A DNA stretch of 32,000 nucleotides, taken from NCBI RefSeq assembly GCF_000007145.1, contig NC_003902.1, positions 340,325-372,324 of the forward strand, given 5' to 3'. Shown one piece after another: positions 1-32,000 of this stretch. Position numbers and translations under genes: made by a program. Source of the DNA: Xanthomonas campestris pv. campestris str. ATCC 33913 (GTDB lineage Bacteria > Pseudomonadota > Gammaproteobacteria > Xanthomonadales > Xanthomonadaceae). Positions within the stretch are counted from its first letter, which is position 1. The number at the start of each line of letters is the position of its first letter. The notes beneath the pieces were generated by a model. The model worked only from the letters and a program-made list of their open reading frames with translations, did not search any database and had not been told where the DNA came from.

Positions 1-2
1 CG

Positions 3-1970
3 CAGGCATCGGCGAGCGAAGAGGTCACCCGCGATTTCCGCATGCAGGTGCAGGAATGGAAAAATGTGCTGATCCGCGGCCGCGACCCGGCGCAGCTGGA
101 CAAGCACTTGAGTGCCTTCCGCGCGCAGGGCAGCAAGGTGCAGGCCGGTACCGAAGCGCTGACCAAGACCCTGTCGGATGCGCAGGCACGCGCGCTGGCG
201 CAGGAATTCGCCAAGGCGCATCTGACTCTGCAGGCGCATTACGAAGCCGCTTTGGGCAAGTTCGCCGATGCCGGCTATGACACCCAAGTGGGCGATGCGC
301 TGGTGAAGGGGCAGGACCGCGCGCCCAGCCAGGCCCTGGAGGCACTGGTGACCCGCGCCAAGACGCTGGCCGACGCCGCGGTGCTCGCCAGTGCCCAGGC
401 AGCGCAGCAGAAGCTGGTGTATGCCGGCGTGGCGACGATTGCCGCGGCGCTGTGCCTGGTGGTGGTGCTGGGTTGGTGGATCCGCCGCTCCATCGTGCGC
501 CCGATCGAAATCGTGGCGCGCGCGGCGCGTTCGGTGGCGGCCGGCGATCTGGCCGCACGTGCGGTGATCGGCAACCGCGATGAAATCGGCCTGCTGGGCC
601 AGGCCATGACCCAGGTGGTCAGCACGCTCGCCGATGTTTCCAGCGCGCAGGCCGACATGGCGCAGCGGCATGAAGCCGGCGAAATGAGCTACCGGATGGA
701 CGCCGACGCATTCCCGGGCGCCTACGGCCGCATGGTGGGCGACACCAACGGCCTGGTGGGTGCGCAGGTGGGCCTGATCGGCGACATGTTGCAGGTGATG
801 CAGCATTACGCGGTGGGCGACATGTCGGTGGACATGCCGCGTTTGCCGGGCGAAAAGGCGCGCATCACCGAAGCCATGGACACCACCAAGCACAACCTGG
901 CCGCCATCAACGGCGAAATCCGCGGGCTGGTCGAGGCCGCGGCAGCCGGCGACTTCGCCACGCGCGGCAATGCGCAGGCGTATCAGTTCGAATTCCGCGG
1001 CATGGTGGACGGCCTCAATGGTTTGATGCACAACGTGGACCACAACCTGGGCGAGCTGTCGCAGTTGCTCAAGGCCATTGCCGACGGCGACCTGACCGCG
1101 CGCATGCACGGCAACCAGCAAGGCGTGTTCGCGCGCATGCGTGACGATGCCAACGCCACCGTGCAGCGGCTCACCGACATCGTCGGCGACATCACGCTGG
1201 CGGCGCAGACCATCCGCACTGCTTCGGCGGAAATTGCCGCCGGCAATGCCGACCTGGCCCAACGCACCGAACAACAGGCAGCCAACCTGGAAGAAACGGC
1301 CGCCTCGATGGAGGAACTTACCTCGACCGTGCGGCAGAACGCCGACACCGCGCAGCAGGCCAGTCGCGGCGCGCAGGCGGCAGCCGACATCGCCGGCCGT
1401 GGCGGCGACATGGTGGGCAGCGTGGTGGAGACGATGGGCGAGATCGAAGTGTCGTCAAAGAAGATCGCCGAGATCATCAGCGTCATCGACGGCATCGCGT
1501 TCCAGACCAATATCCTGGCCCTGAACGCCGCGGTAGAAGCTGCGCGCGCCGGCGAGCAGGGCCGTGGATTTGCGGTAGTGGCCTCGGAAGTGCGTGCGCT
1601 GGCGCAGCGCTCGGCCGGTGCCGCCAAGGAGGTCAAGCACTTGATCGACGCCTCGGTCGACAGCGTCGAACGCGGCAGTGCACGGGTGGAGCAGGCCGGG
1701 CAGACCATGCAGCAGATCGTGCAGTCGGTGCAGCAGGTCACCACCTTGATCGCGGAGATTTCTGCGGCGTCGCGCGAGCAGTCGTCCGGCATCGAACAGG
1801 TGGCACGCACGGTCAACGACATGGACGAAACCACCCAGCGCAACGCCGCGCTGGTGGAAGAAGCCTCGGCCGCGGCACGTGCGATGGAAGAACAGGCCGT
1901 GGAACTGAGCGAAGCGGTCTCGGTGTTCCGCCTGGATGCACGTCGCCCGCGTCTGGTGGCGGCTGCCTGA
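3..1970 (+). CDS. methyl-accepting chemotaxis protein (4-helix-bundle sensor, TM, HAMP plus extra HAMP-like repeats, MCP signalling domain); 5' end cut by window edge
   Basis: The frame is open from nt 3, so the ATG at 42 is internal. TM segment VYAGVATIAAALCLVVVLGWWI is followed by a HAMP (RPIEIVARAARSVAAGDLAAR). The highly conserved MCP hairpin IAFQTNILALNAAVEAARAGEQGRGFAVVASEVRALAQRSA is present. Stop at 1968-1970. Confidence 0.9.
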   Translation, partial: QASASEEVTRDFRMQVQEWKNVLIRGRDPAQLDKHLSAFRAQGSKVQAGTEALTKTLSDAQARALAQEFAKAHLTLQAHYEAALGKFADAGYDTQVGDALVKGQDRAPSQALEALVTRAKTLADAAVLASAQAAQQKLVYAGVATIAAALCLVVVLGWWIRRSIVRPIEIVARAARSVAAGDLAARAVIGNRDEIGLLGQAMTQVVSTLADVSSAQADMAQRHEAGEMSYRMDADAFPGAYGRMVGDTNGLVGAQVGLIGDMLQVMQHYAVGDMSVDMPRLPGEKARITEAMDTTKHNLAAINGEIRGLVEAAAAGDFATRGNAQAYQFEFRGMVDGLNGLMHNVDHNLGELSQLLKAIADGDLTARMHGNQQGVFARMRDDANATVQRLTDIVGDITLAAQTIRTASAEIAAGNADLAQRTEQQAANLEETAASMEELTSTVRQNADTAQQASRGAQAAADIAGRGGDMVGSVVETMGEIEVSSKKIAEIISVIDGIAFQTNILALNAAVEAARAGEQGRGFAVVASEVRALAQRSAGAAKEVKHLIDASVDSVERGSARVEQAGQTMQQIVQSVQQVTTLIAEISAASREQSSGIEQVARTVNDMDETTQRNAALVEEASAAARAMEEQAVELSEAVSVFRLDARRPRLVAAA

Positions 1971-2277
1971 GCAAGCGCATCGACCTGGCGATGTGGCCGT
2001 GTCATCAGGCTGCATCGAGGTCATGCGTGTCGCAGCGTGGGTGCATTGCTCTCTTCTCGCACACTGCGATGCGTGCAGGGGCGGCGCACTGGCGTGCCGA
2101 GCTTCATCACCCGCAACGGCCGTTGCACGGCAGGTCGCGTTGGGGCGGCCGCGAGACGCCGTCAGCGGCGGTCAGAGGGGGCAACTGCTGCAAAGGAACC
2201 GGAACGTACGCGTCGTCCATGCCGGTTCCACGCACATGGCCGCCTGCCGGTTGAGCAGGCGTCTGCTGGTCGCGGGC

Positions 2278-2751
2278 TTACCCGGCTTCGCGCATGCGGG
2301 CGGTGAGGCCCTTGAGGAAGGCGCGTAGCAGTTGGTCGCCGCAGGGGCGGAAGTTCTTGTGGCCGGGTTGGCGGAACAGCGCCGACAGTTCCGGCTTGGA
2401 CAGCGGGAAACCGGCGTTGGCGAAAATGGAGTGCATGTCCACGTCCTTCAGTTCGAAGGCCACGCGCAGCTTCTTCAGCACCAGGTTGTTGCCGACGGGG
2501 GTTTCCAGCGGGCGCGGCGGCTGGCTTTCGTCGCGGCCGCGGAAGCGCAGCACCAGGCCATCCAGAAAGCGCGCCAGCATCGCATCGGTGCAGGGCTCGA
2601 AACCGGGCTCGTCTTCCTTCTTCAGCCAGGCCTGCACCTGCGGCTTGTCGAGCGCGAATGCGGGGTCGGCCAGCTGGGCGATCTCCACCACCTTGTCGTC
2701 GCTGAGGTCGAGCATGTAGCGGATGCTGCGCAGTACATCGTTGTGAATCAT
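2278..2751 (-). CDS. yehS: DUF1456 family protein (YehS-like)
   Basis: 157 aa. MIHNDVLRSIRYML...WLKKEDEPGF...NNLVLKKLRVAF...HKNFRPCGDQLLRAFLKGL aligns along its length with my recollection of E. coli YehS. Confidence 0.8.
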   Translation of the reverse strand: MIHNDVLRSIRYMLDLSDDKVVEIAQLADPAFALDKPQVQAWLKKEDEPGFEPCTDAMLARFLDGLVLRFRGRDESQPPRPLETPVGNNLVLKKLRVAFELKDVDMHSIFANAGFPLSKPELSALFRQPGHKNFRPCGDQLLRAFLKGLTARMREAG

Positions 2752-2836
2752 GGCGGTTCCGGAGCTCCGGCGCGGTGCCGGAAAGCGGCCATTCTACGGG
2801 CGCGCGGTGAAACCGGGCGTGTGGTCGGTGCCGCTT

Positions 2837-2864
2837 GCGCCGGTGACGCGGCCCACACCGGCGC
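2837..2864 (-). terminator. candidate stem-loop at the 3' end of the ureide operon
   Basis: GCGCCGGTG-N10-CACCGGCGC (9-bp perfect stem) begins 4 nt after the uraH stop. There is no U-tract, so intrinsic-terminator function is uncertain. Confidence 0.35.
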
Positions 2865-2867
2865 AGA

Positions 2868-3200
2868 TCAGCTGCCGCGATAGGTGGAATAGCCGTACGG
2901 CGACAGCAGCAGCGGCACGTGGTAATGGCCATGCTCGCCTAGGTTGAAGACGATCGGCACCATCTCCAGGAACGGCGGGTCGGCCAGCGCGGTGCCGCTG
3001 GCCTGCCAGTAGCCGGCCACGTCGAACTCCAGCCGGTAGCGGCCCCTTGCCAGATGCAACGTGGCCAGGGCCGGGCAGCGCCCGTCGGCATCGGTGGCCG
3101 CCTCCAGGCACAGGGTGTCGCCGGCGAACAGGCGCAGCGTGACGCCCGCAGCCGGGCGGCCGGCGGCGGTGTCGAGCACATGGGTGGAGAGCGTGCTCAT
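2868..3200 (-). CDS. uraH: 5-hydroxyisourate hydrolase (transthyretin-like)
   Basis: 110 aa from ATG 3200 (MSTLSTHVLDTAAGRPAAG...). Ends in the family signature ...HYHVPLLLSPYGYSTYRGS. Its ATG overlaps the upstream stop as ATGA, which favours 3200 over the longer ORF start at 3227. Confidence 0.9.
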   Translation of the reverse strand: MSTLSTHVLDTAAGRPAAGVTLRLFAGDTLCLEAATDADGRCPALATLHLARGRYRLEFDVAGYWQASGTALADPPFLEMVPIVFNLGEHGHYHVPLLLSPYGYSTYRGS

Positions 3201-4618
3201 GCCACCGCCTGCGTGGGCTGTGGCCATTGGCCGACGAATTCGGCCTGGTCGTAGCCCAGGTAGGCCTCGACCATGGCCTGGCGGTCGTCCAGGAACAGCT
3301 GATCGGCCACCGCCCGTGCCAGCCGCGGCAGCGCCACTTTCAGCCCCGATAACGCCGCTGCAGACAAGCCGTGGTTGATCAGCGCCGAATAGTTGAAGGC
3401 GAACAGCCCGTCCACCGCGGCGGCATCGTCGGGCGTGCGGGGCAGTAGCTCGAATCCAGGGCCCAGGTAGGGGTGCGCGTCCAGCACCGGATTGGCCTGG
3501 CCGGGCGGGGCCTGGTAGCGGTCGGCCCAGCAGGCGATGCGCCCGGACAGCGCGGCCAGCTCCGGGCGCAGCCGCGGGTCGGTGACCAGGCCGGTGGCGA
3601 TGGCCAGGAAGTCGAAACGGTGCTCGCCCTGCGGGGTGCGCACCACCACCACGTCATTGTGTTCTTCCACGCCCAGCCATGGCGCGTCCAGGTGCAGCGC
3701 AAAACCGGCATGCGCGCAGGCACGCTGGAAGGTGTCGTTGGTGGGCGGTTGGTTGCGGCCGAAGAAGCTGGCCATCATGCGGTACTTGTCGGCGTCGGGC
3801 AGGGCGGCGAAGCGTGGAATGATGCCGGCCTGTTCCATGTGGCGGATCGGGTTGACCCGCGGCAGCGCGGCGCGGCGCACGAACACCTCCGCACGCGCCA
3901 CGCCCTGGTCCAGCGCGAAGCAGGCGTTGTCGAACGCCGAGGCGCCGCCGCCCAGGATGCCCACGCGCTTGCCGGCCAATGCGGCGTAATCGATGGGGCC
4001 GGAAGTATGCGCGTAGCGCTGCGCCGGCAGGGCCTGGGTGATCCACTCAGGCACCTGCCATTGGCCGCCGCCCTGGATGCCGGTGGCCAGGATGATCTTG
4101 CGCGCCATCAGCGGCGCGCCCATCGCCAGGTGCAGGCGATGGATGCCGGGCGCGGCGTCTGGCTCGATGCGCACCAGCTGGGTGGCATTGCGCACCGGCA
4201 GCCGCAGCGCCGCGCGGTACCAGCGCAGGTAGTCCATCCAGGTGCCGCGCGGAATCTTGTCCAGCGCGTCCCAGCCGGCGGCGCCGTGCTGCGCCTCCCA
4301 CCAGGCGCGGAAGGTGAGCGTGGGCACGCCCAGGTCGATCGAAGTGATCTGCTTGGGCGTGCGCAGCGTCTGCATGCGTGCGTAGGTGACCCAGGGGCCC
4401 TCCTGCCCGGGCGGGTTTTCGTCGATCACCAACACGTTATGCACGCGCTCGCGTTGCAGGGCGAAGGCCGCGCCCAGGCCGCTCTGCCCGGCGCCGACGA
4501 TGACCACGTCGTACACATGGCCGGCCGGATGCACGCGCGGGCGCACCCAGGGTTCGCCGCCGTGGGCGAGGCGTTGCAGGTCGTGTTGCAGCGCGTGTTC
4601 GAGTTGAGCCAGGCTCAT
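3197..4618 (-). CDS. hpyO: FAD/NAD(P)-binding flavoprotein monooxygenase, probable HpyO-type urate hydroxylase
   Basis: 473 aa from ATG 4618. Two dinucleotide-binding motifs: VVIVGAGQSGLGAAF and VGILGGGASAFDNA. It lies between uraD and uraH with ATGA coupling on both sides. Xanthomonad urate clusters are known to use HpyO in place of uricase or HpxO. The 730-aa ORF in the track is an upstream run-on. Confidence 0.7.
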   Translation of the reverse strand: MSLAQLEHALQHDLQRLAHGGEPWVRPRVHPAGHVYDVVIVGAGQSGLGAAFALQRERVHNVLVIDENPPGQEGPWVTYARMQTLRTPKQITSIDLGVPTLTFRAWWEAQHGAAGWDALDKIPRGTWMDYLRWYRAALRLPVRNATQLVRIEPDAAPGIHRLHLAMGAPLMARKIILATGIQGGGQWQVPEWITQALPAQRYAHTSGPIDYAALAGKRVGILGGGASAFDNACFALDQGVARAEVFVRRAALPRVNPIRHMEQAGIIPRFAALPDADKYRMMASFFGRNQPPTNDTFQRACAHAGFALHLDAPWLGVEEHNDVVVVRTPQGEHRFDFLAIATGLVTDPRLRPELAALSGRIACWADRYQAPPGQANPVLDAHPYLGPGFELLPRTPDDAAAVDGLFAFNYSALINHGLSAAALSGLKVALPRLARAVADQLFLDDRQAMVEAYLGYDQAEFVGQWPQPTQAVA

Positions 4619-5106
4619 GGCAATGCCTCCAGGCGCAGGTGCACGATCTTGCCGATCTCGGCGAGGGCGGTGGCGATTTCGTCGTTGCGTGGTGCGTCCA
4701 GGCGACGCTGCAGTTCGGCCAGGATCCCGGCCTTGTCCTGCAAGCGCACGCAGATCACGAAGGGGAATCCAAAGCGCTGCCGGTAGGCATGGTTGAGTGC
4801 GTGAAAGCGGTGGAATTCGTCTTCGTCGAGCCGGTCCAGGCCGGCCGAGGCCTGCTCGGCGGCGGAGGCGGCGGTGAGGGTGCGGTCGATTGCGGCCTTG
4901 CCGGCCAGTTCCGGATGCGCGCGGATCAGCGCCAGCTGATCGTCGGGTGAGGCGTCGTACACCACCTGCATCAATCCGCCAAACACATCGTCGAACGGGC
5001 GGCGGCGCGCAGCGCGTTCGACCACCCACGGCGAATGCTCGAACAGCGCGCGGTAGCGCGCCACGAAGGCGGCGGTGTCCAGCGCGTTGGCATCGATCAC
5101 GCTCAT
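4615..5106 (-). CDS. uraD: 2-oxo-4-hydroxy-4-carboxy-5-ureidoimidazoline (OHCU) decarboxylase
   Basis: 163 aa. ...LFEHSPWVVERAA...LIRAHPELAGK...EQASAGLD...FHALNHAYRQRFGFPFVICVR matches the OHCU decarboxylase family. ATGA overlaps at both ends. Confidence 0.9.
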   Translation of the reverse strand: MSVIDANALDTAAFVARYRALFEHSPWVVERAARRRPFDDVFGGLMQVVYDASPDDQLALIRAHPELAGKAAIDRTLTAASAAEQASAGLDRLDEDEFHRFHALNHAYRQRFGFPFVICVRLQDKAGILAELQRRLDAPRNDEIATALAEIGKIVHLRLEALP

Positions 5107-5498
5107 GCGTGGCTGCCTTGCAGCGAGACGTGCGCAGCCACCACTTTCCAGCCATCGGTAAAGCGCACCCAGGTCTGGCTCTGGCGGCCGTGCGCGGTGC
5201 TGCCCTCGCGCACGAATTCCGCATGCGTGGTGGCAAGATCCTGGCCGAAGCCGTGCACCGCAACGTGCACGAGCTGGCGCTGCGGCGAGCCGCCACGACC
5301 GATGCGAAATGCACGGATCGCCTCGCTGCCGTACAGCACTTCGCCCACGCCATAGCGCACTGTGCTTGGCGCGGCATGGAACAGCGCATCCATCGCGGCG
5401 ATATCGTCGTGCATCAAGGCGTGCTCATACGCATGGAATGCCGCGGTGACCTCGGCGATCACCTCCGGCAGATCGATGCTGGCCGTGTCGATGCTCAT
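5103..5498 (-). CDS. hpxZ: NTF2-fold AtzH-like / oxalurate catabolism protein HpxZ-like (DUF3225)
   Basis: 131 aa from ATG 5498. YEHALMHDDIAAMDALF...STVRYGVGEVLYGSEAIRAFR...GRQSQTWVRFTDGWKVVAAHVS matches remembered AtzH-like/HpxZ motifs. ATGA-coupled on both sides. Confidence 0.75.
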   Translation of the reverse strand: MSIDTASIDLPEVIAEVTAAFHAYEHALMHDDIAAMDALFHAAPSTVRYGVGEVLYGSEAIRAFRIGRGGSPQRQLVHVAVHGFGQDLATTHAEFVREGSTAHGRQSQTWVRFTDGWKVVAAHVSLQGSHA

Positions 5499-6385
5499 GC
5501 CGGGTGCACCTGTAGCCAGTGACGCGCGATGTCGATGCGGCGTGCAACCCAGGCATCGCCACTGGCCAGCACGTGATCGACAAAACGTGCCAGCGCTGCG
5601 GCACGCGCCGGCTTGCCGACGATGCGCCCGTGCAGGCCGATGGAGAGCATGCGCCCGCCTTCGCTGCGCAGCTGTTCGAAGCTGTCGTGCAGATAGCGGA
5701 AGAACGGCTCGCCATCGGCAAAACCATTGTAGGCGACGAATTTCATGTCGTTGACATCGAGCGTGTACGGCACGATCAGCTGCGCACGGCCGTGGCGCCG
5801 GTCGTAGTACGGCACGTCGTCGGCATAGCTGTCGGCGTCGTAGACGAAGCCGCCTTCCTCGGCCACCAGACGCGCGGTATTGGGGCTGGTGCGGCCTTGA
5901 TACCAACCAAGCGGGCGGCTGCCGGTGACTTGCGTATGCAGGGCGATGGCCTCGGCCAGATGCGCGCGTTCGGTGGCTGCATCCACGTGCTGGTAGTCGA
6001 TCCAGCGCAACCCATGGCTGGCGATTTCCCAGTCGGCCGATTGCATCGCCGCCACCGCCTCGGGATTGGCGGCGAGCGCGGTGGCGACACCGAACACGGT
6101 GACCGGCACGCCGCGCGCGCTGAACAGCCGATGCAGCCGCCAGAACCCGGCGCGGCTGCCGTATTCGTACAGGCTTTCCATCGCCATGGCGCGTGCGCCC
6201 GGATGCGACGGCGCGCCGACCATTTCCGACAGGAACGCTTCCGAACCGGCATCGCCGTTGAGCACGCAGTTTTCCGCGCCCTCTTCGTAGTTGATGACGA
6301 ACTGCACCGCGATGCGCGCGCCACCTGGCCATTGCGCCGGCGGCGGCGTGGCGCCATAACCGACCAGGTCGCGCGCCGTACTCAT
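5495..6385 (-). CDS. puuE: allantoinase PuuE (polysaccharide-deacetylase family)
   Basis: 296 aa from ATG 6385 (MSTARDLVGYG...). RIAVQFVINYEEGAENCVLNGD...YEYGSRAGFWR...WEIASHGLRWIDY...LSIGLHGRIVGKPAR is typical of PuuE. Confidence 0.9.
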   Translation of the reverse strand: MSTARDLVGYGATPPPAQWPGGARIAVQFVINYEEGAENCVLNGDAGSEAFLSEMVGAPSHPGARAMAMESLYEYGSRAGFWRLHRLFSARGVPVTVFGVATALAANPEAVAAMQSADWEIASHGLRWIDYQHVDAATERAHLAEAIALHTQVTGSRPLGWYQGRTSPNTARLVAEEGGFVYDADSYADDVPYYDRRHGRAQLIVPYTLDVNDMKFVAYNGFADGEPFFRYLHDSFEQLRSEGGRMLSIGLHGRIVGKPARAAALARFVDHVLASGDAWVARRIDIARHWLQVHPA

Positions 6386-7638
6386 GCAGCCGGCTCCGCA
6401 TGCCAGGCGGCGCGTGCGGCTTCGACCGCCAGGCCTTGGGTGCACGCGTAGCCCTCGGCGCGCAGCACCGCTTCCAGTGCGGCCAGGGTGAGCAGCACCT
6501 TGTGCTTCATCGCGTTGTAGCCCATCGCACCGATGCGCCAGATCCTGCCTTGCAGCGGGCCGAACGCGGTGCCGATCTCGATTTCGAAATCCTCGCGCAT
6601 GCGCCGCCGCACTGCTTCACTGTCGACGCCGTGCGGGATCACCACGCCGGTGACATTGCTCATGCGGTGCGCATCGTCGCCGAACACCTCCAGCCCCAGT
6701 GCGCGCACGCCGGCGCTGACCGCGCGGCCGGCAGCCGCATGCCGGGCGTAGCGCGCCTCCAGGCCTTCCTGCAAGGCCACGCGTGCGCATTCGCGCGCGC
6801 CGTACAGCATGGTGGTGGCTTCGGTGTGGTGATTGAGGCGCTTGTCGGACCAGTAATCCATGATCATCGCCAGGTCGAAATAATTCGAGGCGATGCGTGG
6901 GCCGCTGCCGTTGGCGATGTCCTCGCGCACGATGCCGCGTTCGACATGCCGCCGCGCAAAGATCGCCTCCGCTGCCGCGGCAGAGACAGTGATCGGCGCC
7001 GAGCCGGACGGCCCGCCCAGGCATTTCTGCAGCCCCGCGGTGACCACGTCCACCTCCCAGCGGTCGCTGGCGATGTCCATGCCGCCGATGGTGGCTGTGG
7101 CGTCTACGTAACTCAGCGCGCCGGCCGCCCGGCATAGCGCGCCTAGGCCATCGAGCGGCTGCGCCATGGTGGTGGAGGTGTCGCCGTGCACGGTGGCCAC
7201 CAGCTTGGGTGCCACGCTTGCGATCGCCTCGGCAATCGCCGCCAGCGGCACCACCTCGCCCCACGGCGCATCCACGGTGTGGACGTCGGCGCCGAGCCGG
7301 CCAAGGATTTCGGTCAGCAACAAACCGAAGCGGCCGAAGTTGATCACCAGCACACGGTCGCCCGGCTGCACCAGCGACACCAGCGCGGCTTCGATGCCGG
7401 CGCGCGCCGTGCCATCGACCAGAAAGGTCCAGCGGTTCTGGGTGCCGAACAAGGGGCGGTACAGCGCCATCACCTCGTTCATGTAGGTGGTCATTTCCGG
7501 GTCGAACTGGCCAAGCAGGTCGGCCGCCATCGCACGCAGCACGCGTGGATGCGCATTGACCGGGCCGGGGCCCATCAACAGGCGTTGCGGCGGATCCAGT
7601 TCGCCGAAGGTGTGCAGGTGGCGCAGGTCAGGTGCCAA
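6382..7638 (-). CDS. pucG: class V aminotransferase, (S)-ureidoglycine--glyoxylate aminotransferase-like (PucG/HpxJ family)
   Basis: LLMGPGPVNAHPRVLRAM N-terminal motif and the AGXT-family body (VDATATIGG..., QKCLGGPSG). The start taken is TTG 7638, which overlaps the allC stop by 11 nt. The first in-frame ATG (7575) would remove residues conserved upstream of LLMGPGP. Confidence 0.8.
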   Translation of the reverse strand: MAPDLRHLHTFGELDPPQRLLMGPGPVNAHPRVLRAMAADLLGQFDPEMTTYMNEVMALYRPLFGTQNRWTFLVDGTARAGIEAALVSLVQPGDRVLVINFGRFGLLLTEILGRLGADVHTVDAPWGEVVPLAAIAEAIASVAPKLVATVHGDTSTTMAQPLDGLGALCRAAGALSYVDATATIGGMDIASDRWEVDVVTAGLQKCLGGPSGSAPITVSAAAAEAIFARRHVERGIVREDIANGSGPRIASNYFDLAMIMDYWSDKRLNHHTEATTMLYGARECARVALQEGLEARYARHAAAGRAVSAGVRALGLEVFGDDAHRMSNVTGVVIPHGVDSEAVRRRMREDFEIEIGTAFGPLQGRIWRIGAMGYNAMKHKVLLTLAALEAVLRAEGYACTQGLAVEAARAAWHAEPAA

Positions 7639-8899
7639 TGGGAGCTCCGAAGTGTTCGATGAAATGGCGCATCACCGCCAGGGCGACCTCGGCATCGGCC
7701 GGGTCGACGTGTTCGTCCGGATGATGGCTGATGCCGCCGGCGCAGCGCACGAACAGCATCGCGGTGGGGCAGAGCGCCGCCATCACCATGGCGTCGTGCC
7801 CGGCGCCGGAGACCAGCGGCCGTGGTGTGATGCCTTGCGCGGCGACCGCTTGCGTCAGGCGGGCGATCAATGCCGGCGCGCAGGGGCTGGCCGCCAGCGC
7901 CTGCAGCGGCTCGACGGCGATGGCAACCCCGCGCGCGGCAACCACCTGCTCCAGGGCGCGTTCGATCTGCGCCACTGCAGCGTCGCGGCGGTGGTCATCG
8001 CCGGCGCGCACGTCCAGCGTGCAGTCCACGCGGCCGGGCACCACGTTGATGGCGCCGGGGGCGACCTCCAGCTTGCCAACGGTGGCAACCAGATCGTCGC
8101 CGCCACTGCGCGCAATCTGCTCGATCATCAGCAGCGCTTCGGCGGCCGCGCTCAAGGCATCGCGGCGCAGCGCCATGGTGGTGGTGCCGGCGTGGCCGGC
8201 GCGGCCGTCGAAGCGCAGCCGAAAGCGCCGTTGCGCGGCGATGCCGGTGACGATGCCAACCGGCAGCTGCGCGACTTCCAGCACCGGGCCTTGTTCGATA
8301 TGCGTTTCCAGATACGCCAGCACGCTGCCCGGCACGCGCGCGGCTTCATGTAGACGTGCGGCGTCCAGGCCCCACGCGGCCAGCGCGGTGGCCACGTCGA
8401 CGCCGTCTGGATCGCGCACGGCCAGGGCGGCCGCATCCAGCGTGCCGGCCACCGCGCGGCTACAGAACATCGATGCCGGAAAGCGCGAGCCTTCTTCATC
8501 GCCGAACCCAACGACTTCGATCGCAAACGGCAGCCGGCGCCCTTGTGCGTGCAGCGCGGCCACGCATTCGATGCCGAGCAGCACGCCCAGCGGGCCGTCA
8601 TAGCGCCCGGCCGCGCGCACGCTGTCCAGGTGGCTGCCGATCAACAGCGCCGGTGCGTGCGCATGCGCGCCTTCGTAGCGCCCGACCAGATTGGCGGCCG
8701 CATCCAGGCGCACCTGCATGCCGGCCTGGCGCATCCACGCGCCCACCTGCTCGGTGGTGGCGCGATGCGCCGGGCTGAGCCAGCTGCGGAACAGACCGGT
8801 GGGGGTGTCGCTGAAGGGCGCCACGCCCAGCGCATCACAGCGCGCCACGGCCCGTGCGCCGGAGGCAACGGGGGCGTTGCTGGCTACCGCACTCAGCAT
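7628..8899 (-). CDS. allC: allantoate amidohydrolase (M20 Zn-hydrolase, AllC family)
   Basis: 423 aa from ATG 8899. GSHLDSV, GFGDEEGSRF, GHAGTTTM and SGAGHDAM motifs of the M20 amidase/carbamoylase family. The 522-aa ORF in the track is a 5' run-on into the promoter region. Confidence 0.85.
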   Translation of the reverse strand: MLSAVASNAPVASGARAVARCDALGVAPFSDTPTGLFRSWLSPAHRATTEQVGAWMRQAGMQVRLDAAANLVGRYEGAHAHAPALLIGSHLDSVRAAGRYDGPLGVLLGIECVAALHAQGRRLPFAIEVVGFGDEEGSRFPASMFCSRAVAGTLDAAALAVRDPDGVDVATALAAWGLDAARLHEAARVPGSVLAYLETHIEQGPVLEVAQLPVGIVTGIAAQRRFRLRFDGRAGHAGTTTMALRRDALSAAAEALLMIEQIARSGGDDLVATVGKLEVAPGAINVVPGRVDCTLDVRAGDDHRRDAAVAQIERALEQVVAARGVAIAVEPLQALAASPCAPALIARLTQAVAAQGITPRPLVSGAGHDAMVMAALCPTAMLFVRCAGGISHHPDEHVDPADAEVALAVMRHFIEHFGAPIGT

Positions 8900-9035
8900 G
8901 CGGTGATCCGGCAGTGGTGGGACAGGGCAAACGCAGCGGTGGGCTGGGGCATGTCTGCGTGCTCGATGTCGTGGCCCGTGTTGCGGGGCGGGAGGGGCGT
9001 CTCGACTATACGAACGTCGTCGTGTCGCCCCAAAG

Positions 9036-9077
9036 CGGTTTTTTTCGAGGTTGCCGTTGCAAAAAATGCGACGGGCC
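9036..9077. promoter_or_regulatory. conserved regulatory module with T-N11-A dyad TTGCAAAAAATGCGA in the allC / lysR divergent region
   Basis: CGGTTTTTTTCGAGGTTGCCGTTGCAAAAAATGCGACGGGCC. The dyad is at 9057-9071. A near-identical module occurs at 25446-25484 in the other divergent LysR promoter region. Confidence 0.45.
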
Positions 9078-9211
9078 TGGAGCGAGCACCTGCACAGAGG
9101 AGCGCGGGGCATGCAGTAGCCGAATCCCGTGCTGCGCGCATCGCCGACCGGACGTGCCAGGCCCATTGCCGGACTGTTACAGTCGGTGCGGGGCATGAAT
9201 CGGATTCACCA

Positions 9212-10105
9212 ATGGCGCGCGATAATTTCAAGGACCTGCTGGCGCTGATCGCCATCGTGCGGGAAGGCAGCTTCACCCGGGCCGCGGCAAAGCTGGGGGT
9301 GTCGCAGTCGGCGCTCAGCCACACCATCCGCGGGCTGGAAGCGACGCTCGGCCTGCGCCTGCTCACCCGCACCACCCGCAGCGTGGCGCCGACCGAGGCC
9401 GGCGAGCGCCTGATCCAGACGGTGGCGCCGCGCTTTGCCGAGATCGAAGAGGCGCTGTCGGCGCTGAGCGAGATGCGCGACACCCCGGCTGGCAGCGTGC
9501 GCATCACCGCCACCGACTATGCCGCGCGCGAAATCCTGTGGCCCAAGCTGGCGGTGCTGCTGCGCCAGTACCCGGACATCAAGGTGGAACTGGTGGTGGA
9601 CAACGGCCTGACCGACATCGTGGCCGACCGTTACGATCTCGGCGTGCGCCTGGGCGACCAGGTGGAAAAAGACATGATCGCCGCGCGCATCGCGCCGGAC
9701 ATGCGCATGGCATTGATCGCCTCGCCCGCCTACCTGGAACGCCGGCCGCTGCCCAAGACCCCGCAAGACCTCACCGCGCACCTGTGCATCAACCTGCGCA
9801 TGACCACCGCCGGCGGCATCTACGCCTGGGAACTGGAAAAGGACGGCCGCGAGATCGCAGTGCGTGTGGAGGGCCAGCTCACCTTCAACAGCATCTATGA
9901 AGCATTGGATGCGGCGCTGCAGGGGTTCGGCATCGCCTTCGTGCAGGAAGACCTCGCCCGGCCGCACATCAAGGCCGGGCGGCTGCGTTGGGTGATGAAG
10001 GACTGGTCACCCACCTGGCCCGGCCTGCATGCGTTCTACCCCAGCCGCCGGCATTCCTCGCCCGCGTTCAACCTGGTGCTGGAGGCGCTGCGGCATAAGG
10101 GCTGA
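9212..10105 (+). CDS. LysR-family transcriptional regulator
   Basis: 297 aa from ATG 9212. The N-terminal wHTH FTRAAAKLGVSQSALSHTIRGLEATLGLRLLTRTTRSVAPTEAG is followed by a LysR substrate-binding domain. Divergent from allC. Confidence 0.9.
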   Translation: MARDNFKDLLALIAIVREGSFTRAAAKLGVSQSALSHTIRGLEATLGLRLLTRTTRSVAPTEAGERLIQTVAPRFAEIEEALSALSEMRDTPAGSVRITATDYAAREILWPKLAVLLRQYPDIKVELVVDNGLTDIVADRYDLGVRLGDQVEKDMIAARIAPDMRMALIASPAYLERRPLPKTPQDLTAHLCINLRMTTAGGIYAWELEKDGREIAVRVEGQLTFNSIYEALDAALQGFGIAFVQEDLARPHIKAGRLRWVMKDWSPTWPGLHAFYPSRRHSSPAFNLVLEALRHKG

Positions 10106-10126
10106 GGGTTGCGCTGGTGTTGGGAC

Positions 10127-10399
10127 GCGGTCGAAATCCTGAGCGTGTATCTGGCCAGGGAGCTGGAACCGCGCAGTATCACGGCCAACACGGTGGCGCG
10201 CGGTGCCATTGCCACTGGCTTTCCCGGAGGTGCGGTGCGCGATACGCCGGCCTACACCAAGGCCTTTGCCGACATGACCGCGTTGGGCCGGGTGGGCGTG
10301 CCGGACGACATCGGCCCGATGGTCGCCAGCCTGTTGAGCGAGGACAACCGCTGGGTCACCGGGCAGCGGATCGAGGTGTCTGGCGGCCAGACGATCTGA
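10127..10399 (+). pseudogene. 3' remnant of an SDR-family oxidoreductase gene
   Basis: Only the C-terminal ~90 aa are present: AVEILSVYLARELEPRSITANTVARGAIATGF...GRVGVPDDIGPMVASLLSEDNRWVTGQRIEVSGGQTI. The Rossmann N-terminus and the catalytic YxxxK are missing. The fragment starts within ~20 nt of the LysR stop. Confidence 0.75.
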
Positions 10400-10582
10400 G
10401 CTGGCTGAGGCGGTGGAATCAGCATGTGTTTGTTCGACTGTTTCGTTGGTGCTCGCCAGTCGTTTCGATGGGAAGCGCCGCGCACGAGCGCGATAGTGCG
10501 TGAAGCCCGCGCACTGCGCGGGTCTGCAACCCCGGAAATTGTAGTCGGCGTATCCGAATGCAATCGCAATCGCTGACGTCAT

Positions 10583-11591
10583 CGCACACCACGTAGAGCG
10601 CGCTTGCGCGCGATGAAGCTGTCCCGGTAACGCCCCATCGCGCGTAAGCGCGCTCCTACGACCGCCGACGCGTGTGGGAGTGTCGTGACATCAGACCAGC
10701 CACAACAGATTCGCCTGTTTGGCAGAGGTGTGTCGTATGCGTGATTGTGACCGCCATCCGTGACGGCGGCGCACACCACGTAGGAGCGCGCTCGCGCGCG
10801 ATGAAGCTGTCCCGGTAACGCCCGATCGCGCGCAAGCGCGCTCCTAAGACCGCCGATGCGTGCGGAAGTGTCGTGACATCAGACCAGCCACAACAGATTC
10901 GCCTGTTTGGCAGAGGTGTCGTATGCGTGATTGTGACCGCCATCCGTGACGGCGGCACACAGCACGTAGGAGCGCGTTTGCGCGCGACGAAGCTGTTCCG
11001 GTAACACCCCATCGCGCGCAAGCGCGCGCCTACGACCGCCGATGCGTGCGGAAGTGTCGTGACATCAGACCAGCCACAACAGATTCGCCTGTTTGGCAGA
11101 GGCGTTGCACGCGTGACTGTGACTGCCATCCGTGACGGCGGCGCACATCATGTAAGAGCGCGCTTGCGCGCGATGAAGCTGTCGCGGTGACGTCCCATCG
11201 CGCGCAAGCGCGCTCCTACGGCCGCCGATGCGTGCGGGAGTGCCGTGAGATCAGACCAGACACAGAGGATTCGCCTGTTTGGCAGAGGTGTCGTATGCGT
11301 GACTGTAGCCGCCATCCGTGATGGCGGCAGACACCACGTAGGAGCGCGCTTGCGCGCGATGAAGCTGTCTCGGTGACGCCCCATCGCGCGCAAGCGCGCT
11401 CCTACGACCGCCGATACGTGCGTGAGTATCGTGACATCAGCCCAAGCACGGCAGATTCGCCTGTTTGATGGACGTGTTTCATGCGTGACTGTGACCGCCA
11501 TCCGTGATGGCGGCGCGCATCAGGTAGGAGCGCGCTCGCGCGCGATGAAGCTGTCCCGGTAACGCCCCATCGCGCGCAAGCGCGCGCCTAC
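10583..11591. repeat. tandem array of composite REP units: 6 GTAG-type hairpins, 5 conserved linkers, period 186 bp
   Basis: GTAG heads at 10593, 10780, 10966, 11152, 11338 and 11524. Each REP is GTAGGAGCGCGCTTGCGCGCG(ATG)-loop-(CAT)CGCGCGCAAGCGCGCTCCTAC. Linkers of ~118 nt are conserved and carry CCGCC-N9-GGCGG at 10751, 10937, 11123, 11309 and 11495. Confidence 0.9.
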
Positions 11592-11975
11592 CGAGGCCAT
11601 GTGCGTGGCCAGCCGGTGCCGCGTTCAGCACCGGGCGCATGACCTCCGCCCAAGCCTGAGTAGACAGGTTGCGCAGACGGCCAGGCAGCGGAAACGCACC
11701 CGATCCAATGAACAGCGCTCATAAGCCCATGCGCTTTGGCCAGCTTTATCGCACTGGCCATCCTGCGTACGCTGCGCAGCCTGGCGTTGCCCTTGTTGAG
11801 GCTTGCAACGCTGCGTGCGTTGCGGCGTGGGCGCTATGCGCCAACCGTGACTTCTTCAGAACAATGCCTCACAGCGCAGCGTGTGCGCATGCCACAGCTC
11901 GGTGCTCCCACGCCGTCGATGTGCGGTGCTAAAGCGCAGTGGCGCTCTCCCGTTCCAGTCTTCAAAGGATCCTGC

Positions 11976-13172
11976 ATGTCTTCCGCATCCACTGCTTCCG
12001 CCGCCGTGCGCGCTGCGCCCAGCGCCAGCCGCCAGACCTGGAGTGCGGTGGGCTCGTTGTCGTTGTGCGTAGCGTTGTTGATCGCCTCCGAGTTCATGCC
12101 GGTCAGCCTGCTCACGCCGATCGCGGCCGATCTGCATGCCACCGCCGGCATGGCCGGGCAGGCGATCTCCATCTCGGGGTTGTTTGCGGTGCTGGCCAGC
12201 CTGCTCATCGCGCCACTTACGTCGCGCTTCAATCGCCGGCATGTGCTGATCAGCCTGAGCGCGGTGATGTTGCTGTCATTGTTGCTGATCGCCAATGCGC
12301 ATTCGTTCGGCATGTTGATGGCGGCGCGTGCGCTGCTGGGGATCACCATTGGTGGGTTCTGGGCGCTGGCCACCGCCACGGTGATGCGCATGATGCCGGA
12401 AGAGGCGGTACCCAAGGCGCTGGGCATCGTCTACATCGGCAACGCGGTGGCGACCGCATTTGCCGCTCCGTTGGGTAGCTATCTGGGCGCGGTGATCGGC
12501 TGGCGTGGCGTGTTCTGGGGCATGGTGCCGTTGGTGGCGCTGACCATCGCCTGGCAGTGGCACAGCCTGCCATCCTTGCCTGCGCAGGGCGGCACCTCGC
12601 TGGGCAGCATCGCCGCATTGCTCAAGCGTCGCTACGTGGCGCGCGCGATGCTGGCGATCATGTTGGGCTTTGCCGGTGCGTTCTCTGCGTTTACCTATTT
12701 CCGTCCGTTCCTGGAGAACGCCGCGCACGTGGATGTATCGCACTTGTCGTTGCTGCTGCTCGGGCTGGGCCTGGCCGGTTTTGCCGGCACCTATGCCGCC
12801 ACGGCCCTGCTGCCGAAGCGCTTGTTCAGTCTGCTCACGGTGCTGCCGGTGGCGTTGGGCGTGGCCACCCTGGCGATGCTGCTGACCAGCCATCTGCTGT
12901 GGGGCGTGGCAATCGCGATGATTGCGTGGGGCACACTCAATTCGGCATTGCCGGTGGCGTGGTCCACCTGGCTGAGCCGCTGCATCAAGGACGCACCGGA
13001 AGCCGGTGGCGGCCTGATGGTGGCCGCCATCCAGCTGGCCATCATGCTCGGTGGTGCACTGGGCGGCGTGCTGCTGGATCACGTCTCCATCGCCGCCACC
13101 TTCATCGGTGCCAGCGTGCTGCTGCTGGCTGCATCGCTGGTGGCCGGTAATGGCGCGCGGTTGCAGCCTTGA
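11976..13172 (+). CDS. MFS transporter, DHA1 family, NepI-like (purine ribonucleoside efflux pump family)
   Basis: 398 aa from ATG 11976, with AAGGA 8 nt upstream. WSAVGSLSLCVALLIASEFMPVSLLTPIAADL...LLGITIGGFWA...VPKALGIVYIG...APLGSYLGAVIGWRGVF closely parallels my recollection of E. coli NepI. 12 TM-like segments. Confidence 0.75.
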   Translation: MSSASTASAAVRAAPSASRQTWSAVGSLSLCVALLIASEFMPVSLLTPIAADLHATAGMAGQAISISGLFAVLASLLIAPLTSRFNRRHVLISLSAVMLLSLLLIANAHSFGMLMAARALLGITIGGFWALATATVMRMMPEEAVPKALGIVYIGNAVATAFAAPLGSYLGAVIGWRGVFWGMVPLVALTIAWQWHSLPSLPAQGGTSLGSIAALLKRRYVARAMLAIMLGFAGAFSAFTYFRPFLENAAHVDVSHLSLLLLGLGLAGFAGTYAATALLPKRLFSLLTVLPVALGVATLAMLLTSHLLWGVAIAMIAWGTLNSALPVAWSTWLSRCIKDAPEAGGGLMVAAIQLAIMLGGALGGVLLDHVSIAATFIGASVLLLAASLVAGNGARLQP

Positions 13173-13599
13173 CCGTGAAATCCTCCTCAATTTCGGCCCG
13201 CGCGGCGAGATGGTTTTAGGGTTTAGGCCGCCTGCTTTGGTGAGCCACTTACGCCTGATCTGGCTGGTGTTCCCAGCGACTCGTTTGCGTGTGCGATGTA
13301 CGTGCTCAGCGGCTGCGAGAGGACATGCGGAGCTTGGGAGCGCGATAGGGTCCACGGTGCAACGCATGCAGCCTGGTCGCTGCTCAGGCGCCCGGTTTGC
13401 TGCTGCTACAAGACTTGATCCGTGCTGCGCTAGGTAGATCGGCTGCGTCTAAATCACCGCCAAACAGCAGACAGATCGAGCAAGCGAGCCGATCCATCTC
13501 ATCCGCACAGGTGCTGACTCAAAGGAGGCCGAGCGGTCGCTGGCGCAACTGCCAACCGTGCCCTCACACATGCACTGAACACGCCATCGGCACAATCGA

Positions 13600-14361
13600 T
13601 TGTCAGCCCCTCATGACAGTCACACGTTGATCAATGTCCTGACCCTCAATGCCCACATGGGCTTTGACCTGCTCAAGCGGCGCTTCATTCTTGCCGCGTT
13701 GCGTGAGGCCATTCGCGAGGTCTGCGCCGAGATCGTGTGCCTGCAGGAAGTCCTGGGCGAACACGCGCTGCACGCCCGGCGACACGCGCAGTGGCCTGCC
13801 GTGGCGCATTACGAATATCTCGCGGAAATGCTGTGGCCGCAGTTCTCCTATGGGCGCAATGCGGTGTATCCGCACGGGCACCATGGCAATGCGGTGTTGT
13901 CGAAGTTTCCTATCTCAAGTTTCGCCAATCACGATGTGTCCGTGCCCGGCCACGAGCCACGGGGGGTACTGCACGCGGTGCTGCAGGTGCCGGGCTGGTC
14001 GGAGGAGCTACAGGTGTTCTGCGTGCACCTCGGCTTGCACGAAGCGCACCGGCAGCAGCAGATCGGCCTGCTGTGCGCGCGGGTGGCTGCGCTCTCGGCC
14101 GATGCGCCGGTCGTGGTGGCGGGCGACTTCAACGACTGGCGGGCGCGCGGCCATCCGCTGCTCACGCGCTGTGGTCTGGTCGAGGCCGTCGAATGCATGC
14201 ACGGGCGCGTGGCGCGCAGCTTTCCCTCGCGCTTTCCGGTCTTGCCGCTGGACCGCATCTATCTGCGCAATCTGCGGGTGGTGCAGGCGCGCGTCCTGTC
14301 CGGTCTGCCGTGGTCGCGGCTCTCCGATCATCTGCCGTTATTGGCGAGTATCGCGCCATGA
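13600..14361 (+). CDS. ybhP: endonuclease/exonuclease/phosphatase family protein (YbhP-like)
   Basis: VLTLNAHMGF..RRFILAALREAIREVCAEIVCLQEV...YGRNAVYPHGHHGNAVLSKFPI...VFCVHLGLHEAHRQQQ...VVAGDFNDWR...LPLDRIY...LSDHLPL aligns with E. coli YbhP. The start is uncertain: no in-frame ATG, TTG at 13600 or 13627. Confidence 0.85.
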   Translation: MSAPHDSHTLINVLTLNAHMGFDLLKRRFILAALREAIREVCAEIVCLQEVLGEHALHARRHAQWPAVAHYEYLAEMLWPQFSYGRNAVYPHGHHGNAVLSKFPISSFANHDVSVPGHEPRGVLHAVLQVPGWSEELQVFCVHLGLHEAHRQQQIGLLCARVAALSADAPVVVAGDFNDWRARGHPLLTRCGLVEAVECMHGRVARSFPSRFPVLPLDRIYLRNLRVVQARVLSGLPWSRLSDHLPLLASIAP

Positions 14362-15377
14362 GCCGGCAGCCCGCGCTCTGCTGGCGCCAAGGGCATCGCA
14401 TGCGTCTGCTGGAAAATGGCGAGAACTACTTCGCACGCTTTTACCAGATGATCGCCGCCGCGCAAGACGAGATTCTGCTGGAAACGTTCATCCTGTTCGA
14501 GGATGCGGTGGGCCTGCAATTGCAGCAGCACCTGATCGACGCGGCACAACGCGGCGTGCGGGTACACCTGCTGGTGGATGCATTCGGCTCGTGCGCATTG
14601 TCCCCGCGGTACGCACGCGACCTTGCCGAGGCGGGCGTGCAGCTGCGCCTGTTCGACCCGGAGCCCACACCGCTGCGCAGGCGCATCAATATGTTCCGCC
14701 GCCTGCATCGCAAGCTGCTCGTCGTCGATCAGGCCATTGCCTTCGTCGGCGGCATCAATTATTCGGCCGATCAACTGGCCGGGTCAGGGCCGCAGGGCAA
14801 ACAGGATTACGCCATCGAGCTGCAGGGGCCGGTGGTGTGTGATATCGCTGCCTTCATGCAGCAGGCCGCGCGTGGCAGCGGGGCCGGCGAGGGCTGGACG
14901 CCGGATCCGTCATCACCCGCATCAACAGCTGCCGAGAGCGGCGAGGTTTGCTTTATCGCGCGTGACAACGGCTCACGCTCGCGCAGCATCGAACAGGCGT
15001 ACCGGCAGGCATTTGCCGATGCGCGGCAGGAAATCATCATCGCCAACGCGTACTTCTTCCCGGGCTACGGATGTCTGCGTGATCTGTGTGCGGCCGCGCG
15101 GCGCGGCGTCCACGTGCGCCTCATCGTGCAGGGACAACCCGACACCCCGCTTGCCTTGTTGGCAGCGCGTTTGCTGTACCGCCAGTTGCTCGCTGCCGGG
15201 GTGCAGATCTTCGAGTACTGCGAGCGACCGTTCCATGGCAAGGTTGCGGTGATCGATGGGTATTGGAGCACGGTCGGTTCCAGCAACCTGGACCCACTCA
15301 GCCTGGCACTGAACCTGGAGGCGAACGTGCTGGTACGCAACCATGCCTTCGCAGAGGTCTTGCGTGAGCGCTTGTAA
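14358..15377 (+). CDS. clsB: cardiolipin synthase ClsB (PLD family, two HKD motifs)
   Basis: 339 aa. HKD motifs HRKLLVVDQAIAFVGGIN and HGKVAVIDGYWSTVGSSNLD. The ATG 14358 overlaps the ybhP stop (ATGA), as in the E. coli ybhP-clsB operon. Confidence 0.85.
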   Translation: MSRQPALCWRQGHRMRLLENGENYFARFYQMIAAAQDEILLETFILFEDAVGLQLQQHLIDAAQRGVRVHLLVDAFGSCALSPRYARDLAEAGVQLRLFDPEPTPLRRRINMFRRLHRKLLVVDQAIAFVGGINYSADQLAGSGPQGKQDYAIELQGPVVCDIAAFMQQAARGSGAGEGWTPDPSSPASTAAESGEVCFIARDNGSRSRSIEQAYRQAFADARQEIIIANAYFFPGYGCLRDLCAAARRGVHVRLIVQGQPDTPLALLAARLLYRQLLAAGVQIFEYCERPFHGKVAVIDGYWSTVGSSNLDPLSLALNLEANVLVRNHAFAEVLRERL

Positions 15378-15415
15378 CGTTTGATGACGCAGGCACGAGA
15401 GGTCGCACCCAACCC

Positions 15416-16996
15416 TCACCACCCAGCCACCGCACCATCCGATCTTGGGTCGCTCGCACCACTCACCACGCCGGTGACCTCACGCACCAGGGCGCCAGCA
15501 TGCCCCATCACCGAGCTATAGGCCGGTAACAGTTCGACGGCGTGGCCGGCGTCGCGCAGTGCTTGCACCACGGCCGGGTCGAAGCGGTCTTCCAGCTTCA
15601 ACGTGGTGCTGTCGTCGCCCCAGGTGCGGCCGAGCAGCCAGCGCGGTGCGGTGATGGCCTGTTGCAACGGCATGCCGAAGTGGGCGTAGCGCGAGAACAG
15701 CGCGGCCTGGGTCTGCGGTTGGCCTTCGCCGCCCATGGTGCCGTAGGCCATGACGCGGCCATCGTCGAAGGTGGCCAGGGCGGGGTTGAGGGTGTGGAAC
15801 GGTTTACGCCCTGGGGCGAGTGCATTCCAGCCGTCGGTGGCGAGGCGAAAGCTGCAGCCGCGATTCTGCCAGGTGATGCCGGTATGCGGCAGCACCAGGC
15901 CGGAGCCGAATTCGAAATAGGTGGACTGGATGCAGCTCACCGCGCGGCCCTGCGCGTCGATGGCGCCGAACCAGACGGTGTCGCCGGCCTGCGAGGGCTG
16001 CGGCCAGGGCAGGGCCGCGTGCAGGTCGATGCGGGCGGCCAGTGCGTCCAGCGCAGCGCTGTCGTCGAGCAGGGCTTGTGCGTCGAGCGTCATCCAGGCG
16101 CTGTCGCCGATGTGGGCGTCGCGAATCAGGAAGGCCTGTTTGGTGGCTTCGATCAGGCCATGCAGGTGCGCGAAACTGTCTGCCTGCGTGGCCGGCAGGC
16201 GGTCGAACAGCGCCAGGATCAACAGCGAGGCCAGCCCTTGCGTGGGCGGTGCGTGGTTATACAAACGTGCACCGGCGATGGCGACTGAGAGCGGCACGCT
16301 GGCCTCGGCGGTGTGTGTGGCCAGGTCATCCGCATGCAACGGGCTGCCGAGTACGCGTAGGTCGGCGGCGATGTCATCGGCGAGCGCGCCGCGGTAGAAA
16401 CTGTCCAGGCCATCGTGCGCCAGCCGTTGCAGGGTGCGCGCGAGCTGGGGTTGCTGCAGCACGGCGCCCTCGTGCAGGGGCGCGCCGCGCGGCTCGAAGA
16501 TGCGCGCATAGGCGCCCGGCAGGCAACGCAGTTCATCGCCCTTGCTGGCGGCGATGTGCGCACCGCCGAGCGTGATCGGCACGCCCACCTCGGCATGGTG
16601 GATGGCCTCTTCCAGCAGCTGCTGCAGCGGGAGCGTGCCACCACCGTGCTGGAGCGCAAGCGCCCAGCCGGAGACGGTGCCGGCCACGGTATTGGCGGCG
16701 CCCGGGCCGCGCCAGGGGATGTGGGTGTGGCCGCGATAGAAGTCCAGCGTGGCCGCCTGTGCGGCACGGCCGCAGGCGTCGATGGCGTGTACGCGGCCAT
16801 CGGGTTCGTGGATCAGCCAGAAGCCATCGCCGCCGATGCCGGTCATGTGCGGATACACCACGGCCAGACAGGCGGCGGTGGCCACCGCTGCTTCGATGGC
16901 GTTGCCGCCGGCGCGCAGGATGTCGCGCCCGGCCTGCGCGGCCAGATGGTGAGGCGCGACCACCATGCCGCGGCGTGCGCGCAAGGTGTGCAGCAT
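15416..16996 (-). CDS. hpxW: gamma-glutamyltransferase-family Ntn amidohydrolase, HpxW-like (candidate oxamate amidohydrolase)
   Basis: 526 aa from ATG 16996. GGT fold motifs: GGNAIEAAVA, HMTGIGGDGFWL, the putative autoprocessing nucleophile in GDTVWFGAIDAQGRAVSCIQS, and YGTMGGEGQPQTQ. Its start overlaps the amidase stop (TGATG). The 1007-aa ORF in the track is a run-on. Confidence 0.75.
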   Translation of the reverse strand: MLHTLRARRGMVVAPHHLAAQAGRDILRAGGNAIEAAVATAACLAVVYPHMTGIGGDGFWLIHEPDGRVHAIDACGRAAQAATLDFYRGHTHIPWRGPGAANTVAGTVSGWALALQHGGGTLPLQQLLEEAIHHAEVGVPITLGGAHIAASKGDELRCLPGAYARIFEPRGAPLHEGAVLQQPQLARTLQRLAHDGLDSFYRGALADDIAADLRVLGSPLHADDLATHTAEASVPLSVAIAGARLYNHAPPTQGLASLLILALFDRLPATQADSFAHLHGLIEATKQAFLIRDAHIGDSAWMTLDAQALLDDSAALDALAARIDLHAALPWPQPSQAGDTVWFGAIDAQGRAVSCIQSTYFEFGSGLVLPHTGITWQNRGCSFRLATDGWNALAPGRKPFHTLNPALATFDDGRVMAYGTMGGEGQPQTQAALFSRYAHFGMPLQQAITAPRWLLGRTWGDDSTTLKLEDRFDPAVVQALRDAGHAVELLPAYSSVMGHAGALVREVTGVVSGASDPRSDGAVAGW

Positions 16997-18456
16997 CAGC
17001 GTGTCTCCGCCGGTGCGCTGAACGCGAGCAGCCCATCGCGTTCGAGTTGCGCGGCCAGAGCGAACAGGCGGTCTTCGCGGCCTGGCGCGGCAATCAGCTG
17101 CACGCCCAGCGGCAAGCGACCCGGGCGCGGTAGCGGCGCGGCCAGCACCGGGCAGGCGGCCAGCCCAAGCGGCTGGGTGAAGATGCCCAGGTTGGCGCGC
17201 GCCGAGACCGGCAGGCCATCGATGATGATGCTCTCTTGGTCGATGCGCGGCGCCACGCCAGGTGTGGCCGGCGCGATCAACACATCCACGCGGTCCCACA
17301 GCGTGCGCATGGCCCGCGCGAACCAGTGCGCGAACTGCTGTGCATCGGCCACCGCGCTGGCCGGCAATTGCAAGCCGGCCAACAGGCGGTCGCGGGTGGC
17401 TGGGTCGAATTGGGCGGCCTGTGTGCTGAGGGCGTTGCGATGGCGGTGCCCGCCCTCGGCGGCGGTGAGCACGAACGCGGCGGCGCGCGCGCGTTCGGCG
17501 TCCGGTAACTCCATGATGGTGGTGCTGCCGATCGCAGTGAGCAGCGTGCCGAGGCCGGCCTCCAGCTCGGGATCGAGGTTGCGTTGGAACCAGCCGCCCA
17601 ATTGCGCGATGCGCAGCGTCTCCACGCTGCAAGCGGGTACCGGGTGCCCGTGCATCACTTCGTAGACGCGGCGCAGGTCGGCAACCGAGGTCGCGAACGG
17701 GCCCACCACATCCAGCGCATCCACGAACGGGAACACGCCCTGCAACGGCAGCGTGCCGTGGGTCGGTCGCAACCCGTACACGCCGCACAGGGCAGCCGGC
17801 ACGCGGATCGAGCCATTGGTGTCCGAGCCCAGTGCAAACGGCACCCATCCAGCCGCCACTGCGGCGGCCGAGCCACCGGACGAGCCGCCGGCCAGATGGC
17901 GATGGTCGTGCGGATTGGCGGTGGTGCCGTAATGCGCGTTGACGGTGGCAAAGCCGTAGGCAAATTCGTCCATGTTGGCGGTGCCCACCAGCACTGCACC
18001 GGCATCGCTCAGGCGCTGCACCACGGCCGCATCGCGCGTGGCCGGCGCGCTTTGTGCGCGCAGCGCAGCACCGGCGGTGGTGACCTGCCCGGCCACATCG
18101 AACAGATCCTTGACCACGAACGGCACGCCGGCCAGCGCGCCGCCATCGCTGCCGCCGGCCAGCGCGGCCTGCACGCGCGCGGCATCGGCCGCGGCGCGCG
18201 CCGGCAACAAGCGGGTGATGGCATGCAGGCCATCGTTGGCCTGATTGATGCGGCCCAGTGTCTGGGTGGCCAGGCGCGCCGCCTGTGCGGGCTGGCTGCG
18301 CGTGCTGCCGACGATGGAGGCGATCTGCCCGCGCGAAGTGCTTGTGTCCGGTGATGCGGGGCGCGGTGCGTTGAAGCTGGCGAGCAGCTGCGCGTGACCA
18401 CGCAGGACCTCGGTGTTGCGATCGATGCCGGCCTGCCACTGCGCGGGGAGTTGCAT
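16996..18456 (-). CDS. hpxY: amidase-signature enzyme, AtzE/HpxY-like, with an AtzG/HpxX-like N-terminal extension
   Basis: 486 aa. Amidase signature: VPFVVKDLF, GGSSGGSAAAVAAG, GSDTNGSIRVPAALCG. Residues 1-30 (MQLPAQWQAGIDRNTEVLRGHAQLLASF) resemble the C-terminal half of DUF4089/AtzG-like small subunits. They are joined by a Pro/Ser/Thr linker. Confidence 0.8.
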   Translation of the reverse strand: MQLPAQWQAGIDRNTEVLRGHAQLLASFNAPRPASPDTSTSRGQIASIVGSTRSQPAQAARLATQTLGRINQANDGLHAITRLLPARAAADAARVQAALAGGSDGGALAGVPFVVKDLFDVAGQVTTAGAALRAQSAPATRDAAVVQRLSDAGAVLVGTANMDEFAYGFATVNAHYGTTANPHDHRHLAGGSSGGSAAAVAAGWVPFALGSDTNGSIRVPAALCGVYGLRPTHGTLPLQGVFPFVDALDVVGPFATSVADLRRVYEVMHGHPVPACSVETLRIAQLGGWFQRNLDPELEAGLGTLLTAIGSTTIMELPDAERARAAAFVLTAAEGGHRHRNALSTQAAQFDPATRDRLLAGLQLPASAVADAQQFAHWFARAMRTLWDRVDVLIAPATPGVAPRIDQESIIIDGLPVSARANLGIFTQPLGLAACPVLAAPLPRPGRLPLGVQLIAAPGREDRLFALAAQLERDGLLAFSAPAETR

Positions 18457-18504
18457 GGGGTCACCTTGGGTTGCTGGGAGTGGTGCGGGTGCGTGGTGTC
18501 GCTC

Positions 18505-18680
18505 GAGCCCCTCTCCCGCCGGGAGAGGGGTTGGGGTGAGGGTGCCCCGCTAGTTGGAGATGTATCAGGTATGCGTTTACCTTGCTTGCCACCTACTCAA
18601 CTGGCGCGGCGTCTTTATCGGGTGACGTACCCTCATCCGCCCTTCGGGCAACTTCTCCCGATGGGAGAAGGGAGAGCGGC
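18505..18680. repeat. MITE-like inverted-repeat element (hairpin CCCCTCTCCC-GCC-GGGAGAGGGG plus GGGGTGAGGGT box at one end, ACCCTCA ... CTTCTCCC-GAT-GGGAGAAG at the other)
   Basis: The left arm (18508-18543) and the reverse complement of the right arm (18629-18670) align as imperfect terminal inverted repeats around an ~85-nt core. The same motifs recur at 26419-26690. Confidence 0.5.
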
Positions 18681-19756
18681 AGTCCGACTGCTGGTGATTG
18701 CGGTGCAGTGAGGTGATCGACCAATAGCTGCTCAAACGCCTGCACATTCACAGCATGCACCACCGTCTGTGCCTGTTCGCCCAGTCCAGGCTGATAGCCC
18801 GGCGCCCACGACAAAATGTCGCCATAGCCTGCGTCGAACGCGGTGTTGGTGTCGATGTAGAGCGTTTCGGTGTGCGTCGCCAACTCGGGGCGCAGCCACA
18901 CCGCAGTGGCCAGCTCGTCCCACATCGGAAAGCCGGTTTCGCGGCGACGCAATGCGTGGCCGATGGGGGTGTCGGCCGCGCTCATGCGCGCCAATAGCTC
19001 CGGGGTGAGTTCGGTGGCGGTGGAGGGATCCACCGGCACCATGGTGATCTTCCGCCACGGTGCGCGCATGACGATGCTGGCGGCTTCCGGGTCCCAGCGG
19101 ATGTTGAATTCGCGGCGTGGCGAATTGACGAACTCGCGCGCGAATTGGCGCGCGCTCACGCTGTCGCGCTGCTGGCGTGGATTGAGGCTGCCGCCCATGT
19201 AGACCAGTTCGCGCGCCAGCGTGGCGAAGGCCGGGTCCAGGGCCTGCGCGAGGGCCAGGTTGGTCAATGGGCCAGTGGCAATGATGCTCACCTCGCCGGG
19301 GTACTGGCGCACCATGCGCAGCATGAACAGCGCCGCCGGTTCGTCGGATGCGCGCACCACGCTGGGGTTGCCCAGTGGCAGATCGGGCACCACGTCGTGC
19401 GCGTGATAACGCGGCGCACTCTGCACGGTGTCGCCATCCACCCAGTGTTTGGTCCATGCACCTTTCCACACCAGCTTGCCGTACAGCGCTTCCCACCGTT
19501 CGGTGGCCAGCTCGCTGTTGAGCAGCGGGTGCACCGGGCCGGGATGCACCAGAATCTGCGGCTGCCCGGCCAGTTCCAGCAGGCGGCAGCTGTGTGCGAT
19601 CACCTCATCGCGCCAGATGTTGCCGCTGACCGCGCTGATGCCGAGCACCTCGACCTCCGGCGACTGCAGCAACAGCAACTGCGCGGGCGTGAAGCCGTCG
19701 ATGTCGTCTTCGAGGATGACGCGGCGTTTGGATGGGGCGGCGTGCGAGTGGGTCAT
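18593..19756 (-). CDS. nucleoside hydrolase (IU-NH fold)
   Basis: 387 aa from ATG 19754-19756. Motifs: ISAVSGN, IIATGPLTNLALA, YMGG, W(M)WDELA-type C-terminal region. The N-terminal Asp cluster is atypical (VILEDDIDG). The last ~29 codons are read from the repeat element. Confidence 0.75.
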   Translation of the reverse strand: MTHSHAAPSKRRVILEDDIDGFTPAQLLLLQSPEVEVLGISAVSGNIWRDEVIAHSCRLLELAGQPQILVHPGPVHPLLNSELATERWEALYGKLVWKGAWTKHWVDGDTVQSAPRYHAHDVVPDLPLGNPSVVRASDEPAALFMLRMVRQYPGEVSIIATGPLTNLALAQALDPAFATLARELVYMGGSLNPRQQRDSVSARQFAREFVNSPRREFNIRWDPEAASIVMRAPWRKITMVPVDPSTATELTPELLARMSAADTPIGHALRRRETGFPMWDELATAVWLRPELATHTETLYIDTNTAFDAGYGDILSWAPGYQPGLGEQAQTVVHAVNVQAFEQLLVDHLTAPQSPAVGLPLSLLPSGEVARRADEGTSPDKDAAPVE

Positions 19757-19814
19757 TGCGCTGTCGTCATGGAGGGGAAATGTATTGCAGCGGCGATGCA
19801 GCGGAAGTCGCGTT

Positions 19815-19882
19815 GTAGGAGCGCGCTTGCGCGCGATGAGGCGTTATCGGTGAAGCCTCTTCGCGCGCAAGCGCGCTCCTAT
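19815..19882. repeat. solitary GTAG-type REP hairpin
   Basis: GTAGGAGCGCGCTTGCGCGCG - loop (with inner GAGGC/GCCTC stem) - CGCGCGCAAGCGCGCTCCTAT. Lies between the adenosine deaminase stop and the nucleoside hydrolase start. Confidence 0.85.
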
Positions 19883-19885
19883 GGG

Positions 19886-21454
19886 TTATGCGTCAGCTGG
19901 TGTTGTCTGCACTTTGCGCTGCTCCATCAGCATGCGCTCGTACTGCGCCAGATCGGTTTCAAGCTGCCATTGCAGCCGTGCCTTCTCGCTGCTCTGGCGA
20001 AATGCTTGGCACCCAGCATCATCGGTTTCGCGCTGTAATGCAGTGGCGCAGGCCTGCGCAGCTTTACCGTTGGCGCTCCACAGGCTCGCGCCCGGCAGGA
20101 AGCTGTACGTCAGCCCGTTGCGGGCGAGTTGCTTGAGCGTGGGGTACTCGATGCCCTGCTCCTGCACGGCGCGTTGATATTCGTGGGTCATGTCCGCGCG
20201 CGACACGCCGGCATCGTCGGTGGAGAGCACCACCGGCACACCCGCGCGCAGATACATGGCCAACGGATGCGCGGCCCCGGTGACGCCCAGGATCACATCG
20301 TTACTGGTGAGGTTGATCTCCACCGCTACCTGGTCGCGGCGCATGCGCTGCAGCAGCTCTTGCGCGTCGTCTTCGTAAGGCAGATCCACGCCATGACCGA
20401 TGCGCCGCGCACCGGCATCCACCGCCTGGCGGATATGCGAGCGCAGCTGCGCCGGTGGCACCAGGCCCAGGGTCAGCTCGCCGGCATGCAAGGACAACGG
20501 CACGCCGGGGTAGCGCTGTGCGAAGAACCGGAACATCGCCATGTGGCGCGCGTAATCGGCCACTGCCACCGGGTTGTCCTCGGGCGCGACGATGTTCACC
20601 GCCACCGCGCGGCTGCCGCCGGCGGCCACGAGCGCATGGGCGAGCGCCATCTGCCCGAACACCTGCGGCGCAGGCAGCACACGCAACACATACGGCACAT
20701 AGCGGTACTGCACCTGGCAGGCCGCGCGTGGCTGCGCCTGGTCACACTGCAGGACGTGGCGCACCTGCGCGTCGAGGTCGGCAAGGTTGCGCTGTGCGGC
20801 CTGCACCAGCGGTGGCAGCGCGTCCTGCAGTTCGCGCAGGTTTGCGGCATCGTCGGTGCCATGCCAGGGCAGCGCCTGCATGCGCTGCGCAGCGTCGTCC
20901 ATCTGTGGTGGGTTGGCGATGATTTCCACGTACGGCACGCGGTCGCGCGCGGCCTGCTCCAGCACGGCGGCCACGGTGTCGGCCACGCGTGCGCGCACCA
21001 CCGCATCGAACTTGCCGAAGGTGCTGAAGAACTGCCCGTGCCCGGTGGGTTGGGATGGGCTGGCCAGGTGGTTGCGCATCGACAAGGCATCCACCACCCG
21101 GCCATACAGCGCGACATCGCGCGTGGACAGCCCGCGTGCGGGCACCTGGCCGGCCACGCACGGCGGTGCGCGCAGGCTCAGGTCGTCCAGCTGCACGCAG
21201 GCGCCGTCTTCGCTGGCCCACTGCAGGTAGTCCTCGGCATACACCGAGCCGGAGAGATGGTTATGCAGGTCGCCGCCTTTGGGCATGGCCTGCAACCAAC
21301 TGCGCAGTTGCGCCGATTGGCCGGCCGTATCGCGAAACAACTGCGCAACCTGCTGCTCGCGCGATTGTGCGGGCGCAGGCGTTTGGCGCGCCTGCGCAAG
21401 TGCGGGCAGCAGCGCGCACACGGTGAGGATCAGACAACGACGCAGCATGGGCAT
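19886..21454 (-). CDS. secreted/periplasmic adenosine deaminase (ADGF/ADA2-like large form)
   Basis: Signal peptide MPMLRRCLILTVCALLPALAQA. Metal and catalytic motifs GGDLHNHLSGS, SLHAGE, IGHGVD and LSTDDAGV. 522 aa; the start is ATG 21454 or 21448. Confidence 0.85.
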   Translation of the reverse strand: MPMLRRCLILTVCALLPALAQARQTPAPAQSREQQVAQLFRDTAGQSAQLRSWLQAMPKGGDLHNHLSGSVYAEDYLQWASEDGACVQLDDLSLRAPPCVAGQVPARGLSTRDVALYGRVVDALSMRNHLASPSQPTGHGQFFSTFGKFDAVVRARVADTVAAVLEQAARDRVPYVEIIANPPQMDDAAQRMQALPWHGTDDAANLRELQDALPPLVQAAQRNLADLDAQVRHVLQCDQAQPRAACQVQYRYVPYVLRVLPAPQVFGQMALAHALVAAGGSRAVAVNIVAPEDNPVAVADYARHMAMFRFFAQRYPGVPLSLHAGELTLGLVPPAQLRSHIRQAVDAGARRIGHGVDLPYEDDAQELLQRMRRDQVAVEINLTSNDVILGVTGAAHPLAMYLRAGVPVVLSTDDAGVSRADMTHEYQRAVQEQGIEYPTLKQLARNGLTYSFLPGASLWSANGKAAQACATALQRETDDAGCQAFRQSSEKARLQWQLETDLAQYERMLMEQRKVQTTPADA

Positions 21455-21577
21455 ACAGAAAAAACTCGCAAGAAGGTGTGCCGGCGCGCATGCGCGCCCA
21501 GCGGAGGGGTAGCTTGCCTTGCAGTGTGTTGCACGGCCAGCGCGCTGCGTGCCTGCAGGCAGCGCGGTGCAGGCGCG

Positions 21578-22891
21578 TCACTCCAGCGCATAGCGCAGCA
21601 CGAACAGGCCGGCGATGGCCCAGGTGGCTGGATGCACCTCACGCCAACGCCCGCTGCCTAGCCGGAGCACCGCATAGGTGATGAAGCCCAACGCCAACCC
21701 ATTGGCGATCGAATAGGTGAAGGGCATCGCCAGCATGCACATGGCGGCCGGCAACGCTTCGCCGACATCGTCCCACTGCAGATGCGCGCACTCGCGCAGC
21801 ATCACTGCCGCCAGATACAGCAACGCCGGTGCGGTGGCGTAGGCCGGCACCATGGCTGCCAGCGGCGAGAACAGCAGGGCCAGCAGGAACAGCGCGGCCA
21901 CCACCAGCGCGGTCAGCCCGGTGCGCCCACCCACCTGCACGCCAGCGGCGCTTTCCACATAGGCCGTGGTGCTGGAGGTGCCAAGCAGCGAGCCGGCCAG
22001 GATGGCGCTGCTGTCGGCGAGCAGAGCGCGGTCGAACTGGCGGCGCTGGGCTGTGGTGCGCAGCAAGCCGGCGCGCTGCGCCACCCCCATCAAGGTGCCG
22101 GTGGCATCGAACATCTCCACCAGCACGAACACCAGCACCACGTGCAGTACCGCGGTCAATGCGCCTTCGCCAGCGTGGCCCTGCAGGGCACCGGCAATAT
22201 CCAGTTTCAGCAAGGTGGGTGCCAGACTCGGCGGCAGCGCGATCACGCCCCGGTACTGCACCAGCCCGAGTGCGAGTGCCGCAGCGGTGACCGCCAGGAT
22301 GCCGAGCAGCATCGCCCCGCGCACGCGCCGCAGCTCCAGCACGCCGATCAGCAGCAACCCGGCCAACGCCAGCAAGGGCTCGGGCCGGTGCAGGTCGCCC
22401 AGGGTGATCAAGGTCTGCGGGTGGGCCACCACCAGCCCGGCTTTCTGCAGGCCGATCACCGCCAGGAACAGGCCGATACCGGCGGCGATTGCGCTGCGTA
22501 ACGTGGTGGGGATGCCGTCCACCAGCCACCGGCGCGCGCCGGTGAGGGTGAGCAGCAGGAACACGCAGCCGGACACGAACACCAGGCCCAGCGTCTGTTG
22601 CCAGCTGTAGCCCAGGGTGCCCACCACGCTGAAGGCGAAGAAGGCGTTCAAGCCCATGCCGGGCGCCATGCCGATCGGGTAATTGGCCAGCAGGCCCATC
22701 ACCGCCGAGCCGAATGCCGCGGCCAGGCAGGTGGCCACAAACACCGCGCCGTGATCCATGCCGGTAGTGGCCAGGATGTCCGGGTTGACGAACACGATGT
22801 AGGCCATCGTGAGGAAGGTGGTGGCGCCGGCCAGCAGCTCGGTGCGCACGTTGCTGCCGTTGGCGGCAAGCGCAAAGTTGGGCCAGCGCAT
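21578..22891 (-). CDS. NCS2-family (AzgA-like) adenine/guanine/hypoxanthine permease
   Basis: 437 aa from ATG 22891. RTELLAGATTFLTMAYIVFVNP, GMAPGMGLNAFF and TSSTTAYVESAAGVQVGGRTGLTA are hallmarks of the PurP/GhxP/AdeQ group. The longer ORF start at 22915 is a TTG. Confidence 0.9.
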   Translation of the reverse strand: MRWPNFALAANGSNVRTELLAGATTFLTMAYIVFVNPDILATTGMDHGAVFVATCLAAAFGSAVMGLLANYPIGMAPGMGLNAFFAFSVVGTLGYSWQQTLGLVFVSGCVFLLLTLTGARRWLVDGIPTTLRSAIAAGIGLFLAVIGLQKAGLVVAHPQTLITLGDLHRPEPLLALAGLLLIGVLELRRVRGAMLLGILAVTAAALALGLVQYRGVIALPPSLAPTLLKLDIAGALQGHAGEGALTAVLHVVLVFVLVEMFDATGTLMGVAQRAGLLRTTAQRRQFDRALLADSSAILAGSLLGTSSTTAYVESAAGVQVGGRTGLTALVVAALFLLALLFSPLAAMVPAYATAPALLYLAAVMLRECAHLQWDDVGEALPAAMCMLAMPFTYSIANGLALGFITYAVLRLGSGRWREVHPATWAIAGLFVLRYALE

Positions 22892-23342
22892 CAGGCGCGC
22901 CCCAGCGGCCGGCAAGCGGCGGCACAGCAGAACAGTGTCATCGGCAACATCTCATCGAACACAGGCACCGGCGCGTAAGCGCGGGCTGCGTATCTTGCAC
23001 TGTGCGCGGTGGCATGCCGTGGACGTGTTGCCCGAAATGCGCAGTGGCCTGTGGATGGCGTTGGTTGGCAACGCCTGATGAGAAGGTTGCAGCGCGCCGT
23101 TGCGCCACGCGTGTGCCTGGGCGGCAAGCCGAGCGTGCTGATGTCTGCATCGCACACGGCACCCGGCAACCGCAACAGCTGACTCATCCTCGCGATGGAT
23201 GGCAGAACGTGACGCAGCGGCGCCAGTGATGGCAGGGGTCGCTAGCGGGGACATGGATCACAGCGTGTTCGAGCATCGCCAACGCGCCCGCGCTTGATCG
23301 TTGCCGCGTCGGTCGCATCACGTGTCGGCCTTGCCGCGGTGC

Positions 23343-24302
23343 TCAAAGTTCCAGCACCAGCCGTGGCGTGCGGCTGCGCGAACAGCACAGGGTGATCTGC
23401 GTGTTCTGCGCGTGTTCGCTGTCGCTGAGCACGCTGTCGCGGTGATCGGGCACGCCATCGAGCACGCCGGTCAGGCAGGCCCCGCACATGCCTTGCTCGC
23501 ACGACAGCGGCACCTCCACGCCTGCGGCCATCAGCGCACTGGCGATACTGCACTCGGCCGCCACCTGCACCACGCGCCCGCTGGCGGCCAGCTCAACTTC
23601 GAAGGCGTCGTCGGCGGCGTGCGGCACGGCCGGCGCGACCGCGGCGAAGTGTTCGCGATGCAGCTGCGCCGGCGCCCAGCCCTGCGCCAGGGCCAGCGCG
23701 CTGAAGTGATCCATGAACGCGGCCGGCCCGCACAGATACAGCTGGTCGCGCGCGTGTGCCTTGCGCAGTTCGGTGGGGATGTGCACACGCGGGCTCTCGC
23801 CCCCATCGCTCAGGTGCACCTGCACCTGGCCGTGCTGGAAGCCCTGCTGCAGGCGCTGCCCGAAGGCCACATCCGCCTGCCGGCGTGCGTAGTAGTGCAG
23901 CACGAAGGCCTCGCCGCGCGCTTCCAGCGCCTCGACCATCGACAGCAGCGGAGTGATGCCGATCCCGGCCGCCAGCAGCACATGGCGTTCGCCCGGGTGT
24001 AACGGGAACAGGTTGCGCGGCGTGGAGATCTGCAGCCGGTCGCCGGCCGCGAGTTGTTCGCACAGATGCCGCGAGCCGCCGCGCGAGGCGTCGGCCAGCT
24101 TCACGCACAACAGGTAATGGTCGCGCGCATGCGGCGCGCTGGCGATGGAGTACTGGCGGATCAAACCATCGGGCAGGTGCAGGTCCACATGCGCGCCGGC
24201 TTCAAAGGCCGGCAACTCCGCGCCGATCGGCTCCAACCGGATCGCCCGCTGGCGATGTCCCTGGTCGACGACTTCCGCCACACGCACCTCATGCAGGCTC
24301 AT
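23343..24302 (-). CDS. hpxE: PDR/VanB-type oxidoreductase (flavin + NAD + C-terminal plant-type 2Fe-2S), HpxE-like
   Basis: RQYSIAS flavin motif, LLAAGIGITPLLSM NAD motif and C-terminal CEQGMCGACLT...CC ferredoxin cysteines. ATG 24302 has GAGGAT 8 nt upstream. The alternative TTG 24323 overlaps the upstream stop. Confidence 0.8.
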   Translation of the reverse strand: MSLHEVRVAEVVDQGHRQRAIRLEPIGAELPAFEAGAHVDLHLPDGLIRQYSIASAPHARDHYLLCVKLADASRGGSRHLCEQLAAGDRLQISTPRNLFPLHPGERHVLLAAGIGITPLLSMVEALEARGEAFVLHYYARRQADVAFGQRLQQGFQHGQVQVHLSDGGESPRVHIPTELRKAHARDQLYLCGPAAFMDHFSALALAQGWAPAQLHREHFAAVAPAVPHAADDAFEVELAASGRVVQVAAECSIASALMAAGVEVPLSCEQGMCGACLTGVLDGVPDHRDSVLSDSEHAQNTQITLCCSRSRTPRLVLEL

Positions 24303-24319
24303 GCCGTCATCCTCGCCGG

Positions 24320-32000: not shown

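What the first reader, a model, noticed from the sequence alone, without database searches (positions are those of the whole stretch)
9036..9077. Shared operator-like module (A/T tract plus TTGCA-N5-TGCAA, a T-N11-A LysR box) in two separate purine promoters
CGGTTTTTTTCGAGGTTGCCG-TTGCAAAAAATGCGA-CGGGCC (dyad 9057-9071, allC/lysR region) matches CGTTTTTCCGCCAAGCCA-TTGCAAAAAATGCAA-CGGCC (dyad 25464-25478, hpxD/lysR region). The two copies share 14 of 15 dyad positions plus flanks, in the same orientation. An A6-containing 15-mer recurring in ~68% GC DNA specifically in the two divergent LysR promoters of one pathway is unlikely to be chance. It suggests that one regulator, either one of the two LysR proteins or a third factor, co-ordinates ring oxidation with ureide breakdown. 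A separate dyad GACTGT-T-ACAGTC at 9172-9184, just upstream of the LysR ATG, may be the autoregulatory site.
Basis: seen in the sequence. Interest (0 to 1): 0.65.

Follow-up and report, generated by a model that had tools for sequence, protein, structure and literature searches.

The report
Shared HpxR-type operator in two purine promoters
Two promoters of the Xanthomonas purine-breakdown gene cluster carry the same conserved regulator-binding site, most likely for the known hypoxanthine regulator HpxR, which is a solid but fairly ordinary regulon prediction.

Summary
TTGCAAAAAATGCGA (9057-9071) and TTGCAAAAAATGCAA (25464-25478) are the only two matches in the window. No shuffle of the window gives even one match at one mismatch or fewer.

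The window is Xanthomonas campestris. Both sites are conserved across about 30 Xanthomonas species and relatives. They occur nowhere else in 829 kb of related loci.

Each site belongs to a larger conserved promoter module on the minus strand. The order is dyad, then a T-tract, then a -35 element, then a -10 element (TATAGT for allC, TAGAGT for hpxD). The dyad centre lies about 65 bp upstream of the predicted transcription start, which is the usual position for a LysR-type activator.

The LysR gene next to hpxD is the orthologue of Klebsiella HpxR (49% identity, recognition helix conserved). Its site overlaps the position of the published Klebsiella HpxR site.

The allC site persists in many species that lack the neighbouring LysR gene at 9212-10105. 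That LysR is therefore not the cognate regulator.

Best reading: HpxR activates both hpxDE and the allC-puuE-hpyO operon. The second site extends the HpxR regulon in this lineage. Binding itself was not tested, and no whole genome was scanned. The GACTGT-T-ACAGTC dyad is not conserved as a palindrome.

The parts
9057..9071 (-). Site 1: dyad TTGCAAAAAATGCGA (core TTGC-N7-GCrA). It is centred about -66 from the predicted allC transcription start and is the proposed HpxR recognition site.
   Evidence: present and unique. (conserved upstream of allC in 19 aligned Xanthomonadaceae loci, including species without LysR1).
9039..9045 (-). T7 tract (A-tract on the transcribed strand, about -41 to -47 of the allC promoter). 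It is either the activation-site part of the LysR-type operator or a proximal UP-element subsite.
   Evidence: It is a conserved TTTTTT block in the alignment, flanked by variable spacers.
9005..9033 (-). Predicted sigma-70 promoter of the allC operon: -35 TTGGGG (9033..9028), 17-nt spacer, -10 TATAGT (9010..9005).
   Evidence: Read from the sequence. ACTATA is invariant in 20/20 aligned sequences (19 loci plus the window), and GTCGCC..CAA is conserved. The built-in promoter scan did not call it, and the start site is not experimentally known.
3197..8899 (-). allC operon: allantoate amidohydrolase (7628-8899), class-V aminotransferase (6382-7638), PuuE allantoinase (5495-6445), HpxZ (about 5103-5480), and a FAD monooxygenase that may be an HpyO-type urate hydroxylase (3197 to about 5100, start not determined).
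   Evidence: Pfam and NCBIfam hits. Start of allC. The genes are tightly packed or overlapping on one strand. HpyO in Xanthomonas is described in PMC4562309.
25464..25478 (-). Site 2: perfect dyad TTGCAAAAAATGCAA (T-N11-A). It is centred about -65 from the predicted hpxD start and lies 22 bp upstream of the hpxR ATG. It is the proposed HpxR recognition site.
   Evidence: Conserved in 29 Xanthomonadaceae hpxD-hpxR intergenic regions. The core TTGCAAAAA is also present in Pseudomonas, Stutzerimonas, Frateuria, Gibbsiella and Klebsiella hpxD-hpxR regions.
25448..25452 (-). T5 tract (ATCGTTTTTCC block, about -42 to -46 of the hpxD promoter).
   Evidence: The ATCGaTTTtC block is shared with Pseudomonas and Stutzerimonas.
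25413..25441 (-). Predicted sigma-70 promoter of hpxDE: -35 TTGATC (25441..25436), 17-nt spacer, -10 TAGAGT (25418..25413).
   Evidence: Read. Both hexamers are nearly invariant across Xanthomonas. The same layout occurs in Stenotrophomonas and a Lysobacteraceae genome.
23343..25372 (-). hpxD (24320-25372, Rieske oxygenase) and hpxE (23343-24323, reductase): hypoxanthine/xanthine oxidation.
   Evidence: Pfam. 64% and 47% identity to K. pneumoniae HpxD and HpxE.
25500..26417 (+). hpxR orthologue (LysR2), the proposed cognate regulator of both sites.
   Evidence: Pfam HTH_1 + LysR_substrate. 49% identity over 301 residues to K. pneumoniae HpxR. Homologues are named 'hpxDE operon transcriptional regulator HpxR' by NCBI. 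The recognition helix LHVSASAI(D/N)RQIL is conserved across orthologues.

Best explanation
The two 15-mers are recognition sites of one LysR-type activator, the HpxR orthologue encoded at 25500-26417.

Each site sits at about -65 in a modular sigma-70 promoter on the minus strand. The order is dyad (TTGC-A-rich N7-GCAA), about 11 bp of variable spacer, a T-tract at about -41 to -47, a -35 element, 17 bp, and a -10 element of form TAnAGT.

One promoter drives hpxDE (hypoxanthine to urate). The other drives allC-aminotransferase-puuE-hpxZ-hpyO (urate and ureide breakdown). By analogy with Klebsiella HpxR, an HpxR tetramer would occupy the dyad and the promoter-proximal region. With a purine effector (hypoxanthine in Klebsiella) it would activate both operons. 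Because site 2 lies only 22 bp upstream of the hpxR start codon, occupancy would also repress hpxR.

Shown here: the sites, their conservation and fixed position, the promoter-like blocks, and the orthology of the regulator. Inferred: which protein binds, the direction of regulation, the effector, and the transcription starts.
For: 1. Uniqueness in the window.

2. Phylogenetic footprint. In the allC upstream alignment, the dyad, T-tract, -35 block and -10 block are conserved islands separated by variable spacers in 20 sequences (19 loci plus the window). The hpxD region is conserved across 29 loci.

3. Specificity. In 829 kb of Xanthomonadaceae loci there are 53 weight-matrix hits. 48 lie upstream of allC or hpxD. 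The other 5 are the same two contexts cut off by a locus end, or the hpxE promoter. There are 0 hits in 695 kb of other taxa.

4. Regulator orthology. LysR2 is 49% identical to K. pneumoniae HpxR with the same divergent hpxD arrangement. HpxD is 64% identical and HpxE 47%. The recognition helix is conserved in all HpxR orthologues and differs in LysR1.

5. Positional match to the known site. The Klebsiella intergenic region contains TCTGCtgttGCAAAaaa. This matches the published HpxR site TCTGC-N4-GCAAA (de la Riva et al. 2008, J Bacteriol 190:7892; abstract recalled from memory). Its TTGCAAAAAA part aligns with the left half and spacer of the Xanthomonas dyad. The same core appears in Pseudomonas, Gibbsiella, Pseudoxanthomonas, Stutzerimonas and Frateuria.

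6. LysR1 is dispensable. The allC site is kept in X. bromi, melonis, vasicola, prunicola, maliensis, euvesicatoria, nasturtii, massiliensis, a Stenotrophomonas and a MAG, all without LysR1 nearby.

7. The motif travels with the pathway and with hpxR.
- In X. bonasiae the hpxR orthologue lies directly upstream of the allC site.
- In a Lysobacteraceae genome an insertion separates hpxE from hpxD, and hpxE has its own full copy of the module. The same holds in Stenotrophomonas.
- In Pseudoxanthomonas allC follows directly in the hpxD...ggt gene string and has no separate site.

8. Similarity beyond the dyad. In X. bromi the promoter-proximal parts of the two modules align with score 13, against 3.0 +/- 1.6 for shuffles (0 of 2000 as high).
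Against: - No binding, expression or transcription-start data exist for Xanthomonas. The -65 placement rests on predicted hexamers that the built-in promoter scan did not flag.
- The published Klebsiella dyad extends to the left of the shared core (TCTGC), whereas the Xanthomonas dyad extends to the right (TGCAA). The two proposed dyads therefore overlap only in part, and the right half-site is not conserved outside the Xanthomonas/Stutzerimonas type.
- Site 1 in this strain breaks T-N11-A (G at position 14).
- Klebsiella HpxR is reported to control only hpxDE and itself.
- No complete Xanthomonas genome could be scanned, so other copies elsewhere are not excluded.
- In Stenotrophomonas L037 no hpxR is adjacent to either site.
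Confidence: 0.68

Rival explanations
1. A third, unidentified transcription factor, not encoded next to either site, binds the dyad and coordinates the two operons. Candidates would be a nitrogen- or purine-responsive global regulator. HpxR would then bind elsewhere in the hpxD-hpxR region.
For: - Binding was not tested.
- In Stenotrophomonas L037 neither site has an adjacent hpxR.
- The published Klebsiella dyad only partly overlaps the conserved core.
- Pseudoxanthomonas, Gibbsiella and Frateuria regions contain a second conserved block, TGTTGCAGTCCAT, that could be another protein's site.
Against: - The core co-occurs with hpxR-hpxD across Gamma- and other Proteobacteria at a fixed distance from hpxR.
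- The dyad has the form and position typical of LysR-type sites.
- It does not resemble the NtrC, Nac, sigma-54 or AllR consensus sequences. That comparison rests on my recollection of those consensus sequences.
Confidence: 0.12
2. The A/T-rich elements are structural promoter features rather than an operator: UP-element-like contacts for the RNA polymerase alpha subunit, or intrinsic DNA bending. On this view they were copied along with a duplicated promoter.
For: - The T-tract lies at about -41 to -47, where proximal UP subsites lie (established knowledge of UP elements).
- The whole module, not just the dyad, is similar between the two promoters, as expected after promoter duplication.
Against: - The dyad lies at -58 to -73, upstream of the canonical UP element.
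- Its GC-containing arms TTGC/GCAA are the most conserved positions, while the spacer tolerates G, C and T (site list).
- The same core lies within the region where HpxR binding was reported in Klebsiella.
Confidence: 0.1
3. The neighbouring LysR at 9212-10105 (LysR1) binds site 1, and perhaps site 2, and regulates allC. This was one of the reader's options.
For: LysR1 is divergently placed from allC in X. campestris and the arboricola, codiaei and floridensis lineages.
Against: - Site 1 is kept in at least 10 lineages without LysR1.
- LysR1 is only 25% identical to HpxR and has a different recognition helix.
- It travels with an MFS transporter gene and an SDR remnant, which suggests an unrelated inserted unit.
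- The dyad is about 100 bp from its likely promoter.
Confidence: 0.05
4. The match is chance, or the sites are copies of a dispersed genomic repeat.
For: - 5 of 400 shuffles of the two intergenic regions reach 14/15.
- No complete Xanthomonas genome was scanned.
Against: - Orthologous conservation in both promoters across about 30 species, with variable flanks.
- No extra copies in 829 kb of related loci.
- The real dispersed repeats in the window are a different sequence.
Confidence: 0.03

Closest known systems
Klebsiella pneumoniae HpxR operator in the hpxD-hpxR intergenic region (de la Riva et al. 2008, J Bacteriol 190:7892; abstract recalled from memory, paper not held)
   Same: - Orthologous regulator (49% identity, same recognition helix).
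- Orthologous target genes hpxDE in the same divergent arrangement.
- The site lies just upstream of the hpxR start.
- Shared core TTGCAAAAA(A), which includes the GCAAA arm of the published TCTGC-N4-GCAAA site.
   Different: - The Xanthomonas dyad is TTGC-N7-GCAA, with its second arm to the right of the A-tract. The published Klebsiella dyad has its second arm (TCTGC) to the left.
- In Xanthomonadaceae a second copy, and in some genomes a third, sits in front of allC (or hpxE). In Klebsiella HpxR is described as controlling only hpxDE and itself.
Canonical LysR-type activator promoters with a recognition site near -65 and an activation site near -35 (e.g. CbbR, BenM/CatM, OxyR; reviews by Schell 1993 and Maddocks & Oyston 2008, from general knowledge)
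   Same: - 15-bp interrupted dyad with T-N11-A.
- Centre at about -65 from the predicted start.
- Second conserved block between the dyad and the -35 element.
- Divergent regulator gene whose 5' region overlaps the site.
   Different: - The A6 spacer is itself conserved and contributes to specificity.
- Site 1 in this strain has T-N11-G.
- The allC target is not adjacent to the regulator gene.
E. coli AllR/AllS control of allantoin genes
   Same: It regulates ureide catabolism genes, and AllS is a LysR-type activator.
   Different: - Different regulators. HpxR and LysR1 match the AllS model only weakly (about 52-54 bits against a cut-off of 372).
- No AllR-type (IclR) gene was found in the window.
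- The motif is unlike the AllR operator as I recall it.

Membership tests
HpxR (LysR-type) operator of the hpx system | The cognate regulator is an orthologue of K. pneumoniae HpxR | tested here: met
   49% identity over 301 residues, E 9e-102. Intermediate homologues are named HpxR by NCBI. The recognition helix is conserved.
HpxR (LysR-type) operator of the hpx system | The site lies in the intergenic region between divergent hpxD and hpxR | tested here: met
   Site 2 lies between hpxD (ATG 25372, minus strand) and hpxR (ATG 25500, plus strand). HpxD is 64% identical to Klebsiella HpxD. Site 1 does not meet this feature: it lies upstream of allC.
HpxR (LysR-type) operator of the hpx system | Sequence corresponds to the published site TCTGC-N4-GCAAA | tested here: inconclusive
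   The Klebsiella region contains TCTGCtgttGCAAAaaa. Only the ttGCAAAaaa part is shared with Xanthomonas, and the TCTGC arm is absent in the window.
HpxR (LysR-type) operator of the hpx system | HpxR binds the site and mediates hypoxanthine induction and autorepression | not testable with these tools
   Needs EMSA or footprinting and expression assays.
LysR-type activator recognition site (generic) | Interrupted dyad containing T-N11-A | tested here: met
   Site 2 has T25465-N11-A25477 within the perfect TTGCA-N5-TGCAA. Site 1 has T-N11-G in this strain but T-N11-A in the LysR1-less clade (CTGCAAAAAATGCAA).
LysR-type activator recognition site (generic) | Centred near -65 relative to the activated promoter's start, with a second site near -35 to -50 | tested here: inconclusive
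   The predicted, conserved -35/-10 hexamers put the centres at about -65 and -66 and the T-tract at about -41 to -47. No experimental start site is available, and the hexamers were not flagged by the scan.
Dispersed repeat (REP/MITE-like) | Many copies irrespective of the neighbouring gene's function | tested here: not met
   Only 2 copies in the window. All 53 hits in 829 kb of related loci lie at purine promoters. The window's real repeats are unrelated. The whole genome was not scanned.
Riboswitch or other structured RNA (e.g. xanthine/urate NMT1 class) | Match to a curated RNA family | tested here: not met
   No Rfam family reaches its gathering score anywhere in the window.
Sigma-54 promoter | GG at -24 and GC at -12 with the TGGCAC-N5-TTGCA spacing | tested here: not met
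   Read from the sequences. TTGCA is present, but no GG lies 12 nt upstream of the GC. In the dyad the upstream arm reads TTGCA, not TGGCA.

The most novel reading that the evidence does not exclude
In Xanthomonadaceae, HpxR has become the master activator of the whole purine-to-ureide pathway. It does so through a portable promoter-plus-operator cassette (dyad, T-tract, -35, -10). The cassette is copied in front of each downstream gene block whenever insertions split the ancestral single operon. Pseudoxanthomonas has one string and one site, Xanthomonas has two cassettes, and a Lysobacteraceae genome has one in front of hpxD and another in front of hpxE.
Probability: 0.4. Interest if true: 0.45.

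Novelty: new member of a known kind. Interest (0 to 1): 0.3.

Why it matters
It gives a concrete, testable regulon model for purine nitrogen scavenging in an important group of plant pathogens. One hypoxanthine-type LysR regulator would switch on both ring oxidation and ureide breakdown.

It also corrects an easy annotation trap. The LysR gene next to allC is probably not the allC regulator.

It refines the likely HpxR recognition core (TTGCAAAAA plus a lineage-specific second arm) beyond the single Klebsiella study.

It is not a new kind of mechanism.

Tried and rejected
- **Sigma-54 promoter:** rejected. There is no GG/GC pair at the right spacing.
- **Intrinsic terminator:** the scan flagged a weak hairpin plus T-run at 9024-9049. 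This is just the conserved -35/T-tract region, and no gene ends upstream of it on that strand.
- **Riboswitch or structured RNA:** no Rfam hit in the window.
- **Dispersed repeat:** The repeat finder shows different repeats, and the weight-matrix scans show no extra copies.
- **Bare dyad TTGC-N7-GCAA as the motif:** not enriched.
- **Metagenome scan for new regulon members:** uninformative. Several hits lie inside a coding sequence spelling VAKNAT.
- **The Klebsiella HpxR paper:** could not be read, and no accessible paper quotes the site. The published site is therefore cited from memory. It was corroborated by finding exactly one TCTGC-N4-GCAAA in the Klebsiella intergenic region.
- **Literature on Xanthomonas purine regulation:** searches found nothing on this element.
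- **Concerted A6-to-A5 change in both sites of X. phaseoli:** tempting as covariation. The T-tract is shortened too, so homopolymer miscalling in that assembly is equally likely.

Full report
**1. The observation**

TTGCAAAAAATGCGA lies at 9057-9071 and TTGCAAAAAATGCAA at 25464-25478, on the same strand. Each has a T-tract 11-12 bp to its left and GC-rich flanks.

They are the only matches in the 32-kb window even at three mismatches. At one mismatch or fewer, none of 100 shuffles gave any match. A stricter test shuffled only the two intergenic regions, and a 14/15 match arose in 5 of 400 trials. The window alone therefore gives moderate support. The bare dyad TTGC-N7-GCAA is not enriched, so the A-rich spacer is part of the signal.

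**2. Context**

The window is Xanthomonas campestris. The LysR protein at 25500-26417 is identical in CP002789.1 and other X. campestris genomes. Pfam and NCBIfam scans show a purine-catabolism supercluster on the minus strand:
- **Right-hand block:** hpxD (24320-25372), hpxE (23343-24323), a xanthine/uracil permease, an adenosine-deaminase-family enzyme, a nucleoside hydrolase, an AtzE/HpxY-like amidase and a GGT/HpxW-like enzyme (15416-16996).
- **Left-hand block:** allC (7628-8899, start), a class-V aminotransferase, puuE, hpxZ and a FAD monooxygenase that may be the Xanthomonas HpyO urate hydroxylase (PMC4562309).

HpxD and HpxE are 64% and 47% identical to the Klebsiella proteins. Two LysR genes are divergent from these blocks: LysR1 (9212-10105) and LysR2 (25500-26417).

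**3. Conservation**

One genome-collection scan with the AtzE protein returned 80 loci, each spanning up to 10 kb on either side of the match. In essentially every Xanthomonas species whose locus reaches the relevant region, the motif (two mismatches or fewer) lies upstream of hpxD and upstream of allC. It occurs nowhere else in those loci.

A weight matrix built from the 18 distinct orthologous sites gave these results:
- In 829 kb of Xanthomonadaceae loci there were 53 hits. 48 lie at the two promoters. The other 5 are the same contexts cut off by a locus end, or the hpxE promoter.
- In 695 kb of other taxa there were none.
- In the window the two sites score 34.8 and 36.9 bits, and nothing else reaches 10 bits.

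The allC upstream alignment is a clean footprint. TCGACTATA, GTCGCC..CAA, TTTTTT and yTGCAAAAAAyGCrAC are conserved, while the spacers between them vary.

**4. What the module is**

On the minus strand, the direction of allC and hpxD, both regions read dyad, about 11 bp, A-tract, -35, 17 bp, -10:
- **hpxD:** TTGATC (25441..25436), 17 nt, TAGAGT (25418..25413).
- **allC:** TTGGGG (9033..9028), 17 nt, TATAGT (9010..9005). Species without LysR1 have TTGATG and an 18-nt spacer.

With a start about 7 nt beyond the -10, the dyad centres fall at about -65 and -66. The A-tracts fall at about -41 to -47. This is the textbook layout of a LysR-activated promoter. The hexamers are my reading of conserved blocks. 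The built-in scan did not call them, and no start-site data were available.

Similarity between the two modules extends beyond the dyad. In X. bromi the promoter-proximal parts align with score 13, against 3.0 +/- 1.6 for shuffles (0 of 2000 as high).

**5. Which regulator**

LysR2 is the HpxR orthologue:
- It is 49% identical over its full length to K. pneumoniae HpxR.
- It is linked to Klebsiella HpxR by a continuum of homologues, many of which NCBI names 'hpxDE operon transcriptional regulator HpxR'.
- It has the same divergent hpxD arrangement.
- The recognition helix LH(V/I)SASAI(D/N)RQ(I/V)L is conserved in orthologues from Xanthomonas, Pseudoxanthomonas, Pseudomonas, Gibbsiella and Klebsiella.

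The Klebsiella hpxD-hpxR region contains cacTCTGCtgttGCAAAaaagagtaca. This holds the one instance of TCTGC-N4-GCAAA, the HpxR site I recall from the abstract of de la Riva et al. 2008. That paper is not held. Its TTGCAAAAAA part aligns with the left arm and spacer of the Xanthomonas dyad.

The same core, at a similar distance from hpxR, is present in:
- Pseudomonas: GCGTTGCAAAAAACACA.
- Gibbsiella: CATCTGCAAAAATTAGTACAGG.
- Pseudoxanthomonas: GCGTTGCAAAAAACAGAACAGG.
- Stutzerimonas and Frateuria.

Site 2 is therefore the orthologous HpxR operator. The right arm TGCAA is specific to the Xanthomonas/Stutzerimonas type.

**6. LysR1 is not the cognate regulator**

Site 1 and its whole promoter module are retained in X. 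bromi, melonis, vasicola, prunicola, maliensis, euvesicatoria, nasturtii, massiliensis, a Stenotrophomonas and a MAG. None of these has LysR1 near allC.

LysR1 is 25% identical to HpxR and has a different recognition helix. It travels with an MFS transporter gene and is followed here by a truncated SDR gene and a repeat array. This looks like an inserted unit.

**7. The motif follows the pathway**

- In X. bonasiae the hpxR orthologue lies immediately upstream of the allC site, and no hpxDE is in the locus.
- In Pseudoxanthomonas allC follows ggt directly in one gene string headed by hpxD, and there is no separate allC site.
- In a Lysobacteraceae genome a TonB receptor gene and an amidohydrolase gene separate hpxD from hpxE, and hpxE has its own full cassette. 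Stenotrophomonas MMGLT7 also has a cassette in front of hpxE.

This fits a promoter-operator cassette that is re-used wherever the pathway genes are split.

**8. Mechanism proposed**

HpxR binds the dyad at -65 of both promoters and, with its effector, activates them. Occupancy of site 2, which lies 22 bp from the hpxR ATG, represses hpxR, as reported for Klebsiella. All of this step is inference.

The T-tract could be the activation-site half of the operator or a proximal UP-element subsite. The data cannot separate these.

**9. The second dyad**

GACTGTTACAGTC (9172-9184) is present. Among ten LysR1-bearing sequences only CTGyTACAGT is conserved, and the left arm changes. A -10-like TACAGT for the lysR1 promoter, 28 nt before the ATG, is the simpler reading.

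**10. Limits**

- The single metagenome scan was swamped by unrelated AT-rich contigs.
- Literature searches found no description of this element in Xanthomonas.

**11. Verdict**

This is a real, strongly conserved, pathway-specific operator. It is most likely an HpxR box, duplicated at the allC operon. It is a new member of a known kind, a useful regulon prediction, and of modest surprise.

Noticed in passing
window 10556-11590; also 19801-19881 and 28288-28821: A tandem array of about 186-bp units (5-6 copies, 87-95% identical) carries GTAGGAGCGCGCTTGCGCGCGAT...ATCGCGCGCAAGCGCGCTCCTA inverted repeats. There is a solo 81-nt copy between the deaminase and nucleoside hydrolase genes, and a second array of about 136-bp units. 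It looks like a REP/MITE-like intergenic repeat and explains the ORFs there that have no Pfam hit.
   Followed up: no
window 10106-10399: Only the C-terminal third of a short-chain dehydrogenase (adh_short_C2 positions 149-236) is encoded, starting right at the LysR1 stop. It is a probable gene remnant, consistent with rearrangement in the LysR1-MFS segment.
   Followed up: no
L035 (X. phaseoli CP094243.1), both dyads and the allC T-tract: Both dyads have A5 instead of A6, and the allC T-tract has T5 instead of T6. This is either a concerted spacer change in both operators or homopolymer undercalling in that assembly.
   Followed up: partly
L221 619-637 and 5964-5982 (Lysobacteraceae bacterium USHLN149); L037 1282-1300 (Stenotrophomonas sp. 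MMGLT7): In these genomes a full copy of the dyad/T-tract/-35/-10 cassette sits directly in front of hpxE. In the Lysobacteraceae genome hpxD and hpxE are separated by a TonB receptor gene and an amidohydrolase gene, and both cassettes carry C at dyad position 11.
   Followed up: partly
L039 13584-14438 (X. bonasiae); L219 10001-10912 (X. hyacinthi): In these early-branching Xanthomonas species the hpxR orthologue (72-74% identical) sits after ggt on the same strand rather than divergent from hpxD, and no hpxDE is in the locus. In X. bonasiae it lies directly upstream of the allC operator.
   Followed up: partly
L047-L051, L091, L220 hpxD-hpxR intergenic regions: A second conserved block, TGTTGCAGTCCAT, lies about 25 bp to the hpxD side of the TTGCAAAAA core. 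It is nearly identical in Pseudoxanthomonas and Gibbsiella and is similar in Frateuria, but absent in Xanthomonas. It may be another half-site or another factor's site.
   Followed up: no
metagenome loci L119, L134, L163, L190: The 17-mer GTTGCAAAAAATGCAACA recurs inside a conserved coding sequence, where it spells VAKNAT downstream of a DKSVISRH motif. These are unrelated GC-rich contigs, so the motif's occurrence there is incidental.
   Followed up: no
window about 28740-29625 (-) and 29769-31118 (+): According to the gene calls in the matching X. campestris loci, a third LysR-family gene is divergent from an MFS transporter gene just downstream of the cluster. No dyad of the HpxR type lies there.
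   Followed up: no

What the first reader, a model, noticed from the sequence alone, without database searches (positions are those of the whole stretch)
10583..11591. Six GTAG-type REP hairpins held in an exact 186-bp (62-codon) tandem array with conserved linkers
REP/GTAG palindromes are normally scattered singly or as inverted pairs (REPINs). Here six lie in direct orientation. The period is 187 bp for the first unit and exactly 186 bp for the next four, despite many point differences between units. Each unit is a 68-nt hairpin (21-24-nt arms) plus a ~118-nt linker. The linker is itself conserved and has its own CCGCC-N9-GGCGG stem. One minus-strand frame is open across 10656-11501 apart from a single TGA at 11148, because the period is a multiple of three. 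The array fills the gap between a decayed SDR gene and the promoter side of the NepI-like pump. Possible roles are a transcriptional insulator/terminator stack, an mRNA-stabilising structure, a recombination hotspot or VNTR, or a RAYT substrate.
Basis: seen in the sequence. Interest (0 to 1): 0.65.

Follow-up and report, generated by a model that had tools for sequence, protein, structure and literature searches.

The report
Tandem REPIN (BIME-like) array, Xanthomonas campestris
This is a non-coding tandem array of a known selfish palindromic repeat (REP pairs, or REPINs) copied together with 118 bases of neighbouring DNA; this arrangement is already described as typical of Xanthomonas campestris, so the finding is real but ordinary.

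Summary
Positions 10583-11591 hold 5.4 head-to-tail copies of a 186-bp unit: six 68-nt hairpins and five 118-120-nt linkers.

The interpretation needs correcting. Each hairpin is itself a REPIN, two inverted copies of the published, RAYT-associated X. campestris REP (GTAGGAGCGCGCTTGCGCGCGATG). Tandem arrays of REP pairs plus flanking DNA (BIMEs, REPIN clusters) are documented as the predominant REP arrangement in this species.

- **Lineage-specific:** other Xanthomonas species have the same LysR and MFS genes adjacent, with no array.
- **Variable copy number:** relatives carry 4, 5 or 6 REPINs, with periods of 179-187 bp.
- **Not coding:** the open minus-strand frame is expected by chance, and variable sites show no third-position excess.
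- **Linker unconstrained:** it varies more than the REP arms, has no coding-like composition, and has no structure beyond one small hairpin.
- **Not a one-off:** another array in the window and one elsewhere in the species have unrelated linkers. One of these is visibly a duplicated gene start.

Best explanation: whole modules are gained and lost by recombination, slippage or RAYT action between neighbouring REPINs. Any host function is unproven. Low interest; already known.

The parts
10583..11591 (.). Whole tandem array: 5.4 copies of a 186-bp module (10 nt + REPIN + 108 nt). It begins 10 nt before the first REPIN and ends exactly at the end of the sixth.
   Evidence: TRF; unit listing; flanks show no significant similarity to the linker.
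10593..10659 (.). REPIN 1: two inverted REPs. The left arm lacks one G, which contributes to the 187-bp first period.
10780..10847 (.). REPIN 2
10966..11033 (.). REPIN 3
11152..11219 (.). REPIN 4
11338..11405 (.). REPIN 5: perfect 25-nt arms. The left arm 11338-11361 equals the published 'Xcam' REP GTAGGAGCGCGCTTGCGCGCGATG. DNA hairpin energy is -39.4 kcal/mol, z = -10.
11524..11591 (.). REPIN 6, the last element of the array
10660..10779 (.). Linker 1 (120 nt)
10848..10965 (.). Linker 2 (118 nt)
11034..11151 (.). Linker 3 (118 nt)
11220..11337 (.). Linker 4 (118 nt). It contains the small hairpin GCCGCCATC-CGT-GATGGCGGC at 11308-11328.
11406..11523 (.). Linker 5 (118 nt), identical to the last linker of strain B100
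10109..10399 (+). Remnant of an SDR gene (C-terminal 96 codons only). It starts 3 nt after the LysR stop and is absent from other Xanthomonas species.
9212..10105 (+). LysR-family regulator, the upstream neighbour, on the same strand as the MFS gene
11592..11975 (.). Non-repeated spacer between the array and the MFS gene. Positions 11719-11778 are homologous to the LysR-MFS intergenic region of other Xanthomonas species, so this is the ancestral intergenic DNA.
11976..13172 (+). MFS transporter, NepI-like (below the equivalog cut-off)
19815..19882 (.). Solitary REPIN of the same family, showing that the REPIN is the dispersed unit
28357..28821 (.). Second tandem REPIN array of the same REP family: 4 REPINs with an unrelated, shorter linker and periods of 126, 136 and 137 bp

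Best explanation
The locus is a BIME-like tandem cluster of REPINs in Xanthomonas campestris pv. campestris.

**Anatomy (shown).** The basic module has four parts: a REP in forward orientation, a 20-24-nt spacer, a REP in reverse orientation, and a 118-nt inter-REPIN segment of ordinary intergenic DNA. The array is non-coding.

**How it arose and changes (inferred).**
1. REPINs landed in the LysR-MFS intergenic region after X. campestris split from other Xanthomonas species.
2. The near-identical 68-nt REPINs, lying as direct repeats 118 nt apart, then served as substrates for unequal homologous recombination or replication slippage. RAYT-catalysed cleavage and ligation at REPs, as proposed by Nunvar et al., is an alternative route.
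3. Each such event adds or removes a whole 186-bp module.

This would account for the exact periodicity, an array that ends in a REPIN, whole-module copy-number differences between lineages, and mosaic relationships among units.

**Why the arms stay similar (inferred).** The REP arms stay more uniform than the linkers because they are constrained by hairpin formation and RAYT recognition, or homogenised by gene conversion. The linker drifts.

**Effect on the host (inferred).** Any effect is most likely a passive by-product: a stack of very stable hairpins between two co-directional genes that could impede read-through or protect upstream mRNA 3' ends. It is not a selected device.
For: **Identity**
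- The arm equals the published RAYT-associated Xcam REP.
- Each hairpin is an inverted REP pair.
- Gene names on the homologous ORFs assign the sequence to X. campestris pv. campestris, and locus L006 is identical to the window.

**Published precedent**
[quoted passage not shown] - Tandem REPIN clusters that include flanking sequence occur in P. fluorescens (PMC3116915).

**Lineage-specific**
- In 14 of the 16 other Xanthomonas loci fetched, LysR and the full MFS gene are about 320-540 nt apart. None of the 16 has a REP, the linker or the SDR remnant.

**Module gain and loss**
- The window has 6 REPINs, B100 has 5, a pv. raphani strain has 4, and a B100-like metagenome contig has 6.
- Periods are 179, 182, 185, 186 and 187 bp.
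- Linker relationships are mosaic. The window's linker 5 is identical to B100's linker 4, while the other linkers differ at 9-26 of 118 sites.

**No coding constraint**
- Variable columns fall 16/12/16 over codon positions.
- Codon differences are 32 synonymous and 84 non-synonymous.
- 1.18 of 6 frames are expected to be open at this GC content.
- GC by phase in the linker is 0.51-0.72, against GC3 of 0.84-0.89 in real genes.
- There is no Pfam hit.

**No linker constraint**
- 32 of 118 linker columns vary, against 5 of 44 in the REP arms.
- Linker fold z-scores range from -1.45 to +0.54.
- The covariation term is -0.25 kcal/mol.

**Generality**
- A second array in the window (28357-28821) and an array at another X. 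campestris locus have unrelated linkers.
- The other-locus array has period 210 and 2.8 versus 3.8 copies in two strains. Its linker is a duplicated 5' end of the neighbouring DUF885 gene.
Against: - The amplification step (RecA-dependent crossover, slippage or RAYT) is not resolved by any data here.
- The 10 nt before each REPIN (CGCACACCAC) are also present before the first REPIN. A simple two-REPIN crossover model does not predict this.
- In nine strains that share an identical LysR protein the array is invariant, with 0-1 differences in 1009 nt. The array is therefore not hypervariable on short time scales. That sample is biased, because it was selected for identical LysR.
- I could not confirm that the 118-nt linker is unique genome-wide. 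The species' own genomes did not appear in the scanned genome collection.
- No expression data were available, so a host function is not excluded.
Confidence: 0.85

Rival explanations
1. The anatomy is the same, but modules are added by the REP-associated tyrosine transposase (RAYT). The enzyme cleaves at same-strand REPs and ligates in trans, as in the Nunvar et al. model of BIME proliferation. Homologous recombination or slippage would then not be the driver.
For: - The arm is the RAYT-associated Xcam REP.
- The array ends exactly at the GTAG end of a REP.
- Nunvar et al. argue that interstrain BIME differences are unlikely to come from recombination or slippage alone. They also show rayt 3' ends captured into BIMEs.
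- At another X. campestris locus a gene's 5' end has been captured into the inter-REPIN segment.
Against: - No RAYT gene was seen in the parts of the window I scanned.
- No biochemical or genetic evidence exists for RAYT-driven duplication. The model is a published hypothesis.
- 68-nt direct repeats 118 nt apart are sufficient substrates for RecA-dependent or slippage events.
- The gradient of similarity between adjacent units (94.7%, then 91.4%) is what local duplication gives under either mechanism.
Confidence: 0.25
2. The array is kept by selection as a functional element, analogous to E. coli BIME-2. It could be a gyrase, IHF or polymerase binding region, or a transcriptional barrier or mRNA 3'-end stabiliser. 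It would insulate the NepI-like pump gene from read-through out of the LysR gene and the SDR remnant.
For: - The array sits between two co-directional genes.
- The REPIN hairpins are extremely stable, -26 to -39 kcal/mol as DNA, z = -5 to -10.
- The array is retained, with 4-6 modules, in every X. campestris locus examined.
- REP and BIME functions of this sort are established in E. coli, as summarised in PMC2817692.
Against: - Other Xanthomonas species run the same gene pair without any array.
- Module number and period vary.
- There is no U-tract terminator or promoter motif, no Rfam family and no covariation.
- The linker is no more structured than shuffled sequence.
- Arrays of the same family with unrelated linkers occur at unrelated loci. 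This points to a repeat-driven origin, not a locus-driven one.
Confidence: 0.12
3. The minus strand encodes a repeat protein with a 62-residue unit. The ORFs are 10656-11129 and 11148-11501, and they are annotated as hypothetical proteins in several genomes, for example XCCB100_0312.
For: - One minus frame has only 3 stops across the array.
- Gene callers annotate ORFs of 126-157 aa here in some genomes.
Against: - An in-frame TGA lies at 11148.
- Periods of 179, 182, 185 and 187 bp break the frame in other units and strains.
- Variable sites fall 16/12/16 by codon position, and non-synonymous differences outnumber synonymous ones 84 to 32.
- There is no GC3 signal and no Pfam domain.
- Among 5.8 billion proteins, the only homologues are ORFs called across REPIN arrays in Xanthomonas (nearly all X. 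campestris). Similarity to arrays at other loci is confined to the REPIN-encoded block.
- About 1.2 open frames are expected by chance.
Confidence: 0.02
4. The units encode a family of structured small RNAs, or a cis-regulatory leader of the MFS gene.
For: - Whole units fold better than shuffles: z = -2.9 on the plus strand and -6.9 on the minus strand.
- The linker has a conserved 8-9-bp hairpin.
Against: - The fold signal comes from the REPIN palindrome. Linkers alone give z between -1.45 and +0.54.
- The covariation term is -0.25 kcal/mol, and the hairpin stems are invariant or show only one-sided changes.
- There is no Rfam match and no promoter-like site.
- The hairpin motif is not a dispersed element. 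In metagenomes it occurs only in these arrays or singly in unrelated, apparently coding contexts.
Confidence: 0.03

Closest known systems
BIMEs of Xanthomonas and Stenotrophomonas (Nunvar et al. 2010, PMC2817692), including the 'Xcam' REP class with RAYT NP_636415
   Same: - The REP sequence is the same.
- REPs are regularly spaced and alternate in orientation.
- The basic module is two inverted REPs plus two inter-REP segments, joined head-to-tail.
- Inter-REP segments are unrelated between clusters.
- Cluster length differs between strains.
- The species is the same.
   Different: Nothing substantive differs. This particular locus, with its 186-bp module between the LysR and NepI-like MFS genes, is not singled out in the main text. 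The supplementary coordinate list could not be checked, because only about 1,200 characters of it are held.
Tandemly repeated REPIN clusters of Pseudomonas fluorescens SBW25 (Bertels & Rainey 2011, PMC3116915)
   Same: Both are tandem repeats of REPINs that include the flanking sequences. The REPIN is the dispersed unit, and arrays occur at several loci.
   Different: The REP family and genus differ. The largest SBW25 cluster has four REPINs and spans about 700 bp. This one has six REPINs and spans 1,009 bp, with units already 5-15% diverged from one another.
GTAG-1 REP clusters (Di Nocera et al. 2013, PMC3733652)
   Same: The repeats are GTAG-tagged palindromes. The X. campestris family is 'largely made by clustered elements', with dimers reiterated in tandem together with flanking DNA of variable length.
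   Different: None in kind.
E. coli BIME-2
   Same: Both are tandem reiterations of an inverted REP pair with defined linkers.
   Different: The E. coli linkers are short, conserved motifs shared genome-wide, and gyrase binding has been shown. Here the long linker is locus-specific DNA, and no protein binding is known.

Membership tests
REP, Xcam class (GTAG-type; Nunvar 2010, Charnavets 2015) | Sequence pattern GTRG-GA-stem(6)-loop(2)-stem(6)-GAN, matching the published X. campestris REP | tested here: met
   The consensus arm GTAGGAGCGCGCTTGCGCGCGA(TG) at 11338-11361 is identical to the published 24-mer 'Xcam'. It differs by one base from the Table 1 form GTAGGAGCGCGCTCGCGCGCGA, which is itself present at 10780 and 11524.
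REP, Xcam class | Many copies, in extragenic positions | tested here: met
   The 32-kb window holds 21 copies against 0.01 expected, all between genes. The genome-wide count of 48/177/223 copies (exact match/1 mismatch/2 mismatches) comes only from the literature.
REP, Xcam class | A cognate RAYT gene flanked by the same REPs in the same genome | not tested
   No Y1-transposase domain appears among the genes of the window that I scanned or among the precomputed Pfam lists for the neighbouring genes. The whole genome could not be searched. The literature gives NP_636415 in ATCC 33913.
REPIN (Bertels & Rainey 2011) | Two REPs in inverted orientation, separated by a short spacer and forming one long hairpin | tested here: met
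   All six elements have 20-25-nt arms, 20-24-nt spacers and 91-100% complementarity. DNA hairpin energies are -29 to -39 kcal/mol, z = -5 to -10.
REPIN | The doublet is the dispersed (replicative) unit | tested here: inconclusive
   A solitary REPIN lies at 19815-19882, and REPINs occur at two further loci with unrelated flanks. Mobility itself cannot be tested with these tools.
BIME / tandem REPIN cluster | A head-to-tail repeated module of two inverted REPs and two inter-REP segments, regularly spaced | tested here: met
   Period 186, 5.4 copies, 0% indels. REPs alternate in orientation at fixed spacing.
BIME / tandem REPIN cluster | Inter-REP segments are locus-specific, so clusters arose independently from local DNA | tested here: met
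   - The linker is absent elsewhere in the window and in all other loci fetched.
- The array at 28357-28821 and the array in L093/L094 have unrelated linkers. The L093/L094 linker is a duplicated gene 5' end.
- A genome-wide check in X. campestris was not possible.
BIME / tandem REPIN cluster | Length differs between strains | tested here: met
   Orthologous loci carry 6, 5, 4 and 6 REPINs. The other array has 2.8 versus 3.8 copies in two strains.
BIME (E. coli sense) | Binding of IHF, DNA gyrase or Pol I; Rho-dependent termination | not testable with these tools
   This needs ChIP or in vitro binding. No canonical IHF site was evident on inspection.
Protein-coding tandem-repeat gene | Frame kept across units and strains, a third-position excess of substitutions, and coding GC3 | tested here: not met
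Intrinsic terminator | A GC-rich hairpin followed by a U-tract | tested here: not met
   0 terminator-like sites on either strand in 9900-12200.
CRISPR array | Short repeats separated by unique spacers | tested here: not met
   The 'spacers' (linkers) are homologous to one another at 78-96% identity. The repeats are 68-nt REPINs of a dispersed family.

The most novel reading that the evidence does not exclude
The array could be more than junk. One reading is a selected, X. campestris-specific BIME-2 analogue: a stack of cruciform-prone REPINs that binds gyrase or other nucleoid proteins and insulates the NepI-like efflux gene from upstream transcription. A second reading is a live substrate on which the single RAYT adds and removes 186-bp modules. 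That would make it a tractable natural reporter for RAYT activity, which has never been shown in vivo.
Probability: 0.1. Interest if true: 0.4.

Novelty: already known. Interest (0 to 1): 0.12.

Why it matters
It matters little beyond annotation.

- **Annotation.** The array and its relatives are repeatedly mis-annotated as hypothetical proteins, for example XCCB100_0312 and the 141-aa family at the DUF885 locus. They also break short-read assemblies, as shown by the 100-N gap in L003.
- **Experimental use.** The locus could serve as a strain-typing marker, since it varies by whole modules. It could also serve as a PCR-sized substrate for testing whether recA or rayt drives BIME expansion. That is the one open question it touches.

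Tried and rejected
- **Genome-wide linker scan.** I scanned 185,579 species-representative genomes with the pattern TTCGMCTGTTTG-N24-36-CCGTGAYGGCGG and found 0 hits. This says little. The collection returned no X. campestris or close-clade genome for the LysR query either; the best hit was 92%. The absence therefore covers only other species.
- **Rfam.** No match at the gathering threshold.
- **Pfam on the two minus-strand ORFs.** No hit.
- **Linker derived from adjacent flanks.** Local alignment of the linker to 10400-10591 and 11592-11800 gave scores within the shuffle range. Only the 10 nt CGCACACCAC before REPIN 1 is shared.
- **Linker as a decayed coding fragment.** There is no GC3 periodicity, and the protein search found only array ORFs.
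- **Linker hairpin as a second REP class.** GTRR-CCGCCATC-CGT-GATGGCGG resembles the GTRG-stem-loop-stem pattern. The metagenome scan found it only in two further X. campestris-type arrays and as 12 single, unrelated occurrences, at least one visibly in a coding context (VAAIRDGG). Rejected for lack of evidence.
- **Conserved RNA structure in the linker.** Rejected.
- **Promoter and terminator scan.** Nothing found.
- **CRISPR or integron attC readings.** Rejected, because the inter-repeat segments are homologous copies and not unique cassettes or spacers.
- **Invariance across nine strains as evidence of constraint.** The array is identical in nine strains. I discounted this because the strains were selected for an identical LysR protein.

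Full report
**1.

Tandem Repeats Finder reports an array at 10583-11591 with period 186, 5.4 copies, 88% matches, no indels and score 1552. Units start at 10583, 10770, 10956, 11142, 11328 and 11514, so the first period is 187 and the next four are 186.

Six inverted repeats have 20-25-nt arms that are 91-100% complementary, separated by 20-24 nt. The linkers are 120, 118, 118, 118 and 118 nt long.

In units 4 and 5 it extends to a 9-bp stem with a 3-nt loop, z = -6.2. The minus-strand frame is open from 11501 to 10656 except for a TGA at 11148-11150.

The flanks are as described. A LysR regulator (9212-10105, +) is followed 3 nt later by the last 96 codons of an SDR gene (10109-10399). Downstream lies an MFS transporter (11976-13172, +) whose best NCBIfam match is NepI, below the cut-off.

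**2. What the hairpins are.**

The 22-nt arm GTAGGAGCGCGCTTGCGCGCGA occurs 21 times in the window at up to 3 mismatches, against 0.01 expected by chance. The copies always come in inverted pairs:
- six pairs in the array;
- one solitary pair at 19815-19882;
- four pairs in a second tandem array at 28357-28821, with periods of 126-137 bp and a different linker.

Each 68-nt hairpin is therefore a REPIN (a REP doublet), not a single REP. The arm is identical to the published X. campestris REP oligonucleotide 'Xcam', GTAGGAGCGCGCTTGCGCGCGATG (PMC4690160). It also matches the REP that flanks RAYT NP_636415 in X. campestris ATCC 33913 (PMC2817692).

The organism is X. campestris pv. campestris. A look-up of the LysR protein returned ~5-Mb genomes, one of which (L006, CP029483) is identical to the window over the ~12 kb compared. 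ORFs called across the array carry X. campestris names, for example XCCB100_0312.

**3. Comparative picture.**

Sixteen other Xanthomonas loci were fetched, including X. hortorum, X. arboricola, X. dyei, X. pisi and X. codiaei. In 14 of them the LysR and full MFS genes lie adjacent, about 320-540 nt apart. None has a REP of this family, the linker or the SDR remnant. Window positions 11719-11778, to the right of the array, are homologous to their intergenic region. The SDR remnant plus the array is therefore a lineage-specific addition.

Within X. campestris the array varies by whole modules:

| Source | REPINs | Periods (bp) |
|---|---|---|
| Window and eight near-identical strains | 6 | 187, 186, 186, 186, 186 |
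| Strain B100 | 5 | 186, 186, 185, 186 |
| A pv. raphani strain | 4 | 186, 182, 186 |
| B100-like metagenome contig | 6 | 186, 186, 185, 179, 186 |

A draft genome (L003) has a 100-N gap inside the array.

Linker relationships are mosaic. The window's fifth linker is identical to B100's fourth, while the other linkers differ at 9-26 of 118 sites. Two adjacent raphani linkers are each other's closest relatives. The flanks of the window and B100 are about 97.5% identical, whereas the best alignment through the array is about 89%. This is the signature of unequal exchange or conversion among units.

**4. Not coding.**

- Among units 2-5, the 44 variable columns fall 16/12/16 over the codon positions of the open minus frame.
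- Codon differences are 32 synonymous against 84 non-synonymous.
- At 64% GC a 62-codon unit stays open in a given frame with probability 0.20, so 1.18 of the six frames are expected to be open. An open unit copied five times gives a long 'ORF' for free.
- GC by phase in the linker is 0.51-0.72, against GC3 of 0.84-0.89 in LysR, MFS and the SDR remnant.
- There is no Pfam domain.
- A search of 5.8 billion proteins found only ORFs called across REPIN arrays in Xanthomonas, nearly all X. campestris. For arrays at other loci the similarity is confined to the REPIN-encoded block.
- Periods of 179, 182, 185 and 187 bp break the frame.

**5. The linker is not constrained.**

REP arms vary at 5 of 44 columns, REPIN spacers at 7 of 24, and the linker at 32 of 118. 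Linkers alone fold no better than shuffles, with z from -0.69 to +0.54 on the plus strand and -1.45 to +0.10 on the minus strand.

Whole units do fold better than shuffles, but only because of the REPIN. RNAalifold on 13 units from four genomes gives a covariation term of -0.25 kcal/mol, with the stems essentially invariant.

There is no Rfam match and no sigma-70-like or intrinsic-terminator-like site.

In some units the small linker hairpin has a GTAG or GTGG head, so I asked whether it is a second REP class. A metagenome scan found it only in two more X. campestris-type arrays and as 12 single occurrences in unrelated contexts, at least one visibly coding. There is no support for that idea.

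**6. The same process at other loci.**

At another X. campestris locus, between an M24 peptidase gene and a DUF885 gene, the same REPIN is reiterated with a 210-bp period. One strain has 2.8 copies and another has 3.8. There the linker is plainly a duplicated copy of the DUF885 gene's start codon and signal-peptide region. These arrays too are annotated as hypothetical proteins of 125-211 aa. Different loci thus have different linkers around the same REPIN, which means the linker is simply whatever DNA lay next to the REPIN.

**7. Mechanism.**

*Shown:*
- the anatomy;
- the identity with the known REP;
- the lineage-specific origin;
- gain and loss of whole modules;
- the absence of coding and structural constraint in the linker.

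*Inferred:*
- Direct repeats of 68 nt lying 118 nt apart drive unequal homologous recombination or replication slippage.
- Nunvar et al. alternatively propose RAYT cleavage and ligation at REPs.
- The data here cannot separate these routes.

One detail remains unexplained. The 10 nt preceding every REPIN (CGCACACCAC) also precede the first one.

*Not tested:* a host-level effect, such as a barrier to read-through from LysR or mRNA 3'-end protection. It is plausible from E. coli precedent, but the array-free state of other species and the variable module number argue against it being essential.

**8. Comparison with the known.**

- Nunvar et al. [quoted passage not shown] They describe modules of two inverted REPs and two inter-REP segments joined head-to-tail, with inter-REP segments unrelated between clusters.
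- Di Nocera et al. 2013 say the X. campestris GTAG-1 family is 'largely made by clustered elements'. [quoted passage not shown]
- Bertels & Rainey 2011 describe tandem repeats of REPINs 'including the flanking sequences'.

Every defining feature that could be tested here is met. The RAYT itself and protein binding could not be tested.

**9. Verdict.**

This is a real, well-described feature, and an ordinary example of a kind already documented in this very species. Interest is low. The residual value is as an annotation warning and as a convenient substrate for testing how BIMEs expand.

Noticed in passing
window 28357-28821: A second tandem REPIN array of the same REP family. It has four REPINs, periods of 126, 136 and 137 bp, and left arms carrying the variant GTAGGAGCGCACTYGTGCGCGA. 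Its linker is unrelated to that of the first array. It lies between two minus-strand ORFs with no Pfam hit.
   Followed up: partly
window 19815-19882: A solitary REPIN in the 130-nt gap between the nucleoside hydrolase gene (18593-19756, -) and the adenosine deaminase gene (19886-21454, -). Together with the two arrays, this puts 21 REP copies in 32 kb. The literature reports roughly 220 copies per genome, so this region is strongly enriched.
   Followed up: partly
window 10261-10566, compared with L091, L092, L003 and L100: B100, pv. raphani, L003 and a metagenome contig lack this 306-bp stretch: the distal part of the SDR remnant plus the spacer. In them the array abuts the truncated SDR remnant directly. 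The window's lineage keeps the longer, presumably older state.
   Followed up: partly
L093 2893-3475 and L094 2892-3682 (X. campestris, between the M24 peptidase and DUF885 genes): A REPIN array with a 210-bp period whose linker duplicates the start and signal-peptide region of the downstream DUF885 gene. It has 2.8 versus 3.8 copies in two strains. It is widely annotated as hypothetical proteins of 125-211 aa (P0005-P0021).
   Followed up: partly
L007 12767-14117 (window equivalent 11968-11977): In one strain a ~1.35-kb IS with a DDE_Tnp_1 transposase is inserted immediately before the MFS start codon. The 10 bp at window 11968-11977 are present on both sides of the insertion. The IS did not target a REP.
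   Followed up: partly
window 13600-14361 and L001, L002, L005, L009: The endonuclease/exonuclease/phosphatase-family gene downstream of the MFS pump is intact here (253 aa). In several sister strains it is split into 116 + 115 aa, truncated to 177 aa, or not called at all. This suggests ongoing pseudogenisation.
   Followed up: no
L003 11228-11327: A run of 100 N lies inside the orthologous array of a draft genome. The repeat breaks short-read assembly, so copy numbers taken from draft genomes are unreliable.
   Followed up: yes
window ~1-9200 and 18593-22915 (gene lists of L001-L010): The array sits inside a purine and ureide catabolism neighbourhood. The genes include a transthyretin-like HIU hydrolase, OHCU decarboxylase, a PuuE-like deacetylase, an aminotransferase, an M20 amidohydrolase, a nucleoside hydrolase, adenosine deaminase and a xanthine/uracil permease. 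A NepI-like purine-nucleoside efflux pump fits this context.
   Followed up: no
P0004 (541-nt contig, X. campestris pv. campestris): A 90-aa partial ORF joins a GGDEF-like peptide (GEEFVLLLPD...) to the translation of array unit 4. This is probably a chimeric short-read contig joined through a REPIN.
   Followed up: no

What the first reader, a model, noticed from the sequence alone, without database searches (positions are those of the whole stretch)
16996..18456. AtzG/HpxX-like peptide fused in-frame to the AtzE/HpxY-like amidase, with only the C-terminal half of the small-subunit motif retained
In the cyanuric-acid AtzEGH complex and in Klebsiella hpxWXYZ, the ~60-aa DUF4089 protein (AtzG/HpxX) is a separate polypeptide that stabilises the amidase. 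Here the amidase ORF starts MQLPAQWQAGIDRNTEVLRGHAQLLASF. This fits the remembered DUF4089 pattern LP-x5-GV-x2-NL-x3-L-x3-A-x-L-x2-F. A linker NAPRPASPDTSTSRG follows, and then the normal amidase N-terminus (IASIVGSTRS...). I traced the frame upstream: it contains no ATG/GTG/TTG before a TAG at 18550-18552, and it runs into a repeat element. Either a natural fusion exists or the 5' half of a former hpxX was lost. The substrate of this enzyme class in purine catabolism is still biochemically unresolved; a reasonable guess is oxalurate hydrolysed at its terminal amide, by analogy with 1-carboxybiuret.
Basis: partly seen in the sequence, partly recalled or inferred. Interest (0 to 1): 0.75.

Follow-up and report, generated by a model that had tools for sequence, protein, structure and literature searches.

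The report
Amidase with its helper subunit fused on
In Xanthomonas, a purine-breakdown amidase that normally needs a separate ~60-residue helper protein carries a conserved 30-residue piece of that helper at its own start; this natural single-chain form is real but is a modest variant of a known two-protein enzyme.

Summary
The ORF at 16996-18456 (-) encodes a 486-aa AtzE-family amidase (TIGR02715, 679 bits).

**Homology.** Residues 2-32 are homologous to the central conserved block of the AtzG/HpxX small subunit. hhalign gives 95.9% probability, E 5.7e-9. An HMM of stand-alone AtzG ORFs finds this segment as the only significant hit in the six-frame window (E 9e-6). Pfam's own model scores only 13.2 bits, below its cutoff of 24, so databases do not annotate the domain.

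**Origin.** This is not a recent truncation by the neighbouring repeat element. The same ATG, preceded by a conserved AGGTGA, starts the gene in every Xanthomonas species compared. The upstream DNA is unrelated between species. Codons 1-31 are under purifying selection (pN/pS 0.27); the linker is relaxed (0.60).

**Spread.** Pseudoxanthomonas, a Stenotrophomonas isolate and some metagenomic relatives share the fusion, and together they form one clade on an amidase-core tree. Other lineages carry independent fusions with a complete AtzG.

**Structure.** AlphaFold2 predicts residues 5-26 as a fairly confident helix, followed by a disordered linker.

**Context.** The window is a urate/allantoin catabolism locus containing HpxW-like and AtzH-like genes. 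The best reading is a single-chain HpxXY amidase with a minimal helper segment acting within the same chain. The substrate, probably oxalurate, remains untested. This is a new variant of a known kind, of moderate interest.

The parts
18364..18456 (-). Codons 1-31 of the amidase ORF: remnant of the AtzG/HpxX small subunit (central conserved block, predicted helix at residues 5-26)
   Evidence: hhalign against stand-alone AtzG-like ORFs: 95.9% probability, E 5.7e-9, residues 2-32. HMM hit E 9e-6, unique in the six-frame window. PF13318 positions 11-41/50 at 13.2 bits. pN/pS 0.27 across 32 Xanthomonas sequences. AF2 helix 5-26, pLDDT 75-84.
18328..18363 (-). Codons 32-43: variable linker, colinear with the decayed C-terminal tail of AtzG plus the former atzG-atzE junction
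   Evidence: pN/pS 0.60 and nucleotide identity 0.65. AF2 pLDDT below 50 for residues 31-40. Colinear, with one 2-residue gap, with the Acetobacter indonesiensis atzG tail, stop codon and atzE start read through in frame.
16996..18327 (-). Codons 44-486 plus stop: AtzE/HpxY-family amidase-signature core
   Evidence: TIGR02715 679 bits (cutoff 425.75) and NF006631 651 bits. Pfam Amidase, residues 64-464. 6c62_A E 2.4e-98. Foldseek TM 0.85/0.90 to 6c62_A. K116, S192, S193 and S216 are invariant in 71 homologues.
18461..18467 (-). Shine-Dalgarno-like AAGGTGA, 4 nt upstream of the ATG
   Evidence: AGGTGA (AGGTAA in L024) is conserved in all 32 Xanthomonas sequences, with a 3- or 4-nt spacer (ccc/cccc indel). 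Nucleotide identity falls to 0.31-0.38 further upstream.
18499..18539 (.). REP-like palindromic element in the intergenic spacer (not part of the gene; a species-variable insertion)
   Evidence: Inverted repeat of 20-nt arms. The motif occurs at 4 sites (8 strand-matches) in the window against 0.04 expected. It is absent from the same position in many Xanthomonas species.
15416..16996 (-). HpxW-like gamma-glutamyltransferase-family gene (predicted oxamate amidohydrolase); its ATG overlaps the amidase stop (TGATG)
   Evidence: PF01019 418.6 bits. TIGR00066 351 bits, just under its cutoff of 357.85. The overlap is read from the sequence. The same amidase-GGT pairing occurs in other fused loci, L081 and L083.
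5103..5510 (-). AtzH-like / HpxZ-like gene, the third partner of the atzG-atzE-atzH module, located in the uricolysis operon
   Evidence: PF11533 AtzH-like 187.4 bits. 48% identity to the Acetobacter AtzH-like ORF, E 3e-34.
18593..19756 (-). Upstream neighbour: inosine-uridine-type nucleoside hydrolase (context; its 3' end runs into a second REP-like copy at 18652-18670)
   Evidence: PF01156 170.3 bits, residues 25-342 of 387. REP copy located.

Best explanation
The gene encodes a natural single-chain version of the two-subunit AtzE-AtzG / HpxY-HpxX amidase. Shown: an ancestral atzG-like small ORF lying directly upstream of the amidase gene became part of the amidase reading frame. In the lineage leading to Xanthomonas, Pseudoxanthomonas and relatives, only its central conserved block survived, about 30 residues with the pattern [IL]P-x3-x-[PA]G[IV]-x2-N-x3-L-x2-[HY]-x3-L-x2-F. 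The AtzG N-terminal helix was lost, and the conserved C-terminal tail decayed into a flexible linker of about 12 residues. Translation starts at the ATG at 18456. Inferred: the retained segment forms an amphipathic helix that packs, within the same chain, against the amidase core at the place the separate AtzG subunit normally occupies. It would thereby do AtzG's known job, keeping AtzE folded and soluble, without a second gene. Inferred from context and from the chemistry of AtzE: the enzyme acts in the ureide branch of purine catabolism. It would hydrolyse the terminal amide of oxalurate (made by allantoate amidohydrolase plus the class-V aminotransferase encoded in the same window). The product would be processed, possibly with the AtzH-like protein, to oxamate, which the translationally coupled HpxW-like enzyme converts to oxalate and ammonia.
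For: Homology of residues 2-32 to AtzG-like proteins: 95.9%, E 5.7e-9; unique six-frame hit, E 9e-6; PF13318 positions 11-41, weak. Related fused proteins reach 17-21 bits on PF13318. Positional rule: in 74 of 80 loci the six-frame scan found an AtzG-like segment, and each significant hit lies immediately 5' of the amidase core. It is a separate ORF covering most or all of the HMM (ending at 46-61 of 61) in Acetobacter, Sphingomonas and Pirellula. It is the first codons of the amidase ORF, starting at HMM position 15-27 (mostly 20-23), in Lysobacterales. Start codon: conserved AGGTGA plus ATG; a 3/4-nt spacer indel breaks any upstream frame; TGA lies one codon upstream in 15 species; upstream identity is about 0.3; there is no other canonical start before codon 83. 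Selection: pN/pS is 0.27 for codons 1-31, 0.60 for the linker and 0.16-0.19 for the core. G10, N14, L18 and L25 are invariant across 16 diverse Lysobacterales sequences. Together with W7, I11, H21 and F28 they fall within a 100-degree arc of a helical wheel (arithmetic on the sequence). AF2: helix 5-26 at pLDDT 75-84, linker below 50, overall 91.3. Single origin: the fused forms make one clade on an amidase-core NJ tree, and the basal members P0074 and P0077 keep part of helix 1. Read-through origin: the query is colinear (one 2-residue gap) with the A. indonesiensis atzG tail, stop and atzE start. AtzG is obligatory for AtzE solubility (PMC6219798). Pathway context. The same amidase-GGT-M20-aminotransferase neighbourhood occurs in other fused loci.
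Against: Pfam's curated threshold for AtzG-like is not reached (13.2 against 24 bits). A profile of stand-alone AtzG-like ORFs did not retrieve the crystallised AtzG chain from the PDB sequence set, so the link to the experimentally studied AtzG rests on Pfam family membership of the stand-alone ORFs. Docking of the helix at the AtzG site was not verified: no coordinates, PAE or superposition on 6C62 were available, and a pLDDT of 75-84 is suggestive only. No protein-level evidence for the N-terminus was available. Substrate and activity are untested. I could not check whether a stand-alone atzG-like gene exists elsewhere in the genome; there is none in this 32-kb window.
Confidence: 0.75

Rival explanations
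1. The N-terminal 31 residues are a translated but functionless leftover of a former atzG gene: a neutral remnant that merely supplies a start codon.
For: The AtzG N-terminal helix and C-terminal tail have already been lost. The linker evolves almost freely (pN/pS 0.60). Pseudoxanthomonas has trimmed the segment further, starting at about HMM position 22-24.
Against: Codons 1-31 have pN/pS 0.27, close to the catalytic core. G10, N14, L18 and L25 are invariant across genera that share only about 60% identity in the core. The retained block is exactly the highest-information block of stand-alone AtzG. AF2 gives it an ordered helix while the linker is disordered.
Confidence: 0.1
2. The fused precursor is cleaved in the disordered linker after translation, so the mature enzyme is again a two-chain complex of a 30-40-residue peptide and the amidase.
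For: The linker is Pro/Ser/Thr-rich, variable and predicted disordered. The known enzyme is a two-chain complex (PMC6219798).
Against: No conserved cleavage motif is visible in the linker. Nothing in the data requires cleavage. Such processing would not change the functional reading.
Confidence: 0.08
3. A REP-type repeat element recently inserted into a complete hpxX gene, destroying its 5' half. The present ORF would then be an accidental salvage in this strain.
For: A REP-like palindrome lies 43-83 nt upstream of the ATG, and the amidase frame stays open through it.
Against: The identical start is found in all 32 Xanthomonas sequences compared. Many of them have no REP at this position and instead carry an in-frame TGA one codon upstream. 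Stenotrophomonas sp., Lysobacteraceae and Pseudoxanthomonas also share the fusion. Upstream sequences are unrelated between species, and no frame upstream encodes an AtzG helix 1.
Confidence: 0.02
4. Translation really starts downstream at the amidase core, and the AtzG-like stretch is untranslated 5' leader.
For: None, beyond the general uncertainty of start-codon calls in high-GC genomes.
Against: There is no in-frame ATG/GTG/TTG between codon 1 and codon 83. A start at codon 83 would remove helices 44-54 and 58-77, which align to the solved AtzE structure and have pLDDT 88-97. The substitution pattern in codons 1-31 is that of coding sequence, and the SD-like site is conserved. NCBI annotates the same 486-aa product.
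Confidence: 0.03

Closest known systems
AtzE-AtzG 1-carboxybiuret amidohydrolase of Pseudomonas sp. ADP (PDB 6C62/6C6G)
   Same: The amidase core is an AtzE-family member: TIGR02715 679 bits, 6c62_A E 2.4e-98, Foldseek TM 0.85-0.90, 42% identity. It is associated with an AtzG-like element and an AtzH-like gene.
   Different: The AtzG element is not a separate ~68-aa polypeptide. It is a 31-residue block fused to the N-terminus, lacking the first helix and the conserved tail. The genomic context is purine/ureide catabolism, not the cyanuric-acid atzDGEHF operon. The substrate is probably different.
Klebsiella/enterobacterial hpxWXYZ (ggt-atzG-atzE-atzH cluster described in PMC6219798; hpxY called oxalurate amidohydrolase in PMC12625717)
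   Same: The same set of functions occurs next to allantoate amidohydrolase, a transaminase and a LysR regulator: HpxW-like GGT, AtzG-like, AtzE-like and AtzH-like.
   Different: The order is amidase then GGT, with overlapping stop and start. hpxX is fused to and truncated within hpxY. The hpxZ/atzH homologue is 11.5 kb away, between OHCU decarboxylase and the PuuE-like allantoinase.
GatC-GatA of the GatCAB tRNA-dependent amidotransferase
   Same: The AtzEG pair is reported to derive from GatCA (PMC6219798). GatA structures are the next-best structural matches. The AtzG-like ORFs are colinear with the N-terminal half of GatC (my reading from memory of GatC sequences, not tested here).
   Different: There is no GatB partner and no tRNA-linked function. 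The small subunit is reduced to one helix and fused.
Other AtzG-amidase fusions in metagenomes (P0093, P0122, P0126, P0228)
   Same: They share the domain order AtzG-like, then linker, then AtzE-like amidase. P0093 sits next to a Xan_ur permease, GGT and M20 genes.
   Different: They keep most or all of AtzG (HMM positions 4-16 to 46-57) and have longer linkers. P0093 nests among unfused AtzE proteins on the tree, so it is an independent fusion.

Membership tests
AtzE family amidohydrolase (TIGR02715 / NF006631) | Score above the curated family cutoff | tested here: met
   TIGR02715 679.2 bits against 425.75; NF006631 651 bits against 461.
AtzE family amidohydrolase (TIGR02715 / NF006631) | Amidase-signature fold and conserved Lys / Ser / Ser motif residues (VKD, GGSSGGS, GSIRxP) | tested here: met
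   K116, S192, S193 and S216 are invariant in a 71-sequence alignment. AF2 model at pLDDT 91.3, with TM 0.85/0.90 to 6c62_A.
AtzE family amidohydrolase (TIGR02715 / NF006631) | 1-carboxybiuret (or other ureido-amide) hydrolase activity | not testable with these tools
   Needs an enzyme assay.
AtzG-like small subunit (Pfam PF13318, formerly DUF4089) | Score above Pfam's gathering threshold | tested here: not met
   13.2 bits, E 0.12, against a cutoff of 24. Related fused proteins reach 17-21 bits.
AtzG-like small subunit (Pfam PF13318, formerly DUF4089) | Detectable homology to family members by profile methods | tested here: met
   hhalign 95.9%, E 5.7e-9 against 23 stand-alone ORFs, 17 of which hit PF13318. 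HMM hit E 9e-6, unique in the six-frame window.
AtzG-like small subunit (Pfam PF13318, formerly DUF4089) | Separate polypeptide of about 50-70 aa encoded just upstream of the amidase gene | tested here: not met
   One continuous ORF with no stop between the AtzG-like block and the amidase, in all Lysobacterales loci.
AtzG-like small subunit (Pfam PF13318, formerly DUF4089) | Complete domain: N-terminal helix, central block and C-terminal EPAxEYxP tail | tested here: not met
   Only HMM positions 21-51 of 61 (Pfam 11-41 of 50) are present. The tail is replaced by a variable linker.
AtzG-like small subunit (Pfam PF13318, formerly DUF4089) | Binds AtzE and is required for its solubility | not testable with these tools
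   Only indirect support: an ordered helix in the AF2 model and purifying selection.
hpxWXYZ-type ureide module | Co-occurrence of HpxW-like GGT, AtzG-like, AtzE-like and AtzH-like genes with allantoate amidohydrolase and a transaminase | tested here: met
   All are present in the window, although atzH-like lies 11.5 kb from the amidase.
hpxWXYZ-type ureide module | Four separate genes in the order W-X-Y-Z in one operon | tested here: not met
   Here X and Y are fused, W follows Y, and Z is in another operon.

The most novel reading that the evidence does not exclude
The ~30-residue block kept in Xanthomonas is the minimal functional core of the AtzG/GatC-type 'vestigial' subunit. One amphipathic helix, supplied within the same chain, would then be sufficient to fold and stabilise an AtzE-type amidase. 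Repeated independent fusions, followed by erosion of the rest of AtzG, would show that the other parts became dispensable once GatB-type partners were lost. If so, the Xanthomonas protein should express solubly on its own. It would be the easiest route to the first direct assay of the proposed oxalurate amidohydrolase step of the HPX pathway.
Probability: 0.5. Interest if true: 0.5.

Novelty: new variant of a known kind. Interest (0 to 1): 0.38.

Why it matters
AtzE cannot be produced in soluble form without AtzG (PMC6219798). The substrate of the HpxX/HpxY pair in purine catabolism has only been predicted. A naturally fused, trimmed version addresses both points.

- It shows which part of the small subunit evolution has kept, namely the central block, not the first helix or the tail.
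- It offers a one-gene construct for biochemical work on the proposed oxalurate step.
- It exposes an annotation blind spot. The fused segment scores below Pfam's threshold in every fused protein tested, so databases list these proteins as plain amidases, and Xanthomonas could appear to lack hpxX.

The finding does not reveal a new kind of system. Fusion of a small obligate subunit to its partner is a common evolutionary event.

Tried and rejected
- **Pfam and NCBIfam on the 55-residue N-terminus alone.** The only result was a sub-threshold PF13318 hit, alongside an equally weak, meaningless SoxE hit. NCBIfam gave nothing. This is not decisive alone, so I built family-specific profiles from the loci.
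- **PDB search with the stand-alone AtzG-like profile, to find the crystallised AtzG chain.** It returned only designed helical peptides and ferredoxins at E above 0.03, and neither AtzG nor GatC. A direct sequence link to the 6C62 small chain was therefore not obtained.
- **The JBC 2018 paper describing the AtzEG structure** (doi 10.1074/jbc.RA118.001996, PMC5961051) is not held. I could not read which AtzG residues contact AtzE.
- **Foldseek against the PDB** gave only large-subunit matches. It cannot show where the N-terminal helix docks.
- **Literature searches** for AtzG, DUF4089, PF13318, HpxX, HpxY and hpxWXYZ found no mention of a fusion.
- **Signal or targeting peptide.** Rejected: the N-terminus has no hydrophobic core (read from the sequence).
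- **Helix 1 encoded in another frame or as a tiny ORF upstream.** Rejected: three-frame translations of 13 repeat-free and repeat-bearing species show nothing conserved, and the six-frame HMM scan finds no second hit.
- **Representative-library search**. The Xanthomonas type is not its own 50%-identity representative, so the search gave no count of fused proteins. It did reveal further fusions with a complete AtzG.
Full report
**What is there.** The minus-strand ORF 16996-18456 encodes 486 residues beginning MQLPAQWQAGIDRNTEVLRGHAQLLASFNAPRPASPDTSTSRGQIASIVGS. It is an AtzE-family amidase. TIGR02715 scores 679 bits (cutoff 426) and matches from residue 44; NF006631 scores 651 bits and matches from residue 39. 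Pfam Amidase covers residues 64-464. The solved AtzE structure 6c62_A aligns residues 58-473 to chain residues 16-449 (E 2.4e-98). About 43 residues therefore precede the normal AtzE N-terminus. The closest database protein is 99% identical, has the same length, and is annotated 'AtzE family amidohydrolase' in Xanthomonas campestris pv. raphani. None of the homologues carries a precomputed AtzG-like domain.

**Is the AtzG resemblance real?** Pfam's own model gives only a hint: PF13318 positions 11-41 of 50, 13.2 bits, E 0.12, cutoff 24. I therefore fetched 80 loci encoding relatives of the amidase.
- In Acetobacter, Sphingomonas, Pirellula and others, a separate 45-72-residue ORF lies directly upstream of the amidase gene. 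Of 23 such ORFs, 17 hit PF13318, the best at E 9.3e-12.
- A profile of the N-termini of 16 diverse Lysobacterales amidases matches the profile of these stand-alone ORFs with 95.9% probability and E 5.7e-9. Residues 2-32 align to positions 21-51 of a 61-residue AtzG-like protein.
- An HMM of the stand-alone ORFs, searched against all 552 six-frame segments of the window, has one good hit: this same stretch (E 9e-6; next best 0.43).
- Across all 80 loci (12,976 segments), the scan found an AtzG-like segment in 74, and each significant hit lies at the 5' side of the amidase core. It is either a separate ORF covering most or all of the HMM (ending at position 46-61 of 61), or the first codons of the amidase ORF starting at HMM position 15-27, mostly 20-23.

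The homology is established.

**What exactly is retained.** In the stand-alone family, the information-rich columns form the central block L-x-I-P-x2-C-L-P-G-V-x2-N-x2-L-L-x2-H-x2-L. A second conserved motif, L-P-D-x-C-E-P-A-x-E-Y-x-P, lies at the C-terminus. The N-terminal helix region is poorly conserved except for A-x3-L-G-L. Xanthomonas keeps the central block only. The first helix is absent. The tail corresponds in position to the 'linker' NAPRPASPDTSTSRGQ, which is no longer similar to it. Read through in frame, the query aligns colinearly (one 2-residue gap) with the Acetobacter indonesiensis atzG tail, stop codon and atzE start (...LPAYEYRP*EMSISNL...). This suggests the fusion arose by simple loss of the stop between two adjacent in-frame genes. 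That origin is an inference.

**Natural fusion or recent damage?** The same start is used throughout the genus.
- All 32 Xanthomonas sequences have AGGTGA (AGGTAA in one), then 3 or 4 nt, then ATG.
- The 3/4-nt indel changes the upstream frame. In 15 species the TGA of AGGTGA is an in-frame stop one codon before the ATG.
- Beyond the ribosome-binding site, nucleotide identity falls to 0.31-0.38. The sequences are unrelated, with REP-like elements in some species and not others.
- No frame upstream encodes anything like AtzG helix 1.
- There is no other canonical in-frame start before codon 83. A start there would delete helices that align to the AtzE crystal structure.
- Codons 1-31 have pN/pS 0.27. 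The linker has 0.60, and the amidase has 0.16-0.19.

The palindromic repeat at 18499-18539 is therefore incidental, and the 'recent loss of the 5' half' alternative is refuted.

**How widely the fusion is shared.**
- The fusion also occurs in Stenotrophomonas sp. MMGLT7, a Lysobacteraceae isolate, X. massiliensis and X. bonasiae. In Pseudoxanthomonas the segment is trimmed a little further.
- On a neighbour-joining tree of the amidase core, these proteins form one clade together with a few metagenomic and Sphingomonas-labelled proteins. The clade is separate from the unfused Sphingomonas/Acetobacter group. Its basal members P0074 and P0077 still carry part of helix 1 (RRIGDLGIVLPPGD..., MRAAHEMGIDLPAGD...).
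- Independent fusions with a complete or nearly complete AtzG exist elsewhere: P0093 (which nests among unfused proteins), P0122, P0126 and P0228.

**Structure.** AlphaFold2 with a 71-sequence alignment gives mean pLDDT 91.3 and pTM 0.88. Residues 5-26 form one helix with pLDDT 75-84. Residues 31-40 score below 50. The AtzE core follows from residue 44. The best structural match is AtzE 6c62_A, with TM 0.85/0.90. The residues invariant across Lysobacterales (G10, N14, L18, L25), together with nearly invariant F28 and with W7, I11 and H21, all fall within a 100-degree arc of a helical wheel. This is as expected for a helix packed by one face (arithmetic). I could not inspect coordinates, so docking at the AtzG site remains an inference.

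**Context.** The window is a purine/urate catabolism locus. Gene names below are assignments from the Pfam family hits.

| Coordinates | Strand | Gene |
|---|---|---|
| 2868-3227 | - | HIU hydrolase |
| about 3197-4600 | - | FAD-dependent monooxygenase |
| 4615-5106 | - | OHCU decarboxylase |
| 5103-5510 | - | AtzH-like gene (PF11533, 187 bits) |
| 5495-6445 | - | PuuE-type deacetylase |
| 6382-7638 | - | class-V aminotransferase |
| 7628-9196 | - | M20 amidohydrolase |
| within the 8543-10105 ORF | + | LysR regulator |
| 15416-16996 | - | HpxW-like GGT |
| 16996-18456 | - | the fused amidase |
| 18593-19756 | - | nucleoside hydrolase |
| 19886-21454 | - | adenosine-deaminase-like gene |
| 21578-22915 | - | Xan_ur permease |
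| 23343-25522 | - | HpxE/HpxD-like reductase and Rieske oxygenase |
| 25410-26417 | + | second LysR regulator |

The amidase stop overlaps the GGT start (TGATG). Other fused loci show the same amidase-GGT-M20-aminotransferase neighbourhood. This matches the enterobacterial ggt-atzG-atzE-atzH arrangement next to allantoate amidohydrolase and a transaminase (PMC6219798). It also fits the name 'oxalurate amidohydrolase' used for hpxY (PMC12625717, citing Huynh & Stewart 2023). HpxW is reported to be an oxamate amidohydrolase (Hicks & Ealick 2016, as cited in PMC5270733).

**Mechanism proposed.**
- Shown: a single ORF joins the AtzG central block, a linker and the AtzE core. It is conserved, under selection, and translated from the ATG at 18456.
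- Inferred: the block acts as a built-in AtzG, stabilising the amidase.
- Inferred: the enzyme deamidates oxalurate. The carboxylated product loses CO2, possibly with help from the AtzH-like protein, to give oxamate. The coupled HpxW-like enzyme hydrolyses the oxamate.
- None of the catalytic steps could be tested here.

**Novelty and score.** No paper in the searchable library mentions an AtzG-AtzE or HpxX-HpxY fusion. Pfam thresholds miss it in every fused protein tested. It is nevertheless a fusion of a known small obligate subunit to its known partner, inside a known pathway context: a new variant of a known kind. Its value is practical. It points to a minimal AtzG core, offers a one-gene construct for the unassayed HpxY step, and corrects the impression that Xanthomonas lacks hpxX. 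It is not conceptual. Interest 0.38.

Noticed in passing
window 18499-18539, 18652-18670, 26452-26470, 26669-26687: A REP-like palindrome family (CTCTCCCnnnGGGAGAGG, with shared GGGGTTGGGGTGAGGGT and CTTCTCCCGATGGGAGA motifs) occurs as two pairs in two intergenic regions. There are 8 strand-matches against 0.04 expected by chance.
   Followed up: partly
window 18593-18730 (3' end of the nucleoside hydrolase ORF 18593-19756): The last ~45 residues of the nucleoside hydrolase, after the Pfam domain ends at residue 342, are encoded by a REP-like element (...PLSLLPSGEVARRADEGTSPDKDAAPVE). Similar tails occur in some other Xanthomonas species (L011, L020) but not in X. maliensis (L024). The repeat insertion has therefore extended or replaced the protein's C-terminus.
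   Followed up: partly
window 5103-5510 (-): An AtzH-like / HpxZ-like gene (PF11533, 187 bits) sits between OHCU decarboxylase and the PuuE-type allantoinase, 11.5 kb from the amidase it is normally clustered with. Its start overlaps the end of the upstream gene.
   Followed up: partly
window 16994-16998: The amidase stop codon and the start codon of the HpxW-like GGT gene overlap (TGATG), suggesting translational coupling. The same abutting arrangement is seen in metagenomic locus L083 (5452/5452).
   Followed up: partly
window 23343-25522 (-) and 25410-26417 (+): An HpxD/HpxE-like Rieske oxygenase plus FAD/NAD/2Fe-2S reductase pair, with a divergent LysR regulator, lies next to the permease / deaminase / nucleoside hydrolase genes. 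The window thus holds an HPX-type rather than a xanthine-dehydrogenase-type entry into urate formation.
   Followed up: no
proteins P0093 (locus L081 4001-5575), P0122, P0126, P0228: These are independent fusions of a complete or nearly complete AtzG-like domain to AtzE-like amidases, with long Pro/Gly-rich linkers. In P0228 the AtzG-like part seems to join almost directly to the GVPFAVK motif, skipping the usual N-terminal helices of the amidase; that sequence is a 298-aa fragment.
   Followed up: partly
window 19886-21454 (-): The adenosine-deaminase-family protein is 522 aa, and its N-terminus (MPMLRRCLILTVCALLPALAQA...) looks like an export signal. That would place adenosine deamination outside the cytoplasm. 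Not analysed further.
   Followed up: no
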